A stretch of DNA of 63,025 bases, the filler included, from Klebsormidium nitens (taxonomy: Eukaryota > Plantae > Klebsormidiophyceae), in NCBI GenBank assembly GCA_000708835.1. It is 7 parts of 7 records of this genome, joined end to end, with 100 filler letters (N's around TTAATTAATTAA, not from the genome) between each part and the next. Parts side by side here need not be neighbours in the genome. Positions count along the whole stretch, not along the records: positions 44,421 to 54,779 come from DF238206.1; positions 54,880 to 61,472 come from DF238349.1; 5 more parts are not named here. The stretch is one strand, 5' to 3'. Below, piece after piece: positions 1-63,025 of this stretch (position 1 is the first letter of the stretch; every line of letters starts with the position of its first letter). Position numbers and translations under genes: made by a program. The notes under the pieces were generated by a model. The model did not search any database, was not told where the DNA came from, and worked only from the letters and a program-made list of their open reading frames with translations.

Positions 1-1008
1 AACCAGTCGTAATCGTTACACATGAGATGTATATTGTGGTGCAGCTATCAACCATGCATATATATGTATCTGCAACGATGCGCGCTAAAGTTGTGTACGT
101 TAGTATTTGGAACTCGATCGTACGTTTTGTTGCAATTAAAGGACTGCAACTAGGCTTGTCTGGCTCTGGCACATAGGCCGGCCATATATGATATGAGTGA
201 TCGAAGACTCAGAGCTCGAATCGTTCATCATGCATGCCGGGTGTGATGCCATGGCCATATGTTAAGTTCAAAGACTCCATCGATCAACGAAGTCCATGCA
301 TGAAGTACTACATGGTGATGTTGAATGTAGTTAAGTCAAGTTCTCCGGTTATAATTAACTCATTTATTGCATGCGCTGTTGGCAGCCGTGCAGACCCCGG
401 GATTCAGGTTACCACACGTAATAGAATGAGTACGTCACCATTGGTACAAGTGACATGCATCATTTGCATCGCATAATTGGATTGCATGAGGATGCACGAA
501 TCGATCAACAGTGAGACTCAGATTACTAGCTAAGCTAGTGACAAGTGAGCTAGAGACCGCGCCCGGCCTCAATCCATATGCACACAGATTTGCATATGGG
601 TCGCAATCTGCCTTCTTCGTATGTGCACACAGGTACGATAGCTAGTAGTCAAGCTAGTTTGCGGCTGGCCTAGCCTCCAGTTTGGTTGCACTTGCTGTCG
701 ACGAGTGCCGACGAGTGCAATGTTGCCATGAGTTTCATGCAGATTTTGAAAAGCCTGGGCGGAACTACACAACTGAGAAAGTTGGGTACTGCAAGTTCAA
801 TGGTTCGTTTATTTAAATACAACCAAAGACCGTTGTTATCAGTTTGGCATGCACAATTTAGTGTGCGACCGCCACAGTGTGCAAAATCGATCTCCAACAA
901 GTTCTATACAAGGATACTCAAACGTTGGGAAACACAACCGCTGAGCGACTCCGTCAATCAGAATCAGATTTCGCAATTCTTGGGACGGCTACTCAACAAA
1001 AGGAGTAA

Positions 1009-5621
<4,613 letters not shown>

Positions 5622-6311
5622 CTGGAGACCAGGCAGCCAGCAGGCTTAGGTGCTCAGCTGCTGTGGCGTGCCACCAAGAAGTGAGTGAGGACTCAGGAGT
5701 GCTTAGAAACGGCTACCTTACAACGGATCTAGACTGATGTTTGGTGCCCGCCATAAAAAGACAGCTGCTCAGCCGTGAAGTGTGAGTATCTAGCAACACA
5801 CTGCCAGCTACCGTCTCCAGGAGAACAGATTATCAAGCATATTTGCAATTTTTCCACATATTCGATAGTGGATATTGTATGTGAATAATGCAGCACTCGT
5901 GAGCAGATACCAAGCTACCTAAGCGAACAAAATCCCGAAATTCGGGGGTTTCGACGGCATCTCCTGTAGGTCCTCTTATATCATCCTCTAATATTATCCT
6001 GAACTAGCTCCGTGATTATCATTGTCACTGTCATTGTCATTGCCATCACAGCAGAGTTCCAGGGTGGTTGGCCAGGTGTGGCAGGGTGGGGCACCTGCCA
6101 CCATTGGCATTGGCTGTTGGCATTGGCATTGGCATTGAATGTGTTCATTTTCAGGAGGACGGCGTTGCACTGCAACTCGCAGTTTGCAGGGCTTGTTTGT
6201 CATCATTGGTGGTCGCTCTTTCTTGTGGGTTGATATCTGCACTATATCCGCGTAGTGGCAAGCAGTGGTGCCGTCAACGACAAAGTTTAATGCAGAACAT
6301 GAGACTTCACA
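5622..6311. promoter_or_regulatory. Putative bidirectional promoter between divergent FTSH11 and the DEAD-box helicase, with a (CATTGG)n tract giving 4 CCAAT boxes on the minus strand at ~6103-6132
   Basis: Start codons are head-to-head ~690 bp apart. ATTGG occurs at 6103, 6109, 6122 and 6128. A (TCATTG)n-like tract lies at ~6020-6045. Confidence 0.45.
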
Positions 6312-9300
6312 ATGTACGGGGGTCTCCGCAAGTTCTGGCTCAATGGCCCTCGTCGGGATGTCTTCGCCCGCATGTCAGGCAGTCTGCAGAGCACCCTTTT
6401 ATCAATCCAGGAAGGGACTGGCCGTCATGTCGAGGCCCCGCTGTGTGGCATACATGATAGCCGTGCGTTCGGGGCTGCTGCTGCGCTGGCTTCCCCTCCC
6501 ACCCCGCTGCGGGTGCCAGCGCCTGCCGCTGCGGCGGCTGCTCCTCTTGGAGCATTTCAGCCGGGGGCACTGCCGCAGCCAGGCTTCCGCCAGTTTGCTT
6601 TGAGCGAGGCAGTGGTGCGTGGCGCGGAGGGCGTGGGCCTGCTGGAGCCCACCGAGGTGCAGCGGCGCGGCATACCGCTGGTGCTGACAGGGCAGAGCGT
6701 GAGCCCCTCCCGGCCCTGGCCGCCCCTGACATGACTGTCCTATGCTGATCTGTGTTGCCGCCAGCTGCGTCTTTGCGAACAAAGTCCCCCTCCCACAGAG
6801 CACGCAGGCTTCTACTTCGGGCCGCCTGGCGCACGTGTCGCTCGCATGCATGCCACCGCCTCAGTAACGCCACCCCTCACTTGTCGCAAGGGCTCCTTCA
6901 TGCCGCCCCCTCGTGCCGCGCTGCCTGCTGGGGGCTGTCTACAAATCTGCTGATAGTGGGCTCGCCAGGTTGACACAGCGGACCAGTCGCAGCTGAAAAC
7001 ACGGTTCCTCGCAGGCCTTCCTCTCGGCAGAGACTGGCACCGGCAAAACGGCGGCGTACGCCCTCCCCCTGCTGGAGCTCCTTCGCCAGCAACTGGAGCG
7101 CGAAAGAGGGGGCAACCAGGACGGCGATCTGAATGAGCATTCCCCCCTGCCAGAGGGGTTACAGCGGCCGCTGTGTCTGGTGCTCACTCCTACAGCCGAC
7201 CTGGCGTCACAGGTGAGGACACGCAGTGGCAGCGGGCCGCAAGTTGCGGCGGAGCCACGACACACTAGGGCTTACTGGGTCTGAAGGTGGGACAGAGAGT
7301 CTGCCATCGTCACGTCAGTGGTCCTTTCCTTCAGTCCTGATAAGTCAAGCAAAGGGCGGACGATTATTGTCAACCGTGCATCGCCTCTTTGTCACCCTGA
7401 GCATGTCTTGCTGCAGCCCCCCCTGGTCATGCTTGCCAGGTGCCCTCCCCCGGCCCCTCCTTCCGTTCCCCCTGCTCGCTGCCATTGTTTTGTTGGTTTG
7501 CGCTGAGGCGTGGCTGTGTACAGTGCAGGTGCACGCCCACTTTGTGGCCCTCGCGCGCGGCCTGCCGCACGTGCGCGTGGACCTGCTGACGGCGGCCTCC
7601 GCCACGCCCCCCGCCCGCCAGGCGCAGCTGCTGCTGCAGCGGCAGGCGGAGGTGCTGGTGGCCACGCCAGGGCGCCTGCTGCGCCTGCTCCAACAGGTGC
7701 GCAAAAAGGGGGCCTCGGCCTGGCCTCTGGACGTGGGTTGGCTTGTGGGACACTGGGTGGCAGTCGGATGTGTAGGCCGTCTTTGGGACGGGCGTGGAAG
7801 TCGCTTGGGTTACGGCAGGGGTCCCGGCAAGGTTTCAAATCACATGAGTAGAGCCGTTTGTGTCACAAATACGAGGGTGCCTGCCTCCTGTGGAAGCCGT
7901 GAGCTGACGGATGAATTGAGCTACCTTTTCCAGCCTTCGATACAAAAATGAAATCCATCTGTCGCTTGGCCTGACAAATAGGATACGAAAGTACTTCCAA
8001 CCGGAGAAGGCTAGCCTCCACCGGAAGAGGAAGGCTTACGGTGCTTCTGACTTTACTGATCAATCGCCGCATACATTGACCACGGAGGATCCCCTTGCTG
8101 TGGCCACGCACGTCATGCTTCTGCTCGGGAGCTCGAGTCATACTCGTCCGTATATTTTGCGCAGGCATCCGCAGGCCCTGCCTCCGCGGCGGGCGCGCTG
8201 TCTTTGGCGGGCGTGCGCCACTGGGTGGTGGACGAGTGCGACCGCGTGGCGCGCATGGGCCTGCTGCGCGACGTGCAGCAACTCTTCCCCTTTCTGCCGC
8301 GCCCGCCCAAGGACGCGCAGCAGCCGCCCATGCAGGTCAGCCAGCGGACCCTGCCCTTCTGTACCCCTTACATGATCACTAGACATGCATCTAGGCATAG
8401 CGGACGACGAGGCTTCAGCTGTTGCTGCTGGAATTTGTGTACCCTTTTCTGACAAAGCGGGTCAAGTAGAGTTGTCGTACTGGGGACTGAGGCCGAATAC
8501 CATGTTGGAAGGTGCTTAAGTGGCGAGATGTGGGCTTTAGCCCGCCCTTAGCGATCGATTGATTGGTCGAATGATGCCACAGACCAGGGTTTCGCAACTA
8601 AACGTTGCCACGTCATCGCTTCCAACAACGTCCCGGGCCTCGGTCCCACAATCACTAATGCTCCTTGACCCCGCTCTGACAAGAAAGGCACCACATGGGG
8701 GATGGATCTGTGTGGAAGCGCGGCCTCGAGCCTCGCGGCCATTACAGGCCTTGACAGCGGCCCCTCTTCTTGCTCCCCCCCGCAGGTCCTCCTAGTGTCC
8801 GCCACCGTGACCCCCGAGGCGGCCTTTTTGCTGCGCCGCTTTGCTCCCCGCGCTGCCAGCGTGGCCCTGAACCCCGACCTGCGCGTGGCGGCCGCCGTCA
8901 AGCACGTGGCCTACACGGTGCACAGCCGCAGGAAGGTGGCGCTGCTCGAGTACCTCCTCAAGCGCAAGGGCTCCTTCAGAGTGAGCCCCACAGCGTACTC
9001 TGGCAGGCTGGAGAGGGGCGGCGCCGATTGGTGGTGCCCCTCACTGCATCTCCTCAGCATCAGTTGCGTGCAGCCCGGCATGTTTCTTGACAAACCATGA
9101 CTTCGTGCGAACCTGGGTACACCCGCCTTCGTAAATTTCTCACTGAACGACATGAAGCCCACCTGACCTTGCATTTGCTTGCCTCATCGCCTGTGGCCGG
9201 AATGAGCCACTGGTCGCGTGCTTCCACTCAACCTGGCCCAGGCAGCAGGAGGGGGTGTCAAAGCAATCCGTCTCAATCCGTTTTGTTTATTGTCCCCTGC

Positions 9301-10581
9301 TTCGGTGGTGCAGGACAGTCAGGTGCTGGTGTTCACACGCACGCGGCAGCGCGCAGCGCGGCTGGCCGCTGTGCTGGCCGAGCGGGGCGTCCCCGCTGAG
9401 GCGGTCCACTCGGGCCTGACCGGGACGCAGCGGTGGCGCGTGGTGGAGGCGTTCAAGGCGCGCGCGGTGCGGTGCGTGGTGGCCACGGCCGTGCTGGGGC
9501 GCGGCATCGACATCCCGGACCTGCCCACCGTGGTGAGGCGCAAGCACCGCGGACGAGCAAGCAGCCCCGAAAATAAGGGGGGCCTGTCGTCCTGAGGGGC
9601 AAACCCGCTTCTCGGGACGCTGTCAAGGAGCCGTGGGAGGGGGGATGACCTCGAGCCGGCATGCATACATGGCAGGTCGTTGCAAGCGGGCGTCTTCCGT
9701 AGTAGCATCCGCCTTGTTGGGGCCTCGACGCACAGCATCCGCCTTGCATCTATCCACTTTCCTCTGCCATTTATCTGCGAGGTTGTCGATGTGTTAGTCG
9801 GCATCTGGACTTGACCTTCTGTAGTGTTCTGATCAAGCCCACCTATCGGACGTTTATTCTGCCAGCAATCGACGTTCTACCAGATTTGACCGAATGCCAC
9901 AAACTACGTGCTTGACCATTTTGTACGCCACCTTTCCGGCATCGCAGAGAGAAGCACTTCACACGGTGCCACAGTGCTCGTCGTCGTTGAGTTGAAAGGT
10001 TGAAGTATTCCCCCCTTCCCTCGTAGATAAACTTCGACCTGCCGCTGACCCCCGAGGACTACGTGCACCACGTGGGTCGCACCGGGCGGGCGGGCCAGGC
10101 CGGGCTGGCGGTGTCGCTGGTGAGCGCGGACGCGCAGGAGGTGCTTATCGGGGGCCCTCACCAGCGGGCCGTGCTGCGCGAGGAGCAGTTCCTGGCGGCC
10201 GTGGAGGCGCTGACGGGGGAGCGCGTGGAGCGGCGCAAAGTGCCGGGGCCGTGGCGGGACGTGGAGCGGGATCGGCTGGACGACACGCTGGCAGAGGGAT
10301 CCCGCCGAGGAGGGCAGGGGCGAGCGAGCGAGACGGACAAGCGCTCGGAGAGGCTGGGAAGGAGCAACAAAAATTCGGAGGGGCAACAGAGCGGCCCTAC
10401 CACGCTTGCCGACAGCACTTCGGGGCCGGGTGTGACGGTGACGGAAGTGGTGGAGGGGATGGAGCGGGGGCTTGCCAGACGGGCTGGGATCAAACGGCTG
10501 AAGGACGTCGAGAGAAGACCGCGAGGAAGGACAAAAAGAAGGAGCGGAAGAGTGTTCATGACAGCCGCGCCAAGCGGATAA
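6312..10581 (+). CDS. DEAD-box RNA helicase (RhlE-like, probable organellar transit peptide), 7 exons: 6312-6698, 7015-7212, 7529-7696, ~8165-8335, 8786-8980, 9314-9532, 10027-10581
   Basis: All exons are phase 0 with GT-AG introns. Q motif ([16 protein letters not shown]), I AETGTGKT, Ia PTADLASQ, Ib [46 protein letters not shown], then a basic C-tail. Confidence 0.9.
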
Positions 10582-12576
10582 CGAAAAAGCGTGGATGCCA
10601 GCGAAGCCCTTTTGTTGTGGACGGGGGAGCAGTGGAGCTGGCACCACAGACAGACGTTCATTCAAGCCGCCATGCATGTGAGAGTGGATATGCGATGGTC
10701 ACCTTGATCCGAAGGCATCGGCAGCGGTCGTACAAGAGAGGCACATGCTAAGGAAAGGTGCGTCAGCAGCATTGTGGACTTCCATGGAGCTTGTTGATGT
10801 CCTTGAAGATTGCAGCAAGGACCGGCTACGTAGATGCAGCTGGTTGTAAATAGCTGCCCGGTGAGACACGGCGGCCTGCGCGGCAAGTTTGCAATGACGC
10901 TTCCGGCACCACATGGTGCATATACGTTACTTCAGTCACATGCATATAAAATATCCAAACGGTCGATCGTTTAGTAAGCGCACCGGCCCTCGCGGTGGTC
11001 ATGTGTTATTGTTGCGCGGCGGTGGCGGCCCGCGGATACGGTTGCAGCTGCGTGCATAGTCGGTCCGACAATGCATGTTGGCAACGCATAATCATATATA
11101 CTAGCTAGCGGCACTCAGTCGCCGGGCGTTGTCATGCACTTGGACGTTCTGCATTTGTGAATAATTTATAGCGCATGCATGCAGCGCGGCACTGAGGCGC
11201 GGCTGCATGCACCAGGTGCAACCGCGGCCCTGCAAATGCGCCAATTAATTCGAGTACATAGCTGTCATGATTCATGAAAGGTGCACATGCACTGATGCAG
11301 CATGTGCACATATGCCAGCTAGCTTCAATTAATTACCGTTCGTATAATCATTAGAATTACTATAAACTCAATGTCGGACTTAGTCACATGCAGTCGATCA
11401 TATGTGCACTGAACGGCCGTCATGCGGCCGGACAAAGAGCGACGGTAACTCGCGAGGCTTAAGCGACCCGCGCTCGATCCTATTTGATCATGCAACAATG
11501 ATTGATGAATGGCAATCCGTTATAACAATAACAATAACAATTGCAATAACAATATCAATATGCACAGTGGTTGTTGGCTAAACCAACTCAAAGTCGCATG
11601 TGAGTGCCACAGCACCTCAAATGTCACTCCTCACTGCTATGCCTCGCTCCAGCAATCGTGAACAAATCAACGCGACTAACGAAACCAGACAACGCCAGAG
11701 GCCTCGCACCTAGCGTGCTCTGAACCGCACGAGCCGATCGGTTCGATGAACGGCTCTGGCCTGGCTGCGCTGTAGACTCACTGAGATGCGCTGACGGTAA
11801 TAGCGCAGCAGACGAGAAGCCTCGTCTCCAACCTGACTCTCATCAGCAACTCTCAGAGCTGCTGCGCGCTGGGCGCACATATGGAGGAGCCGGTCGAACG
11901 GACCGCCAAAACAGCCAAAGGTCTCTATCCGTTGAGGCGTTACTTCAAATATTGCATCTTCTATACCAGGAGCCGGCGGCTTCATGCACATCAAGAGTAC
12001 TCTCGGATTTCTGCATTGACGTTCCAATTGATCGGTAGATGTCCTTAGCTGATGCGATTAACCAAAACCGTACGTTTACACTGAAAAGGGATGCGAGATA
12101 GACAGTGACTCGATCCTTTGAAATGATCTTCAATGATCGATTAAACGAGTCTCAATCATGTGTAGCAGTATGCTTAGCCGCCGTTTGTGTCCTATGTGCT
12201 AACCTATCAATTGGACCTGTTCTTCTAACCCGTCCGAATCCTACCTGGTGCCTGCAACCTGAACGAGCCTACACCCACCAACACTACCTGGCGCCCCATG
12301 CGAGCCAGCCGCTTGTACCACCCTAGCTTCGATGAGTGAGCCATGTCACCGCGCCTCCATCTGTCGAATGTGACCTGCCTCAGTGTTGTGGAAATTCCTT
12401 AGGTTGTAGGGGCCATCGTTGGATTCGGCCTGCGCGTCCAAGAGCTATCCAATCAGCCACAAGTGCACTAGATAGTTTTGCTGTCGGCTTTCACTCTAAA
12501 CTTAGAAGAAACTTCCAAAAAGCGAGAAGTTTACACCGGTAGAAGAAGTGGCCCATTGGTTTTTAAAAGAACATAC

Positions 12577-15500
12577 CTCGAGAAGCTCGTCTTCTAGCTG
12601 TCGCCTTGCACTGCTTTGTCTTGGTCGCCGATCATGCGTGACTGTCCGTAACTTCCCCTCCTGCACACGAACGTGAGGCCATGTGAGACACTGTGCCGCT
12701 TACAAAGAGAGGAACTACTAGTCTTGGCAACAGAGGAGGCCGCTTACAAAGAAAGAAACTACTAATCTTGGCAACAGAGCCTCCTCAAAATAACGAGGGA
12801 AGGAGACCCCTGGATGCTAGAACTCATGGTTGAGGGCAGTTGTGCTCTCGAATCTGCAAGCGCTTCGTAGGGCGTGCTGAACACCGCGTTTCTTGAGATG
12901 CCTCCAGGTCTGCTCTCTTCGAGAACCCTTCAAATTTCAGTGTATGCCAACTGCCAGCGGCCCCCAATGTCTGCTGCACTTGGCGCACCTTGGTCCCGTA
13001 GACGAGCCCCCCCCCCACTTGCGGGTGGAATGCTGCGACGTTGATCTCGTCCTCGGCGCTGGGCAGCACGCGCACGAGGCCCATGTCCGCGACGCGGTAC
13101 ACCTCTAGGATGGTGTACACCGGGATGATGCCCGCGCCGTCCGTCACCAGGCTGCGCAGCAGCGTGTTGTGCCGCCGCCCGTACGCCAGCAAAATGTGCT
13201 GCGACGTCGGCGAGAACTGTAGGCCACCACGCAAGATGCCACATGTCAGGAATGTTCAAGCAGGCTGCCGGAATGCTGATCGAGAGAGGCCGGCTGACAA
13301 ACACCACGATTAACACATGCTTCTTACCTGATTTGTTCCTGAGAAGAAGCACAGCGGTGTCAAACGAAGTTGTGCGCCGGCTGCTGGCAAAAGCATACTT
13401 GCAGGGCTGACTTCAGACTTCCGTTGTTTGATAGGTCAGTGCACACGATTGGAGCCCAGAACTGCTCGTTGCCAGCGGCTGTCTCACCTGTATGGAGGTG
13501 AGGCAGTGCGCTGCGCGGACGGTCCTGGACGCGAGCACCTCCCCGAAGGTGCCCTCCTCCAGGCTGTAGAGCCGCAGCTCGTACACCACCGAGTTGGCCT
13601 GCAGCGGCTGCGGCGGGGAGTCCGGCTGCAGGGGGGGCGGGCTGGGGAACTGCGCCGGATGGCCGCCAAACGAGTGCAGAGCGCCCCCATTGAGCGCGCG
13701 CAGGGTCTGCGTGAAGGCGTCCTCCTGGTCGGGGGGCGAGCGGCAGGCCACGCACGCAGCCAGGAAGCGGCCGCAAGGAGAGAAGTGGGCGCCCATCTCA
13801 CTGCACAGGGGCGACCCGCGGGGTGACCGAGATGCCGGGCGAAGGAGGGAAGGAAGCCCAATGGTGCCCCACCTTGCCTCCAACCATGACGTGGGAATGA
13901 GGAGGTAAGAAAGCGGAGCAAACTTTCTTTATATGAATTGCAAACGAGAATCTTATGCAAGTACTTATGAAAAGTATGTGTAAGTGAATTCTTCATGACA
14001 GTTGCGCTTTTCTCTCAAACCGACTCAATACAAAGTGCCTTCCAAAGGGGGGGTAGCTTGTGAAGGAAGCTTACCTGCATAACACTGCGTGTGGAATGGT
14101 CAAGCGGCACTTTTCCGGGTCGAGCAGCGCTGTCGGCCTGTTGATGTCGTGGGGCCACACCCGCAGCTTCACTGTACACGGCAGCTCCGCAGCGGCCGCA
14201 GCAGCCAGCGCGGCGCTCGCAGCGGCTTCGGCGGCAGGGCCCATGTCCTGTGCGGAGAACAGGAATGGCTAAGCACCGGTGTGGGCTGGCACGCGGACAG
14301 CAATTGACCTGAAGCTGCAGCTTGAGGAATGGCGAAGGGATGCAGCAGCAGATTCACAAGCATACTACTCCAGTGTAATATGCAAAGATACATGTGGGTG
14401 ACCGATGGTCGTCAAACCTAACAAGCCAACTTCAAACAGTGCACGTCAGCGGCTCTGCGCCTGTACCTGGAATGGTCTTGGCAGCTGGTTCAGGTGCCCC
14501 CCCGCCATCCCGCTTGCATGGCCCATCCCGGCTGCTGCGGCCCCCATCATGCCGGCCCCTGCCTGTGCCGCAGCCCGTGCAGCCGCCATTGCCGCTGCCA
14601 TGGCGACTGACGCCACGGACAGGGCCTGCTGCCCGCCCTGCGCCACGTGCTGTATGTGGTTGGGCCCTGCTGCGGGCAGCGCCGGCGCCTGGCCCCGCAG
14701 GCCGGCTGCTGGCTCCTGGCCCAGGCGCGCCCAGCCGCCCCAGAACGGGAGGTCCATCTGCTGCAGGGGGGGGATGCCCAGTGCGGGCAGCTGCTGCGTG
14801 AAGGGGTATCCCAGGGCCACGTTGGCCTCGGGATGCGAGCCGGCCGGGTGGGTCTGCGCAGGGCCAACACGGGTGGTAGAACTCGGGGCAACATTGAGAT
14901 AGCTCAGCGGGGGAGGTGGGGACACAACACTGGCCAGATCGATGGCCATGCTCTCGGTGGTGTCAGAAGGGTTGCGCTCCAGGCCCCCACTGTCAGTCCG
15001 CGCGAGTACGGTGCTTTGCGAAGCAGAGGCAGCCCCTGAGAAGGACAGCGCACGCGCAACGCCGCCCGTGCTGAGGGGCGCCACCGCAGCCTCCGGTCGC
15101 TGCAGAATGAGACAGCACCGAAGACAGACTTAGCAACAGATTGCACAAGCATTCTTTCACAGTGACTTATAATCAGAAGGTTGCAGCACGATGCACAGCT
15201 CAAGGTCAGAAAGTCATTTAGGAACGTACCCAATTCTCCTACTCATAGAGCAGTGTCATTAGCATCTCTCAGCTGCTGAATGGGCAGTGCCCCCAGCACC
15301 AAGAGCAGCCCCGCCATACCTGCAACCACCGGTCACCCTCTGCTGGTCGGGGAGACACGTCCATCTGCGCGGGCCCTTCTGCTTCGCTCATCCGGCTTGA
15401 CGGTCTCTCCCCACTCCGCTCCAGGGGCGGGCTATTCACAGCCCTCTGCCCACTCGTGGCTGCCCAGGGCCTTGGCAGGAAGCCAGCTGCGCCCGACGGT

Positions 15501-18217
15501 CCCGCCGGCCCCCCTCTTTGCGGCTGCTCATGGGACTGGGCTGGATGGTGGGAATGCAGGTTACCAAACAGGCCGGGGGAAGGGCTTCTGAAGCCAAAGG
15601 GGAGGGGATTTGCCGGGTTGCCGAAACCGAAACCTGCGCCAACTCCTTGCTGTTGCCCCTGCCGATTTTGCTGTTGACTCTCAAAGCTCCAAAAATCGTT
15701 CCAAGGCATGCCAGGTACCGGACCAGCAGGTGCTGGGAGCGGCACGTTACTGCCAGTCGGGGGCCACGCAGGGTTCTGCCCTATTTGGCCAGGGTTCGCA
15801 GCGGGGTTTGAGAAGACATTGGGTCCAGCATGAGGGGTGAAAACAGGGGGGCGGGAAGGGGCGCCAGCTGCCATTGCAGACAGAGTGGCGGGCGTGTATG
15901 CCATGGTGGTAGGGGGGGGGTTGTTGTAGCTGCGGGCAGTGGCAGTGGCGGGGGGGCAGTCGTTAGAGTCAAGATCATTGACTTCAGCAGTGAGGAGCAA
16001 GGGTGCCCCATGGGGGTGGAAGTGGACGGCCCGCAGGGAGCGCCGGGTACGCAAGACGATGGCGGGGGAGGCAGCCTCGCCCTCCGTGTTGTACTGCCAC
16101 ATGTACAGCTTGTGGCCCGAAGCTACGGCCAGAAGGTCGCCCGAGGCATGGAAAGCAAGGGAGGCAATGGGCCGCACTGCACACGAACACGCCAGCACGT
16201 CACAAAAGTTCTGAAGGGAAGGCAGAAGGCTCAGTGGTTTGACCAACACAGCTGCCTGGGTTGACCAATCCTTGCAAGTTCCATACACAAGGGCAAACCT
16301 TGCAAGTTTGTAATCTAATGGAAGAACATGCAGGGGAAAAATGGTCAAAACAGACTGAATGAGACCTGAAACCCTGGCTGGCAACCTATGAATACTGGTT
16401 ACACCAACCAGCTGGCCAACCAAGAACGGAAGGTCACAACAAAACACTGCAACCTTGGATAGAAAGAAACAGCATAGCAGAAAAAGCAAATCGCAGCATC
16501 CTCCAAATACCGCAACTGAATAATTTAAGGAAAATCGCAGAGCCCGAAGCAGATCTCGTCTTAGGAACGTTAGGAGTCTGTTCAAGCCATGAAGACTTGT
16601 AAAAGCTTCAGAAACATCCTGTCGGCCTACACCATGTGCACAGGTGCTTGCTCAAAAGTCTTTCCGCTTGCTCAAAAATGACTTCACCACAGGGAGCAGC
16701 AGGGATATACTCACAGAAGTCATGAGAGATATGACAGACACCAGTTCGTGTATTCCAAAGCCTGACCAGATGGTCCAGGCTGCCGCTGACCAGCATTTCT
16801 GGCTGGAAGGGGTGAAAGCGCACCTGCAAGCAGGCGGGGTCAGTGAGCAGCAACGGGCAGGGAGAGGGCGGGGAAAGCGTACTTACAGAAGTCGAACTTC
16901 TGGATGCATTCTGAGGTCGTGGCATTCCAGAGGCGGACTTCGTGATCCAGACTACCACTGGCAATCACGTGGCGGACGCGGGAGTGAAAGCGGACCTGGA
17001 AATGGGACGCGTGAGGGGGTGGGTGAGGACTGTGTCTTTCAGACAAACGGCGGAGTGGGAGCACAACGTGAGATCAGGGAAGCAACATGACACTCAAAAC
17101 CAGTGCTCCACACTGGTGGAGGGCCCGTAATGGTGCTGAGACAAGAAAAGGTGAGCAAGATCTGGTTGAAGAACAACGCAGCCCTCGCATGGACATGACC
17201 GTTTTCGCTTGTCGACAGGGTGTATATGATAATCTGTACTACCATGTAGACAGCAAACCCAAGGATGTGACACGTGTGATGTGTGTTGAAGTGTTTGGAT
17301 AGAGGGCTGTGACAGCCGTGATTTAACTGTGCCCCAGGATGCTGTACTCACCACCCAAGGCGTGCGTCTGTGTCCGCTGAACACTTTGACGCACTTGCCA
17401 GTTTGACAATTGATGATTTTCACTGTGTGGTCCCCACTGCAAACAGCAGGGCAGAGCATGAGCCTCCAGGAAAAGGCGAAATGCTGGCTTGTCAATGTTG
17501 CCAGCTGCGGGCAAACAGGTCGGAGCGCAGCTCTGGTACATAACCAGAAACATAGGGTCTTACATAACAACCTGCAAATTGGTGATCTGCGCATGCACGA
17601 GCAGGCAACACTCACTGTGTTGATGCCAGGGTCTCTCCATCCAAGCTGAAAGCTGCCGCTATAGTGGAGCGAGGGGCTGGATGCAGACTTGTGTACTTGG
17701 CGCTGCAATGCCTCAAAGAGTCGGCCTCCACCCTTCAGGAGGAGGAAACATGTCAAGATGTTTTCAAGTATAGCAAGCTAGTGCCTCAAACAATGATCCG
17801 CGAGCAATCACAGCAATCAGCGAGCAATCACAGCAATCAAGTTTCACCGGGTGTCCCAATCCTCCATTCATGACTGATGTCTATGCTGGACAAGAAAATA
17901 TGCATCAACACAATTGGACATGCGACCAGCATCATTGGCTCAGACAGGTACACACGAGTGTTGATTCCTCACCATTCGCCCAGTGCCTGCTTCACATTTG
18001 CGGGACGGGCATCTCCAGCGGCTCCTTCGACGCCCGCCGTGTCAGCACCCCAAAGACGCTTCTTGGGCCGCCGCAATGAAGGACTGACTTCACGAAAAGC
18101 TAGGAGCCGGGTGATATTGCTAGTATCGGCCCTGCAAAGCACAGACAAGCCAGAGTGACTTGGAAATAAGCACTTGCAGATCGGCAAAGTCTCAATTGTA
18201 CTTATCTGTTTTTGCAT
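12577..18217 (-). CDS. AMBRA1/DCAF-like plant WD40 protein. Exons ~18217(or 18131)-17973, 17732-17616, 17436-17352, [16995-16887 OR 16823-16715], 16176-15320, 15099-14467, 14247-14075, 13800-13488, 13216-12989, 12660-12577. The exact start and last exon are uncertain (possible terminal exon ~12050-11710).
   Basis: The spliced product gives WVEADSLRHCSAKY..RSTIAAAFS.DG.TLASTHGDHTVKII..GHRRTPWVVRFH, LRTRRSLRAVHFHPHGAPLLLTAEV, AELPCTVKLRVW, HAVLCSEMGAHFSPCGRFLAACVAC and DEINVAAFHP..GGGLVYGTKEGKLR. These are hallmark segments of the plant AMBRA1-like WD40 family. Confidence 0.88.
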
Positions 18218-21200
18218 CACACGGATAATATCAAAGGGGAGAGTTGCAAAATTTCCATCCTCTCCCAGCTGTTAGGTTGTTGAAATGCTGAAAGCTCCAG
18301 AAGACACAACCGCAGAGTCTCTTTCCAACCATGATTTCAACCGAAAAACAATGAAGTTCAGACCATCCGAGGAACCAGCACCCCATGTGCAACCCTTCAC
18401 AAAAAAGGGTTAAGGCATCTGACGGTGTTGCCATCCCTCAAAGACTTCATCTGACCAAGTCCTTCTCCATTAAATCCTCTGGTACTTTTTCAAGACGATA
18501 TAAATACCGCATCCATGAAAAGACATTGATACCTTTGATGTATGGGACGCCAGTATGACGCACAGCTAGTTTGGCAACACCTAATAGGGCAGATGCAACC
18601 AATTGGATGAAGTCACTGTAATGTGGCAAGTTGCATACACTGAAAGTCCCAACGCCATCAATTCCTCCAATCCTACGTCGCTTTCTCCAGATGACAAGGT
18701 AGTTGTGACTTCAGCACAGAAACAGTGATGAAGTTTATTCGTTCCAATCTGACCACAGGGCGTGCAGCCTAGGGTTTGCTTCAGAATCCGCAGCGTAAGG
18801 TGCAACCAAAGAGCAATATGCGACATACCTGGCCTGGGTCTTGGAGCTCCTCTTCCAGTCTCTAAAAGCACTGACACCAGTCCCACACTGCATGCTATCT
18901 CCATCCATCGGCCCCTCCATTGTCCCTTCTCGACTGTTGAAAGCACTGCCAGAGAGGCCCTTGATTACATGTACTTATCAGATTTCATCATCCCAGGTTT
19001 GAGGATTTCAAAGACAGCCTATGCCAATCGGAGCCTCTGGCCAGTACAGCTTTCCCCGTTACAATGTTCTCGCCAACCCTCTATTTGAGAAACGCAGACT
19101 GCCATACAGATGTATCGCTCATAAAGATATGCAACTTGCTGCTTGGCATCCACAGAGACAAAAAGGATTGAGTGTACCCTGGGACCGCCTTCTTGCAGGA
19201 TAAAAGGGGCAAAGCCCTACAGATTGCAAACAGCATTACAGATAGTCTTGCCGATCAATCGCCGGCGTGCCAGCCCTGCCTATTGTCCTTCCTTCACACA
19301 CAACCTATGTGGGGGCTTGCATCGAATCCTGCAGGGCGCAATAGCGCAACACTGACACGTTCAGACACACCCGGGAACCAAACCGCCACAGCAGGTGTCC
19401 AACTACCTACCTGCCCTGCCGCCAGGTGAAACAACCATCGGTCCATCAACTTTCTATAGCGACCTTCGCGAGATATGGCGGCAGACTGCGTGACTGGCAG
19501 TTGCAACTTCCTACGTACGTTTCGGCCAAGTCTCCCTGCCACCTGGACAATCTTGGTGTGACACAAACCGGCCACTATACAGTCTATAAGCGACCGGCTC
19601 CTTCCAAATTTTGGTGATCGAAGTGGATCGAAGTCACGGGGACCGAAGTTCGCACCGCAAACTGCAGCTCGACCGGGCGTCCACCGGGGCTCTGTGCTCT
19701 ACCGTGCGGTGTACCAGACTCCAGTCCAATCAGTGGATGAAAAAGATCGCGCCAAACCTCCGAGCCCAAGCTGAGGACACACGTGATGGTCGCCAGGCCC
19801 GCTTGCGAATCTAGCCGCTGACAAGGGGTCGGAAGGATCCCCCGGATGGGTCGTATTGATCCCGCCGCTTGCTGTGTTTGCAAATATTGCTATCCAGATC
19901 CATTGTTGTGTCAAGGCATCGGGAGTCGGTGTCCCCTCCCGGCCACGGCTCAACTTGCTAGGTAGTCAACTAGGGTCCAAGCTGATTTTCCCAGTTAGCC
20001 GCGCCTAGTATCAATTATAAGGTTAACTTTCCTTCCATATCGGCGTCCTGCAAACGTCGCCACTTGGAAGCATCGAGGGGTCTGAAAGTAATAACCAGTC
20101 CGTAAATCGCACATAAATCTAACTTCTGACCAATAATTTGAAACTGAAGCTTGAAAGAAGTTGAAACCATTGGAGTTTAACATCATCACATTCAACGGCT
20201 GTAAGCAATTACGTTTGATGGTGTTTGTTTCGTGCTCCCCGGAGCCCAATGCTTCAAGCTTCAATATGCTTCAAGGAGTAGGGACGTATGTCAGTAATTC
20301 CAATGAAAGCTGGTCACTTGAACGGTCCGAGGCCATGCTTCAAAGCTCACATAGTTGCGGCCGACCGGCCCCTAGTGTGTGCATCGTTGGGGCACACGTA
20401 CATGTACTTTGAATGCACGATGCGCGACCACACAATTGACTTCTTAAATTCAAGGCTTGGCCTCTACATTCCGTGTCAACTCACAATTAACTAGGAATTT
20501 TACATGGCCCGCTCTGAAGGCCTAGCATGCATCACCTGGCATGCCGCACGGTTGGCGCAGTGTATTCCCTCTTTTTGAGCCCATTGGTATAAAAATGGCT
20601 TTGATTTGAGAGCTAACTACCGGCCACGCTGCGCGGCTACCGTCGTAGAAAATCTACATGACCGTCCGACACTAGTTTTATAGTGCATTAGTGCACGTAC
20701 CGACGGTAACGTAGTGCACGGCCCCTTATTACAGTATACGGTAGCATAGCCAATGGCATAGTTCACTAGACCATGAACATCAATATATAGTCTATAATAC
20801 GATGTTGTAGTGCAAGTAGCCTGCGACGGCAAACAATTCATGCATCATTAGTCGGACCGGGCAGACTTGAAGTTCATATATAGGGCCGGATATCAGCTGA
20901 CTGCAATATATAACCCGAGGGTTATGGCAAAACTGCCATATGCCCGCTAGCTGCGAATGTAAGGTAACCGTACCCGAGCTATGTTACTAATCGCATATAG
21001 CCGGCATAACTTGTTGTACGCCTGCCAGCGTATCCAGTGCTGACCGGAAGCTTCAGCCATAACTTTCAAACATGAGGCATGCCCACTGTGATGATCGAGT
21101 TAGGCGAGACATCCTAGCCTGACCGTTCGTACGCACAAGCGTCAAGGTAGTGCGCGACCGAACCGGCTACATGTAAACAGCGTTTCTTCCTATTGGATAG

Positions 21201-21227
21201 CTAGCTCATGATAGCGCCCGGCCACAC

Positions 21228-21327
21228 NNNNNNNNNNNNNNNNNNNNNNNNNNNNNNNNNNNNNNNNNNNNTTAATTAATTAANNNNNNNNNNNNNNNNN
21301 NNNNNNNNNNNNNNNNNNNNNNNNNNN
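21228..21327. other. Scaffold gap with artificial TTAATTAATTAA linker (same at 32742-32841, 41178-41277, 44321-44420, 54780-54879, 61473-61572). Sized gaps without linker are at 49287-49933 and 50508-50987.
   Basis: Identical 100-nt N blocks with a central six-frame-stop 12-mer. Confidence 0.97.
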
Positions 21328-24031
21328 TGAAGGTCGAGCTGCTTACCACGCTGCGACATCCGAACATCGTCGTTCTGATGGGGTGCTGCCTCGAGGAGCA
21401 CTGCCTCGTCTACGAGTACTGTGGAGGGGGTTCCCTCGAGGAGAGGCTCGCCGACGAGAGCTTTCCGCTGCCGTGGTATACGCGACTGCGAATTATGATG
21501 GAGGTGAGCTGGCCTCATCTCAATCAGTACATCCACAATACTCGTAACAAGCAGAGCAAGCTGCAAGCGACGGTCCCCCACGCCTGCATTGACGCATGTA
21601 GCCTGTTGTTGCTTGATTTTGTTGTCACGAAGTGATTTTTGGTCTTCCTCACCCTTGAAATCGAGCACCGCGTTCTGTGGACCGCTCTTCATAAGGCCTT
21701 TTTCTGATTTTTCCTTATCTTTGGCTTAAGCGCAACATCGAGGCTTCTGTATCAGCTGTTGCTCTTTAGAGGTCGACAGCGGGCCTTGTAGGACCCAATC
21801 TTGTTTCTCTCCAGCCATGCGACCAGCGTCGCTAAGTCAAGCAGCACCTGGGATCGAACCCGTTCCAGATGGTAGGGTAAATGACTCCAGTCTCGAAAGC
21901 TTCATCTTTTGCGTGTCCCCTTTGACAGGCCGCGACCGCGCTCCTGTGGATGCACAAGCTCGACATCATCCACTGCGACATCAAGCTAGCCAACGTTCTG
22001 CTTGACGAGAGCAAAGCTGCCAAGCTAGAAGACGTCGGCATCTGTCGGATGATTTCCGCCGCGGAGGCGCGGACCGCCAGGCTCACGAGCGCGCTGACGC
22101 TCCGGACGAGCTCCAGCGAAGTTCGGGGCTCCTTCGGCTATGTGGACCCAGGTCCGTCTCTTACGTGTATTGATAGGACAGACTGTAGAGCGGATTTCAG
22201 GAGGCTGGCGCTAGCTTTGTGTCGTTGGTCCAATGTTTTGCTCATGAACGATGCAAAAGTCGAGGGGCGTACGGCGTACTATTAGTGCACTCTAGCTTTC
22301 CATAACCGCATGCGAAGTATGCTTGAAGGAAGCTTGCATGCGATAATGCATCTTTCTTACTACGACGTTTCCAGAAAATTTCTGTGTTCTTTCGCCGTTC
22401 CCCTTTTCGAAACCGTCGTGTCCTGCAATCGATCCAAATTTTCTTTCCATCTCTAAACTGTCTTCTTTCCTTTGCGGCCTGTTTGCCCCTCTCTTTCCAC
22501 TTTGGCCCTCCTCCTTCTCAACCCTTCTTCGCACGGACGCGCAGCGCTGTTCGACGGTTCACCCGTCGAGAAAAGCAGCGACGTGTACGCACTGGGGGTA
22601 TGCCTGCTGCAGCTGTTAACCAAGCGGTCTGCGAAGACCGTGAAGCGGGAAATGAAGCAGGCGTACGACAGCAAGAACTTGCCCGAGATCCTGGACCGGA
22701 GCGCGGGAGAGTGGCCCCTGGACACGGTGGTCGAGGACGTAAGTTCACGAAGTCAACTGGAGTCAACAGTAGGCGCGTATCGTTTCGTGTTCGGGACGAC
22801 CCGCGCTTTTGTTTCCCCGGTAGAGCGCAAAAAGGAAACCCGTCTTCTGGCTCTAACAGGGAGGCTTGTTGGACATGGGTGCATGTCAGACCAGCCAAAA
22901 CGATGCTGCCACGTGTCAGTTTGGAACTGCGACGACCGTCGAGTCAACATACGGGATGAAATTTCTGACAGTTCGAAAGGCATGCTCAGGTGCTCGGGTC
23001 AAGTTTGCAGACACTTCAACTGGTCAGGCTTCTGCCGAGGACGGATGTTTCTTGTCCCGCTCTGGTAGGCTATAGCGGCGCCACGCACGATGAAGTTCGT
23101 TTTCAGAGCCGGCGAAACGGGAACGGCTCGTGTTTGGGCGCTGCCTTACTTCCGTCTAGACTTGCGGGTAAAAGGTGCTCCGGGACGCTATTTGAAATCA
23201 TTTGAGACGCTTTCTGCTCCTCCTTCTTATGCCTACATTCGTTTCGACTGCAGCCCGAGATGCAATGCCCTTGCCGACATTTACCCGGGTCAGCTTAAAG
23301 CCCTCTTTTGTCCTTGTGCAGCTGGCCGCCCTGGGTCTCCGATGCACCGAATTTGACCAGGAGATGCGACCTGACCTAGAGTCGGAGGTCATCCCGGTTC
23401 TGTCTCGCCTGAACGACCTTGGAATGGCGGCCGAGCGTCAGGAACTGGAGAGCTTGCGCCGCGCGGCCGCGGCCGCCCTGCCAGCGCCCGGGGCACGCCC
23501 GCGCGACAGTGATGACATCCTGGAGGCTCAGTTCTGCTGCCCAATCAGTCAGTAAGTTTTAAAGAGGCGATATGTGAAAGTGCGGTGTGAAAGCCGTCGT
23601 GCTTGTCGACTCGTTCAACTCCTCGCCCACTACAGTCCGCAACATGAGATTCTCGTAAGGCATGCAGTGCTTTGGAGCGACCGGTCTAATTCTCCCATTG
23701 CAGTCCGGGTTGCTACAGTGTTGACGTCCGATCTCACGACGCAGCTTCAACTTCTTACTTTTACCCGAAGCCTTCATAATTCTGATTCAACAGCTGGAAG
23801 TCTTGCCTCGTTCGGCTTTTGAACATCTCATAAAACCTATCCGTACAGGAGATCATGGAAGATCCGGTCGTGGCGGCCGATGGCCACACTTACGAGAGGA
23901 GCCAGATTGAGAAATGGCTGGCCGTGTACCGCACGTCTCCCGTGACGGGCCTGCCTCTGCTTCACACGAACGTCGTTTGCAACCATACCGTCAAGAGCGC
24001 AATCATGGAGTGGAGGCAGAGAACCGGTTGA
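21328..24031 (+). CDS. Protein kinase + C-terminal U-box (plant PUB kinase class), 5' end lost in gap. Exons 21328-21503, 21929-22151, 22545-22738, 23322-23551/2, 23849-24031.
   Basis: Kinase motifs LRHPNIVVLMGCC..LVYEY, HCDIKLANVLLD, KLEDVG, GSFGYVDP, SDVYALG. U-box FCCPISQEIMEDPVVAADGHTYER..IEKWL..TSPVTG. Confidence 0.88.
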
Positions 24032-26542
24032 TGATGAGTAGGGATCTGGTTGGATGAGACTCCCTACTGTTGGTTGTAAAGAGTACGCTACGTACCATTG
24101 ACGACGGTTGGCAGGAGTGAGCGCAGCAGTGTGGCAATGGAACACACGTGAACATGTTTGGGGGGTTTGTAGATGTTTGTTGTGGGCGGACGTTGTACCT
24201 TACCGTGTATATAGGCTGAAAGTAACAAACAATCCTAGCTAGAATTGTTTGGAAACGAGAATATAATCTTCCGTAGTGTAAGAAGAATCTCGCTTGACGT
24301 CAGGGAAGATTTGGAAAATGGCGCATATTCTAGTTTAGGCATTTAGGGAAGTACAAGAGGACTAATTGCCAGTATACAGCACCATATTTATCATTATTGC
24401 CTGATTTAGACGAATCTGCTACGGCAAATATTTGATCAAAGGATGCACGTTTTTGCTCGACTTTGAGTAGAGATTATACCACCGCGCTAATTGGTGCAAG
24501 TGACGTCTTACTTTGAAAGGGGACTCAATCACCTAGCTAGTTGCGACGGTCTCATATATCTCAATGATTCGATGGGCGCGCCGCGGCAAACGCGTCCCAT
24601 GCAACCGCGTGAATGACGATCTTTGCATACATGTCAATCAGAGGTGATTTATGATTCGAGGCATCAACAATCACGTGCGCGACCGGACGCGTGCATGATG
24701 ATCTTGCATACATGTTGCTCGGTCGTTGCAGCACTTTTACCTTCATAGTCATTATGGTGTGACGAAATGTTTTCGCCGGTCAGACTCCGCCATTTCCGTG
24801 CGTGTAGGTATCGTAACGTAAGCATGAGAGTGCCCGAGTCGATAGACCGGACGCAATCGAACTTGACAACTGCATTCATTTATTCGATCCAAGACCAAGA
24901 AAGTGAGGAGGGGACTCCTCGCCGCACGTCTTTGGAGTATGCGCATCCACGGCCTTCTAAGCCACTTCATGGTGCTTCGAGCAGCTTTCGAGGACTCGTG
25001 CAGTTGATCTGCATCATCCAACATATGCTGCTAAGCCACGGTGACATCCGGGCTCGTGTGTACTTTGCATGTCATGCGGTTCGGGTGTCGTGTGCATCCA
25101 GATTCTCAAGTCCCTTTCAGAATTGCGGTACTTCACCATGGCGCAAGGTCCTCAAACCGGGTCGCTTGTTAGTACGTCATCAGGCGTCGATACGAGAAAG
25201 CGGGAGCTGCTCAAAGATTTAAAAAGCATGGTTTTGCTGCGTGTCTGGTTGAAACCAACATAACCCCCAAACCAGCGAAGAATCCAAAAGTAACTCCTCC
25301 GGGATTTCGAGCTCTCCAACACTTCCACTTTCAAATCCTCCGCCAGGCATTTTCCGCACCGGTGCGCCCAATAGACTCCTCAATCGGCAGTCCCTGGATA
25401 GCCCAAGAAGATGTGTCGAAATGTTATCTAATTCCAGCAGTCGAATGAAAGAAGCAGCCCGCACGCAATTGCCACGTCGATGCAGACGTGGCACGATATT
25501 GCAGAAATATTTGGAGCTCTCGGAGGACGGACATCAGCAGTTGCCTTATGTGCACCAAAACTTTGCGCGACACCTGATGCCCCGCCCTTCATGCATGTCA
25601 ACCCAGTCCTGACGATATTGCAAAGTAGTTCTGAAACTGCTAGGATGACGTCAGCGCTCACCTCGCGTACACCAAGTATCAGAGTCACATGGTCTCCGCA
25701 GGAGCTGACCCAGACCCCCAGGCAGCTCCAGGGACGGCTCCACGCCTTTCCGTGTCGTAGACTGGCCAAAGTGCTCCTGCGGTCTGAACAGTCTAATATA
25801 GTGCCAAAGATTTGGACTTCTAAAATGAGATTGCAACTTTCGTAAGTGCTTGAATCCAACCGGAAGGGCGTGTTCCAATGCTTCGGGTGCTTGCCCCTGC
25901 TGGGAGAGAAATCCGGCCAACGAGGCCGGGGACGTCCGCCGCAAAGGTCGGCAGGATTTTCGCTTGACAACTTGGCTCCCAAGCGCCTCAGTAGCAGCAA
26001 ACTGAAACAAAGTTAACGATTCAAGTTTGATCGACTTCCAACGTAGGACCGCGAACAGGGTTACCCTGCTACTCCAAACTAGCTAGTACAGCCTAGAGGC
26101 CAAGACGCTCTGTTATGGACGATTAGCTCAACTAGCAACAAAACGGCAAGGTAGGAGCCCGGCGCGCAGAGGCGCTTCGCAATTCAACCGATGCGCCTTC
26201 AAACAATGCCGCTTCAGCTCAGCGGTACCGACCGGGTCGACATCCGTACCGAACTGATCGTCAAGCCTGCACAATGCGTTTGATCGTGTCGTGAGGATCC
26301 ATCGGCCTGGAATAAGTACCGTACTCTTTCACAGTATTCTGGATCCTTTTCAGAGCTGATCGATGTTGTACATGTACAGCTCAAAGTTCCGAGCATTTTT
26401 AAGTTCATGAGCACCATTGATTCTCCTGATCTAGCGAATTCTGCAGCTGTAGCGAGTCACCGGCCAGAAACCTTCTTAGTCGCAAGGCACTTCGACTTTA
26501 CAAAGAAGGCAACTTCGAAGACTGTGCAGCGTATATGGTTCC

Positions 26543-28675
26543 ATGCGCGCCCGCATCATGGCGGACCGCGTGCACTGTGCAGTTGCAGAAGCGCGGGCCT
26601 TGGCTGCACTCCCTGTGGACGTCCTCGCATTGATTCTCAAAGACATGAGCCTCAAGGAGCGCTTGCGCCTGGAAACCTTGGACAAGAACCACCGCGATGC
26701 GCTGCGGGTTCCGGAGCTTTGGGAAGCGATAGATCTGGAAGCTTTATGTGCGCTGAATTGCACGGAAGACCAGCTTCTGTCCCTGCTAAGCAGGGTTGAG
26801 CCACGTATGCAGAGAGGCGCAGCTCAGATAAGGCGCATGGCGGAGAGCCTGGATGACGTCACCGAAAGTTTCACGAAGCATATGGTGCCAGAATTCGCGG
26901 TAGAACAGCTGAAGCGCAAAACACGGACGTCGTTCAATAGAGACTTCATCTTCATTCAGCTGGTTATCCTGCGGTTCCTGTACAAAGCAGTGCCTGAATC
27001 TTGGGGTCCGGTGAGATTCTTTTTCGAGGCATGCACGCTGTGGCTCGTTGACCAGCTGCAGCGGATTCCGCTGGCCGTCCGCTCCGTCTTCAAGTTTCTG
27101 CGGAACGTCAAGAGCAACCCATCTGCCTTCGTGAGGAACGGAACAAGCAGTCCGCTGGAGAAGCCGGAACGGCAGAGGTCAGCCAAGAAAGCCGTTCTTC
27201 TCGATGTCTCCGGAGCGGTCAATCTGTCACCGACCTTTATAGCGGCCTGCGCAATCGCCCTCTCTGCAGCGGGGTTCCAAGGCAGTGTCAGAATGGACGA
27301 AGAAGGTGACCCTGGTTTCCTGACTAACCACCCGGTCTTCGAAGTAACACGGAGCCTGGCTTTGGACTGCGCGTTTCTCGTGAATCTCAAGGTTTCCGGT
27401 GCGTACCCCTGGAAAGCGAACTGCCTGACGCCCTTCAACCCCTGGGGACGAGCGCAAGAACCGGTCGGCGCACCTGAGGAGATCGAGACAAAACTAGAGC
27501 GGGTCGCTGCTTCGATCGCTCCTCAATTCGAGGGGTCAAGAGCAGCCTACGAGCTTTTCCTGGGCAAGATTTCGTCTCTCGTCGAGCTCCGAGCGGAGAT
27601 CGCGGGCAGTCGCGGGCGGCGGAGGGTCGCGAACCAGAGGCGCGATGGCGAGAGCTTTCGGTCACACCGTCATTCTTGAACACCTCGTTTCTCCACTCGA
27701 GCTGCCACTAATTGAAGAGCTGTGGCGGTTCCTGCACGACGCGCCGCCCGCCCTTAGCGTCGTCGTCGGGAACTGCACGCTCACCTGCGCGGAGTTCCGC
27801 TCGCTTTCCGCTGTGCTCGGCTTTCGCAGCGCCGGAACCGTCACCGTCCAGCATCACGGCCACGTCTTCTCCCGCAACTCCAACATGGCGTGCGTCATCC
27901 TGGGCTCCCCAGAGCTGCAGGCTAGCCAGGGCCTGCGCGCGCTTGCGCTCGATTTTCCGCTCTCTCTGGCGGATCTCGATTCCGTCGCCCTCTTTCTGGA
28001 CCGGAACGCGACTGGCGCCCACGTCGTGGTTCATCTGCGGCCAGCCTTTCATGGCAGAGCGCGGCCGCGGCGGGGCAGCTGTTTGCGAAAGTGAGCGATC
28101 TGTGCACGTCAGAGCGAGGTGGTCGGTTGAAATTCGTGTGGCACCAGGGCGGGGCGCGGGTTCCGAACGGAACGGATCGCACCAGAGCGGCGGAATGGGG
28201 CGGAACGGCAGCGGATCCGCGCGGGGGGCTCCTCGAGCACGCGTTCCTGACTCCCCTGCAGCAGGAACTCCGGTTCGAGGGCGCCCTCCGAGCCGCGGAC
28301 CGCGTCTTCTGGGGCATCGGCATCGCTGACGTCATCTTCGGCCTGGTTCTACTTCTGGATTACCTCCTCGCCCGGGTCAGATTTTTCCGATTCGTTCCTA
28401 TTCTGGGCATCCAGATCATGATCCAGGTACTCATTGCTAGTGTCGTCGGGTGGCCCCACCTGCGCGCGGCGATCCAAGGCGACCGCGACCCGATCAACTT
28501 CGTGATCGTCGCCTTTGCCGTCGGCTTCTTCCTGTTTCTGCCCTTTGCCGCGGCGTGGCGCGCGCTGTACTTTTACCTGTGCGCGTGCCTCGCTTGGACC
28601 GTTCTCAAGTGGTTTGGGACGGTTGCTGTGGAGTGCCGGGCAGGGCTCAAGATCAAGGCGAGAGTAAAGAGATGA
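26543..28675 (+). CDS. Intronless F-box + C-terminal multi-TM protein, copy 1 (two frameshifts, at ~27605 and ~28053: sequencing error or young pseudogene)
   Basis: N-terminal LAALPVDVLALILKDMSLKERLRLETLDK is F-box-like. It is collinear with the intact paralogue at 30104-32329 once one extra G (27604-27606) and one missing base (~28053) are corrected. Confidence 0.7.
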
Positions 28676-29445
28676 TCGTCACGGTCAGCAGAGAAGTCGT
28701 CAGCCAGAAAGTCGGCCTAAGCAGATTAGTGCAACCACAAATAGGTCGTTCACCTTAATGGGGTCGTGACTAGTCCAGCGGGTGCTTGAGATGGAGACAG
28801 GCCTCAACAAACATATTTGGAACTTCGAGTAATGCGCCGAGGCTTTGGTCGGTACTGGCCACTCCTTGTAGACGGCTTTTTATACGGCCCAGGGTAAAAG
28901 CGAGAGCAGAAATCGCGTCAATCCAGGAAATTTAATTTTGCCCTCACATCGCTATCATGCCTCATCTTGGACATAACGTAAGTCTCCTTATTGTTGCTAG
29001 AATGGACGGGCGTGGATCTTAGATGCTTACAAACACGTGCTTCGAAAAGACTTGCTCGATTTCTGTCATCGAAATTGGTGCGAGGGCTCCCAGCTTGGGA
29101 GTCTTTCATTGGCTCATGCTAAGCTAACAGCGATTGGCCGAAATCAGACGGTCGGTCGTTTATGTCCAGCTGGCCGCCTGCGCCACGCTGCTTAAGCAAG
29201 CTGGCCCCGCCTCCTCATACGCATTCAATCAGGTGACACAATCGCAACGCGAGATTTTTACATGACACATGCGCAACCTAAAAAATACCCGCTCGTTGCG
29301 ATTAAGCTGTCTTATGCCAAGCGTGAAAGTACCACTCACCATTTTGAAGACGTTCCTGCTACATCAGGCGCTGCACGCAAACCTCTGCATGGCATTCCGA
29401 TTTCCTGTGATATGGAACTGCTGATCGGCCCGGAACCGTCAATGG

Positions 29446-29628
29446 AACTCAAGAAAAATAAATTGTAAGCCGAGATATTAGTAAGGTAACCGCATTGGGC
29501 GGGTAGGGTTAGCTTGGTGGTTAGGGTGGGTACGGGTGCGGAGCGGGTGTCTTTTTGGGTTAGGGTTTTAAGTGTTAGTCGGTCGAGCTTATTGTTATCT
29601 TGGCTTACTGTTATCTTGCTTGAAAGTT
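29446..29628. mobile_element. Fold-back/MITE-like mini element with ~40-bp imperfect inverted arms and a telomere-like G-rich core
   Basis: Arm 29446-29485 (AACTCAAG..GTAAGCCGAGATATTAGTAAG) is an imperfect reverse complement of 29588-29628. The core GGTTAGCTTGGTGGTTAGGGTGGGTACGGGTGCGGAGCGGGTG recurs inverted at ~61010-61060. Confidence 0.6.
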
Positions 29629-30103
29629 GTCAACCGTGATGACGTCGGAGTGACGGTGCGGTACGACTCTGACTACTGAAGTAGTGAAAGCTTTGATTGG
29701 CGCAGTCAGCGGTCCTTGCGGTACCGACCAGGTCTCGTACCGCACCGATTGTCAAGCCTGCAGCGCACGTAGTATCTTCAAGCATTCTACCATATCATAT
29801 TATCATGCCCATCGTCTGCTTTTATACTGTCACGTAGTACTGCCATGAATGAACGCGCGTACAGCTGAAACTCTCGACTTGAACGGGAGATACATGATCA
29901 GTGGATGACAATACGTCGAATTTTCTCACATCTTCTGTGCTTCAGCACCTCTGCGCTTGTTCGCTTAGCTACTGTAGCTGCAGCTTGTATTGCTACTCGC
30001 CGAGAGTGCTCTCTTTGATTCAGCTGCAAAGCGCTTCAATAACCCGCAAGGACGTCGGCTATTGTAATCGGCTTAGCAGCGCCTACAGGGCCGCCAGCGC
30101 ATC

Positions 30104-32329
30104 ATGGCGGCTCAGGTTCTTTGTCCATCTGCAGAAGCGCAGGCGTTGGCTGCGATGCCTGTGGATGTCCTCCGTCTGATCCTCAAAGACTTCAGCCTGA
30201 AGGAGCGCCTGCGCCTCGAGATTTTGGACAAGAGCCACAGGGATGCGCTGCGGGATCCGGAGCTTTGGCATGCGATAAAGCTAGGAGCTGTGGACGCGCA
30301 AACTTGCACGGAGGACCAGCTTCTGTCTCTGCTGATCAGGCTGGAGCCACGCATGCAGAGAGGCGCAGCTCGGATACGGCGCATGGCGGAGAGCCTGAGT
30401 GACGTCACCGAGGCTTTTATGAAGCACAGGATGGCCAAGTTACTCGCGGTGGAACAGCTGAAGCGGAAAACACGGGCGTCGTTCTGTAGGGAGGCCATCT
30501 TCTTGCAGCTGATGTCCCTGCGGTACCTGCACACCGCAGTGCCTGAGTCGTGGACTCCTGTGAGGTTCTTCCTGGAGACATGCACGCTCTGGGTGGAAGA
30601 CCAGCTGCAGCGGATTCCGCTGGCTGTCCGCTCCGTCTGCAACTTCCTGCGGAACGTACGCAGCAGCGCATCTGCCACCTTCGTGAGGAGCGGAACGAGC
30701 AGTCCGACGGAAAGGCCTGAACGACAGAGGTCAGCCAAGAGAGAGCTCCTTCTCAACGTCTCTGGAGCGGTCCAGTTGTCCCCAAACTTTGTGGCGGCCT
30801 GCGCGATCGCCCTCTCCGCAGCAGGGTTCCAAGTGACTGTCAGAATGGTCGGGGATGGTGACCCCGGTTTCCTGACGAACAACCCGGTGTTAGATGTGAT
30901 TCGGAGTCTGGCGCTCGATTGTGCATTTCTTGTGAATCTCAAGGTGTCCGGTACGTACCCCTGGAAACCGGAATGTCTGGCGCCATTCAACCCGTGGGGA
31001 CCAGCGCAAGAACCGTTTGGCGCATCTGAGGCGATCGAGACGAAACTAGAGCGCGTCGCTGCTTCAGTCGCTCCTCACTTTGATGGCTCGAAAGCAGCTT
31101 TCCAAAGATTCTTGAGAAAGGTTGCTTCAGTCGTCGAACAAAGAGCGGAGATAGCAGCAGTACCGGGCGGTGGAGAGTCGCAAACTAGAGGCGCGACGGC
31201 GGAGGTTTACAGTTACACCGTCATCCTCGAGCACCTCGTTACTCATCTTGAGGAACCTCTCCTCGAGGAGCTCGGGAGATTTCTCCGAGACGCGCCGTCC
31301 GCTCACCGCGTGGTCGTTCGGAATTGCATGCTGAGCCGCTCGGAACTCCGCTCACTTTCCGCTGTGCTTGGCGAGGGCGACGCCGGAACCGTCACCTTCC
31401 AGCATCTCGGCCACGACTTCTCCCGCAACAATGGCATGGCGCGGCCCATCCTCACCTGCGCAGAGCTGCAGGCTAGCCAGGACTTGCAAGCGCTTGCGCT
31501 CGACTTTCCGCTGACTTTGGCGGACCTCGATTCCGTCGCTCTGTTTCTGGAGCGGAACGCCGACGCCCGCGTCGTCATCCATCTGCGGCCGGCCTTTTAT
31601 GCGCAGAGCGCGGCCGCGGCGCGGCAGCTGTTCGCCAAAGTCAGTGAGCTGTGTGCGTCAGGGCGGGGTCGGGTGGTCCTTGCGCTGTACCCGGGCGCCG
31701 GCGTGGTTCCGAGCGGAACGAATCGCGAGAGAGCGGCGGAACAGGGGAGAAAGGCAGCTTATTACCGCGGGGGGTGCCTCGGGGACGCGTTCCTGACATC
31801 CCTGCAGCAGGAAATCCAGTCACCGTTCCGGTTCGAGGAGGCGCTCCGAGCCGCGGACCGCGTGATTTGGGGCATCTGCGTCGCTGACGTCATCTTTGGC
31901 CTTGTGCTTTCCCTGGACTCCGCCTTCTTTGGGGTCAGACTGTTCGGGTTCGCTTCTGAGCTGGGCATCCCGATTACGGTCCAGGTGTTCGTCGCCGCAC
32001 TATCCGGGTGGCCCTCCCTCCGCGCGGCAATCCAGGGCGAGCGAGACCCAATCGACATGGGGATTGTCGTTTTCTCCGTCGGCCTCTTCCCCTTTCTGCC
32101 CTTCGGCGCGACGTGGCGCGTGCTGTACTTTTACCTGTGCGCGTGCCTCGCTTGGACCGTTCTCAAATGGACCGGGAAGATTGCTGTGGGGTGCTTTCAC
32201 TGGGTATGGCCCAAGATCGAGGCGAGAGTAAGGAGATGGTCGTCACGGCAGAGAAGTCGTCAGCCAAAAAGTCGGCCTAGGCAGGTTAATGCATCCGCAG
32301 ACAGGTCGTGCATCGAAGCGGGGTCGTGA
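30104..32329 (+). CDS. Intronless F-box + C-terminal multi-TM protein, copy 2 (741 aa, intact)
   Basis: Single long ORF with an F-box-like LAAMPVDVLRLILKDFSLKERLRLEILDK..LW and about four hydrophobic segments near the C-terminus. Strong similarity to copy 1, including flanks. Confidence 0.8.
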   Translation: MAAQVLCPSAEAQALAAMPVDVLRLILKDFSLKERLRLEILDKSHRDALRDPELWHAIKLGAVDAQTCTEDQLLSLLIRLEPRMQRGAARIRRMAESLSDVTEAFMKHRMAKLLAVEQLKRKTRASFCREAIFLQLMSLRYLHTAVPESWTPVRFFLETCTLWVEDQLQRIPLAVRSVCNFLRNVRSSASATFVRSGTSSPTERPERQRSAKRELLLNVSGAVQLSPNFVAACAIALSAAGFQVTVRMVGDGDPGFLTNNPVLDVIRSLALDCAFLVNLKVSGTYPWKPECLAPFNPWGPAQEPFGASEAIETKLERVAASVAPHFDGSKAAFQRFLRKVASVVEQRAEIAAVPGGGESQTRGATAEVYSYTVILEHLVTHLEEPLLEELGRFLRDAPSAHRVVVRNCMLSRSELRSLSAVLGEGDAGTVTFQHLGHDFSRNNGMARPILTCAELQASQDLQALALDFPLTLADLDSVALFLERNADARVVIHLRPAFYAQSAAAARQLFAKVSELCASGRGRVVLALYPGAGVVPSGTNRERAAEQGRKAAYYRGGCLGDAFLTSLQQEIQSPFRFEEALRAADRVIWGICVADVIFGLVLSLDSAFFGVRLFGFASELGIPITVQVFVAALSGWPSLRAAIQGERDPIDMGIVVFSVGLFPFLPFGATWRVLYFYLCACLAWTVLKWTGKIAVGCFHWVWPKIEARVRRWSSRQRSRQPKSRPRQVNASADRSCIEAGS

Positions 32330-32904
32330 CTAGTCTAGCGGGTGCTCGAGACGGAGACGCGCCTCATCAAACATTTGAAGAACTCTTGAGTGATTGCGCT
32401 AGGACTTTGTTGTCTGTACTGGCCACTTCTAATTGTCGAATGGTTGTAGACGGGTTTGCAATCGGCCCAGGGTAAAAGCAAGAGCAGTAAGTGTGTCAAC
32501 CAATAAGTCTTTGCCCTCACATCGTTCATCTGCGCCATCATGCATCATCTTGGACATGACGTAAGCTTCACGTACTGTGTCGTGCGATATGACGTCCTTG
32601 CGAGATGACGTCCTTGACATGCGATCATGGCCAAAATGAAAAAGATATGTACAATCATAGGCACGCATCATCATCTCATGATCCTTCCCCCCATACCGGG
32701 CGGAGTCGTCCCGACGGAGCCTCGACCAAGGAGCTTGACACNNNNNNNNNNNNNNNNNNNNNNNNNNNNNNNNNNNNNNNNNNNNTTAATTAATTAANNN
32801 NNNNNNNNNNNNNNNNNNNNNNNNNNNNNNNNNNNNNNNNNTAGAGTGTAGACCTAAAGATAGGCCGTGACTCGGAACACTCCATATACATTGTGTGAAC
32901 TTGA

Positions 32905-34464
32905 TTGATTGAATATCACTTCCAACAACGCTGTGTTTCAACACGGAGAGCAATGGACGCGGGAGCAAGGGTCTCCTTTGAGAAGGGAGTAGCCCGGTTC
33001 GAGATGGGAGGTGTGGTGAAAATGGAGGCGGTACAACATGGGGAGTTGTGGGAGATTGTGACGGTGAAGAAGGCGCAGGCATTCGTGGCGGTGAAGGGCC
33101 CGGCCAAAACGGGGTTTCGCTTTGGAGAGGCGGCAAGGAAGCCGCCGGTAGTTGCGGAGAGAAAGCGGATGGAGGTGAAGCCGGTCGAGTTCATTGAGGT
33201 TGATCTTGAGTCGGACGATGAGTCGGACGACGGGCCCGTAAAGGAGTCCCAACCGATAGAGGCGAGCGTTGGGGAGACAATGATCGCTGAGCACGGCACA
33301 ACGGAAGCGTGGGAGCCGCAGCAGAAGGCGTGGGAGCACGGGCGGACATAGTTTTGAAGGGGACGGAGCGAAATGTTTCGACGGACACGTGCGGCAAACG
33401 TTATCCGGATAGAGCGCGAGCGGCACCCGGGAACTTTTGGGAGCCGCCGACCGAGAAGGGGTGGATCACGCCAAGGTCCAAGAAGAGAACGGGTGGAAGA
33501 GGCTAGGTGTGAGCGGGACAATTTGTCTGTGTGGGAGTGTTGAGAAACGGAGTTGATTGGGGCCAAATTGTTGAGTTAGGCTCGATAGATTTGAGCCGGA
33601 GGATCGTGAGTTTTGTCGTGTGATATCGACCGTAGGATTGTGGTTTGTCGCGTGTAATATCGACGGTAGAATTGGAGGTTCGTGTCGTTGAGTATCGACC
33701 GTCCGATTGCGTGTTGACTCGGATTTCGGATCGTTAGATGTGAGTCGACTCGAGTAGTGTAGTAACCCGACCACTAGTAGTACGGTACTACCGACCACTA
33801 GTAGTATAGTGCCCCGGTCACACAAGTCCGAGTGAAATATAGGCCGTATTGTAAGTAGTAGAGTGACCGGTTGACGGAAAGGAGTCCATATAGTTGAACC
33901 GACTAGTGGGTGGTGGAAGTATACCCGACCTAGGCTAGAGTACATCTAGCTACGGGATTCGAGCGACTTGGACTATTGTGATGTGATGGATATTCATTCT
34001 ATTAGAGATGCTTGAAGAGAGGAAGGCGCTTCTTTGTGAAGGCGCTTATTTTTGAGGGTGGTTGGACCCTAGCTTGTGACAAGCATGAGTAAATGATTTC
34101 AACACGGGGTGGGCCGATTGTGGAAGTTGTGCGCGAAGTTATAGGGGTGTCCGAGAAGATCGGAAAGGGCAAGGAGAGCCCAATGACGGCGGGAGAGAGC
34201 GAGCCCGCCAATGTGGAACGGGCAACGGAGAAGCCTGTAGTGGTGTACCCAGATTTGGGAAGATATTTTGCGAGAGTGCGACGGGAGCTCGCCGAGTGGT
34301 ATCAGGCAAATGTGGGAGCAACAACGGAAGCCGTGGGAGCCGAAGAGCCAGAGCACGGAGTGGAGAAGACGTCTCCGGAGAAGAGCGACGATGGCGACAG
34401 TGGAAGCGTGTGGATGACGCCAAAGGCAAAGAAGACAGCCCGCAAGAGGAGCGCGACGAGTTAG
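32905..34464 (+). other. Two related short intronless ORF units (32905-~33506, broken; 34093-34464) encoding acidic/basic low-complexity proteins that end in W-x-T-P-x-x-K-K
   Basis: The endings are KGWITPRSKKRTGG and SVWMTPKAKKTARKR. Both have TTTCAACACGG near the start and a similar downstream sequence (GTCTG(T/A)GTGGGAGTGTTG). Confidence 0.4.
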
Positions 34465-35182
34465 AGGCTTAGAGTAAATCGTCTGAGTGGGAGTGTTGGA
34501 AATCGGTGATATAGTCAGCCGAATTGTGTGTTGAGGATCTGCCCGAGGTAGAATTTGGACTAATGAGCGCCGGCGTGCGTGAACGGCGGCTGGACGGTTA
34601 TAACGTTAGCCGATTTGGAGGTTAGGCTGTTGAGAGCGGCCGTCAGTGTAAGCCGTAGATGAGGATATCGAAGGCTAGGATTGAGTGTGACTGTGAGCTA
34701 GGCTAGTGAGCCTAGTAGAGTGTGAGTAAGGCTAGTAAGCCTAGAAGGCTAGTGAGCCTAGTGGAACGGGAGAGACCCGTAAGACTTTATTGGTGAAGGA
34801 AACCACTAATGTGGTACATCATTTTAAGAGAAGATTGTGGAGAGAAGGGAGCCGCTTGTGAGGCGCTTCGTGTCTTCCTTTTAAGATGCATGGCTGTCAT
34901 CAATGAGTAATGAGCGTGGGTGCCGGGCAAAACGATAAGGCCCGATGACGAGTAACTCAACCAAACTACGAGTCCCTACAATGAGTTCAACATCATACAT
35001 CGGTCTACAATACATTTGTGGAGAAAAGGAAGCCGCTTGTGAGGGGCTTCTTGTGATGCTCTTCGGCTGCATGGCTGCCATCAATGGGTGTGCGTTTGAG
35101 TGCCCAACACTATGATAAGACCCAATGACGAGTGAACACAACATAGATCTACACAAGCAACCTATCGTGGGTACCGGGAGTG

Positions 35183-36240
35183 TCGCACGGGACAGCTACG
35201 GTGCAAAATGTGGCCGGGGCAAATTGACCGGAATCGAATTTATCGGCGGCGGAGTACGCCGCACATTGCGACGATACGGTCGAAATTTCACGGGTCAATT
35301 TTGGGTACTTCGTGGGTAGTCGATCGGTCGACCGTACCAATATCCCCCGAGTTTTTGAAGGTCTACTGCAGATTTGCCCCGATTGTCCCATATTTGGCTG
35401 TAAAATTGGGGTGTAAAGCCATGACTCCACAAGGACTTCCAATAGAGATACAGAGATGCAGCTTGTGCAGGGGGTTCAAGCTTGGAGTGTTGAAGAGCCC
35501 GATGTAATTTACTTGGCAAGGAACTTCCATTTCAAAATGGTTCCAGGCTCATAATGAGGCAAGGTAGGCAAGGAAGAGCTTTTCCAAGACCACCACATCT
35601 TGAAGACAAAGGGCGACTCTTCACATCAATCCTTCAAATTGGACCCTCATTCTAACGGCCGTTGAAATGCCGTGAGGGGTACCCAAGTCCGCGGCGTTCC
35701 GGGTGAGCCGGGCAGTATTTCAGTCTTTACGCTATTTGTAAATTAAGCCCAGGGCATACCGGTACCGGTAGGGACAAGAAAATTTTGTACGGTCCGTATC
35801 ACTCTACCGGTAGGTAGAGAGAACCGCAATAGTGTGTCAGAAAGTACGTACCAACATGGTGCCATCCAGCCGCAGAGCTCCTAAAAGTGGATCCGTGTAG
35901 TAGCTAGGGTAGGTGTTGTCTAAATAAGGTAAATACGCATGTACCGGCCGATCTAGGAAGTCCATGTGCTGTATCCTGCCATGCCAATTTCTATTACAGC
36001 GTTACATCCTGCTAAGTCCGGTCAATCGATTTCCGGGCAATTGTAGAACTTGAATGATCCGGGGCCGAACTGCCGCAAATTGACAGCGATTTTCTACCCC
36101 GGTCAATTTCGGCCGCGGCGAGAAGTGCCGGGATTTCGCGCAACTGCAAAATTGAACTCGTACGGAAATCCGGTGAAATATCCCCGCCGGACGGTGCAAT
36201 TCCGGCCCGACCTACTTTGCACCGTAGCTGTCCCGTGCGA
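35183..36240. mobile_element. Putative non-autonomous TIR element bounded by a perfect 25-bp inverted repeat
   Basis: TCGCACGGGACAGCTACGGTGCAAA (35183-35207) is the exact reverse complement of 36216-36240. Further imperfect similarity (AAATTGACCGG motifs) lies inside. Confidence 0.5.
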
Positions 36241-37434
36241 TTCCGTACCATTCCGGTCACAAATTTGTTTCACCGGTGTCGTGGTTCGCGACAAATCTTG
36301 CACGCAGTATTGACGACCGTACTCGACGGAAATTGAGAATGCAGTCAGACTTCATGAGTTTGCGACCACACAAGCAACCTAGGAATTATTTTATGGTCGC
36401 GGTAATTCGTTCTTTATCTGTTTGAGTCGGGCACGGCGGTGAATTTAAATTTACCGCCAACGAGTCGTCCGGCGTTTTAGCTCAAGTGAAACTTTCGGGA
36501 CTTAGCCGTTTTCGGAGGTTGAAATCGCCCGTACTAGGGGCGAAAGTCAAATTGCGGCCAAATATATGGCCATAAGTCGATCCAAAAAAGTACCTTTTAC
36601 CAAACCCTGCGGTCATCTCTGATATAAGCCCTCCCAATGAACTCCAACATTTTACTCGTCGAATTTGACCCACATTGTATACCGACTATGTCAAATATAT
36701 TCGAAATACCTTACAATTACGATTTTGCTAGTAAAAACGCCGTGAGTACGGGCATACGCGGCTCCGCGTGAAATCCCTACATAGGGTTTGAACTAATGAG
36801 CGCCGGCGTGCATGTACGGCGGTTAGGCTGTTAGCCTAACCGCCGTTGATGAGATTATCGAAGGCTACGGTTTCGAGTGTGAATGTGAACAAGGCTGGTG
36901 AATCTAGTAGAGTGTGACTGAGGCTAGTGAGCGTAATAGGCTAATAAGCCTAAAGGAAGGAGAGATCCGTGAGACAGTAGTGAGGAGGAACACTAGCTTC
37001 ACACATCATTCCAAGAGAAGTTTGTGGAGAGGAGGAAGCCGCCGCTTGTGAGGCATTGCTTGTGTTCCTCAAGGATGCATGGCTGCAATCAACGAGTGAC
37101 GAGCATGGGTGCCGGGGACCACAATAAGACCCGATGTCGAGCGACCACAACACACGTCTAGCCCAATCTCAACAGAGGTCCATTGTAACCACTTCAAAAT
37201 AGCAGCAATACCATGGCGACCCGAAGAAAGCTTGGTAACATTTGATGGTGTCGATCAGCCCAATAACTGTAGATTAGGACCGAGCTACAGTTTGAAGGCG
37301 TGCATGCACGGTATTTAGACGGATAACCGTTGTTAGGAGGTTAGGCCGCGTTAACGACAGTCAATGTGAGCCGTAGATGAAGATATCCATGGCTAAGACC
37401 GACGAGGACTTCGACCTAGGCTAGTGAGGCTAGT

Positions 37435-38977
37435 GAATTGAATCGAATTGAATTGATTTGAAGTCCGTCGGGGCCACGACAGGCCTAGTGGATTATTCTA
37501 CGGTTTATTTGCTGAGCTCGCTTTTCTCCTCTCCATACTCAAATGTACGAATGTAGCTACAGCTCTCTGCTCTAGCCCATTGAGAAAGTGCTTCAGATCG
37601 TCTTTTCCACGTAACGCTGGAAAGAGCGCTTGAAACTCTAGGCGTATGTCACTGTAAGCTGTGCAATCGAATAGGAAATGCTCCTCGTTTTCGACCCGAG
37701 CACTTGCACAAAGCGTACACAACCTACTCGCTCGATCCTGCCTTTGCCATCTTCCCGTTTCCACCGCCAAAGTAGGCAATCCGACACGGATTCTGGGTAG
37801 GGAAAACAGCAACTGTGGCGCATGTTGAAGCTGATCGAAACAGCTCTCCATTGCGTACCCCTCTTTCATCCTCTTGAAGTACGTTTCAAACTTCGAACCT
37901 TTTTGTTCTCGAAGGTCCATCATGTATGCTAATTGGGCACGCTCCGTGAGGAGACGAATGGTCGACCTGCTGGCCCTGTGCAAGTCTGATAACTGAACAA
38001 ACTCGAAGCTCCGTTTCACAAATTTCGCATACCATCCTCCTCTGCCGGCTTCCCAAAGTGCGCTCGACTCTTTCCAAGCCAAACCTGCTAGCCGATCCGT
38101 CCCCAACCCTTCGACCCTCGCCCAGAACTCCGACACTCTCCGCTACCGCTGGACTCCCAGGGGAAACCTCCCAAAGTTTCCCAAGACCGCCTTTGAGCAC
38201 GCAAATTTCCGGGCCCTCAACAGGCCCCTCAAGAACGCTCTGTGCACCGATTCCAGGCAGTCCCCATCTCCGTTCCAACCCCACTCAACCCCGACCCCCG
38301 GCTCCCAAACTTCCGCCCCATACTCCAAAATTGGTCGCACGAGCGAATCGAAAAGCGCCACCTTCGTTTTAGGCAACTTGATGCCGACTTCCTTGCATCG
38401 TGCCTCTAAATCGAACACCGCCTTCCGACCCGCATCGCTCAATTCGCAAGCCGCCCGGGAAGTGCTGCCCAAGCAGTCAAACCAGACCCCACAGTACTTA
38501 TAAGCTTTGACCAATTCGACTTGGTCCTGAGCATACCAACTGTTCCCCGACACTGTTGAACTTGGAGCTGGCCTCCAAAAACGACTATTTGAGTTTTTTG
38601 CAAATTCACGGGATGTTGCTTACTCTCACTAAAACGCTCCGAAATGTCCAGCTTTTTTTATAACCCGTTTCTACTGGTGGCTAGCATCACTACGTCGTCA
38701 GCAAAAAAGATCGCAGAAACTTTCACCCGATGTAGCGACGGGCTATCAGTGTCTTGCGAAAACTCCTCATCCGAGCTATCAACATACAAGCCAAAGAGCG
38801 GTGGGCTTGACGGGCACCCTAGCTTTACCCCCTGCCTGCTCTGAAACGACTCCTCCGAAATCGACCCATCCCCACGTAACCAACACCGGACGTCCTTGTA
38901 CAGGCCTTTTAGAGACTCTAGCATTTGACCGCGGACTCCAAGCTTATCCAACTGCCGCCACAATTTGATTTTGACGT
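37435..38977 (-). mobile_element. 5'-truncated, degenerate non-LTR retrotransposon (RTEX/CR1-L2-like LINE) with 8-bp TSD
   Basis: RT motifs GVKLGCPSSPPLFGLY, FADDVV and YKYCG. C-terminal LAVETGRW..RLCTLC..ENEEHFLFDC..Y..IR. In-frame stops and a frameshift are present. The 3' tail is (CAATT)n-like at 37435-37462. TSD AGGCTAGT at 37427-37434 and 38978-38985. Confidence 0.9.
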
Positions 38978-39993
38978 AGGCTAGTATTCATAGCAGGTTA
39001 GTGAGACTAGTGGAATGGGAAGGACTAGTCCGTGAGGTTTATACCGGTGGAATTCGCTATTCTGATACATTACTCTAAAAGAGGCCCTCTGCAAAAAAGC
39101 AAGCCACCTGTGAGGAGCTTCGTCGAATCATGGCTGTCATCAATGAAAGATGAGTCTGGGTGCTGGGCACCACGATAAGATTCCCGAAACGACAACAACT
39201 ACACTACGAGTCCCTATCATGAAGCATTGATGCGCGTCAACGTCAGGAGCAATACGGGTTCGGAAACATAAATCACTGTGCGGTGGTCAAAGCACATCCA
39301 TTAATCCACCACTTTGTGCGGGAAAGGGTAACCAAAAAGGTCGTCGACTTTGCAAACTGTTTGTCGATCGGAAGGTTTTGCAGGCGGATTTCCTAATCAA
39401 AGCGCGGACACCATGATATTCTCGAAGTGCAAGCATAAGATAGGACTTGCTCATGAGACTTATAGCGTAAAAGAGGATTGAGAATTCGCCAGTACCTGGA
39501 GACGACGCCTTAAATTATGAAACATTCGTTGCTGTTCGATCGAGCCTTTGGTAGGCCGATTTTCCATCGTAGGATGGCGGGTTGTTTGGTGAACCGTACA
39601 CGTGAAATCGACCATCCGATTGAGATGCGATCGTGAGTAGTCGAGTGTTTTGGTCGAGCCCCGACCTCAATGCAGAAGTAGCCCCGACCTGGGAGTACGG
39701 TACTATCGACCACCTTGGTATAGAGATAACGACCATAAATCCAAATGGCCGCTGTTCAACTCACTCAGCGAGAAATACCATATTCTAAATTGAACCTGAA
39801 TGGGTACCTAAATCGTGCAGCATGCCTGAAATGTGTTGTATACTGCCCCAAGTGAGTTGTACAGTGACCTGGTCACTTGAATAGAACTTCATATATTTGA
39901 ACCGACCAGTGCTCGGTAGAGGGGGGACTACGGATTTGGATTGCCATGAACATTGTCATGTGATCAATACTCATTCTTAGTAGTCAGTGTAGC

Positions 39994-40545
39994 CTAGAGA
40001 CAGTTTGAGCCCGCGACGCTGGAGGTATGAGGAAATAGTTGGAGTTGTAAGCCTTTGCAAGCAACGATAGCTTTTGATGAATGAAAGGTCTCGCATAAAT
40101 ACGGGGCTAAATGATAAAGTAGTACTTTCGTGGGAGGCCTGTGACAAAACCCACAAACCTTTCTCAGCGCTTTGGATTGGATCACCTTCCGGCTAGCACA
40201 CGCATCATCTTCGTCATGGCATATGCAAGTTGTCGCGAAATTGTCTACGAGAGTATAAACGCAACTTTTTAAATCCTTTGTCATATGCTTGCTCAACCTG
40301 GGCCAGATCGTAGATTTTTCTAGTAGCATGCTTGGATATTCGATGGCTTCTTCTCTGGTGCGTTCTGCATGCCCCGCCCACGCCTCCACTGGCGGGGGGC
40401 CAGGTGGGCTCGGAGCCGCAATTGGCGTTATTTGAAGAGGGCGGTGTGGCATGGCAATGATCAACAATTGGCTACTCCGACTACCAAAAGATACTCCGTT
40501 CTCTCGGCTTGGGGATCTGCCACACGACGAACTTGGCGGTGCCAC
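39994..40545 (-). CDS. Hypothetical Cys-rich protein fragment
   Basis: 183-aa ORF with protein-like composition in its 3' half (TTCICH, VCGFCH). No family recognised. Confidence 0.25.
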   Translation of the reverse strand: MAPPSSSCGRSPSRENGVSFGSRSSQLLIIAMPHRPLQITPIAAPSPPGPPPVEAWAGHAERTREEAIEYPSMLLEKSTIWPRLSKHMTKDLKSCVYTLVDNFATTCICHDEDDACASRKVIQSKALRKVCGFCHRPPTKVLLYHLAPYLCETFHSSKAIVACKGLQLQLFPHTSSVAGSNCL

Positions 40546-41277
40546 AGTAGACTCGCTTGAGCAGGTTTTTCCAAAGTGACGGGGACTTTAAGGGGGCGCC
40601 GGAATATAAAACTGGTCATTTCTCGTCGGATTTCGAGTTGGCCAGATCAATGTAGCTCAAGCGGTTAGCCCGCTCGCCTAAGCCTGTTAAAACTGGCCGA
40701 GCTCGTGGGGTTTGAATCGCCCAACTTTTATTTCCTTGTTGCACCTTCCTTTTTCAAAAAGGAAACACTCTCTATTGAAGCATATCAACGGAGCATACCC
40801 AGCACCCGATCCGTCCAAAAAGGACTTCCACCCGACGGCTCGGAAGCAACATCGGGAACTATAGGCGCTGATCCAAAGGTTGTGAACGTTGCGAAAGTCA
40901 AGTTCACCGGGTAGCCCTGTCTGTGACGTTACCGGCCTTTCGCAGTCTGTAACGGCACGACTGCGCACCGACTTCTGGCTGCGCGCCAAACTCGCGGCCG
41001 CGCATCGTCCGTTATTATACGCTATCGACTTATTTGATATATCGAATCACTACACGACACGTGTCTGGGTTACTGCTTCACCGCGTGACCGTCCGATAAG
41101 ACCCACGTGCACCGCGTGCGAGGGGACCGTCCGATAAGCTTTCGAGACTAAGCTTATGACCGGCCGAGCACCGAAGCNNNNNNNNNNNNNNNNNNNNNNN
41201 NNNNNNNNNNNNNNNNNNNNNTTAATTAATTAANNNNNNNNNNNNNNNNNNNNNNNNNNNNNNNNNNNNNNNNNNNN

Positions 41278-44200
41278 CCTTTTCGGTGGAGCAGCTCGAG
41301 CTCGCAAAAACGTCTTTGAAGGACGGGCTGGGGAATGGCCGAGGTGGTGACGGCATGGCGCACGGCGAGCATTGTGCACCAGACGCCGACGTGGAGGCTT
41401 ACCTCGCGGAGCTTGTCGTCGGCAGTCACGAGAGGGCCGCCTGCGAAGGGCCAAGGTGCTTCTGCAAGCAGCATCCAAGGGTGTTCGGCGGCGCTGATAT
41501 GGACGAGAAGCCCTGCGCAGCGAGGTGCTGCGCGTCTGCTCAAACGAACGGAAAGCGAGTCCGATCGGAGCAAGGAGAAAACTCCAGTGGCGCTGGGAAG
41601 GCGAGTGCGAAATCGGGCAAACGGAGAACCAAATCGTTCTGGGCGGCAAAAGGCATAGAGACGGAGGGTTCGAATGCTGCAACGGGCAGCGCGGGGAAGG
41701 CTGAGTCGGAAACAGCCGACGAGAAGGGGCGGGGAACGGAGAGCGCTCCCCAGGTCGATGATCGGAACGCGCTGTCAATTCCGGTGTGTAACATTTGCGT
41801 GTGCCCCTCGAACGTGTGCACACATGGTGCCTCCCGCGGTGCTGCGACGGTGTTGCCCATGGAAGCTGAGGGCGTGCAGCTGGAAGTGCCCAAGCTCGTT
41901 CGCCCGACGGACTCCTGGCAGGTTCACGACCCCGAGGTGTCGCTGCTGCGAAGGCCCGTTCGAGTGAGCGAGCTCACGGCCCGGGATTTCGAGGAGCTGA
42001 GCGCTGCCGAGAGTCTCTCCGCCCCGTGCCCGCGAGGGCCACCCCCTTGCAAGACCCAATGGTCGGGTTTGTGGCAGAATGCACAAATATACGACTTGTA
42101 TTGGTCGCAAGAGGTAAGTTCACCATCGTGCACGCTTGTAATTGACCCTCTTGCAAAGATTGATTGAATGGCACAACGTCCAACGAACATATGAAAAGAA
42201 TAAAAGAAACATTTTAGTCGAGGGAGATGCTTGACGCAGATTAAATCCGTGTGATGTTGAGTCACTTCTGATCGCGAGTCAGACTAGAGCTCTCAGCCAT
42301 GCTTCTAAGCGAAGCTGTCAATCATCAGACGGCACCTTGGTCTCTGTTTTTGTGCAGGTCAAGCTCCGGATCTACTGCTGCGCATGCCCCAAGAAGCATA
42401 CCGTTCATTTCAATGGGGAGGCCCTCGGCTTGTACGCTTGGACGCGCGGGATGGTCATCACGCAAAAAGCCTGTCAGATACTGCTACGAGACGTTCAGAA
42501 TACGGGTGCTGCTTTCAGCTCGCTCGTTGCAGCTGCAAGCACTGTGCGGCGTCAATTCAACCCCGATGCAACCATCTTGTCAGAGGAGTGTTGGCGTAAG
42601 GCAACCCTTGGCTTCTTCAAGCTGTGTGGGCGGCAGATCATGGAGTGTTGTAGTCTCTGCGGACCACATCCAGAGGTGAGTTTTGCATCACTCATCACTG
42701 GAGTTCTTGGGCACCTTTAAGCATTGCTGACGTCATCACATGCGGACCCATCTCGGCATGTCCGATTGTCCAAAGTCTGGCACCCACGTTTTGCAATCAC
42801 TCGTTGCTAACGTCATCACAACCCCAAGGCAGTCTTGCCGCCGTGTCCAAGTGTCCAAGCTCTGGCACCAACTTTTTGCGGTCGCTTATTGCTGACGTCA
42901 TCAGAGCATGGGCACCTAAGTTATATGAAGTTCACCCTTTCAAGAGCACTGGATCATCTTTTTTGTGAAGGTGCTTCTATGCGACGGCATCGCGGGGCTT
43001 GCTTGCGCTGACGGCACGCGTCAGAAGGGTGGGCTTGCTGGAACGGATGCCGCCTTGCTTCGGCCATTCACGGCGCCTAGTCGGAGCTCTAATGGAGTCA
43101 ACGTGCGGAAAGTCATGGAGGCCGGAAGCAACTACCTGGCGGCGTCTCTTGCGGGAGGAGGCCTGAAAAAGCGTCTCCTGCATCAACCCGAGCTTCGGAC
43201 GCTTCTAGCGCGGTTCAGCGGACACCATGCTGCTGACCCGGAGCTGGGGAAGACGCTGAGTACACGAGAATACGAGGAGCTCCTGGTACGTTTTGACTCC
43301 AGCCCGTTCTCTGCTTGCGGTAGGCCGGATGTTTGAGAGAGGCCGGGTCACTGCCAGTCAAAAGGCGCCCCTCATTTTATAGAGAGAAGGAGGGCCGTTC
43401 TGACTGCCGTGGCCGAGTGTTTGCCAAGAGGCATTACTTCTACCTAAGGATTTGCCGGAAGGGCTACATGCCAGCGCTCTGCTATGGATTTGATCGAGAT
43501 GCAAGCATGGTTTTTTCCTCCCGCAACCTTGTCGGATTGTCAACGCGTTGCAACACATCCCTCTGGTAAACGGGTTCAGTCAAAAGTCGCCCATCATATT
43601 CTAGAGGAATGGATGCGACATTTGACTGTAGTATTTCAGTTCGTTAGATCCAAAAGAAGAACTACAGTGCTCATGCACGCTCGCTTCGAGCAGCTAACCT
43701 GAACTGGCGTCTTTGTGCAGGTCGCGCTTGCCAGGGACGATGTGCAAGTCGTCACGGACTTTGTGCAGGATCCAGATGATGCCGATGCAGACCCGGTGCT
43801 CTTGCACTGGCGCCGACAGATTCCAGCCCATCAGGTCGGCCAGGTTCGGTCGAAGAACAAAGCGGTGCTCGAGCTGCTCGACGGCAACGAAAGAGAAGTG
43901 ATGCAAGACGAGCCTCAATGGCCTCCCCGCTGCCCCCACAGATGGGCGGAATTACTCTACACTCTAGGCGCACCGTTCTCGGTCTCGGACGACTCCAATC
44001 TCATCCAGCATGGAAAGGCCCTGGGGGTGGTCCGCAAGCTTCTGCTAGGGGGAGCCGCAAACGACGACGACAGAGTCGTGCTCGCCGAGCATTCACCAAT
44101 CCTGCGCCGGCTGCTAGACCACTACGGCGACCGCTTTCCCCGGTACTTCCATCCCGCGCTACACCATCTCTACCGTTTGACGCTGTTTGCGCGGGGGGCG

Positions 44201-44320
44201 ATGGGGCTTGGGGTGGGGCGAGCGGGGTGGGCGTTGTCGGCCATCGAAGGCCTCGATGTCTGCGTGTGGCTGGAGCGGGAGCCGAAACCCCTGAGCCTCG
44301 AGCAGCAGCAAGCCTTCGAC
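41278..44320 (+). mobile_element. KDZ (Kyakuja-Dileera-Zisupton)-type transposase gene, copy 1, partial (both ends in gaps). Exons 41278-42113, 42358-42675, 42971-43285, 43721-44320.
   Basis: Spliced in frame. It has CxC-type Cys clusters (CFCKQHP, YCCACPKKH, CSLCGPHP) and the first catalytic Asp context VLLCDG. It is collinear with copy 2, which carries the KDZ core. Confidence 0.8.
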
Positions 44321-44421
44321 NNNNNNNNNNNNNNNNNNNNNNNNNNNNNNNNNNNNNNNNNNNNTTAATTAATTAANNNNNNNNNNNNNNNNNNNNNNNN
44401 NNNNNNNNNNNNNNNNNNNNC

Positions 44422-46515
44422 ACACGAAACGCAAAGGACCATGAGGGTCGGATTGCGGATGCGATGATGAAATTACTTAAAAATAGTGGCTTGGACGGAA
44501 ACGTTCGTTTCAGTGGAAAAGTTTCGCATCGTGGCCCAATGGGTTCATTGTATTCCTTTGTCTGTAACGGCCCACGAAGGTGCATCAATGGACATTGCCA
44601 CAATGGTTCAAACAATTTCACGTTGATAAAACGAGGTTGGGTTGTGCTTTATCGATGCTTTGGATCCGAATGTTCAGAGAAGCCGCTTGTAGAAGTTGGA
44701 AGTCTCAGCCTGACGGACTCACTGCTAGATGCAAATCCTATAAAGTTGCATCCAACATTCGACCATTCGGTTTTTCCTGATAATCGAAGATCTTTATCCG
44801 AGGTTGAACACCAATTGTATGTGGATATCGTCAAACGCAACATTATGCAACGCTATCGAGGGATGGCTGCTATTTTTAGTGCAATCTACGCCGTTGATGG
44901 ACGAATTCTTGCCGAAGGAAAGAATTTCAGATACTGGAACGGACGACGCTGGATTCTGGATGGATCCTTTCATGTACAGTCGGTCTTTTCAAGCCACATC
45001 GCGCGAATCTTGAAATGGTATGCGAATCTACGACTTGCGGCATTCAAGCATGAGATTTGGAAGCTGGCGAAGGAATCGACGGAATGGGAATGTGTATCAG
45101 AAGCTTCGGAATACACTCTTCCAGATTGGGCAACCAAACCGCGGAGCGAAGAAGAAAAGCGCACATGCCGCCGAGCGTGGGAGCTAGTCTCGGCCAACTT
45201 ACCATTTCCTTCAAAAGGTGACTCTGCATGTCAGCTTATAGACCTAACGCGGGGCTCTGAAGTGCGCGTCTGTCTTGAACACGTTCTCAATTCGCTGCAG
45301 ATTCAGGAGGATCTAGATGCTTTGATGGACCTCGCCAATCCAAATCTGTTTGCATGTGCCAATGGAGTGTTGGACACAACAACTGGACTTCTGCTTATGC
45401 CCCATCCTGCACACTTGTGCTCGCGAGCTTCGAAGGTAGCTTTTCGCGGAATGCCTAACTCCGAGTCCCGATTTGCTTCATTCTTGCTAGCGTGCTTCAA
45501 TAATGACAAAGAAGTGCTTGATTGGTACCAACTGTATCTCGGTTACTGCATGACAGCTGATACAAGCGAACAGATATTTCTCGTCAAGCAAGGAGAGGGG
45601 AGTAATGGTAAAACTCTCACGAAAATAGCTTCTTTCGAGATCTTTGGATCGTATGCAGTCGTCATGGACAAGGATCTCATCATTGAAGCGGGGGGCAAGC
45701 GGTCTCCTGGTTCAGCTTCATCACATCTGATAGCATTGAAGGGAGCGAGGTTAGCAGAATCCGATGAGTCAAGCAAAAAGTCTGTCCTTAACGAAGCAAC
45801 AATCAAGGAGTTGTCTGGAGGCGGCTCCATCACGGCAAGAGAGCTTCAAGGCAAGCAAGAGACCTTTATGGTGTCCCATAAGGCCATTCTGAACACCAAT
45901 TACAAGCCCATTATGGAAAATACATCGTTTAGTCTCATCCGCCGTATGGCCCTCCTTCCAATGACAGTGATTTTCAAGTCGGCCGACGATGTTGATCCGC
46001 GGAAAACCAGAGAAAAGCCAAAAGATCCTACCTTGGAAGCTTACTTGAAGTCCGACGAAGGTCGAGAGGATGGACTTTCATGGATTGCAGCCGGGGCAAA
46101 GCGCTACTTTGAGTTGAAACGAGCGAATCCGAGCGCTCTTGTCCTAGAGAAACGACCAAAGGCTATGAAAGACGCCTTGAAGGCGTATGTCAACGACAAC
46201 GATGTTGGCAAACGTTTCATTGAGGAGTGTTGCGAGTTTGAAGAGATGCAAGAGGGTGTACGTGCGAAGTGGCACCTAGCTCTAGGAAAAAGGCTTGGTG
46301 ATGCTTTTCGAGCTTGGATGAAGGAGGAGGAGATCTCTAGTTCTCTGACCGCTCAAGCCCTGAAAAAACGCATTCTCCTCTATGCCGACGGAGCCAACTA
46401 TCGACTCGAAGACGGTCGTTTTACGGATAGATCTGTACAAGATAGAGGGCAATTCAAGGGTCTTAGTGGAGTGCGGTTGAAACCTGATTTTATGCATGAA
46501 ACGGCAGATGGATGA
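44422..46515 (+). CDS. Virus/plasmid-like primase-helicase: PrimPol/UL52-type Zn finger + D5_N + SF3 helicase (P4/D5 family). The reading frame is open back to the gap, so the N-terminus (possible AEP primase domain) is missing.
   Basis: Intronless, at least 683 aa. Zn finger C-INGHC-H-NGSNN..YRC-FGSE-C, D5_N FACANGVLDTTTG, Walker A GEGSNGKT, Walker B LAESDE, motif C ILNTN, Arg finger IRRM. Confidence 0.88.
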   Translation, partial: TRNAKDHEGRIADAMMKLLKNSGLDGNVRFSGKVSHRGPMGSLYSFVCNGPRRCINGHCHNGSNNFTLIKRGWVVLYRCFGSECSEKPLVEVGSLSLTDSLLDANPIKLHPTFDHSVFPDNRRSLSEVEHQLYVDIVKRNIMQRYRGMAAIFSAIYAVDGRILAEGKNFRYWNGRRWILDGSFHVQSVFSSHIARILKWYANLRLAAFKHEIWKLAKESTEWECVSEASEYTLPDWATKPRSEEEKRTCRRAWELVSANLPFPSKGDSACQLIDLTRGSEVRVCLEHVLNSLQIQEDLDALMDLANPNLFACANGVLDTTTGLLLMPHPAHLCSRASKVAFRGMPNSESRFASFLLACFNNDKEVLDWYQLYLGYCMTADTSEQIFLVKQGEGSNGKTLTKIASFEIFGSYAVVMDKDLIIEAGGKRSPGSASSHLIALKGARLAESDESSKKSVLNEATIKELSGGGSITARELQGKQETFMVSHKAILNTNYKPIMENTSFSLIRRMALLPMTVIFKSADDVDPRKTREKPKDPTLEAYLKSDEGREDGLSWIAAGAKRYFELKRANPSALVLEKRPKAMKDALKAYVNDNDVGKRFIEECCEFEEMQEGVRAKWHLALGKRLGDAFRAWMKEEEISSSLTAQALKKRILLYADGANYRLEDGRFTDRSVQDRGQFKGLSGVRLKPDFMHETADG

Positions 46516-46599
46516 TTGGGCAACGACGATACTTTTTGTGCACATTACATGGCTCTCGTGTTGCTTCATTTGGATTGGTTCAATGACAACCATATGGAT

Positions 46600-46981
46600 G
46601 CAGACTAAAAGACCAGAAGACCAGAATTCTAGATCTTTTTCTTTTCATTTTCAAAGAATAACTCACTGATGTAAGGCCTCTCTGTGAAATAAAAAAGATT
46701 GAGAATTTCGGGCTTCTGGTCTTTTGGTTTGAAATCCTATTCTGCCTCAACGACATAGTTCAGTGACAGCCATTTGATCGCAGACTAGAAGACTAGAATA
46801 CGAGGTTTCGAAGACTAGAATTCTAGATCAGTGATAAATATATGATTGCAGACCAAAAGACCAGAAGACCAGAATTCTAGATCTTTTTCATTTCATTTTT
46901 CAATGAATAACCCAATGATATAGTGCCTCTCTGTAGAATAAAAAAGGTTGAGAATCTCGGGCTTCTGGTCTTTTGGTCTGC
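46600..46981. repeat. Two complete (46600-46732, 46848-46981) and one partial (46780-46829) ~134-bp fold-back units with GAC(C/T)AGAA iterons and an AT-rich centre
   Basis: Unit 2 has a perfect 20-bp terminal inverted repeat, GCAGACCAAAAGACCAGAAG / CTTCTGGTCTTTTGGTCTGC. Unit 1 is a near-identical direct copy. Confidence 0.9.
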
Positions 46982-49205
46982 CGCTCTCCTGCGCCAACAT
47001 GTTGATCATCAAATATGTGTGATACGATGAGAGAGTTTGCAACGTCTCATACAAGCATGAGCTACTACCACATGCTAATGTATGGGATCATAAAAAATGA
47101 TTCAATCTCAGTGGCACTGTTTTAGTGTAATAGGCAATATCGAACAAAAGGTGTCCACCAGCGTACGTTACCCGCTACTCTCATCTTAGCGTCATCTACC
47201 CGCACGAGTTCTGAATTTCGGCCACTCACCAAACTGGCTAGAATAATCATGAAAGCTTCGAGCCCAGAGTACCAGCCTAGCGTCTTAAACCTGACGAGGA
47301 AAGAATTGCAACTCTCGACAGCCGAAGTGTTGACCCAACGCACTACGTCATAGTAATCCGGGTTGAATGTTGGTCCGCACTTGTGTCCCTCCGCTCCAGT
47401 TCGCTGAAAGTGGAACCTGTACGCAACATTGCGCAATTATTTGATTGGTTCAAGAAAAAACGCGTTGATCGAGTTGATCATACGGTCAACATCTTCACGA
47501 TGTCAAGCAATCCGACGTGCACGACCAGTCCGGGTGCCGGACGGCAACCACACATGGCTCGTCTAGCTTTCTGCAGATTGAACGGAAAATACAAAACGAG
47601 CAGAACCTAGACACCTTCAGCAGAGATACTAGACGACGGTCAAACGATACTACGCAACTTGCCACTTTCTGCACGGTACTTGCCAGACCTGCCATGCCCC
47701 AACAAATGTTGCAGAATGTGAATTCGTGACGTTTAAAGAGATATAGAGACAATTGCTGGCAACACGGAAGAAGTGAAGAAGAGCTTGTCTCCACCTCACC
47801 TGTCTACCAGGAATCGGACGTCCGCAAAAAATGCCGGCTCGCGTCGCATGCAGTAGGCTCGCAGCTTGCAAGCATTGTCGTAGAAGACAAAGCGAGGCAG
47901 ATTGTGTCGATGTAGTCGTGTGTACAGCACGGCGAATGGATCGCGCGGCGACTCTCCTCGAAGCATGGCATGGAAACCATAAATTACTCGGTGAGGACAG
48001 CAGAACACGAAGCCCCCTTTGGTATGTCTCTGGAGACGCTGCGCGGACTTCGACTTGCTGAGAGTCGCGACCTCAGCGTCAAACTCCCCCACTGTGAGCC
48101 CCCCTCTACATCGATGCTCTTCAGCCCGTTCGATGGATCTGCCTAGCTCGTCTTCAAAAGGTCTGTACTGCGGCAGAGGGCGCTTCTGTTCCCAGCCAAG
48201 CAGAGGATAGCAGCCAAGCAGGCGCTGTTCTTTGCAGAAGGGATGATCGAGAGGTAGATTGGGAGGGATGCTTCCACCTGCTTCTAGGCCTAGCCGCCCG
48301 TTCCAAAGCGCTGTCTCTGGTACTGAGAGCGGGTAGACCCCAGCTTCTGGTTGTGAGAGCTGCTCAACCGCTGGTAGCAAAGCATTTGCCCGCGCCTCCC
48401 AAAATGCAAAAGCTTGCTGGCGGTCCGCGGACCATGCGTGCGGCCGCTCTACTCTGTCTCGCGTTGACCAAACGCAGATGTCTAGCCCCTCGATGGCAGA
48501 GAGCGCGATCCCAGCGCGTCCCACCCCTAGGCCGACCGTTCCGCGGCCAAATAGAGTGAGCCGATATAGATGGTGGAGGGTTGGGAGGAAGAAGGTGGGG
48601 AAGGTGGACCCGTAGTGATCTAACAATCGGCGCAAGATGGGAGAATGCTCAGCCAGAACGGCACGGTCGTCTAGGTTCGCCACACCTCCCAAGAGAAGCT
48701 TTCTGACCACCGCTAGAGCACTGCCATGCTGGATGACATTGCTATCATCTGAGACGGACTTCGGCGTGCCGAGGCTGTAAAGAAGCTCCGACCATCTTCC
48801 AGGGCAACGGGGGGGGCTCTGTCCGGGAATGCTCAGCAGAGACTCTGCCTTGATCCCTTCCATGAGAACCAGCAACGCCCGGTTTTTGGTCCGAATCAAG
48901 CCGGTCTGCTCGAGTAGAAGACGTCGCCGCCAATGAAGGAGAACAGGGTCCGCATCCGGGTCGTTGGGATCTGAAATGAACTCGGTGACGACTTGTACGT
49001 CCGCTCGATCAAGCGCAATCTGCGGTGAAAGCAGCAAAGTACTCAGAGCAGTGCAAACCTCCTCCGGAGCTGTCTAGGTTATGCTTTGATTCAAGTTCTG
49101 CAAAAGCTGGACAAGTCGGTATGCGCTCAATCCTACCGCCGGGGAAGACACGAGACGAGCAAAAGCTAGAGACTTTCAGCGCGGGCGCCACTCCCACACA
49201 GCTTG

Positions 49206-50085
49206 GTTAGATTCGGGTTTGGCAGATTGAAGACATATACAAATCGTGCAGAACCTGGACGCCTCTGGTGCCGGATGCCAACCTCGNNNNNNNNNNNNNN
49301 NNNNNNNNNNNNNNNNNNNNNNNNNNNNNNNNNNNNNNNNNNNNNNNNNNNNNNNNNNNNNNNNNNNNNNNNNNNNNNNNNNNNNNNNNNNNNNNNNNNN
49401 NNNNNNNNNNNNNNNNNNNNNNNNNNNNNNNNNNNNNNNNNNNNNNNNNNNNNNNNNNNNNNNNNNNNNNNNNNNNNNNNNNNNNNNNNNNNNNNNNNNN
49501 NNNNNNNNNNNNNNNNNNNNNNNNNNNNNNNNNNNNNNNNNNNNNNNNNNNNNNNNNNNNNNNNNNNNNNNNNNNNNNNNNNNNNNNNNNNNNNNNNNNN
49601 NNNNNNNNNNNNNNNNNNNNNNNNNNNNNNNNNNNNNNNNNNNNNNNNNNNNNNNNNNNNNNNNNNNNNNNNNNNNNNNNNNNNNNNNNNNNNNNNNNNN
49701 NNNNNNNNNNNNNNNNNNNNNNNNNNNNNNNNNNNNNNNNNNNNNNNNNNNNNNNNNNNNNNNNNNNNNNNNNNNNNNNNNNNNNNNNNNNNNNNNNNNN
49801 NNNNNNNNNNNNNNNNNNNNNNNNNNNNNNNNNNNNNNNNNNNNNNNNNNNNNNNNNNNNNNNNNNNNNNNNNNNNNNNNNNNNNNNNNNNNNNNNNNNN
49901 NNNNNNNNNNNNNNNNNNNNNNNNNNNNNNNNNGATTGAAAGCATATACAAATCGTGCAGAACCTGGACGCCTCTGGTGCCGGATGCCAACCTCGTCCAG
50001 GTTTTGCAGATTGAAAGCATATACAAATCGTGCAGAACCTGGACGCCTCTGGTGCCGGATGCCAACCTCGTCCAGGTTTTGCAAA
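49206..50085. repeat. 75-bp minisatellite (50-bp palindromic core + 25-bp linker) inside a transposase intron, mostly collapsed into a gap
   Basis: GATTGAAAGCATATAC recurs at 49934 and 50009 (period 75), and the same unit lies left of the gap (49225-49286). The core ends are inverted: GTCCAGGTTTTGCA / TGCAGAACCTGGAC. Confidence 0.9.
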
Positions 50086-51599
50086 ACCTAGACAACTCTC
50101 GTGTCGGATGCCATCTTCAAAGGGCTTGTCTAGAATCAGCAGATTCAACCATGTGAGAACTCACCATCAGCTCGTCGAACTCATTGCTGCTCAGGGGTGC
50201 CCCAAGATCAGGGTCTTTTGGATGATGCCGACTGAACCGAGCCAGCAACGTGCGCAACTCCGGTTGGTGCAGAAGACGCCGTTTTGGGCCGCAACCGTCC
50301 AGCCCAGCTGCGCAAAAATTCACGCCCGGCTGCATCACCTTCTCGACGTTCACTCCCGCAGCATCTTGAGTCGGAGCCGTAAACGGCCGCAGATGCGCCG
50401 CGCTCGTGCCAGACAATCCCCCTTTTTGGCGCCCACCGTCCGCGCATGCGAGGCCCGCAATCCCGTCGCAGAGCAGAACCGCGGGGTGAGGCCCGCAGAT
50501 GCTGCAGNNNNNNNNNNNNNNNNNNNNNNNNNNNNNNNNNNNNNNNNNNNNNNNNNNNNNNNNNNNNNNNNNNNNNNNNNNNNNNNNNNNNNNNNNNNNN
50601 NNNNNNNNNNNNNNNNNNNNNNNNNNNNNNNNNNNNNNNNNNNNNNNNNNNNNNNNNNNNNNNNNNNNNNNNNNNNNNNNNNNNNNNNNNNNNNNNNNNN
50701 NNNNNNNNNNNNNNNNNNNNNNNNNNNNNNNNNNNNNNNNNNNNNNNNNNNNNNNNNNNNNNNNNNNNNNNNNNNNNNNNNNNNNNNNNNNNNNNNNNNN
50801 NNNNNNNNNNNNNNNNNNNNNNNNNNNNNNNNNNNNNNNNNNNNNNNNNNNNNNNNNNNNNNNNNNNNNNNNNNNNNNNNNNNNNNNNNNNNNNNNNNNN
50901 NNNNNNNNNNNNNNNNNNNNNNNNNNNNNNNNNNNNNNNNNNNNNNNNNNNNNNNNNNNNNNNNNNNNNNNNNNNNNNNNNNNNNNNACTCGCCTTCCGC
51001 CAGGTCTCGCTGGACAGGGGTTTGGCACCCGGCGAGTACAATCGGCGGACGGCGTTTTTGGCCTCTATAAGAGCGCCGTAGGCGGAGCCAGAGCCTTGCA
51101 CGCATCGGAGCAGCAGCTGGCACGATGCTTGTGTGACGATGACGCTCCTCGTCCACACGTACAAGCCCAGAGTTTCTCCATTGAAGTGGACCGTGTGCTT
51201 CTCCGGACAATTGCAGCAATATATGCGGATCTGCACCTGCACACAGGAAAAATGGACTCGAAATGGTCTCATGCCGTCAAGAAAGGTGAGAAGAGTTGCG
51301 TGATAGGGAGGAGTTTGCCTTTGAGTTTTGTTTAGACCGTTCTCGTATTTGCAAACAGTTCGAATCCTGTCCAGCATTTGCAGTCTAGATTTACGCATAA
51401 AATCTGCAAAACCTGGACAGCCCCACCAACGTGTTTGACAAGAAGAGATTGCCAACAAAAGCTTGGGATAACTTGCGCATGCTCATGCTCTACATAGATT
51501 TATCTAGTTGTCCAACTTCTATGGTCTGCAAAAATTGAGCACAACCCAGTCAATCCTGACGCCACTGAGAGATGGATGCCCACCAAAAAGAGCTTGCTG

Positions 51600-52034
51600 A
51601 AGGAGCAAAATCTAGAGAGCTCCAGCGCGGATGTCGATCGCACACCGACTCGTCTAGCTTTTGCAGAATCGAAGCTATAGAAAGGGTGTGGAATCTAGAC
51701 AGCTGTGGTGCCCGGATGCAAACCACACAGACCATGTCCAGATTTTGCAGATTGAGAGCATATACAAAACGTGCAGAACCTGGACAGCTCCTGCGCGGAG
51801 GAAAATTGGACATTCATTTGTCTAGCTTTTGCAGAATCAAGACATATACAAAGTGTGCAGAATCTAGACAGTACCTGAAAACGACAGCGGCAACCCGGTG
51901 ATGTTATGCATAAAATCTATCGCGCTCAATGAATGTAGAATCTGAAGAGTCTCGATACTGTGCTTGAGAAGCACCGTCTAGCTGTCTAGCTTCTGCGTCC
52001 CTTTGATTACGCCTGATATTTGCAGAACCTAGAC
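51600..52034. repeat. Array of ~50-bp palindromic repeats separated by 34-35-nt diverged spacers (51652-51700, 51736-51785, 51820-51869, 51984-52034)
   Basis: Consensus GTC(T/C)AG.TTTTGCAGA..CATATACAAA..GTGCAGAA(T/C)CT(A/G)GAC. Spacers are 51701-51735 (35 nt) and 51786-51819 (34 nt). Confidence 0.85.
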
Positions 52035-55000
52035 GAATGCAACGTGGCAACAATCCCAGCATGCACTCACCTCCTGAGACCAGTCCAATGAGTAGATGTG
52101 CGACGCCTGCACCAAGCTCGACCAGCCCGTCCCGCAAGGTGGCGGCTCCTTCGGGCAAGGTGCGCACAAGCACTCCATCCTGCTCAGCTCATCAAAATCG
52201 CGCGCCGTCAGCTGGCTAACTCTCACCGGCTGCTTCAGCAGGGTGACGGGAGGGTCGTGAACGGCCTCGGGAGCCGTCTGTTGGGCGCACTAACTTTGGA
52301 GTTTCCACCTGAACGCCCTCTGCACTCATGGGCATGACGACGGCAATACGTGCTGGCTCTGCGTGGAGGCACGCCAACGAAGGGCAGGAGCAACTCTCAC
52401 AGACGCGGACGCAACCCCTCCCATGCCCCCCACCAATGCACCCAGCCCCCTCATTGTTGGCCACATCTCCACGCTCACCACCCCCCATTTGAGCGGCCCA
52501 AAAGGCTTTAGACCTCCGTTTCACCCCTCGCTGTGCGGACGCCCCATCCTCTACCGTCTCCTCTCGCGGACGCTTCCCCGGTGCGCTACTGTTTGCGGAA
52601 GTACAGCACTGACCTTCGCAGGGCTGCTTGTCAAGGCTCACCCCCCCCAAACAGCGATGGATGCTGTTGGCAAAAGCAAGTGCACACCGCGTCATGCCGC
52701 TCTCCGGCGACAAGACCGAGGAGATAACGCTCCTCATCTGAGAGGGCCTCTAGATCCTCTCCGCACGCCTTGCTTGCTTGACATCCCTCACCGGCTTGCG
52801 TTTGCGTGCAAGCTGCCTCCTCCTTGCCAGCCGCCACCTCTCTCTTCTTTCGCTGCAGCCACACTCTAGCCCGTTCCAGCTGCGTTTCTGTGAAGAGGCA
52901 CCCCTCCAATTTGCTTACCCCCTCTCTTCTCTCGAGCACTCTTTTCACCTCCAAAAGATGTCTGCAGTCCGCAGTTTTGCTGCAGCCTCCGCGTCTTCCC
53001 TCGCAGTACCATTGGAAGTCAGCCTCCGCGTCGAAGTGCACCATCGTTCTTTCGGGGGAAGGCGAACTCGTGTTCCAAAAAACCCCAAACACTCTCTGGC
53101 CCAGGGTGCTGCACGGCGCCTCCACCACCCGCGGCCCCTTTCGGAATGATAAGTGGCTTGATTGCTAACGCTCCTGGAGGGCTTGCAATGCCAGCTTGTG
53201 GACGCAAGCTGCGCCAAAGCTCAAACAGCTGCGATCGCACGTGCAACTCGGGTTCCCCATCGTGTCCCAGTTCACCGTCTCGAGCAACGCCGTGCTTTTG
53301 CTGGGCCGTCCCAGCGGCTTTGGCCTGGCAGCATTGTGGTTCCACGTGGTCATCAAAAAGACGGGGCTGCAGCCCTCCGTCTCTCCAGTGCTATAGATGG
53401 AGCAGTAGCCGGTCTTGATGTTGGCCAGGAACCGTGCAGCTTGAGCAACGAGTGTGAGCTGCCCGTTTGCATCCCGGCCTTCTTCTTCTCGTCCGCAATC
53501 CTACAAAAAAGGTTTGAATACCATTGGTTAGCCAACTGCCTCAAATATCCAAGATTCAAGTGTGCCCGACGATACTAGGCTGTTTAGATTCAGAACTTGG
53601 GGGAAAGCTTTGAAATTCTCGGAACCGTAATCGAAGCTGCAAAGGCTCTTTCTGTCCACCTTCTGCAAGTCGCAAACACATGATCGCCGCCTTTGTCTAG
53701 ATTCTGCATATTTCTTAAATGTGTTGACGTCTGCAAAACCTAGACACATACGCCAGCTAGTTCATTGGGTCGGCCCGAGGGGCCTAAGGTCGGGGAACAG
53801 CTCAAGCAGTTGAATCCGTGGGGTGGGCCTGGGCAAGGGCATGAGCGAGACCCCACCTAGAGTGAGCATCCTCAATGTTATCCGCACAGTGTTGAAGTCA
53901 CTGACCCACATCAAACCTTGGAGAACATCAAATCATAAGATCCAGAGGTTGTATATTTATGTACAACCTCCATTTGAGGGAGGGGTGGCCAGAATCAACT
54001 GCCAGTTATGATTCAACGACTTCTTAAGTAGCGAGAACAACTCACTGAAAAATCAACTCACTTTTTGTTGGACCGTCCGCGGGATCTCTCCCGCTTGGCG
54101 GCCTCTATTCAGAGCACTTTCGGCTGCAGATTTGCTGCGCTTCCCGCCAGCTGCCTCCCTGCTCTTGGCATCTAATGTCTGCAGCCGAATGACCTCGTCT
54201 CCGGCCAAAATCTTCTGCTGGCGCCATGAGCCGGTGGGCTCTGCAGTGCGGTCGAACCAGACCTCCGGTGGACCCACCCATCCACTGCGGGTGATACGCC
54301 AACACTCGTTTTTGTGATTGAGACTTTTCCAGTCCAACGCTCCACGCAAGCGAGACACAGAGGTTGGTTCTTGCCACTGCCTTTTGCCTTGTTAGAGATA
54401 GCAAAGCCGCTGAGATTCTTCTGCTGCGATTTTCTGAAGGAGATTCGGCAGACTCCGTTTTTCGAGCTCAAGAGGGACTGCTTGCATATTGCACACTTGA
54501 AAGCGGTGGAGTTGACTACCAGGAGCCTTGGGTCTATGATGAATCTCCCCGAGGAGACCTGAGTCCACGAAGTCGGGCAGAACCCGTCACCCGGCGACCT
54601 AACCCCTGTCTGAGTCATGGCCGAGCACCTTAGGCTACTGTACGGGTTTCGCCGGTCGGACTTCCTTTGACTGACTTCTAGCTTATGATCGAGTCGAGAT
54701 GAGGAGTTTTGATGGTCGCATTCGCCTTATATACCGTCGGAATATCCCAGGGAAATGACCTCTTACAGGCAATATTTTTNNNNNNNNNNNNNNNNNNNNN
54801 NNNNNNNNNNNNNNNNNNNNNNNTTAATTAATTAANNNNNNNNNNNNNNNNNNNNNNNNNNNNNNNNNNNNNNNNNNNNAGGCCCCATGATGCGCTATAA
54901 TACATTGTCCGGCTGAGCAAGTTGCGTAATCGCATGTGACGTTCATAATGGACGGCCTACTTTTCAATTTTGTGACGCTTTGTCAGAGACCTCGACTCAA

Positions 55001-58000
55001 TCGGGGCTCGACTCAGACACGCATGACAATGCTAAAGAATGTGGGATTCTATCGTTTGGTGGTTGCAAGGAAGAACTCTGGCGTTTCCTTCCGCCCAGAA
55101 GACGGAATAACACGTGGACCTCAGCTTAGGTAAGTGAATAAGAGAAGATTGCCTGTGCAAGCGCTACACTTCGAGTGGAGCAATTGTCAAAGTAAGTCTT
55201 ACTGTATCGGACTTTTCCTGCTGGGCTCTAGATCGATGACGCGCTCTAAAACCTGTGTACGATCTGCGCAAGAAGGAAGACGACCGCTTTCAGCGGAGCG
55301 GAACTGATCGCCAAGGAAGTTATACTCAAGCAGTCACAACAAGCACACGGCTGATGGACGGGGGCAGAAGAGACCCTTCCGGCCCTTCGTGCACTCTGCA
55401 ACCTTTGCTGCGCGTGTATGGTGCAGAATCTGAGGTGTTTCTCGACTTTCAATATGATGATCAAAACTGAACAGCGTCTTGAGGTCTCCTTCTCTGGCCC
55501 TCCTCCGACCACCAGGCCCGGAACCACAGGAAGAGATCAGCGCTTTTAGACAAGCTTGGTTTGTGGTTAGTTGCTTAGTGCCCTTTTACCGAAAGAACGT
55601 GGTTCATGTCTGTTTCGATGCCCATAGATCAAGCGAGGTTGAGGGCGATAGATTCACGTGAATGAGACCATCAGGCCAGGATGAGACACGTGAGTCTTCA
55701 CTTCAAAGCCCCAAGACAAATACGCCGTCGTTAGTCATCACCCGGAAAAAAAAAAGTCGTCGGCTACTGTGCTAAAGCAAACATTTCCTCACCTTCCAAG
55801 GAAACGAAGGGTCACGGTCGGCCCACCTCTCGTCGGGAGTCATGCGTCCTGAGCGGACCTCACGCTGACCGCTACCGTTCAATAGCAGCTCCAACAAGTC
55901 ACGCGGCTGCAGAAGAAATGACGGGAAGCCAGACTAGGTAATTGCGTCGAAGCACAAGAGTTCAATAAGTATCGATCCGGTCGGAACTCGATCAGGACTG
56001 TTGCGTTTGTAACGCGAAGGAAGTATGCCTCAAGCGAGACCTGATCCTGAGCACGATGATTTTCTAACACAAGAAGCAATGAAGCGGTATCAAAGAGATT
56101 CGGATTATAAGTCCGTATGAGCGACCAAGAACATAGAACACTCCAGAATGACATCATGTTTCGATTGCCGAGTCACCTTAGGACGCAGAATCAAAGCAAC
56201 AGAGAAACTGTATCACTTTGCGCAGAAGATTGCAGACGTTGCAAACGAAAAGATCACGAGAGAAGGAATTACTGAAACGGGAAAAACCTTGGGATTGACA
56301 CAAGACAGGATACAGCAAACGAGTGACCGACTTCGAGGTAGAATGACCGGAAAGAACGGAACAACTCACGCCGGTAGACAAAGACGACAGCGCCAGTTTG
56401 CAGCGCTTGGCACGATCACCAGGATTCCCGCCTCAAGATGCGGGCCCCAAAGACCGGAGAGAAGTCCCGCAAGGACCCAATCGCGTTAGACGCACGGCCT
56501 TGCTCATCCTTATTCTGCACGACTGGAGGCCGTTTTCCTCGGTACGGTTGCAAACAGGAGGAGCCGCACGTCAGGGACTTATGATGACGTCGTCGATGCA
56601 CGGCAACTGAAGCCGGCGAGCCAATGACCGTCGCGGAGTTCGTTCGCGTCTCGTACAGCTGCAATGCGACGTCTGTGGAAAGCTATGGGGGTGAACGAAT
56701 AGGTGGCCAGCGTTACAACAGCGATGCGTGGTCACATGCCGTCCCGGGCAAGATTTAAAAACTACTTGGACTAGGACTGCTTTCCAAACAATTGACGTTT
56801 CGCTCTTTCCGCTGTGTTTCCGCCACGCCGTTCTTTCAACAAGCTTACAAGGACAGAAAGGCCTTTCAGAGATTGAGGACGGTTCTTTGTAGAGTTGCCC
56901 AGCCCTGATTGCATTAGAGCATCACGGCCAATCTCAGAGCAAGCTCCTCATGGCAATAAGGCAGTGATTCGACTAGGCTCGAATCAAGAGATTTCCAGGT
57001 TTGTGGATTCAGGGCTTTCGAGCAAACCGCAATAACCATTCGGCAGCCATCTTTGAAGGCTAGGTAACCGCCTTCCGTTCAAGCGTATCAAAGCATGGTT
57101 GGAGAAAGACTTTGGACGGAAAAGGGCGCAGAAAAAGCGGCAGCCACAGGAGCTGTTTGGCTTTGAACCTGCCCGTCAGAATCGGATCCCAACGTTCAAA
57201 TGTAACCGTAGTCCATGAGCTTTTCCAACCATTTGAGCGAGCCCAGGACAGATGTCAAACGGCTAACACGGCATGGCATATCCAAAGTTGGCACCGGGCT
57301 TTTTGAACCTACCTAAGTTGAAGTAAGCGCCTTGGCCCTGAACCTGAGCGCAACCTCAGGGCCAACCACTGGGGAGTGCGACTGCATCTTCGGACGTGAG
57401 GGCTCCTGCCCCGGACGCTAGGACAGCCAGCCGTCCACATTCGCAGGCTCCGTGAGTGCACCACCGCTTCACGTGGAAGGCATCCCTCGGCCGAAGCATT
57501 GCCTGCGGAAGAGGAGAATGGAGAGTCGCGTCAGCACGTGCTGTGCCTCTTGCCCGCCATAGAGGCTTCGTGTATTCATCAAGAAACTCTGAACTTAGTT
57601 GTTAACAATCAAGGAGAGTGTCGGCCTGGTCACAGCATAGGCGTACAAAAATTATCGGTAAAGAAAAGGTTCATCCTCAGACACAAGCCCGGAGAATTGG
57701 GCCCCCATGTCCGAGCGATTCTGCATTCTGGAAAGGGCGACTACGTAACCTCCACAGAACAACCTCCGGCCTCCTTTTGCAATGCCAAGTAGACCCAGAC
57801 TTCCATCTTTCCTCCTCGAGCTTCTTCACGATGGGAGGTTGAGTTCGCGCCGTCACATACTCACTAAGCATCACAATCTGGAGTCACTGCAGAAACCAGA
57901 ATGCACCTGAGCGGGAGCGATTAGCAGGGGGCCACACGACTTTCACGGCCCCGCACGCCATGAAGTGGCTCACCAGCGTCCGGTCCGTCGAGCACGGAGT

Positions 58001-58623
58001 CCATTAGGCACGTACGCAGCTGGCCTCATATGCTGACGTCATCCTGTTCGCCCGCGATGACGTCAGCATCGGGTGCCAAAAGCATCCCTGACAATTCCTG
58101 CGGCCAGTCCGGCAATGCCCTGCACGAGAGCACAATCTGGTGAGCTTCTGTTTTTGGAAGGCGAACTGATGTCTTGCGATGTCAGCTTCGGCTAAATAGT
58201 GCCCGGCCTGAGGGATTGACCAGGTTCAAGTGACTCGAGTCCAAATGCTCAGAACAAGAGACCTAACTCTCAATTGCTCATTGGAAACGTTGGATTGGAA
58301 GCACTTGACCGATCTTCGCGTTCAGTCACCCTGTGTGCATATGCTTCTGCCATTCTCTGGAGCCGCCAGAAACACGCGGAGATTGCCTGGAGGCGTGCTT
58401 CAACAAAGAGAACAGCTAGAAGGGCCTAACCACAAATTGAAACTAGTATAGGATGCTGGCCAATAGCATAGAATCTAGGAGCTAAGAGACGATTGCAAAT
58501 CATATTTCAGAGGAGGGTGATTCAGCTTCTGGATTCCACCACAAGACACAAGGAGCCCAGCCATAGCTCTCCAAAGCGCCATCATAAAATCGTACTGCGT
58601 TTCGCTTCTGCGTTGTTCCTCAC

Positions 58624-59795
58624 CTGCAGTGGAGTTCCGGCCCCCTGGGTGAGAGCGCTCTTCTTCCCCGGCACGCTGTTCTTGTTCAGCATGATGGACA
58701 ACCGCTCCAGTACCTTCTTCATGTCCGCGCCGTCAGTGCCCTGCATACGTAGCAGACATCAGATTCCACGTAACCCCGGGCGATAAAGCCGCGGAGACTA
58801 TTCCGTCTGGTCGCAAGAAAGTGGGTGCACGAGAGTACGTAATGACCCAAAACTCCTCGCTGATCGGACAAAGTCACGAAATTCAAGGGGGGAAAACTAG
58901 GCTAAAGCTCTGAAAAAGAAAGACGTGTGCTCGAAGACACAGGCTCGCGCAATCTTGACGGGTACACGGCGCAGATGGAAGCTCTAGTTCGTGACTCACA
59001 TTTGGTCGCAGGCCGACGAGCGCGAGGTGGTTGACGCCCCCCCCCCCAACACCAGGGTGGATCCCAACTCCGGCAACCGCCCTGCCAGACCCCGGCTGGC
59101 GGCCACCACCTGCCGCTACTCCTTGAAAGCAGGGCAGGCTGCCTGCTTCAGCGCCACAGCAAGGCTGCCCATCGTGTGGTTGTGGAACCGCCCTGCAGGG
59201 AAGCAGGGCACCGACGGTCTGCAAGCATTGATGGAGGCTGGGCCCACTGACGAGCCGTCCTTGGCGACTGCTTCAACAAGAGGCAACAGGAGAAGGATCC
59301 ATGGAGTCTGTCCAGAGTAGCAGACCCCGCGTCTCCACTTGCTACAACTTTCAGACCTTGATGGCTGAAAGCGACAACATAAAGCACTTGCAGGCATAGC
59401 CCGGGGGATCCCTGCGCTACAAGTTATACGTTTCCAGGGCAACAGATCTGGCCCACGGTCTCATCTGTAGCTCCGCCACAACAAGTGTATGAAACAAGAA
59501 GAGACGATTGGACAGTAAGCACTTCTTCGGCGAATTCTGTGTCTGACACAATGCAGCACCTCGAATGAATTCCCACCTGCAGGCCCGGGAAGACGGCATG
59601 GCTGATGGCCGGCTTGTGTTGACACCGTTGTGCTCGGCCCTGCGGAAACAGATGACGCCGCCGAAGGGCCCTCGCAGCAATTTGTGCGTGGTGGTGGTTA
59701 CAATGTGGCAGTGCGGGGGAAGGGGGCTGCACTACGCCCGCCGCCACCAGGCGGCTGATGTGCGCCATGTCCGCTGTCAGGAATGCAGCAATGCT
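58624..59795 (-). pseudogene. SHMT: Degenerate, intron-retaining fragment of serine hydroxymethyltransferase (plastid SHM3-like). Exons ~59795-59577, 59192-59000, 58740-~58624.
   Basis: AFLTADMAHISRLVAA, HIVTTTTHKLLRGPFGGVICFR (PLP lysine motif), AVFPGLQ|GG.HNHT..LAVALKQA, NHLALVGLRPN|GTDGA..KVLE..IMLNKNSVPG.KSAL. Frameshifts and a TAG at the conserved Tyr are present. Confidence 0.88.
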
Positions 59796-60914
59796 GTACG
59801 CAAACTGCGCACCAGACCAAGGCATCTTAAGAATCAAAGGAGAACCACCGTATTTTCCTCTTCTCTCCATCTCATACTGAACTACATGAACCAAACAATT
59901 CCAGTTGACCAAGATTGGTTGGAGCCTATACCTAAAACTGCATGCAGGTCCACAGTCCATGCGGCACTTGTATCTGATGCTTACGACAGCTTATGCTACT
60001 AAACAAGAACTAGACAGATTTGGATGCTTTCACTCAAACGCTTGCAGGCACTGTGATGCCCTCGCGCATGATGCACAAACCTTTGAGCAACTCCTTCATT
60101 GCAGCATACCATTCCAAGCACTCGTGCAGGCAGCCGCCTCACTTGGGTTAGCAACTGATTCAAAAATGCGGTGCTGCAAGAGCTCAGACGGTGTTGCGCA
60201 AGTACCTAGGCTGTCAATAAGGCGAAGAAAAGGTGCGCCTGACAGCAAGGAAGGTGCAAGTCTTGCAGGGAAGACGGGTGCAACAGAAACTAGGTTTTCT
60301 CAACTGCGTTACAGCTCGCCATGGAGGTATTTCTTGAGATGAGCGTTGCTCATGAGCGTATGAGCGTAAAGGACCAGAATATGAGCGTTACCGGCTCAAA
60401 AATGACGTCCCAACGCTCAAATCCGACGTCACCCGTCCTCGTCCTTGCAATCGCCTTGTTCCCTTGATGACGTCAGCAACTCGGCCGGTACCAGTAAAGG
60501 CCCATATAGGGGGCATATAGGTAGGTATACGACCATACCGTCAAAATCCATAGTATTTCACCATGCGATCTGCCCTCATATAATCGCCGCTACGCGTCGG
60601 AATATACATACCTATATATTGAGCTCAGTTTCCGATTGACCGCAGGGGTGTGCGGTAATTTTTTGTCGTTATGGTATGAAAATACAGCATTTTCGGAGCA
60701 AGCTGCCCGGTTGCGATCGATAGATAGGGTCTATTTAGATACTAGATTTTGGTTGAATTTTAGCTAAAGCTTTGACGTCATCGAACATCTTTCCGCCGTA
60801 GCTAGTAGCCGCCCAGGTATAGAAGAAGAGTGATCATCGAGCCGTAAAGCCTCTGAGCAGGATCTATCGAACGCTGCAAAATTTGCCACGTGCCAAAGTT
60901 GTTCCCCACAATGA

Positions 60915-61134
60915 GTTTAAACGATACTGGTAACTCCGGGGTGACTTAACGGGTGAGTGACTTAAGATTCACGAGTCCCGACCAAATAAACTAAAAAACC
61001 TAACCTAAATAATCACCCGCTCCGCACCCGAACCCATCCTAACCACCATGCTAACCCCAACCGTCCCCCGGGTGCCTATCTCAAGTCACCCCGCTGTTAA
61101 GTCACTCTTTAGTTACCGGCCAGACTGTTTAAAC
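60915..61134. mobile_element. Second fold-back/MITE-like mini element with a telomere-like core (inverted relative to 29446-29628) and different arms
   Basis: Arms GTTTAAAC..GGTAACT..GTGACTTAAC..GTGACTTAAGAT (60915-60968) and an imperfect reverse complement (61078-61134). The core CACCCGCTCCGCACCCGAACCCATCCTAACCACCATGCTAACC matches the 29.5-kb core. Confidence 0.65.
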
Positions 61135-61848
61135 GACGTCATTGTCAGTCAATTAATCTGTGACGTAATTAAACTTACACAAGATTTAGCCTAAGTTTAG
61201 GCTAAATAGAGCCTATCTTGTGCTGCCCAAGAGTCACCCCCTCGCGGACAGTGCCACTTCGTCATCCCCTGCTGTACGCGAGCCCGCGCGCGCGCGGAAG
61301 GAGTTTCGCGCGGCGGCCGGCGACCGAGAAGATATTTGGGTGGCGTTCAGGCGTCGACGGCGACGACGAAGACCACCAGTAGTTAGAGTCGTAGATTTGG
61401 TGCTAGTCCCGGTTCTGCGGGATAGCGTTTGGTTGGTAGATTAGAGGTGGCGTTCCGAAGTCTTCGAAGTCGNNNNNNNNNNNNNNNNNNNNNNNNNNNN
61501 NNNNNNNNNNNNNNNNTTAATTAATTAANNNNNNNNNNNNNNNNNNNNNNNNNNNNNNNNNNNNNNNNNNNNTCTTTATTCAAAATGCCCCGTGCAGATG
61601 TTGTTTCCTGTTCTTGCAAGCTTTGCGATGCCAAGATGACCTCCTGCACCGCCCTGACCTCTGAAAATACTGCTGGTTGCTTCTCCAAGGATTGATATTC
61701 TGATTTTTCGCATGCGGACCTGCAAGTAGTCGTTACGTCTTCACATAGCACAACGCTTTGCACATGCTGCGAACCCTGCACATCGAAGGAAGCATGCATT
61801 ACTCAACGCGCATGAAGAAATGACAAAGCGGAAGAGGAAGCTCAATTC

Positions 61849-62298
61849 TCACGAGTCCATCTCTCTAATTACATCGTTTACGACGTCCAAAGCAGCTGCC
61901 ACCTCACAACTCGTTGCTTCTGATATGTCTGATGTTTCTTCACTAGCCTCTGATGAATCTATTACTACTCTCACTCTCTTTGTTGTCTGTTTTACTCGCT
62001 TCCTATTTGAACCTACCTCTATCTTGAATGACGTCAGAAGTTCTTGGATGGCCTTCCCCTGGATGCCTTTATCGGGATTAAGGGAACGACAGACCTTGAC
62101 CAACACTTGCAAAGATGCCAAAGGATACAACGATCTTGAGCCGTTCAAGGGCGCCATACGGATTTGCTTTCGAATCTCTTTGTCTAATTTTTTTAACACC
62201 CCCTTGCACGTGTCTTTATTGCATTTCAGAGTGTCTATTATCAAGTCCGCAACACAAAGGAGGCTGGTACGCTGGTCAACCCTTATCCCCATCCCCAA
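61849..62298 (-). CDS. Hypothetical protein with a possible Bro-N/KilA-N-like N-terminal DNA-binding domain (virus/Polinton-like)
   Basis: 149-aa ORF. The N-terminus IRVDQRTSLLCVADLII..CKGVLKKL resembles the IRxD..SVxDxI pattern of Bro-N-like domains, followed by a basic RKRVK and an acidic tail. Recognised by eye only. Confidence 0.4.
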   Translation of the reverse strand: MGMGIRVDQRTSLLCVADLIIDTLKCNKDTCKGVLKKLDKEIRKQIRMAPLNGSRSLYPLASLQVLVKVCRSLNPDKGIQGKAIQELLTSFKIEVGSNRKRVKQTTKRVRVVIDSSEASEETSDISEATSCEVAAALDVVNDVIREMDS

Positions 62299-62565
62299 TT
62301 GCAGGGTTCCTTTTCAATTGGGAGAACAGTCGGTCGTCGAGCAAGTGCCAGGTGCGCATGTATGCTCAAATTCCAGCTCCCCTCCAACCTTCCCCTCACA
62401 CGTTGAATCGTAGATATTACCGTTCGTCTGCAGGGTACTAGCCAAGACCACCATCCATCAGCCAGTTCTGTGCCCCTCACTTGCTATTATGGAGTTGGCT
62501 TGGCTAGACTTAGGACGTGGGATCATACGCCTCCTTAGAGAAGATAACTCTCGAGTGGCCAAATA

Positions 62566-63025
62566 TACGCGGCGAATATGTCAAATTAACGCGTGTTTCA
62601 AGACCGTAGGTAAAAACTATTCCCTCATCGCAGGACGCAGGAGCACGAGCCGCCCTAAAGAAGATAAGGCTTGAGTGGCTAACGACCGAACTATGCCACG
62701 TTGGCAGGTGCCAGCTTGTCACGCATTGGTGCCAGGCTGGCAGGTGCCAAGTTGTCACGCATCGGATTGGTAGGTGCTAGATTGTCACTCATTGGATTAG
62801 AAGGAGCCAGGTTGGCAGGTGCAATAGACGCCCACGGTGCTACGCGGCAGATGTGTCAGATTAACGCGTGATTCACGACCGCACGATAGTAAACACAACC
62901 TCATCGCAGGACGTAGGGCAACGAGCTGGCCTAAACAAGATAAGGCTCGTTGGTACGCGGCGGAATGCCAGGTTGGCAGGTGCAATGGACGCCCATGGTG
63001 CTACCGTACGCGGCGAATGTGTCAA
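62566..63025 (+). repeat. Satellite-like nested tandem repeat running off the window end
   Basis: A TACGCGGC.AAT.TGTCA-like unit starts at 62566, 62841 and 63007. CTCATCGCAGGACG and AAGATAAGGCT are duplicated, and the (CCA)GGTTGGCAGGTGC subrepeat occurs about five times. Confidence 0.8.

Follow-up and report, generated by a model that had tools for sequence, protein, structure and literature searches.

A KDZ-like transposase gene paired with a P4/D5-type primase-helicase gene in Klebsormidium nitens: a candidate self-replicating transposon family

Introduction

In the window analysed here (the whole stretch of 63,025 nucleotides, made of joined Klebsormidium nitens records), an intronless gene for a primase-helicase and a spliced gene for a KDZ-like transposase run towards each other across a spacer with fold-back repeats. 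This arrangement raises the question of whether both genes form a single mobile unit and, if so, whether such a unit could copy its own DNA. Among eukaryotic DNA transposons, those known to supply a replication enzyme themselves are Polintons, with a protein-primed polymerase, and Helitrons, which depend on a rolling-circle nuclease-helicase; casposons, pipolins, Helitrons and Academ elements, all equipped with a replication or helicase enzyme, rely on PolB, on an HUH endonuclease plus an SF1 helicase, or on a RecQ-like helicase. To our knowledge, none of the latter pairs a Prim-Pol/D5/SF3 protein with a KDZ transposase. KDZ (Kyakuja-Dileera-Zisupton) transposons carry TET/JBP genes as cargo and are flanked by 7-8 base duplications, according to the available text of PMC12730594, in the main text of which the word 'primase' appears 0 times. 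We give even chances to what is the best explanation of the data below, a transposon family of the KDZ kind equipped with a P4/D5-type replication module, by which it likely replicates itself from the hairpin array.

Results and discussion

Structure of the locus

Both genes (Table 1) lie on one K. nitens scaffold of 10,359 bases, which corresponds exactly to positions 44421-54779 of the window; the gene model KFL_012570010, 100% identical to the transposase exon, also sits on a 10,359-base record. The scaffold ends on its left inside the helicase gene and on its right about 160 bases beyond the transposase start, and its 10.4-kb length is occupied by these two genes; neither element termini nor a target-site duplication were seen. 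No N is present from 44421 to 49286, and the genes are convergent (tail-to-tail), with stops 606 bases apart. The original prediction of an intronless helicase converging on a spliced KDZ-like transposase in this ungapped stretch was borne out by the open frame, the D5_N and TIGR01613 matches and the motifs, and its estimate of stops about 600 bp apart with fold-back units between them also proved correct. In contrast, a second KDZ gene (41278-44320), which it had placed just upstream, lies on a separate record across an artificial linker; as the linkers join separate records, linkage of this gene is not supported, and it was rejected as part of the element. On general inspection, the 10.4-kb scaffold showed no gene for a capsid protein, a packaging ATPase or a protein-primed polymerase.

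Table 1. Positions of the features in the window
Feature	Position	Strand	Remarks
Artificial linkers between separate records	44321-44420 and 54780-54879		N-TTAATTAATTAA-N, 100 bases
Intronless primase-helicase ORF	44422-46515	+	One open frame, 697 aa; 5' part lost at scaffold end
Helicase Zn-finger	44581-44673	+	
Helicase SF3 motifs	Walker A 45592, Walker B 45754, motif C 45889, Arg finger 45940	+	
Spacer between both stop codons	46516-47121		606 bases, AT-rich, GC 0.39
Fold-back unit 1, 8-base AGAC(C/T)A(G/A)A repeats, direct and inverted	46600-46733		z -4.85
Partial unit, three octamers, weak hairpin	46781-46830		5/200 shuffles fold equally well
Fold-back unit 2, 87% alike to unit 1	46848-46981		z -8.56
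Spliced KDZ-like DDE transposase	54618-47122	-	Stop at 47124-47122
Transposase first coding part	54062-54618	-	Frame change or short intron near 54287
Transposase exon, SWIM-like CxC..CxH motif (53245-53192)	52071-53500	-	
Transposase exon part, CxC4-like cysteine cluster	50988-51236	-	Runs into N gap
Transposase exon part, first putative catalytic D (LLCDG at 50476)	50165-50507	-	
Transposase exon, insert region and second putative catalytic D (YDNAC at 47882)	47799-49019	-	
Transposase last exon, H of DRFH and putative catalytic E (SAVESCN at 47325)	47122-47416	-	
Fold-back repeats of about 75 bases in transposase introns (1)	47533-47616, 49216-49286, 49934-50083		
Fold-back repeats of about 75 bases in transposase introns (2)	51376-51418, 51605-51877, 53694-53749		

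The primase-helicase gene

The helicase frame matched D5_N in a profile search (E 2e-9) and scored 133 bits with the P4-family primase model TIGR01613 (cut-off 108.7), and it combines, as P4/D5 primase-helicases do, D5_N with an SF3 helicase that has Walker A, Walker B, motif C and Arg finger. The frame begins at residue 253 of a 953-aa relative, showing that its N-terminal part is missing. Consequently, of the predicted PrimPol-Zn-finger/D5-SF3 order, the Zn-finger, D5_N and SF3 were found in the window, whereas the Prim-Pol catalytic domain is cut off in this copy and was detected in full-length relatives only (PF09250, E 3e-17 and 1e-15).

The gene belongs to a multi-copy family whose members, some intact and others fragmented, lie on contigs ranging from about 1.5 to 91 kb; the intact copies P0037 and P0052 have 953 aa. 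Walker A was kept in 16 of the 16 proteins checked, and the primase and helicase motifs were all retained across copies 57-85% identical. Among six full-length helicases, identity was 0.67-0.77 in the catalytic domains vs. 0.38 in the linker. Of four listed differences in the helicase, three fell at third codon positions. The GC3 of the helicase was 0.47, lower than that of the transposase exon (0.60) or of an unrelated gene of the window (0.71); the low value of the helicase fits a captured gene. An AlphaFold model of the protein was unusable (pLDDT 39.9).

The KDZ-like transposase gene

A D..D..(DxxH)..E motif set was found in the transposase and was conserved in the alignment, with DRFH spanning the last intron; the residues in LLCDG, YDNAC, DRFH and SAVESCN are those that we take to be the catalytic D, D, H and E, respectively. 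On the gene model of this transposase itself, the KDZ domain PF18758 reached 25.8 bits (E 1e-5; cut-off 26.6), and it was detected at E<=0.05 in 14 of 25 relatives, in none of them above the cut-off. CxC4 was matched in 17 of these 25 (best score 26.3 bits vs. a cut-off of 26.9) and Pfam SWIM in one, under its cut-off, with several relatives being named 'SWIM-type' in the source annotation. All 25 matches were K. nitens models on separate records, 38-100% identical, revealing a dispersed multi-copy family; related-locus scans found no relative of the transposase. Differences in the transposase exon fell mostly at third codon positions (23 of 33 listed, p 2e-5), and by these substitution patterns and the conservation of the helicase domains both proteins show purifying selection.

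The copy in the window is damaged by an in-frame TAG (53167-53165) and by frame changes near 54287, 52650 and 52277, and with its transposase broken this copy of the element is dead. The predicted KDZ DDE transposase was thus recovered as regards its motif set and its multi-copy nature, but not as an intact gene, and with a PF18758 score just below the cut-off.

The spacer between both genes

The two complete fold-back units, of about 134 bases each, were more stable than 200 of 200 shuffled sequences. The octamer was counted 12 times in the 606-base spacer vs. three times in the remaining 62 kb, a comparison that is circular in that the pattern was derived from the spacer. Plain MITE insertions were discarded as an account of the hairpin units, as no flanking duplication was evident and the units recur at the same place in other copies. 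No Rfam match was obtained on the scaffold. What is seen of the 'iteron' units that had been predicted are repeats and fold-backs; the array may be an origin of the iteron type, which is an interpretation of this sequence pattern, and the hairpins could equally be 3'-end signals of the two convergent genes.

The latter possibility is part of a different explanation, in which a KDZ subfamily moves by cut-and-paste with the primase-helicase as cargo for another job (e.g. mending gaps where the element is excised or inserted), while the hairpins act as bidirectional 3'-end signals. The placement of the hairpins exactly between both stop codons would fit it, as would the TET/JBP cargo of known KDZ elements (available text of PMC12730594) and the absence of a named helicase neighbour for most named KDZ models. 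Nevertheless, we regard it as unlikely, given that primase and helicase motifs alike persist in diverged copies and that arrays of octamers in both orientations would resemble protein-binding sites more than 3'-end signals.

Recurrence of the gene pair

Sequencing-read cover of the scaffold was limited to 44421-49286. In run X1, an 8,252-base contig (depth 13.6) was collinear on the helicase, with joints at this same depth leading into the transposase (45459>46003, 46130>47798 and 47829>48130), and a 1,793-base contig (depth 19.7, 64 of 416 letters different) spanned from the transposase to the 3' end of the helicase (joints 47422>47794, 46895>47136 and 46487>46849). These two bridging contigs showed about 80-85% identity; their joints were assigned by equal depth, and one is based on 32 letters. 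A third contig (depth 28.1) linked the hairpin and the transposase stop but differed in how many repeat units it contained. The summed depth was 135 in the helicase, 126 in the spacer and 131 in the last exon, compared with 24 in the last intron, and went down to 43 over the variable insert of the transposase. This flat depth indicates that there is no drop between the genes and that the non-coding spacer is kept better than the intron.

A named pair was also found on another record of 105,864 bases, where the helicase KFL_003120140 (78% to P0001) and the KDZ gene KFL_003120160 (69%) are two gene numbers apart; one of the bridging contigs may in fact represent this same pair. Besides the window's own, one of 27 named K. 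nitens KDZ-like models had a named helicase neighbour, and one of three named helicase models shared its record with a listed KDZ model. As the KDZ list holds models >714 aa only and the helicase of the window has no gene model, the annotation under-counts pairs. None of four JGI KDZ fragments, which belong to a distant subfamily and make this a weak test, was placed on a contig equal in length to one bearing a helicase. Runs X6 and X7 covered 28 of 30 bins, and X6 showed a joint 46085>47794 at depth 4 plus a hairpin-to-stop joint; being large mixed runs at 80% likeness, they give only a hint of further pairs. Run X5 was rejected as an independent strain, as 236 of its 337 changed places were C>T or G>A, like a converted library.

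Helicase and transposase genes are both multi-copy and the scaffolds are short and repeat-rich, as would be expected of two independent repeats that were adjoined once and then segmentally duplicated, or nested by chance in repeat-rich regions. The lack of visible termini would fit this too. We consider it improbable, because copies with 15-20% divergence share their order and orientation, the spacer was better kept than the intron with depth flat across the junction, and selection acts on both proteins. The lack of a recurring KDZ neighbour, or a boundary between the genes in other copies, had been named as the refutation test of the original prediction; the pair recurred without such a boundary, as seen in the bridging contigs, the flat depth and the named pair, an outcome that favours with good confidence the co-inheritance of both genes as one unit.

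Origin of the helicase

The helicase was equally far from giant-virus and phage/plasmid proteins (24-31% in viral contigs of both kinds), and among the matches listed its identity to phage and plasmid proteins was 20-31% with <80% cover. PHROG primase families matched it with up to E 1e-58, the best solved-structure match was the giant-virus-type C962R primase (E 5e-23), and the top four viral matches included giant-virus-like contigs. In a tree without named viral references, it formed its own long-stemmed clade with unnamed sisters, the sister groups P0053 and P0129 being 39% identical, and scans of viral contigs, metagenome contigs and prokaryote genomes yielded no close relative. A 'viral' label was rejected as settled; the source may be a phage-, plasmid- or virus-like replicon.

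The C962R match and the giant-virus-like contigs would also suit a pair that is one end of a larger virus- or plasmid-like element, which would continue with further genes on the left side of the helicase and use the KDZ enzyme as its integrase, as Teratorn does piggyBac. The left flank is indeed absent from the scaffold, and giant-virus inserts are present in K. nitens (PMC5294986, available text). This larger element appears unlikely nonetheless: no close helicase relative was detected among the viral contigs, their best matches staying at 24-31%, none of 80 viral loci that hold distant helicases carried a KDZ-like gene, the transposase contains spliceosomal introns, and the insert genes given in the available text of PMC5294986 are polymerase, ATPase, capsid and VLTF3, with D5 unlisted.

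A putative replication cycle

Transposase, helicase and hairpin spacer probably constitute one co-inherited mobile unit with several diverged copies, and the chances that its own helicase replicates the element seem to us about balanced. In such a cycle, the DDE transposase would be responsible for excision and later insertion of the element. The fold-back array with its octamers would serve as loading site for the Prim-Pol/Zn/D5/SF3 protein, and the loaded primase-helicase would unwind and prime the element DNA. Primed strands could then be extended by its own Prim-Pol or by a host polymerase, so that the excised copy would be amplified before re-insertion. Tentatively, and at somewhat less than even odds, the family could represent a new class of capsid-less self-replicating eukaryotic DNA transposons of about 11-13 kb, with KDZ, Prim-Pol/D5/SF3 and a hairpin-iteron origin.

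Relation to known elements

The resemblance to KDZ transposons lies in the SWIM-like motif, the weak CxC4 and KDZ matches, the D..D..H..E set, the many dispersed copies and a second gene that travels with the transposase; the differences are the primase-helicase as cargo, the streptophyte alga as host and Pfam scores just below the cut-offs. With P4-type replicons it shares a helicase above the TIGR01613 cut-off, PHROG primase matches and an AT-rich direct-repeat pair with octamers just past the helicase stop, which to us recalls, presumably, the crr of P4; however, the element is eukaryotic and nuclear, with a DDE transposase instead of a tyrosine integrase.

As in Polintons, Polinton-like viruses and virophages, an integrating enzyme adjoins a DNA replication enzyme, but the scaffold showed neither a capsid or protease gene nor a packaging ATPase or protein-primed polymerase, and the place of a retroviral-type or tyrosine integrase is taken by a spliced KDZ-like transposase. 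Primase-SF3 helicase fusions occur in virophages (PMC3671162, available text), whereas the K. nitens primase is a Prim-Pol and not a TVpol. Teratorn, a piggyBac-herpesvirus fusion of about 180 kb with a whole herpesvirus genome, likewise joins a DDE transposase to viral replication genes (PMC10175614, available text), but the K. nitens element shows a single replication gene. The analogy with Polintons and a fusion of virus and transposon, both originally proposed, are conjectural.

In a literature search with subscription papers, supplements and Repbase outside its scope, no description was found of a KDZ/Zisupton transposase paired with a primase, nor any paper on a D5-like primase-helicase with a transposase in a eukaryotic DNA transposon or on KDZ in Klebsormidium; the available text of PMC11244446 mentions primase once, for giant-virus inserts, and KDZ never. 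Even on a weaker reading, the locus would offer a KDZ cargo for which this search found no description, in a lineage for which it found no KDZ paper. If the preferred reading of a self-copying KDZ family is true, the stable union of KDZ, primase-helicase and repeat array would mean that cut-and-paste elements can become replicons by yet another, independent route, and would provide a minimal model, with two genes, for the exchange of modules among viruses, plasmids and transposons. The element is tractable, with a cultured alga, a public genome and intact helicase copies of about 950 aa.

Recurrence of the helicase and transposase pair

The intronless primase-helicase gene and the spliced KDZ-like (Kyakuja-Dileera-Zisupton) transposase gene form a real and recurrent pair. 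Contigs of four sequencing runs were placed on 44421-49286 at an 80% likeness threshold, and the results described here are among those listed (joints 15/23, loose ends 24/270, pieces 32/3,342, differences 40/1,104). In run X1, possibly from the same sample as the window, the helicase was matched collinearly by an 8,252-base contig of depth 13.6, which in the listed set was continued by joints at the same depth to transposase positions 47798 and 48130, with a bridging side of 32 letters. A second contig of 1,793 bases, at depth 19.7 and 85% alike, led from 48210 back to the helicase 3' end via three joints, and in a third (depth 28.1) the hairpin was joined to the transposase stop with a different number of units. 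Summed depth, a rough guide only, was flat over helicase (135), spacer (126) and last transposase exon (131), so about five or more copies share the helicase, the spacer and the transposase 3' end. The last intron reached only 24 (own-copy contig, 24.3), showing that the spacer is conserved and the intron is not; the values for the transposase core and a variable insert were 118 and 43. Independently of the reads, one 105,864-base record carries both helicase KFL_003120140 and KDZ KFL_003120160, a pair that could itself be among the bridging copies. The recurrence that the original prediction set as its test is borne out by the bridging contigs, the flat depth and this record.

Among the listed differences, 33 fell in the transposase large exon, 23 of them at third positions (p 2e-5), and 4 in the helicase, 3 of them at third positions; the 3 elsewhere were left uncounted. 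Against the pairing, and leaving the window's own aside, only 1 of 27 named KDZ models, in a list limited to models longer than 714 aa, had a named helicase neighbour (KFL_003120160), and two of three named helicase models lay on records without a listed KDZ (13.7 and 3.1 kb), the window's own helicase having no gene model. A helicase-bearing KDZ subfamily, perhaps among KDZ copies without helicase, is a fair reading.

In run X5, C>T or G>A changes occupied 236 of 337 changed places on 44421-49286, as in a bisulfite-type library, with one third of unconverted words still present, a pattern that would be consistent with the element being heavily methylated.

Coding features of the helicase and transposase genes
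Feature	Position	Strand	Remarks
Helicase ORF	44422-46515	+	open for 697 codons
Transposase exon	54618-54062	-	GT-AG borders
Transposase exon	53500-52071	-	GT-AG borders
Transposase exon	51236-50165	-	N gap inside; GT-AG borders
Transposase large exon	49019-47799	-	GT-AG borders
Transposase exon	47416-47122	-	GT-AG borders

Limits of the records

Each of the six 100-base gaps in the window reads 44 N, TTAATTAATTAA, 44 N. Over 47796-49022 on the minus strand, the transposase large exon is 100% identical to K. nitens model KFL_012570010, whose record of 10,359 bases matches exactly the gap-to-gap distance 44421-54779. Therefore, the window is a series of separate records, and genes on either side of a linker were not counted as linked. 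This removes the second KDZ-like gene at 41278-44320 as an upstream partner, since it lies across a linker on its own record, where 3,043 bases from the interior of a further copy are present (67-69% protein identity). Its aligned pieces are 82-92% identical to KFL_000040010, with matching intron positions, and 115 of its 208 differences from the first copy are third-position.

The transposase

The transposase protein has a SWIM-like motif and a weak CxC4 cluster, and its D, D, H, E set is conserved across a 13-model alignment. Its Pfam KDZ score of 25.8 bits falls short of the 26.6 cut-off, and among 25 relatives KDZ was matched in 14 and CxC4 in 17, none above cut-off. The enzyme is KDZ-like, probably of a divergent algal branch, and KDZ membership of the element is likely. 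All 25 matches in the search were K. nitens models, each on a different record. This copy is dead, with an interrupting TAG (53167-53165) and changes of frame around 54287, 52650 and 52277.

All four introns of this copy contain fold-back repeats of ~75 bases (47533-53749) with an arm like GCAGAA.CT(A/G)GAC, similar to the end of the spacer arm. This motif, derived from the transposase scaffold, matched 21 times there, once elsewhere in the window and never in the second KDZ copy; it may stem from a repeat invasion specific to this copy, or mark a shared binding site.

The helicase

The ORF gave a gapless alignment (85% identity) with residues 253-939 of a relative 953 aa long, indicating that the scaffold end cuts off the Prim-Pol domain, which full-length relatives carry (PF09250, E 3e-17). 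Of the predicted PrimPol-Zn-finger/D5-SF3 architecture, the window itself retains the Zn-finger-like motif, D5_N and the SF3 motifs (Walker A, Walker B, motif C, Arg finger); the ORF also scored above the TIGR01613 cut-off. Thirteen of 24 protein matches had 39-83% identity (two of these 13 being K. nitens models) and the others 33% or less. Sequence clusters include numerous copies, both intact and fragmented, on contigs of ~1.5-91 kb, as is typical of dispersed repeats. Identity across six full-length helicases was 0.68 in Prim-Pol, 0.77 in Zn, 0.67 in D5_N, 0.73 in SF3 and 0.72 in the C-terminus, but fell to 0.54 in a middle stretch and 0.38 in the linker, so the protein was under selection during its spread.

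In a rapidly built tree of 73 sequences (18 of the initial 91 did not cover the region and were dropped), which included no named viral references, the family had a long stem with support 100, and its sister groups share its architecture. Best matches to viral contigs were 24-31%, phage-sized and giant-virus-like alike, those listed for phage and plasmid proteins 20-31%, and the best solved structure was C962R primase (E 5e-23).

The sister groups (proteins P0014/P0053 and P0129/P0132/P0142/P0148) have 30-40% identity; the P0014 cluster is multi-copy with fragments, so other hosts may have related repeats. P0159, a fungal (Coemansia) model, combines a Prim-Pol/D5 helicase belonging to the wider family with pieces of RNA polymerase; a viral insert whose gene model was merged is the probable explanation.

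The spacer and a putative mechanism

The 606-base spacer (GC 0.39) contains two 134-base fold-backs, 87% alike (z -8.6 and -4.9, equalled by none of 200 shuffles), and a partial third. An octamer derived from the spacer itself occurs there 12 times in both orientations versus 3 in the other 62 kb. The two-gene unit is recurrent, selected and provided with a conserved repeat array. That helicase and transposase constitute one mobile unit is held with good confidence, and chance nesting or segmental duplication is a very improbable explanation of the pair.

From the functions of the two enzyme families, the element would work like a self-synthesizing transposon: the DDE enzyme would be responsible for its excision and insertion, and the Prim-Pol/D5/SF3 protein, once bound to the octamer array, would unwind and prime so that the excised copy could be amplified. 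This proposed action on the octamers resembles that of the alpha protein of the phage satellite P4 on iterons and on the crr sequence adjoining its gene. The chances that the element self-replicates are about even, and a new class of self-replicating transposon is a more tentative proposal; a cut-and-paste element in which the helicase does something else is unlikely. The pair could also form one end of a larger element of virus-like type, as the K. nitens genome has giant-virus inserts, but KDZ was found in 0 of 80 viral loci and no D5 is among the genes listed for those inserts, making this origin improbable too.

Known KDZ elements carry cargo and produce 7-8 base duplications (PMC12730594), virophages have primase-SF3 fusions alongside capsids (PMC3671162), and Teratorn is a fusion of piggyBac with an entire herpesvirus (PMC10175614). 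The present element is not classed as Polinton or Polinton-like virus. A literature search, with Repbase, Iyer et al. 2014 and supplements outside its scope, gave no report of KDZ/Zisupton with a primase or of KDZ in Klebsormidium; within that literature the pairing of KDZ transposase and primase-helicase is undescribed, as the original prediction had supposed.

Other features of the window

Tandem intronless genes of ~750 aa at 26552-28982 and 30098-32565 (78% DNA identity, no Pfam match) have an F-box-like start, judged by eye, and a hydrophobic C-terminus, the first copy being split into several frames. Three dispersed blocks of ~250-300 bases at 34554-39222 (~2.1 kb spacing, 69-77% alike), on an 8.3 kb record with no recognised gene, are possibly LTR-like or a long tandem unit. 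An 89-base repeat with telomere-like TTAGGG words, found on two separate records (29497-29585 and 60979-61066, 83% alike), is likely to be one end of a small, dispersed element. Ordinary spliced host genes at 1-21227 and 59424-59990 comprise an FtsH-like AAA protease gene (AAA lid match), a serine hydroxymethyltransferase fragment and, by eye, WD-repeat-like and helicase-like genes.

Follow-up and report, generated by a model that had tools for sequence, protein, structure and literature searches.

Palindromic repeats in the introns of a KDZ-like transposase pseudogene of Klebsormidium nitens look like ordinary unstable DNA inherited in a transposon lineage

The window, as the whole 63,025-nucleotide stretch of Klebsormidium nitens DNA analysed here is called, carries on its minus strand (47122-54618) a KDZ-like transposase pseudogene recognised by homology to syntenic loci. 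Five exons, each searched separately, were delimited against those loci, with the splice sites read from the sequence: exons 1 and 2 at ~54618-54062 and 53500-52071, exon 3 at 51236-50988 and, beyond an assembly gap, at 50507-50164, and exons 4 and 5 at 49019-47800 and 47416-47122. The exon blocks are 73-81% identical to the syntenic locus L001, to L018-L020 and to the K. nitens locus L002. The DNA is algal, its best protein matches being from Klebsormidium nitens, with ~70% identity; exact searches with the two long reading frames gave no match, and two word searches reached 83-84% identity at most. In searches against Pfam, KDZ scored below the cut-off both in the window (E = 0.0026) and in the K. 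nitens homologue (E = 4e-5), and there were sub-threshold similarities to CxC4 (E = 0.057) and SWIM (E = 0.085), the order SWIM, CxC4, KDZ being the expected one. These similarities point to a distant KDZ-like transposase as the host gene.

As a pseudogene, the copy in the window has a single in-frame stop codon near 53180 and at least three frameshifts (~54271-54295, near 52645 and 52226-52288). The assembly gap in exon 3 (50508-50987) lies outside the introns and the repeat system. Aligned to the intact reading frame of L018, its two flanks cover residues 1-85 and 100-214, which puts the missing sequence at ~42 nt (14 codons); the frame would be broken by the nominal 480 N.

The intron intervals were set by homology to the syntenic copies of the same element, and the placement of the repeats was judged against those exon blocks. 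The original prediction had described a palindromic repeat that fills all four visible introns of this gene and is absent from its exons. The distribution is confirmed with the exon blocks from the syntenic loci, and every copy listed, from 47561-47612 to 53695-53745, was recovered at its position; "fills" is apt for intron 3 (~92% of the visible bases) and intron 2 (~69%), but not for introns 1 and 4, which hold one unit each (16% and 27%). All four introns are on the minus strand. Intron 1 (53501-54061) holds an inverted unit with its palindrome at 53695-53745. Intron 2 (51237-52070) contains palindromes at 51369-51418, 51652-51700, 51736-51785, 51820-51869 and 51984-52034, the last inverted, and one-armed relics at 51492-51549 and 51604-51617. 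The contents of intron 3 (49020-50163) are an inverted unit (49072-49112), a one-armed relic (~49148-49171), a diverged unit (49206-49260), an assembly gap (49287-49933), perfect 75-bp units (49934-50083) with one palindrome ending at 49969 and another at 49995-50044, a loop-less palindrome of 24 bp (50070-50093) and a second one-armed relic (50128-50148), which adjoins the 5' splice site. The single unit of intron 4 (47417-47799) spans ~47528-47632 and consists of the palindrome 47561-47612 and homologous linkers; the 5' splice site of this intron, GTGAGG, supplies the stop codon that terminates the unspliced exon 4 reading frame.

With one mismatch at most, the half-site TGCARAANCTRGAC was matched 21 times against 0.08 matches expected from 100 shuffles, and all 21 fall within the four intron intervals of the transposase gene. 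The repeat unit measures ~75-85 bp and is made up of an imperfect palindrome of 50 bp, with the arms GTCYAGNTTTTGCAGA and TGCARAAYCTRGAC around an A/T-rich loop of ~18 nt, and a CpG-rich linker of 25-35 nt. Since the linkers are homologous from unit to unit and from intron to intron, inverted copies included, the repeated unit is the palindrome together with its linker. Both orientations occur, as predicted, and in the units c2, c15 and c16 the inversion takes in the linkers as well. No Rfam family matched the repeat at E <= 1, a two-arm pattern scan of viral contigs gave 0 matches, and the same scan of metagenome contigs gave 15 single matches, none of the 15 preceded by the left arm, as expected of chance.

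Periodic arrays, the other element of the prediction, are real. At 49934-50083 (plus strand) two units of 50-bp palindrome and 25-nt linker form a tandem array that continues leftwards into the assembly gap, and TRF reports for it a period of 75, 2.0 copies and 100% identity; being identical, the units are taken to be recent. A third 75-bp unit lies at the left flank of the gap (49225-49286), in register with the others and 80% identical. The gap 49287-49933 is thus inside the 75-bp array and, with both flanks in one register, the missing length would be 13+75n nt. The position of this gap exactly within the array is consistent with a repeat that is hard to assemble; the host gene is a pseudogene, yet the array holds identical, recent units. 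A second array of four units, with a period of 83-85 bp, extends across 51.6-51.9 kb, and a 168-bp dimer occurs among the monomers of 75 and 84 bp.

Traces of rearrangement are seen in individual units. In the loop-less unit, the loop was removed by deletion between two TGCA microhomologies. Other units are mosaic: the c13 palindrome of intron 2 is 94% identical to the c6 palindrome of intron 3, while the c6 linker, unlike the c6 palindrome, is closest to the linker beside c1 in intron 4. The claim that the arms are better conserved than the linkers is borne out, the values being 76-83% for the arms against 50% for the loops and 38-43% for the linkers; CpG frequency is 5-7 per 100 nt in the linkers against 0.6-3 in the arms. 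The arms form 13 pairs, with 94.9% of the cells paired across 9 copies. A T opposite a G is common to 6 of the 9 copies, and this position is an inherited asymmetry.

Related copies of the element provide a view of the age of the repeat. Two of them have decayed copies at corresponding internal sites: a unit in intron 1 of L019 (7005-7046), significant to the repeat model, and two copies in intron 2 of L001 (8187-8240 and 8293-8356). A weaker left-arm relic directly follows the 5' splice site of intron 2 in L018 and L019, a weaker possible relic was seen by eye at the start of intron 3 in L001, and possible relics in intron 1 of L001 and L018, likewise seen by eye, were matched by neither the model nor the HMM. 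The right arms of the related copies are lost, with no compensating changes. In four copies whose introns are otherwise unalignable, 14-16 of the 16 positions of the left arm beside the 5' splice site of intron 2 are preserved. The presence of copies in introns 1 and 2 of the relatives, with the relic seen by eye in intron 3, indicates that the repeat unit was probably present before these element copies diverged. The repeat is absent from L020 and K. nitens L002, which are more distant copies. L001, L018, L020 and K. nitens L002 all have intron 3 at the same position as the window; as repeat-free copies share it, the repeat would have moved into pre-existing introns, which by this comparison predate it. 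The motif was found nowhere in ~70 kb of other DNA of the L001, L018 and L019 loci and a further 14 kb, and two extra loci reached via the primase gene showed no transposase introns and no motif. An empty-site comparison for the solitary unit of intron 4 was precluded, as the related introns do not align.

The explanation that we favour, with somewhat better than even confidence, is that we are dealing with a non-coding minisatellite, capable of forming hairpins, which belongs to a single lineage of a large KDZ-like DNA transposon and sits in its introns. On this view the sequence resembles ordinary unstable DNA inherited in that lineage, rather than anything CRISPR-like or clearly functional. 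The units stand head to tail at constant periods (75 and 83-85 bp, with the 168-bp dimer), and the unit in the window was multiplied by tandem duplication, whole units with their linkers being found also inverted and in other introns. The DNA hairpins have z-scores down to -5.8, and that they are as stable on one strand as on the other speaks for a palindrome at the level of DNA, as does the arm asymmetry common to 6 of the 9 copies. During replication the palindromes would be extruded as DNA hairpins and so lead to breakage, and repair from sister units could then cause units to expand in number or to invert, loops to be deleted and gene conversion to act around the palindrome. Such conversion may keep the arms more alike than the linkers, with CpG decay as an added source of linker erosion. 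The exons would be free of repeats because insertions into them would have been fatal to the element during its active period, and no function for the alga or for the element would be needed.

Some observations sit less easily with the minisatellite explanation. In arrays of equal age the arms are ~80% conserved against 50% for the low-CpG loops, a difference not expected from neutral decay alone; conversion as the account of arm conservation is our inference, and its tracts would be short. The retention of the left arm by the 5' splice site of intron 2 in four copies also speaks against it. The inverted and solitary units elsewhere require a dispersal step, which was not directly observed.

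A rival origin, which we hold to be unlikely, is a miniature non-autonomous transposon, MITE-like or REP-like, with the 16-nt arms as terminal inverted repeats for a transposase, perhaps the KDZ-like one, that inserted repeatedly and survived only in introns. The arms are the best conserved part of the repeat and pair as terminal inverted repeats should, the copies are in both orientations in four separate introns, a 94%-identical palindrome lies between differing linkers, and the copy at 50070-50093 runs arm to arm over 24 bp. However, none of the 10 aligned copies is bordered by a direct repeat that could be a target-site duplication, and their flanks are homologous linkers, so that the spreading unit is larger than the palindrome. 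The palindrome, at 50 bp, is also below the usual size of a MITE, and ~85 kb of non-intron DNA of related genomes contains no copies. Upstream of the transposase gene in the relatives, homology starts near ATACGTGG, the sole repeated motif seen there, which has no similarity to the palindrome arms; the true element termini, looked for upstream of the gene, were not located. The suggestion of a REP-like or MITE-type mini-element mobilised by the host transposase is therefore not upheld, in view of the lack of target-site duplications, the inclusion of the linker in the unit that moved and the dissimilarity of ATACGTGG and the arms.

We regard as quite improbable a functional cis-element, which could be a hairpin in the intronic RNA, covering up the 3'-splice-site-like TTTTGCAG of both arms or serving as a source of small RNAs, or else a palindrome to which the transposase or a host protein binds. 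The differential conservation of the arms and the recurrence of the motif at corresponding introns in a number of diverged copies would fit such a role, as would one covarying pair among the 13 (T-A in 5 copies, C-G in 3) and the ability of c14 and c15 to pair in the sense RNA as a long imperfect hairpin, weak at z = -2.3. Against it, a second candidate for a long inter-unit hairpin folds worse than its shuffles (z = +1.5), the hairpins are equally stable on both RNA strands, the stems of 13-19 bp with mismatches are short for Dicer substrates, the more distant L020 and K. nitens L002 do without the motif, and no Rfam family corresponds to it. Selective upkeep of an RNA stem, as originally proposed, is not supported, given the covariation of a single pair, the lack of a strand difference and the uncompensated loss of the right arms in the relatives. 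Nor is self-regulation of the element through the repeats, as the host gene copy is dead. An intronic miRNA or small-RNA hairpin precursor is disfavoured by stems shorter than the ~21 bp expected of one, the sparse covariation, the absence of strand bias and the Rfam result. A more specific form of the functional explanation, which we hold to be very doubtful, would make the palindromes a conserved cis-module of the transposon lineage, either a candidate array of SWIM/CxC binding sites in introns or hairpins that hide decoy 3' splice sites; the homogenisation of the arms would then reflect element-level selection, and the module would link the protein of the element with the splicing or chromatin state of its transposase gene.

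That introner-type elements created these introns is scarcely credible: several introns of one gene do share sequence, and the arms begin with GT and contain TTTTGCAG, but the repeats supply no splice sites, the real ones being found at varying distances beyond the palindromes, GTCYAG makes a poor 5' splice site next to the GTGAGT in actual use, and the position of intron 3 is common to the repeat-free L020 and K. nitens L002. A CRISPR identity was discarded, as the locus is spliced eukaryotic DNA and the spacers are homologous to each other, which, as the original prediction had reasoned, excludes CRISPR-type acquisition of foreign DNA.

If the minisatellite explanation is true, the repeat matters mainly for annotation: it accounts for the gap in the assembly of intron 3 and serves as a marker of a single sublineage within a KDZ-like transposon of streptophyte algae that has been little studied. 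Loop deletion, inversion and mosaic conversion also make it a small and clean case of repeat instability driven by palindromes. Should the arms turn out to be a target of the transposase or of RNA processing, the repeat would rank among the rare examples of DNA transposons that keep regulatory repeats within their own introns.

Subterminal repeat arrays are known from CACTA/En-Spm elements, and DNA transposons carry short tandem and inverted repeats and have given rise to minisatellites. The repeat described here resembles those of CACTA/En-Spm elements as a short motif, direct and inverted, inside a cut-and-paste transposon, in arrays that expand and contract and are inherited with the element; it differs in lying in the introns of the transposase gene instead of subterminally, and in a unit that holds a 50-bp palindrome, transposase binding being here a candidate property. 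With MITEs and foldback elements it shares a short, non-coding, hairpin-forming sequence with conserved inverted arms that is intronic and found in both orientations; unlike them, it shows no target-site duplications, measures only 50 bp, includes linkers in its unit, forms tandem arrays and is not seen outside its parent transposon in related genomes. Bacterial REP/BIME and CRISPR loci likewise have palindromic repeats at regular spacing that alternate with less conserved stretches, whereas the present repeats are in eukaryotic nuclear introns, with homologous spacers, no RAYT or cas genes and a period that arises from tandem duplication of repeat and linker. Introners and introner-like elements are comparable in having sequence common to several introns and a predicted secondary structure; the difference is that the repeats here supply no splice sites and are younger than the introns.

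The palindromic repeat, an imperfect palindrome of about 50 bp followed by a 25-35-nt linker, lies in the introns of a KDZ-like transposase pseudogene (47122..54618, minus strand), in which a 413-residue minus-strand reading frame (47799-49037) was about 70-83% identical to K. nitens, JGI and Logan proteins in a protein search. The DNA that contains it is eukaryotic and algal, not human; exact look-ups found nothing, and none of the matches was identical. Against L001, a syntenic metagenome locus, and four other loci, blastn resolved the gene into five conserved blocks with four unalignable intervals between them. Canonical splice sites at the edges of the conserved blocks were used to define the minus-strand exons E1 (to 54062), E2 (53500-52071), E3 (51236-50164, with a gap within), E4 (49019-47800) and E5 (47416-47122) and the introns 1 (53501-54061), 2 (51237-52070), 3 (49020-50163) and 4 (47417-47799); the exons were treated singly, by reference. 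SWIM, CxC4 and KDZ matches to Pfam occur in the expected order, all below threshold, and this support is consistent with the putative identity of the gene as a KDZ transposase. Intron 1 has two candidate donors (54032-54062), since its 5' splice-site string (AGTGAGTTG, gene strand) occurs twice at a spacing of 16 nt.

Judging by lesions called against the intact reading frames of the related loci L018 and L019, this transposase copy is degraded. The lesions, all on the minus strand, include a frameshift in exon 1 (54271-54295) and, in exon 2, an in-frame stop near 53180, a frameshift near 52645 in a run of C and another frameshift at 52226-52288. The stop, where a CGG codon of the relatives reads TAG, fits a double CpG deamination; the frameshift near 52645 may be a sequencing or assembly error. 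Aligned with the L018 frame, the flanks of the assembly gap at 50508-50987 inside exon 3 correspond to residues 1-85 and 100-214. This puts the missing sequence at about 42 nt, and the nominal length of 480 N would break the frame.

Every palindromic copy placed in this gene by the original prediction is present, and the feature is real and was correctly described. A covariance model (R1) built from an alignment of nine copies (A2) recovered all nine, together with a diverged unit at 49207-49263 and a 24-bp loop-less copy, and had no match in the exons, the primase gene or the intergenic region of the window. The 14-nt half-site, allowing at most one mismatch, has 21 occurrences where 0.08 would be expected, and all 21 are intronic, though introns make up only about one-quarter of the readable bases (44421-54779), which upholds the proposed restriction to introns. 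The further statement that the repeat fills every visible intron holds for introns 3 and 2, where matches to a full-unit HMM take up about 92% (visible part) and about 69%, respectively, and not for introns 4 (27%) and 1 (16%). Each palindrome arm carries TTTTGCAG (e.g. 51743-51750), which is close to the 3' splice sites used in the transposase gene, so that decoy acceptor sites are available on either strand of every unit.

The repeated unit exceeds the palindrome, the linkers being homologous across neighbouring units, across introns and in inverted copies; the spacers are thus not foreign acquisitions, as had been argued. The 84-bp array carries a 168-bp higher-order repeat, and tandem growth with identical units is seen inside the dead transposase gene. 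In the 75-bp array, the left flank of the gap at 49287-49933 reaches position 62 of the unit and the right flank begins at position 1; the two sides are therefore in register, with 13+75n nt missing for any number n of units. Relationships among the units are mosaic: the palindrome of copy c13 in intron 2 shares 94% identity with that of c6 in intron 3, c13 is only 75-80% like its own neighbours, and the linker of c6 is nearest to that beside c1 (intron 4). The 24-bp copy (50070-50093) is the remnant expected from a deletion between two TGCA microhomologies of one unit, a typical hairpin-loop deletion.

The claim that the arms are kept while the linkers drift was borne out, the mean pairwise identity being highest for the arms (76-83%), lower for the loop (50%) and lowest for the linkers (38-43%). 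Arm conservation is real. The linkers are rich in CpG (5-7 per 100 nt) and the arms nearly CpG-free, a difference that can account for some of the decay in the linkers and does not account for that in the loop. Selective maintenance of the stem was not supported: among the 13 arm pairs, seven are invariant and a single one covaries (five copies have T-A, three have C-G and in one the pair is broken), which is not impressive against control shuffles. A T opposite G at one arm position, common to six copies, is an inherited asymmetry and not maintained pairing.

Outside the window, R1 found three matches only in the 163 kb searched (the window, L001, K. nitens L002 and L018-L021), namely two in L001 (intron 2) and one in L019 (intron 1). 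Weak left-arm relics were detected by nhmmer in L018 and L019 where intron 2 begins. Possible relics were also seen by eye, in L001 within intron 1 and where intron 3 begins, and in L018 within intron 1. Right arms are mostly gone from the orthologous copies, through changes that are not compensatory. The repeat is absent from about 70 kb of other DNA of these loci and from 14 kb in two extra loci (L022 and L023). In the more distant L020 and L002, introns occur at exactly the same positions with no detectable repeat, making the repeat a secondary occupant of old introns. From these comparisons it appears ancestral to one element sublineage, decaying in some copies and amplified in that of the window.

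Most probably, the repeat reflects the ordinary dynamics of repeats within a transposon copy that is decaying. Its unit structure, tandem growth, unit inversion, mosaicism, loop deletion, array gap and descent with the element fit an unstable palindromic minisatellite. The palindromes would extrude as hairpins and break, and repair from sister units would yield both expansion and a palindrome-centred gene conversion, which could keep the arms more uniform than the linkers with no function needed. Two other readings, both less probable, draw on the real conservation of the arms, though each falls short in one or more direct tests. A cis-acting site, which would be a palindrome that binds a protein or an RNA hairpin that hides the TTTTGCAG strings, is opposed by the decay in relatives, the short stems and the lack of strand bias. 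As DNA, the majority of the single hairpins fold better than shuffles (z down to -5.8), with c2, c14 and c16 only marginally better and c12 no better (z = 0.06); the summed hairpin energy, reported as the same on both strands, is -176.5 kcal/mol on the plus and -163.9 kcal/mol on the gene-sense minus strand, and such equality points to a DNA-level palindrome, not a sense-RNA structure. A MITE-like mobile unit is opposed by the lack of target-site duplications, none having been found at any palindrome copy. An introner origin is contradicted by the identical intron position in the repeat-free L020 and L002.

The transposase gene lies tail-to-tail with a plus-strand gene (44464-46515), whose reading frame (44464-46512) matches Prim-Pol/D5_N primase-helicases of K. 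nitens, JGI and Logan at up to 84%. Counterparts occur in L001 (12142-15708), L018 (9177-11132), L020 (12604-15057) and L002 (11827-12898), separated from the transposase by about 0.6-1.5 kb in the first three; in L002 the annotated primase gene is about 9 kb off and a weaker primase-like DNA similarity adjoins the transposase gene. Together the two genes resemble a single large composite mobile element with its own replication protein. Between the convergent gene ends, a foldback of about 150 bp is present in two tandem copies with a period of about 249 bp (46580-46985). Its arms, of 45-56 nt, show 77-84% complementarity and are rich in AGACCAGA, and for one of them an alignment exists at the same place in L001 and L002. 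The foldback could be a bidirectional terminator or other transposon cis-element, and model search found no relation to the intronic palindrome. In L001 (5400), L018 (3207) and L019 (5699-5777), one to three copies of the motif ATACGTGG(C/T)GCA, a candidate subterminal repeat, lie upstream of the transposase start at a distance of about 230-350 bp; the window ends short of the matching region. L019 also has an insertion of about 9 kb after exon 4 (11098-20289) with a 1592-residue PHD/zf-CCHC reading frame, and an LTR-retrotransposon fragment upstream of the element.

No literature on such repeats in Klebsormidium or KDZ elements was found, and among the KDZ groups well characterised termini are available for Zisupton only (PMC12730594). 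The likeness of the repeat to CRISPR is one of periodicity only. In shape it resembles foldback and MITE elements, from which it differs in having no target duplications, and in behaviour it is like the internal or subterminal repeat arrays of DNA transposons and the minisatellites derived from them.
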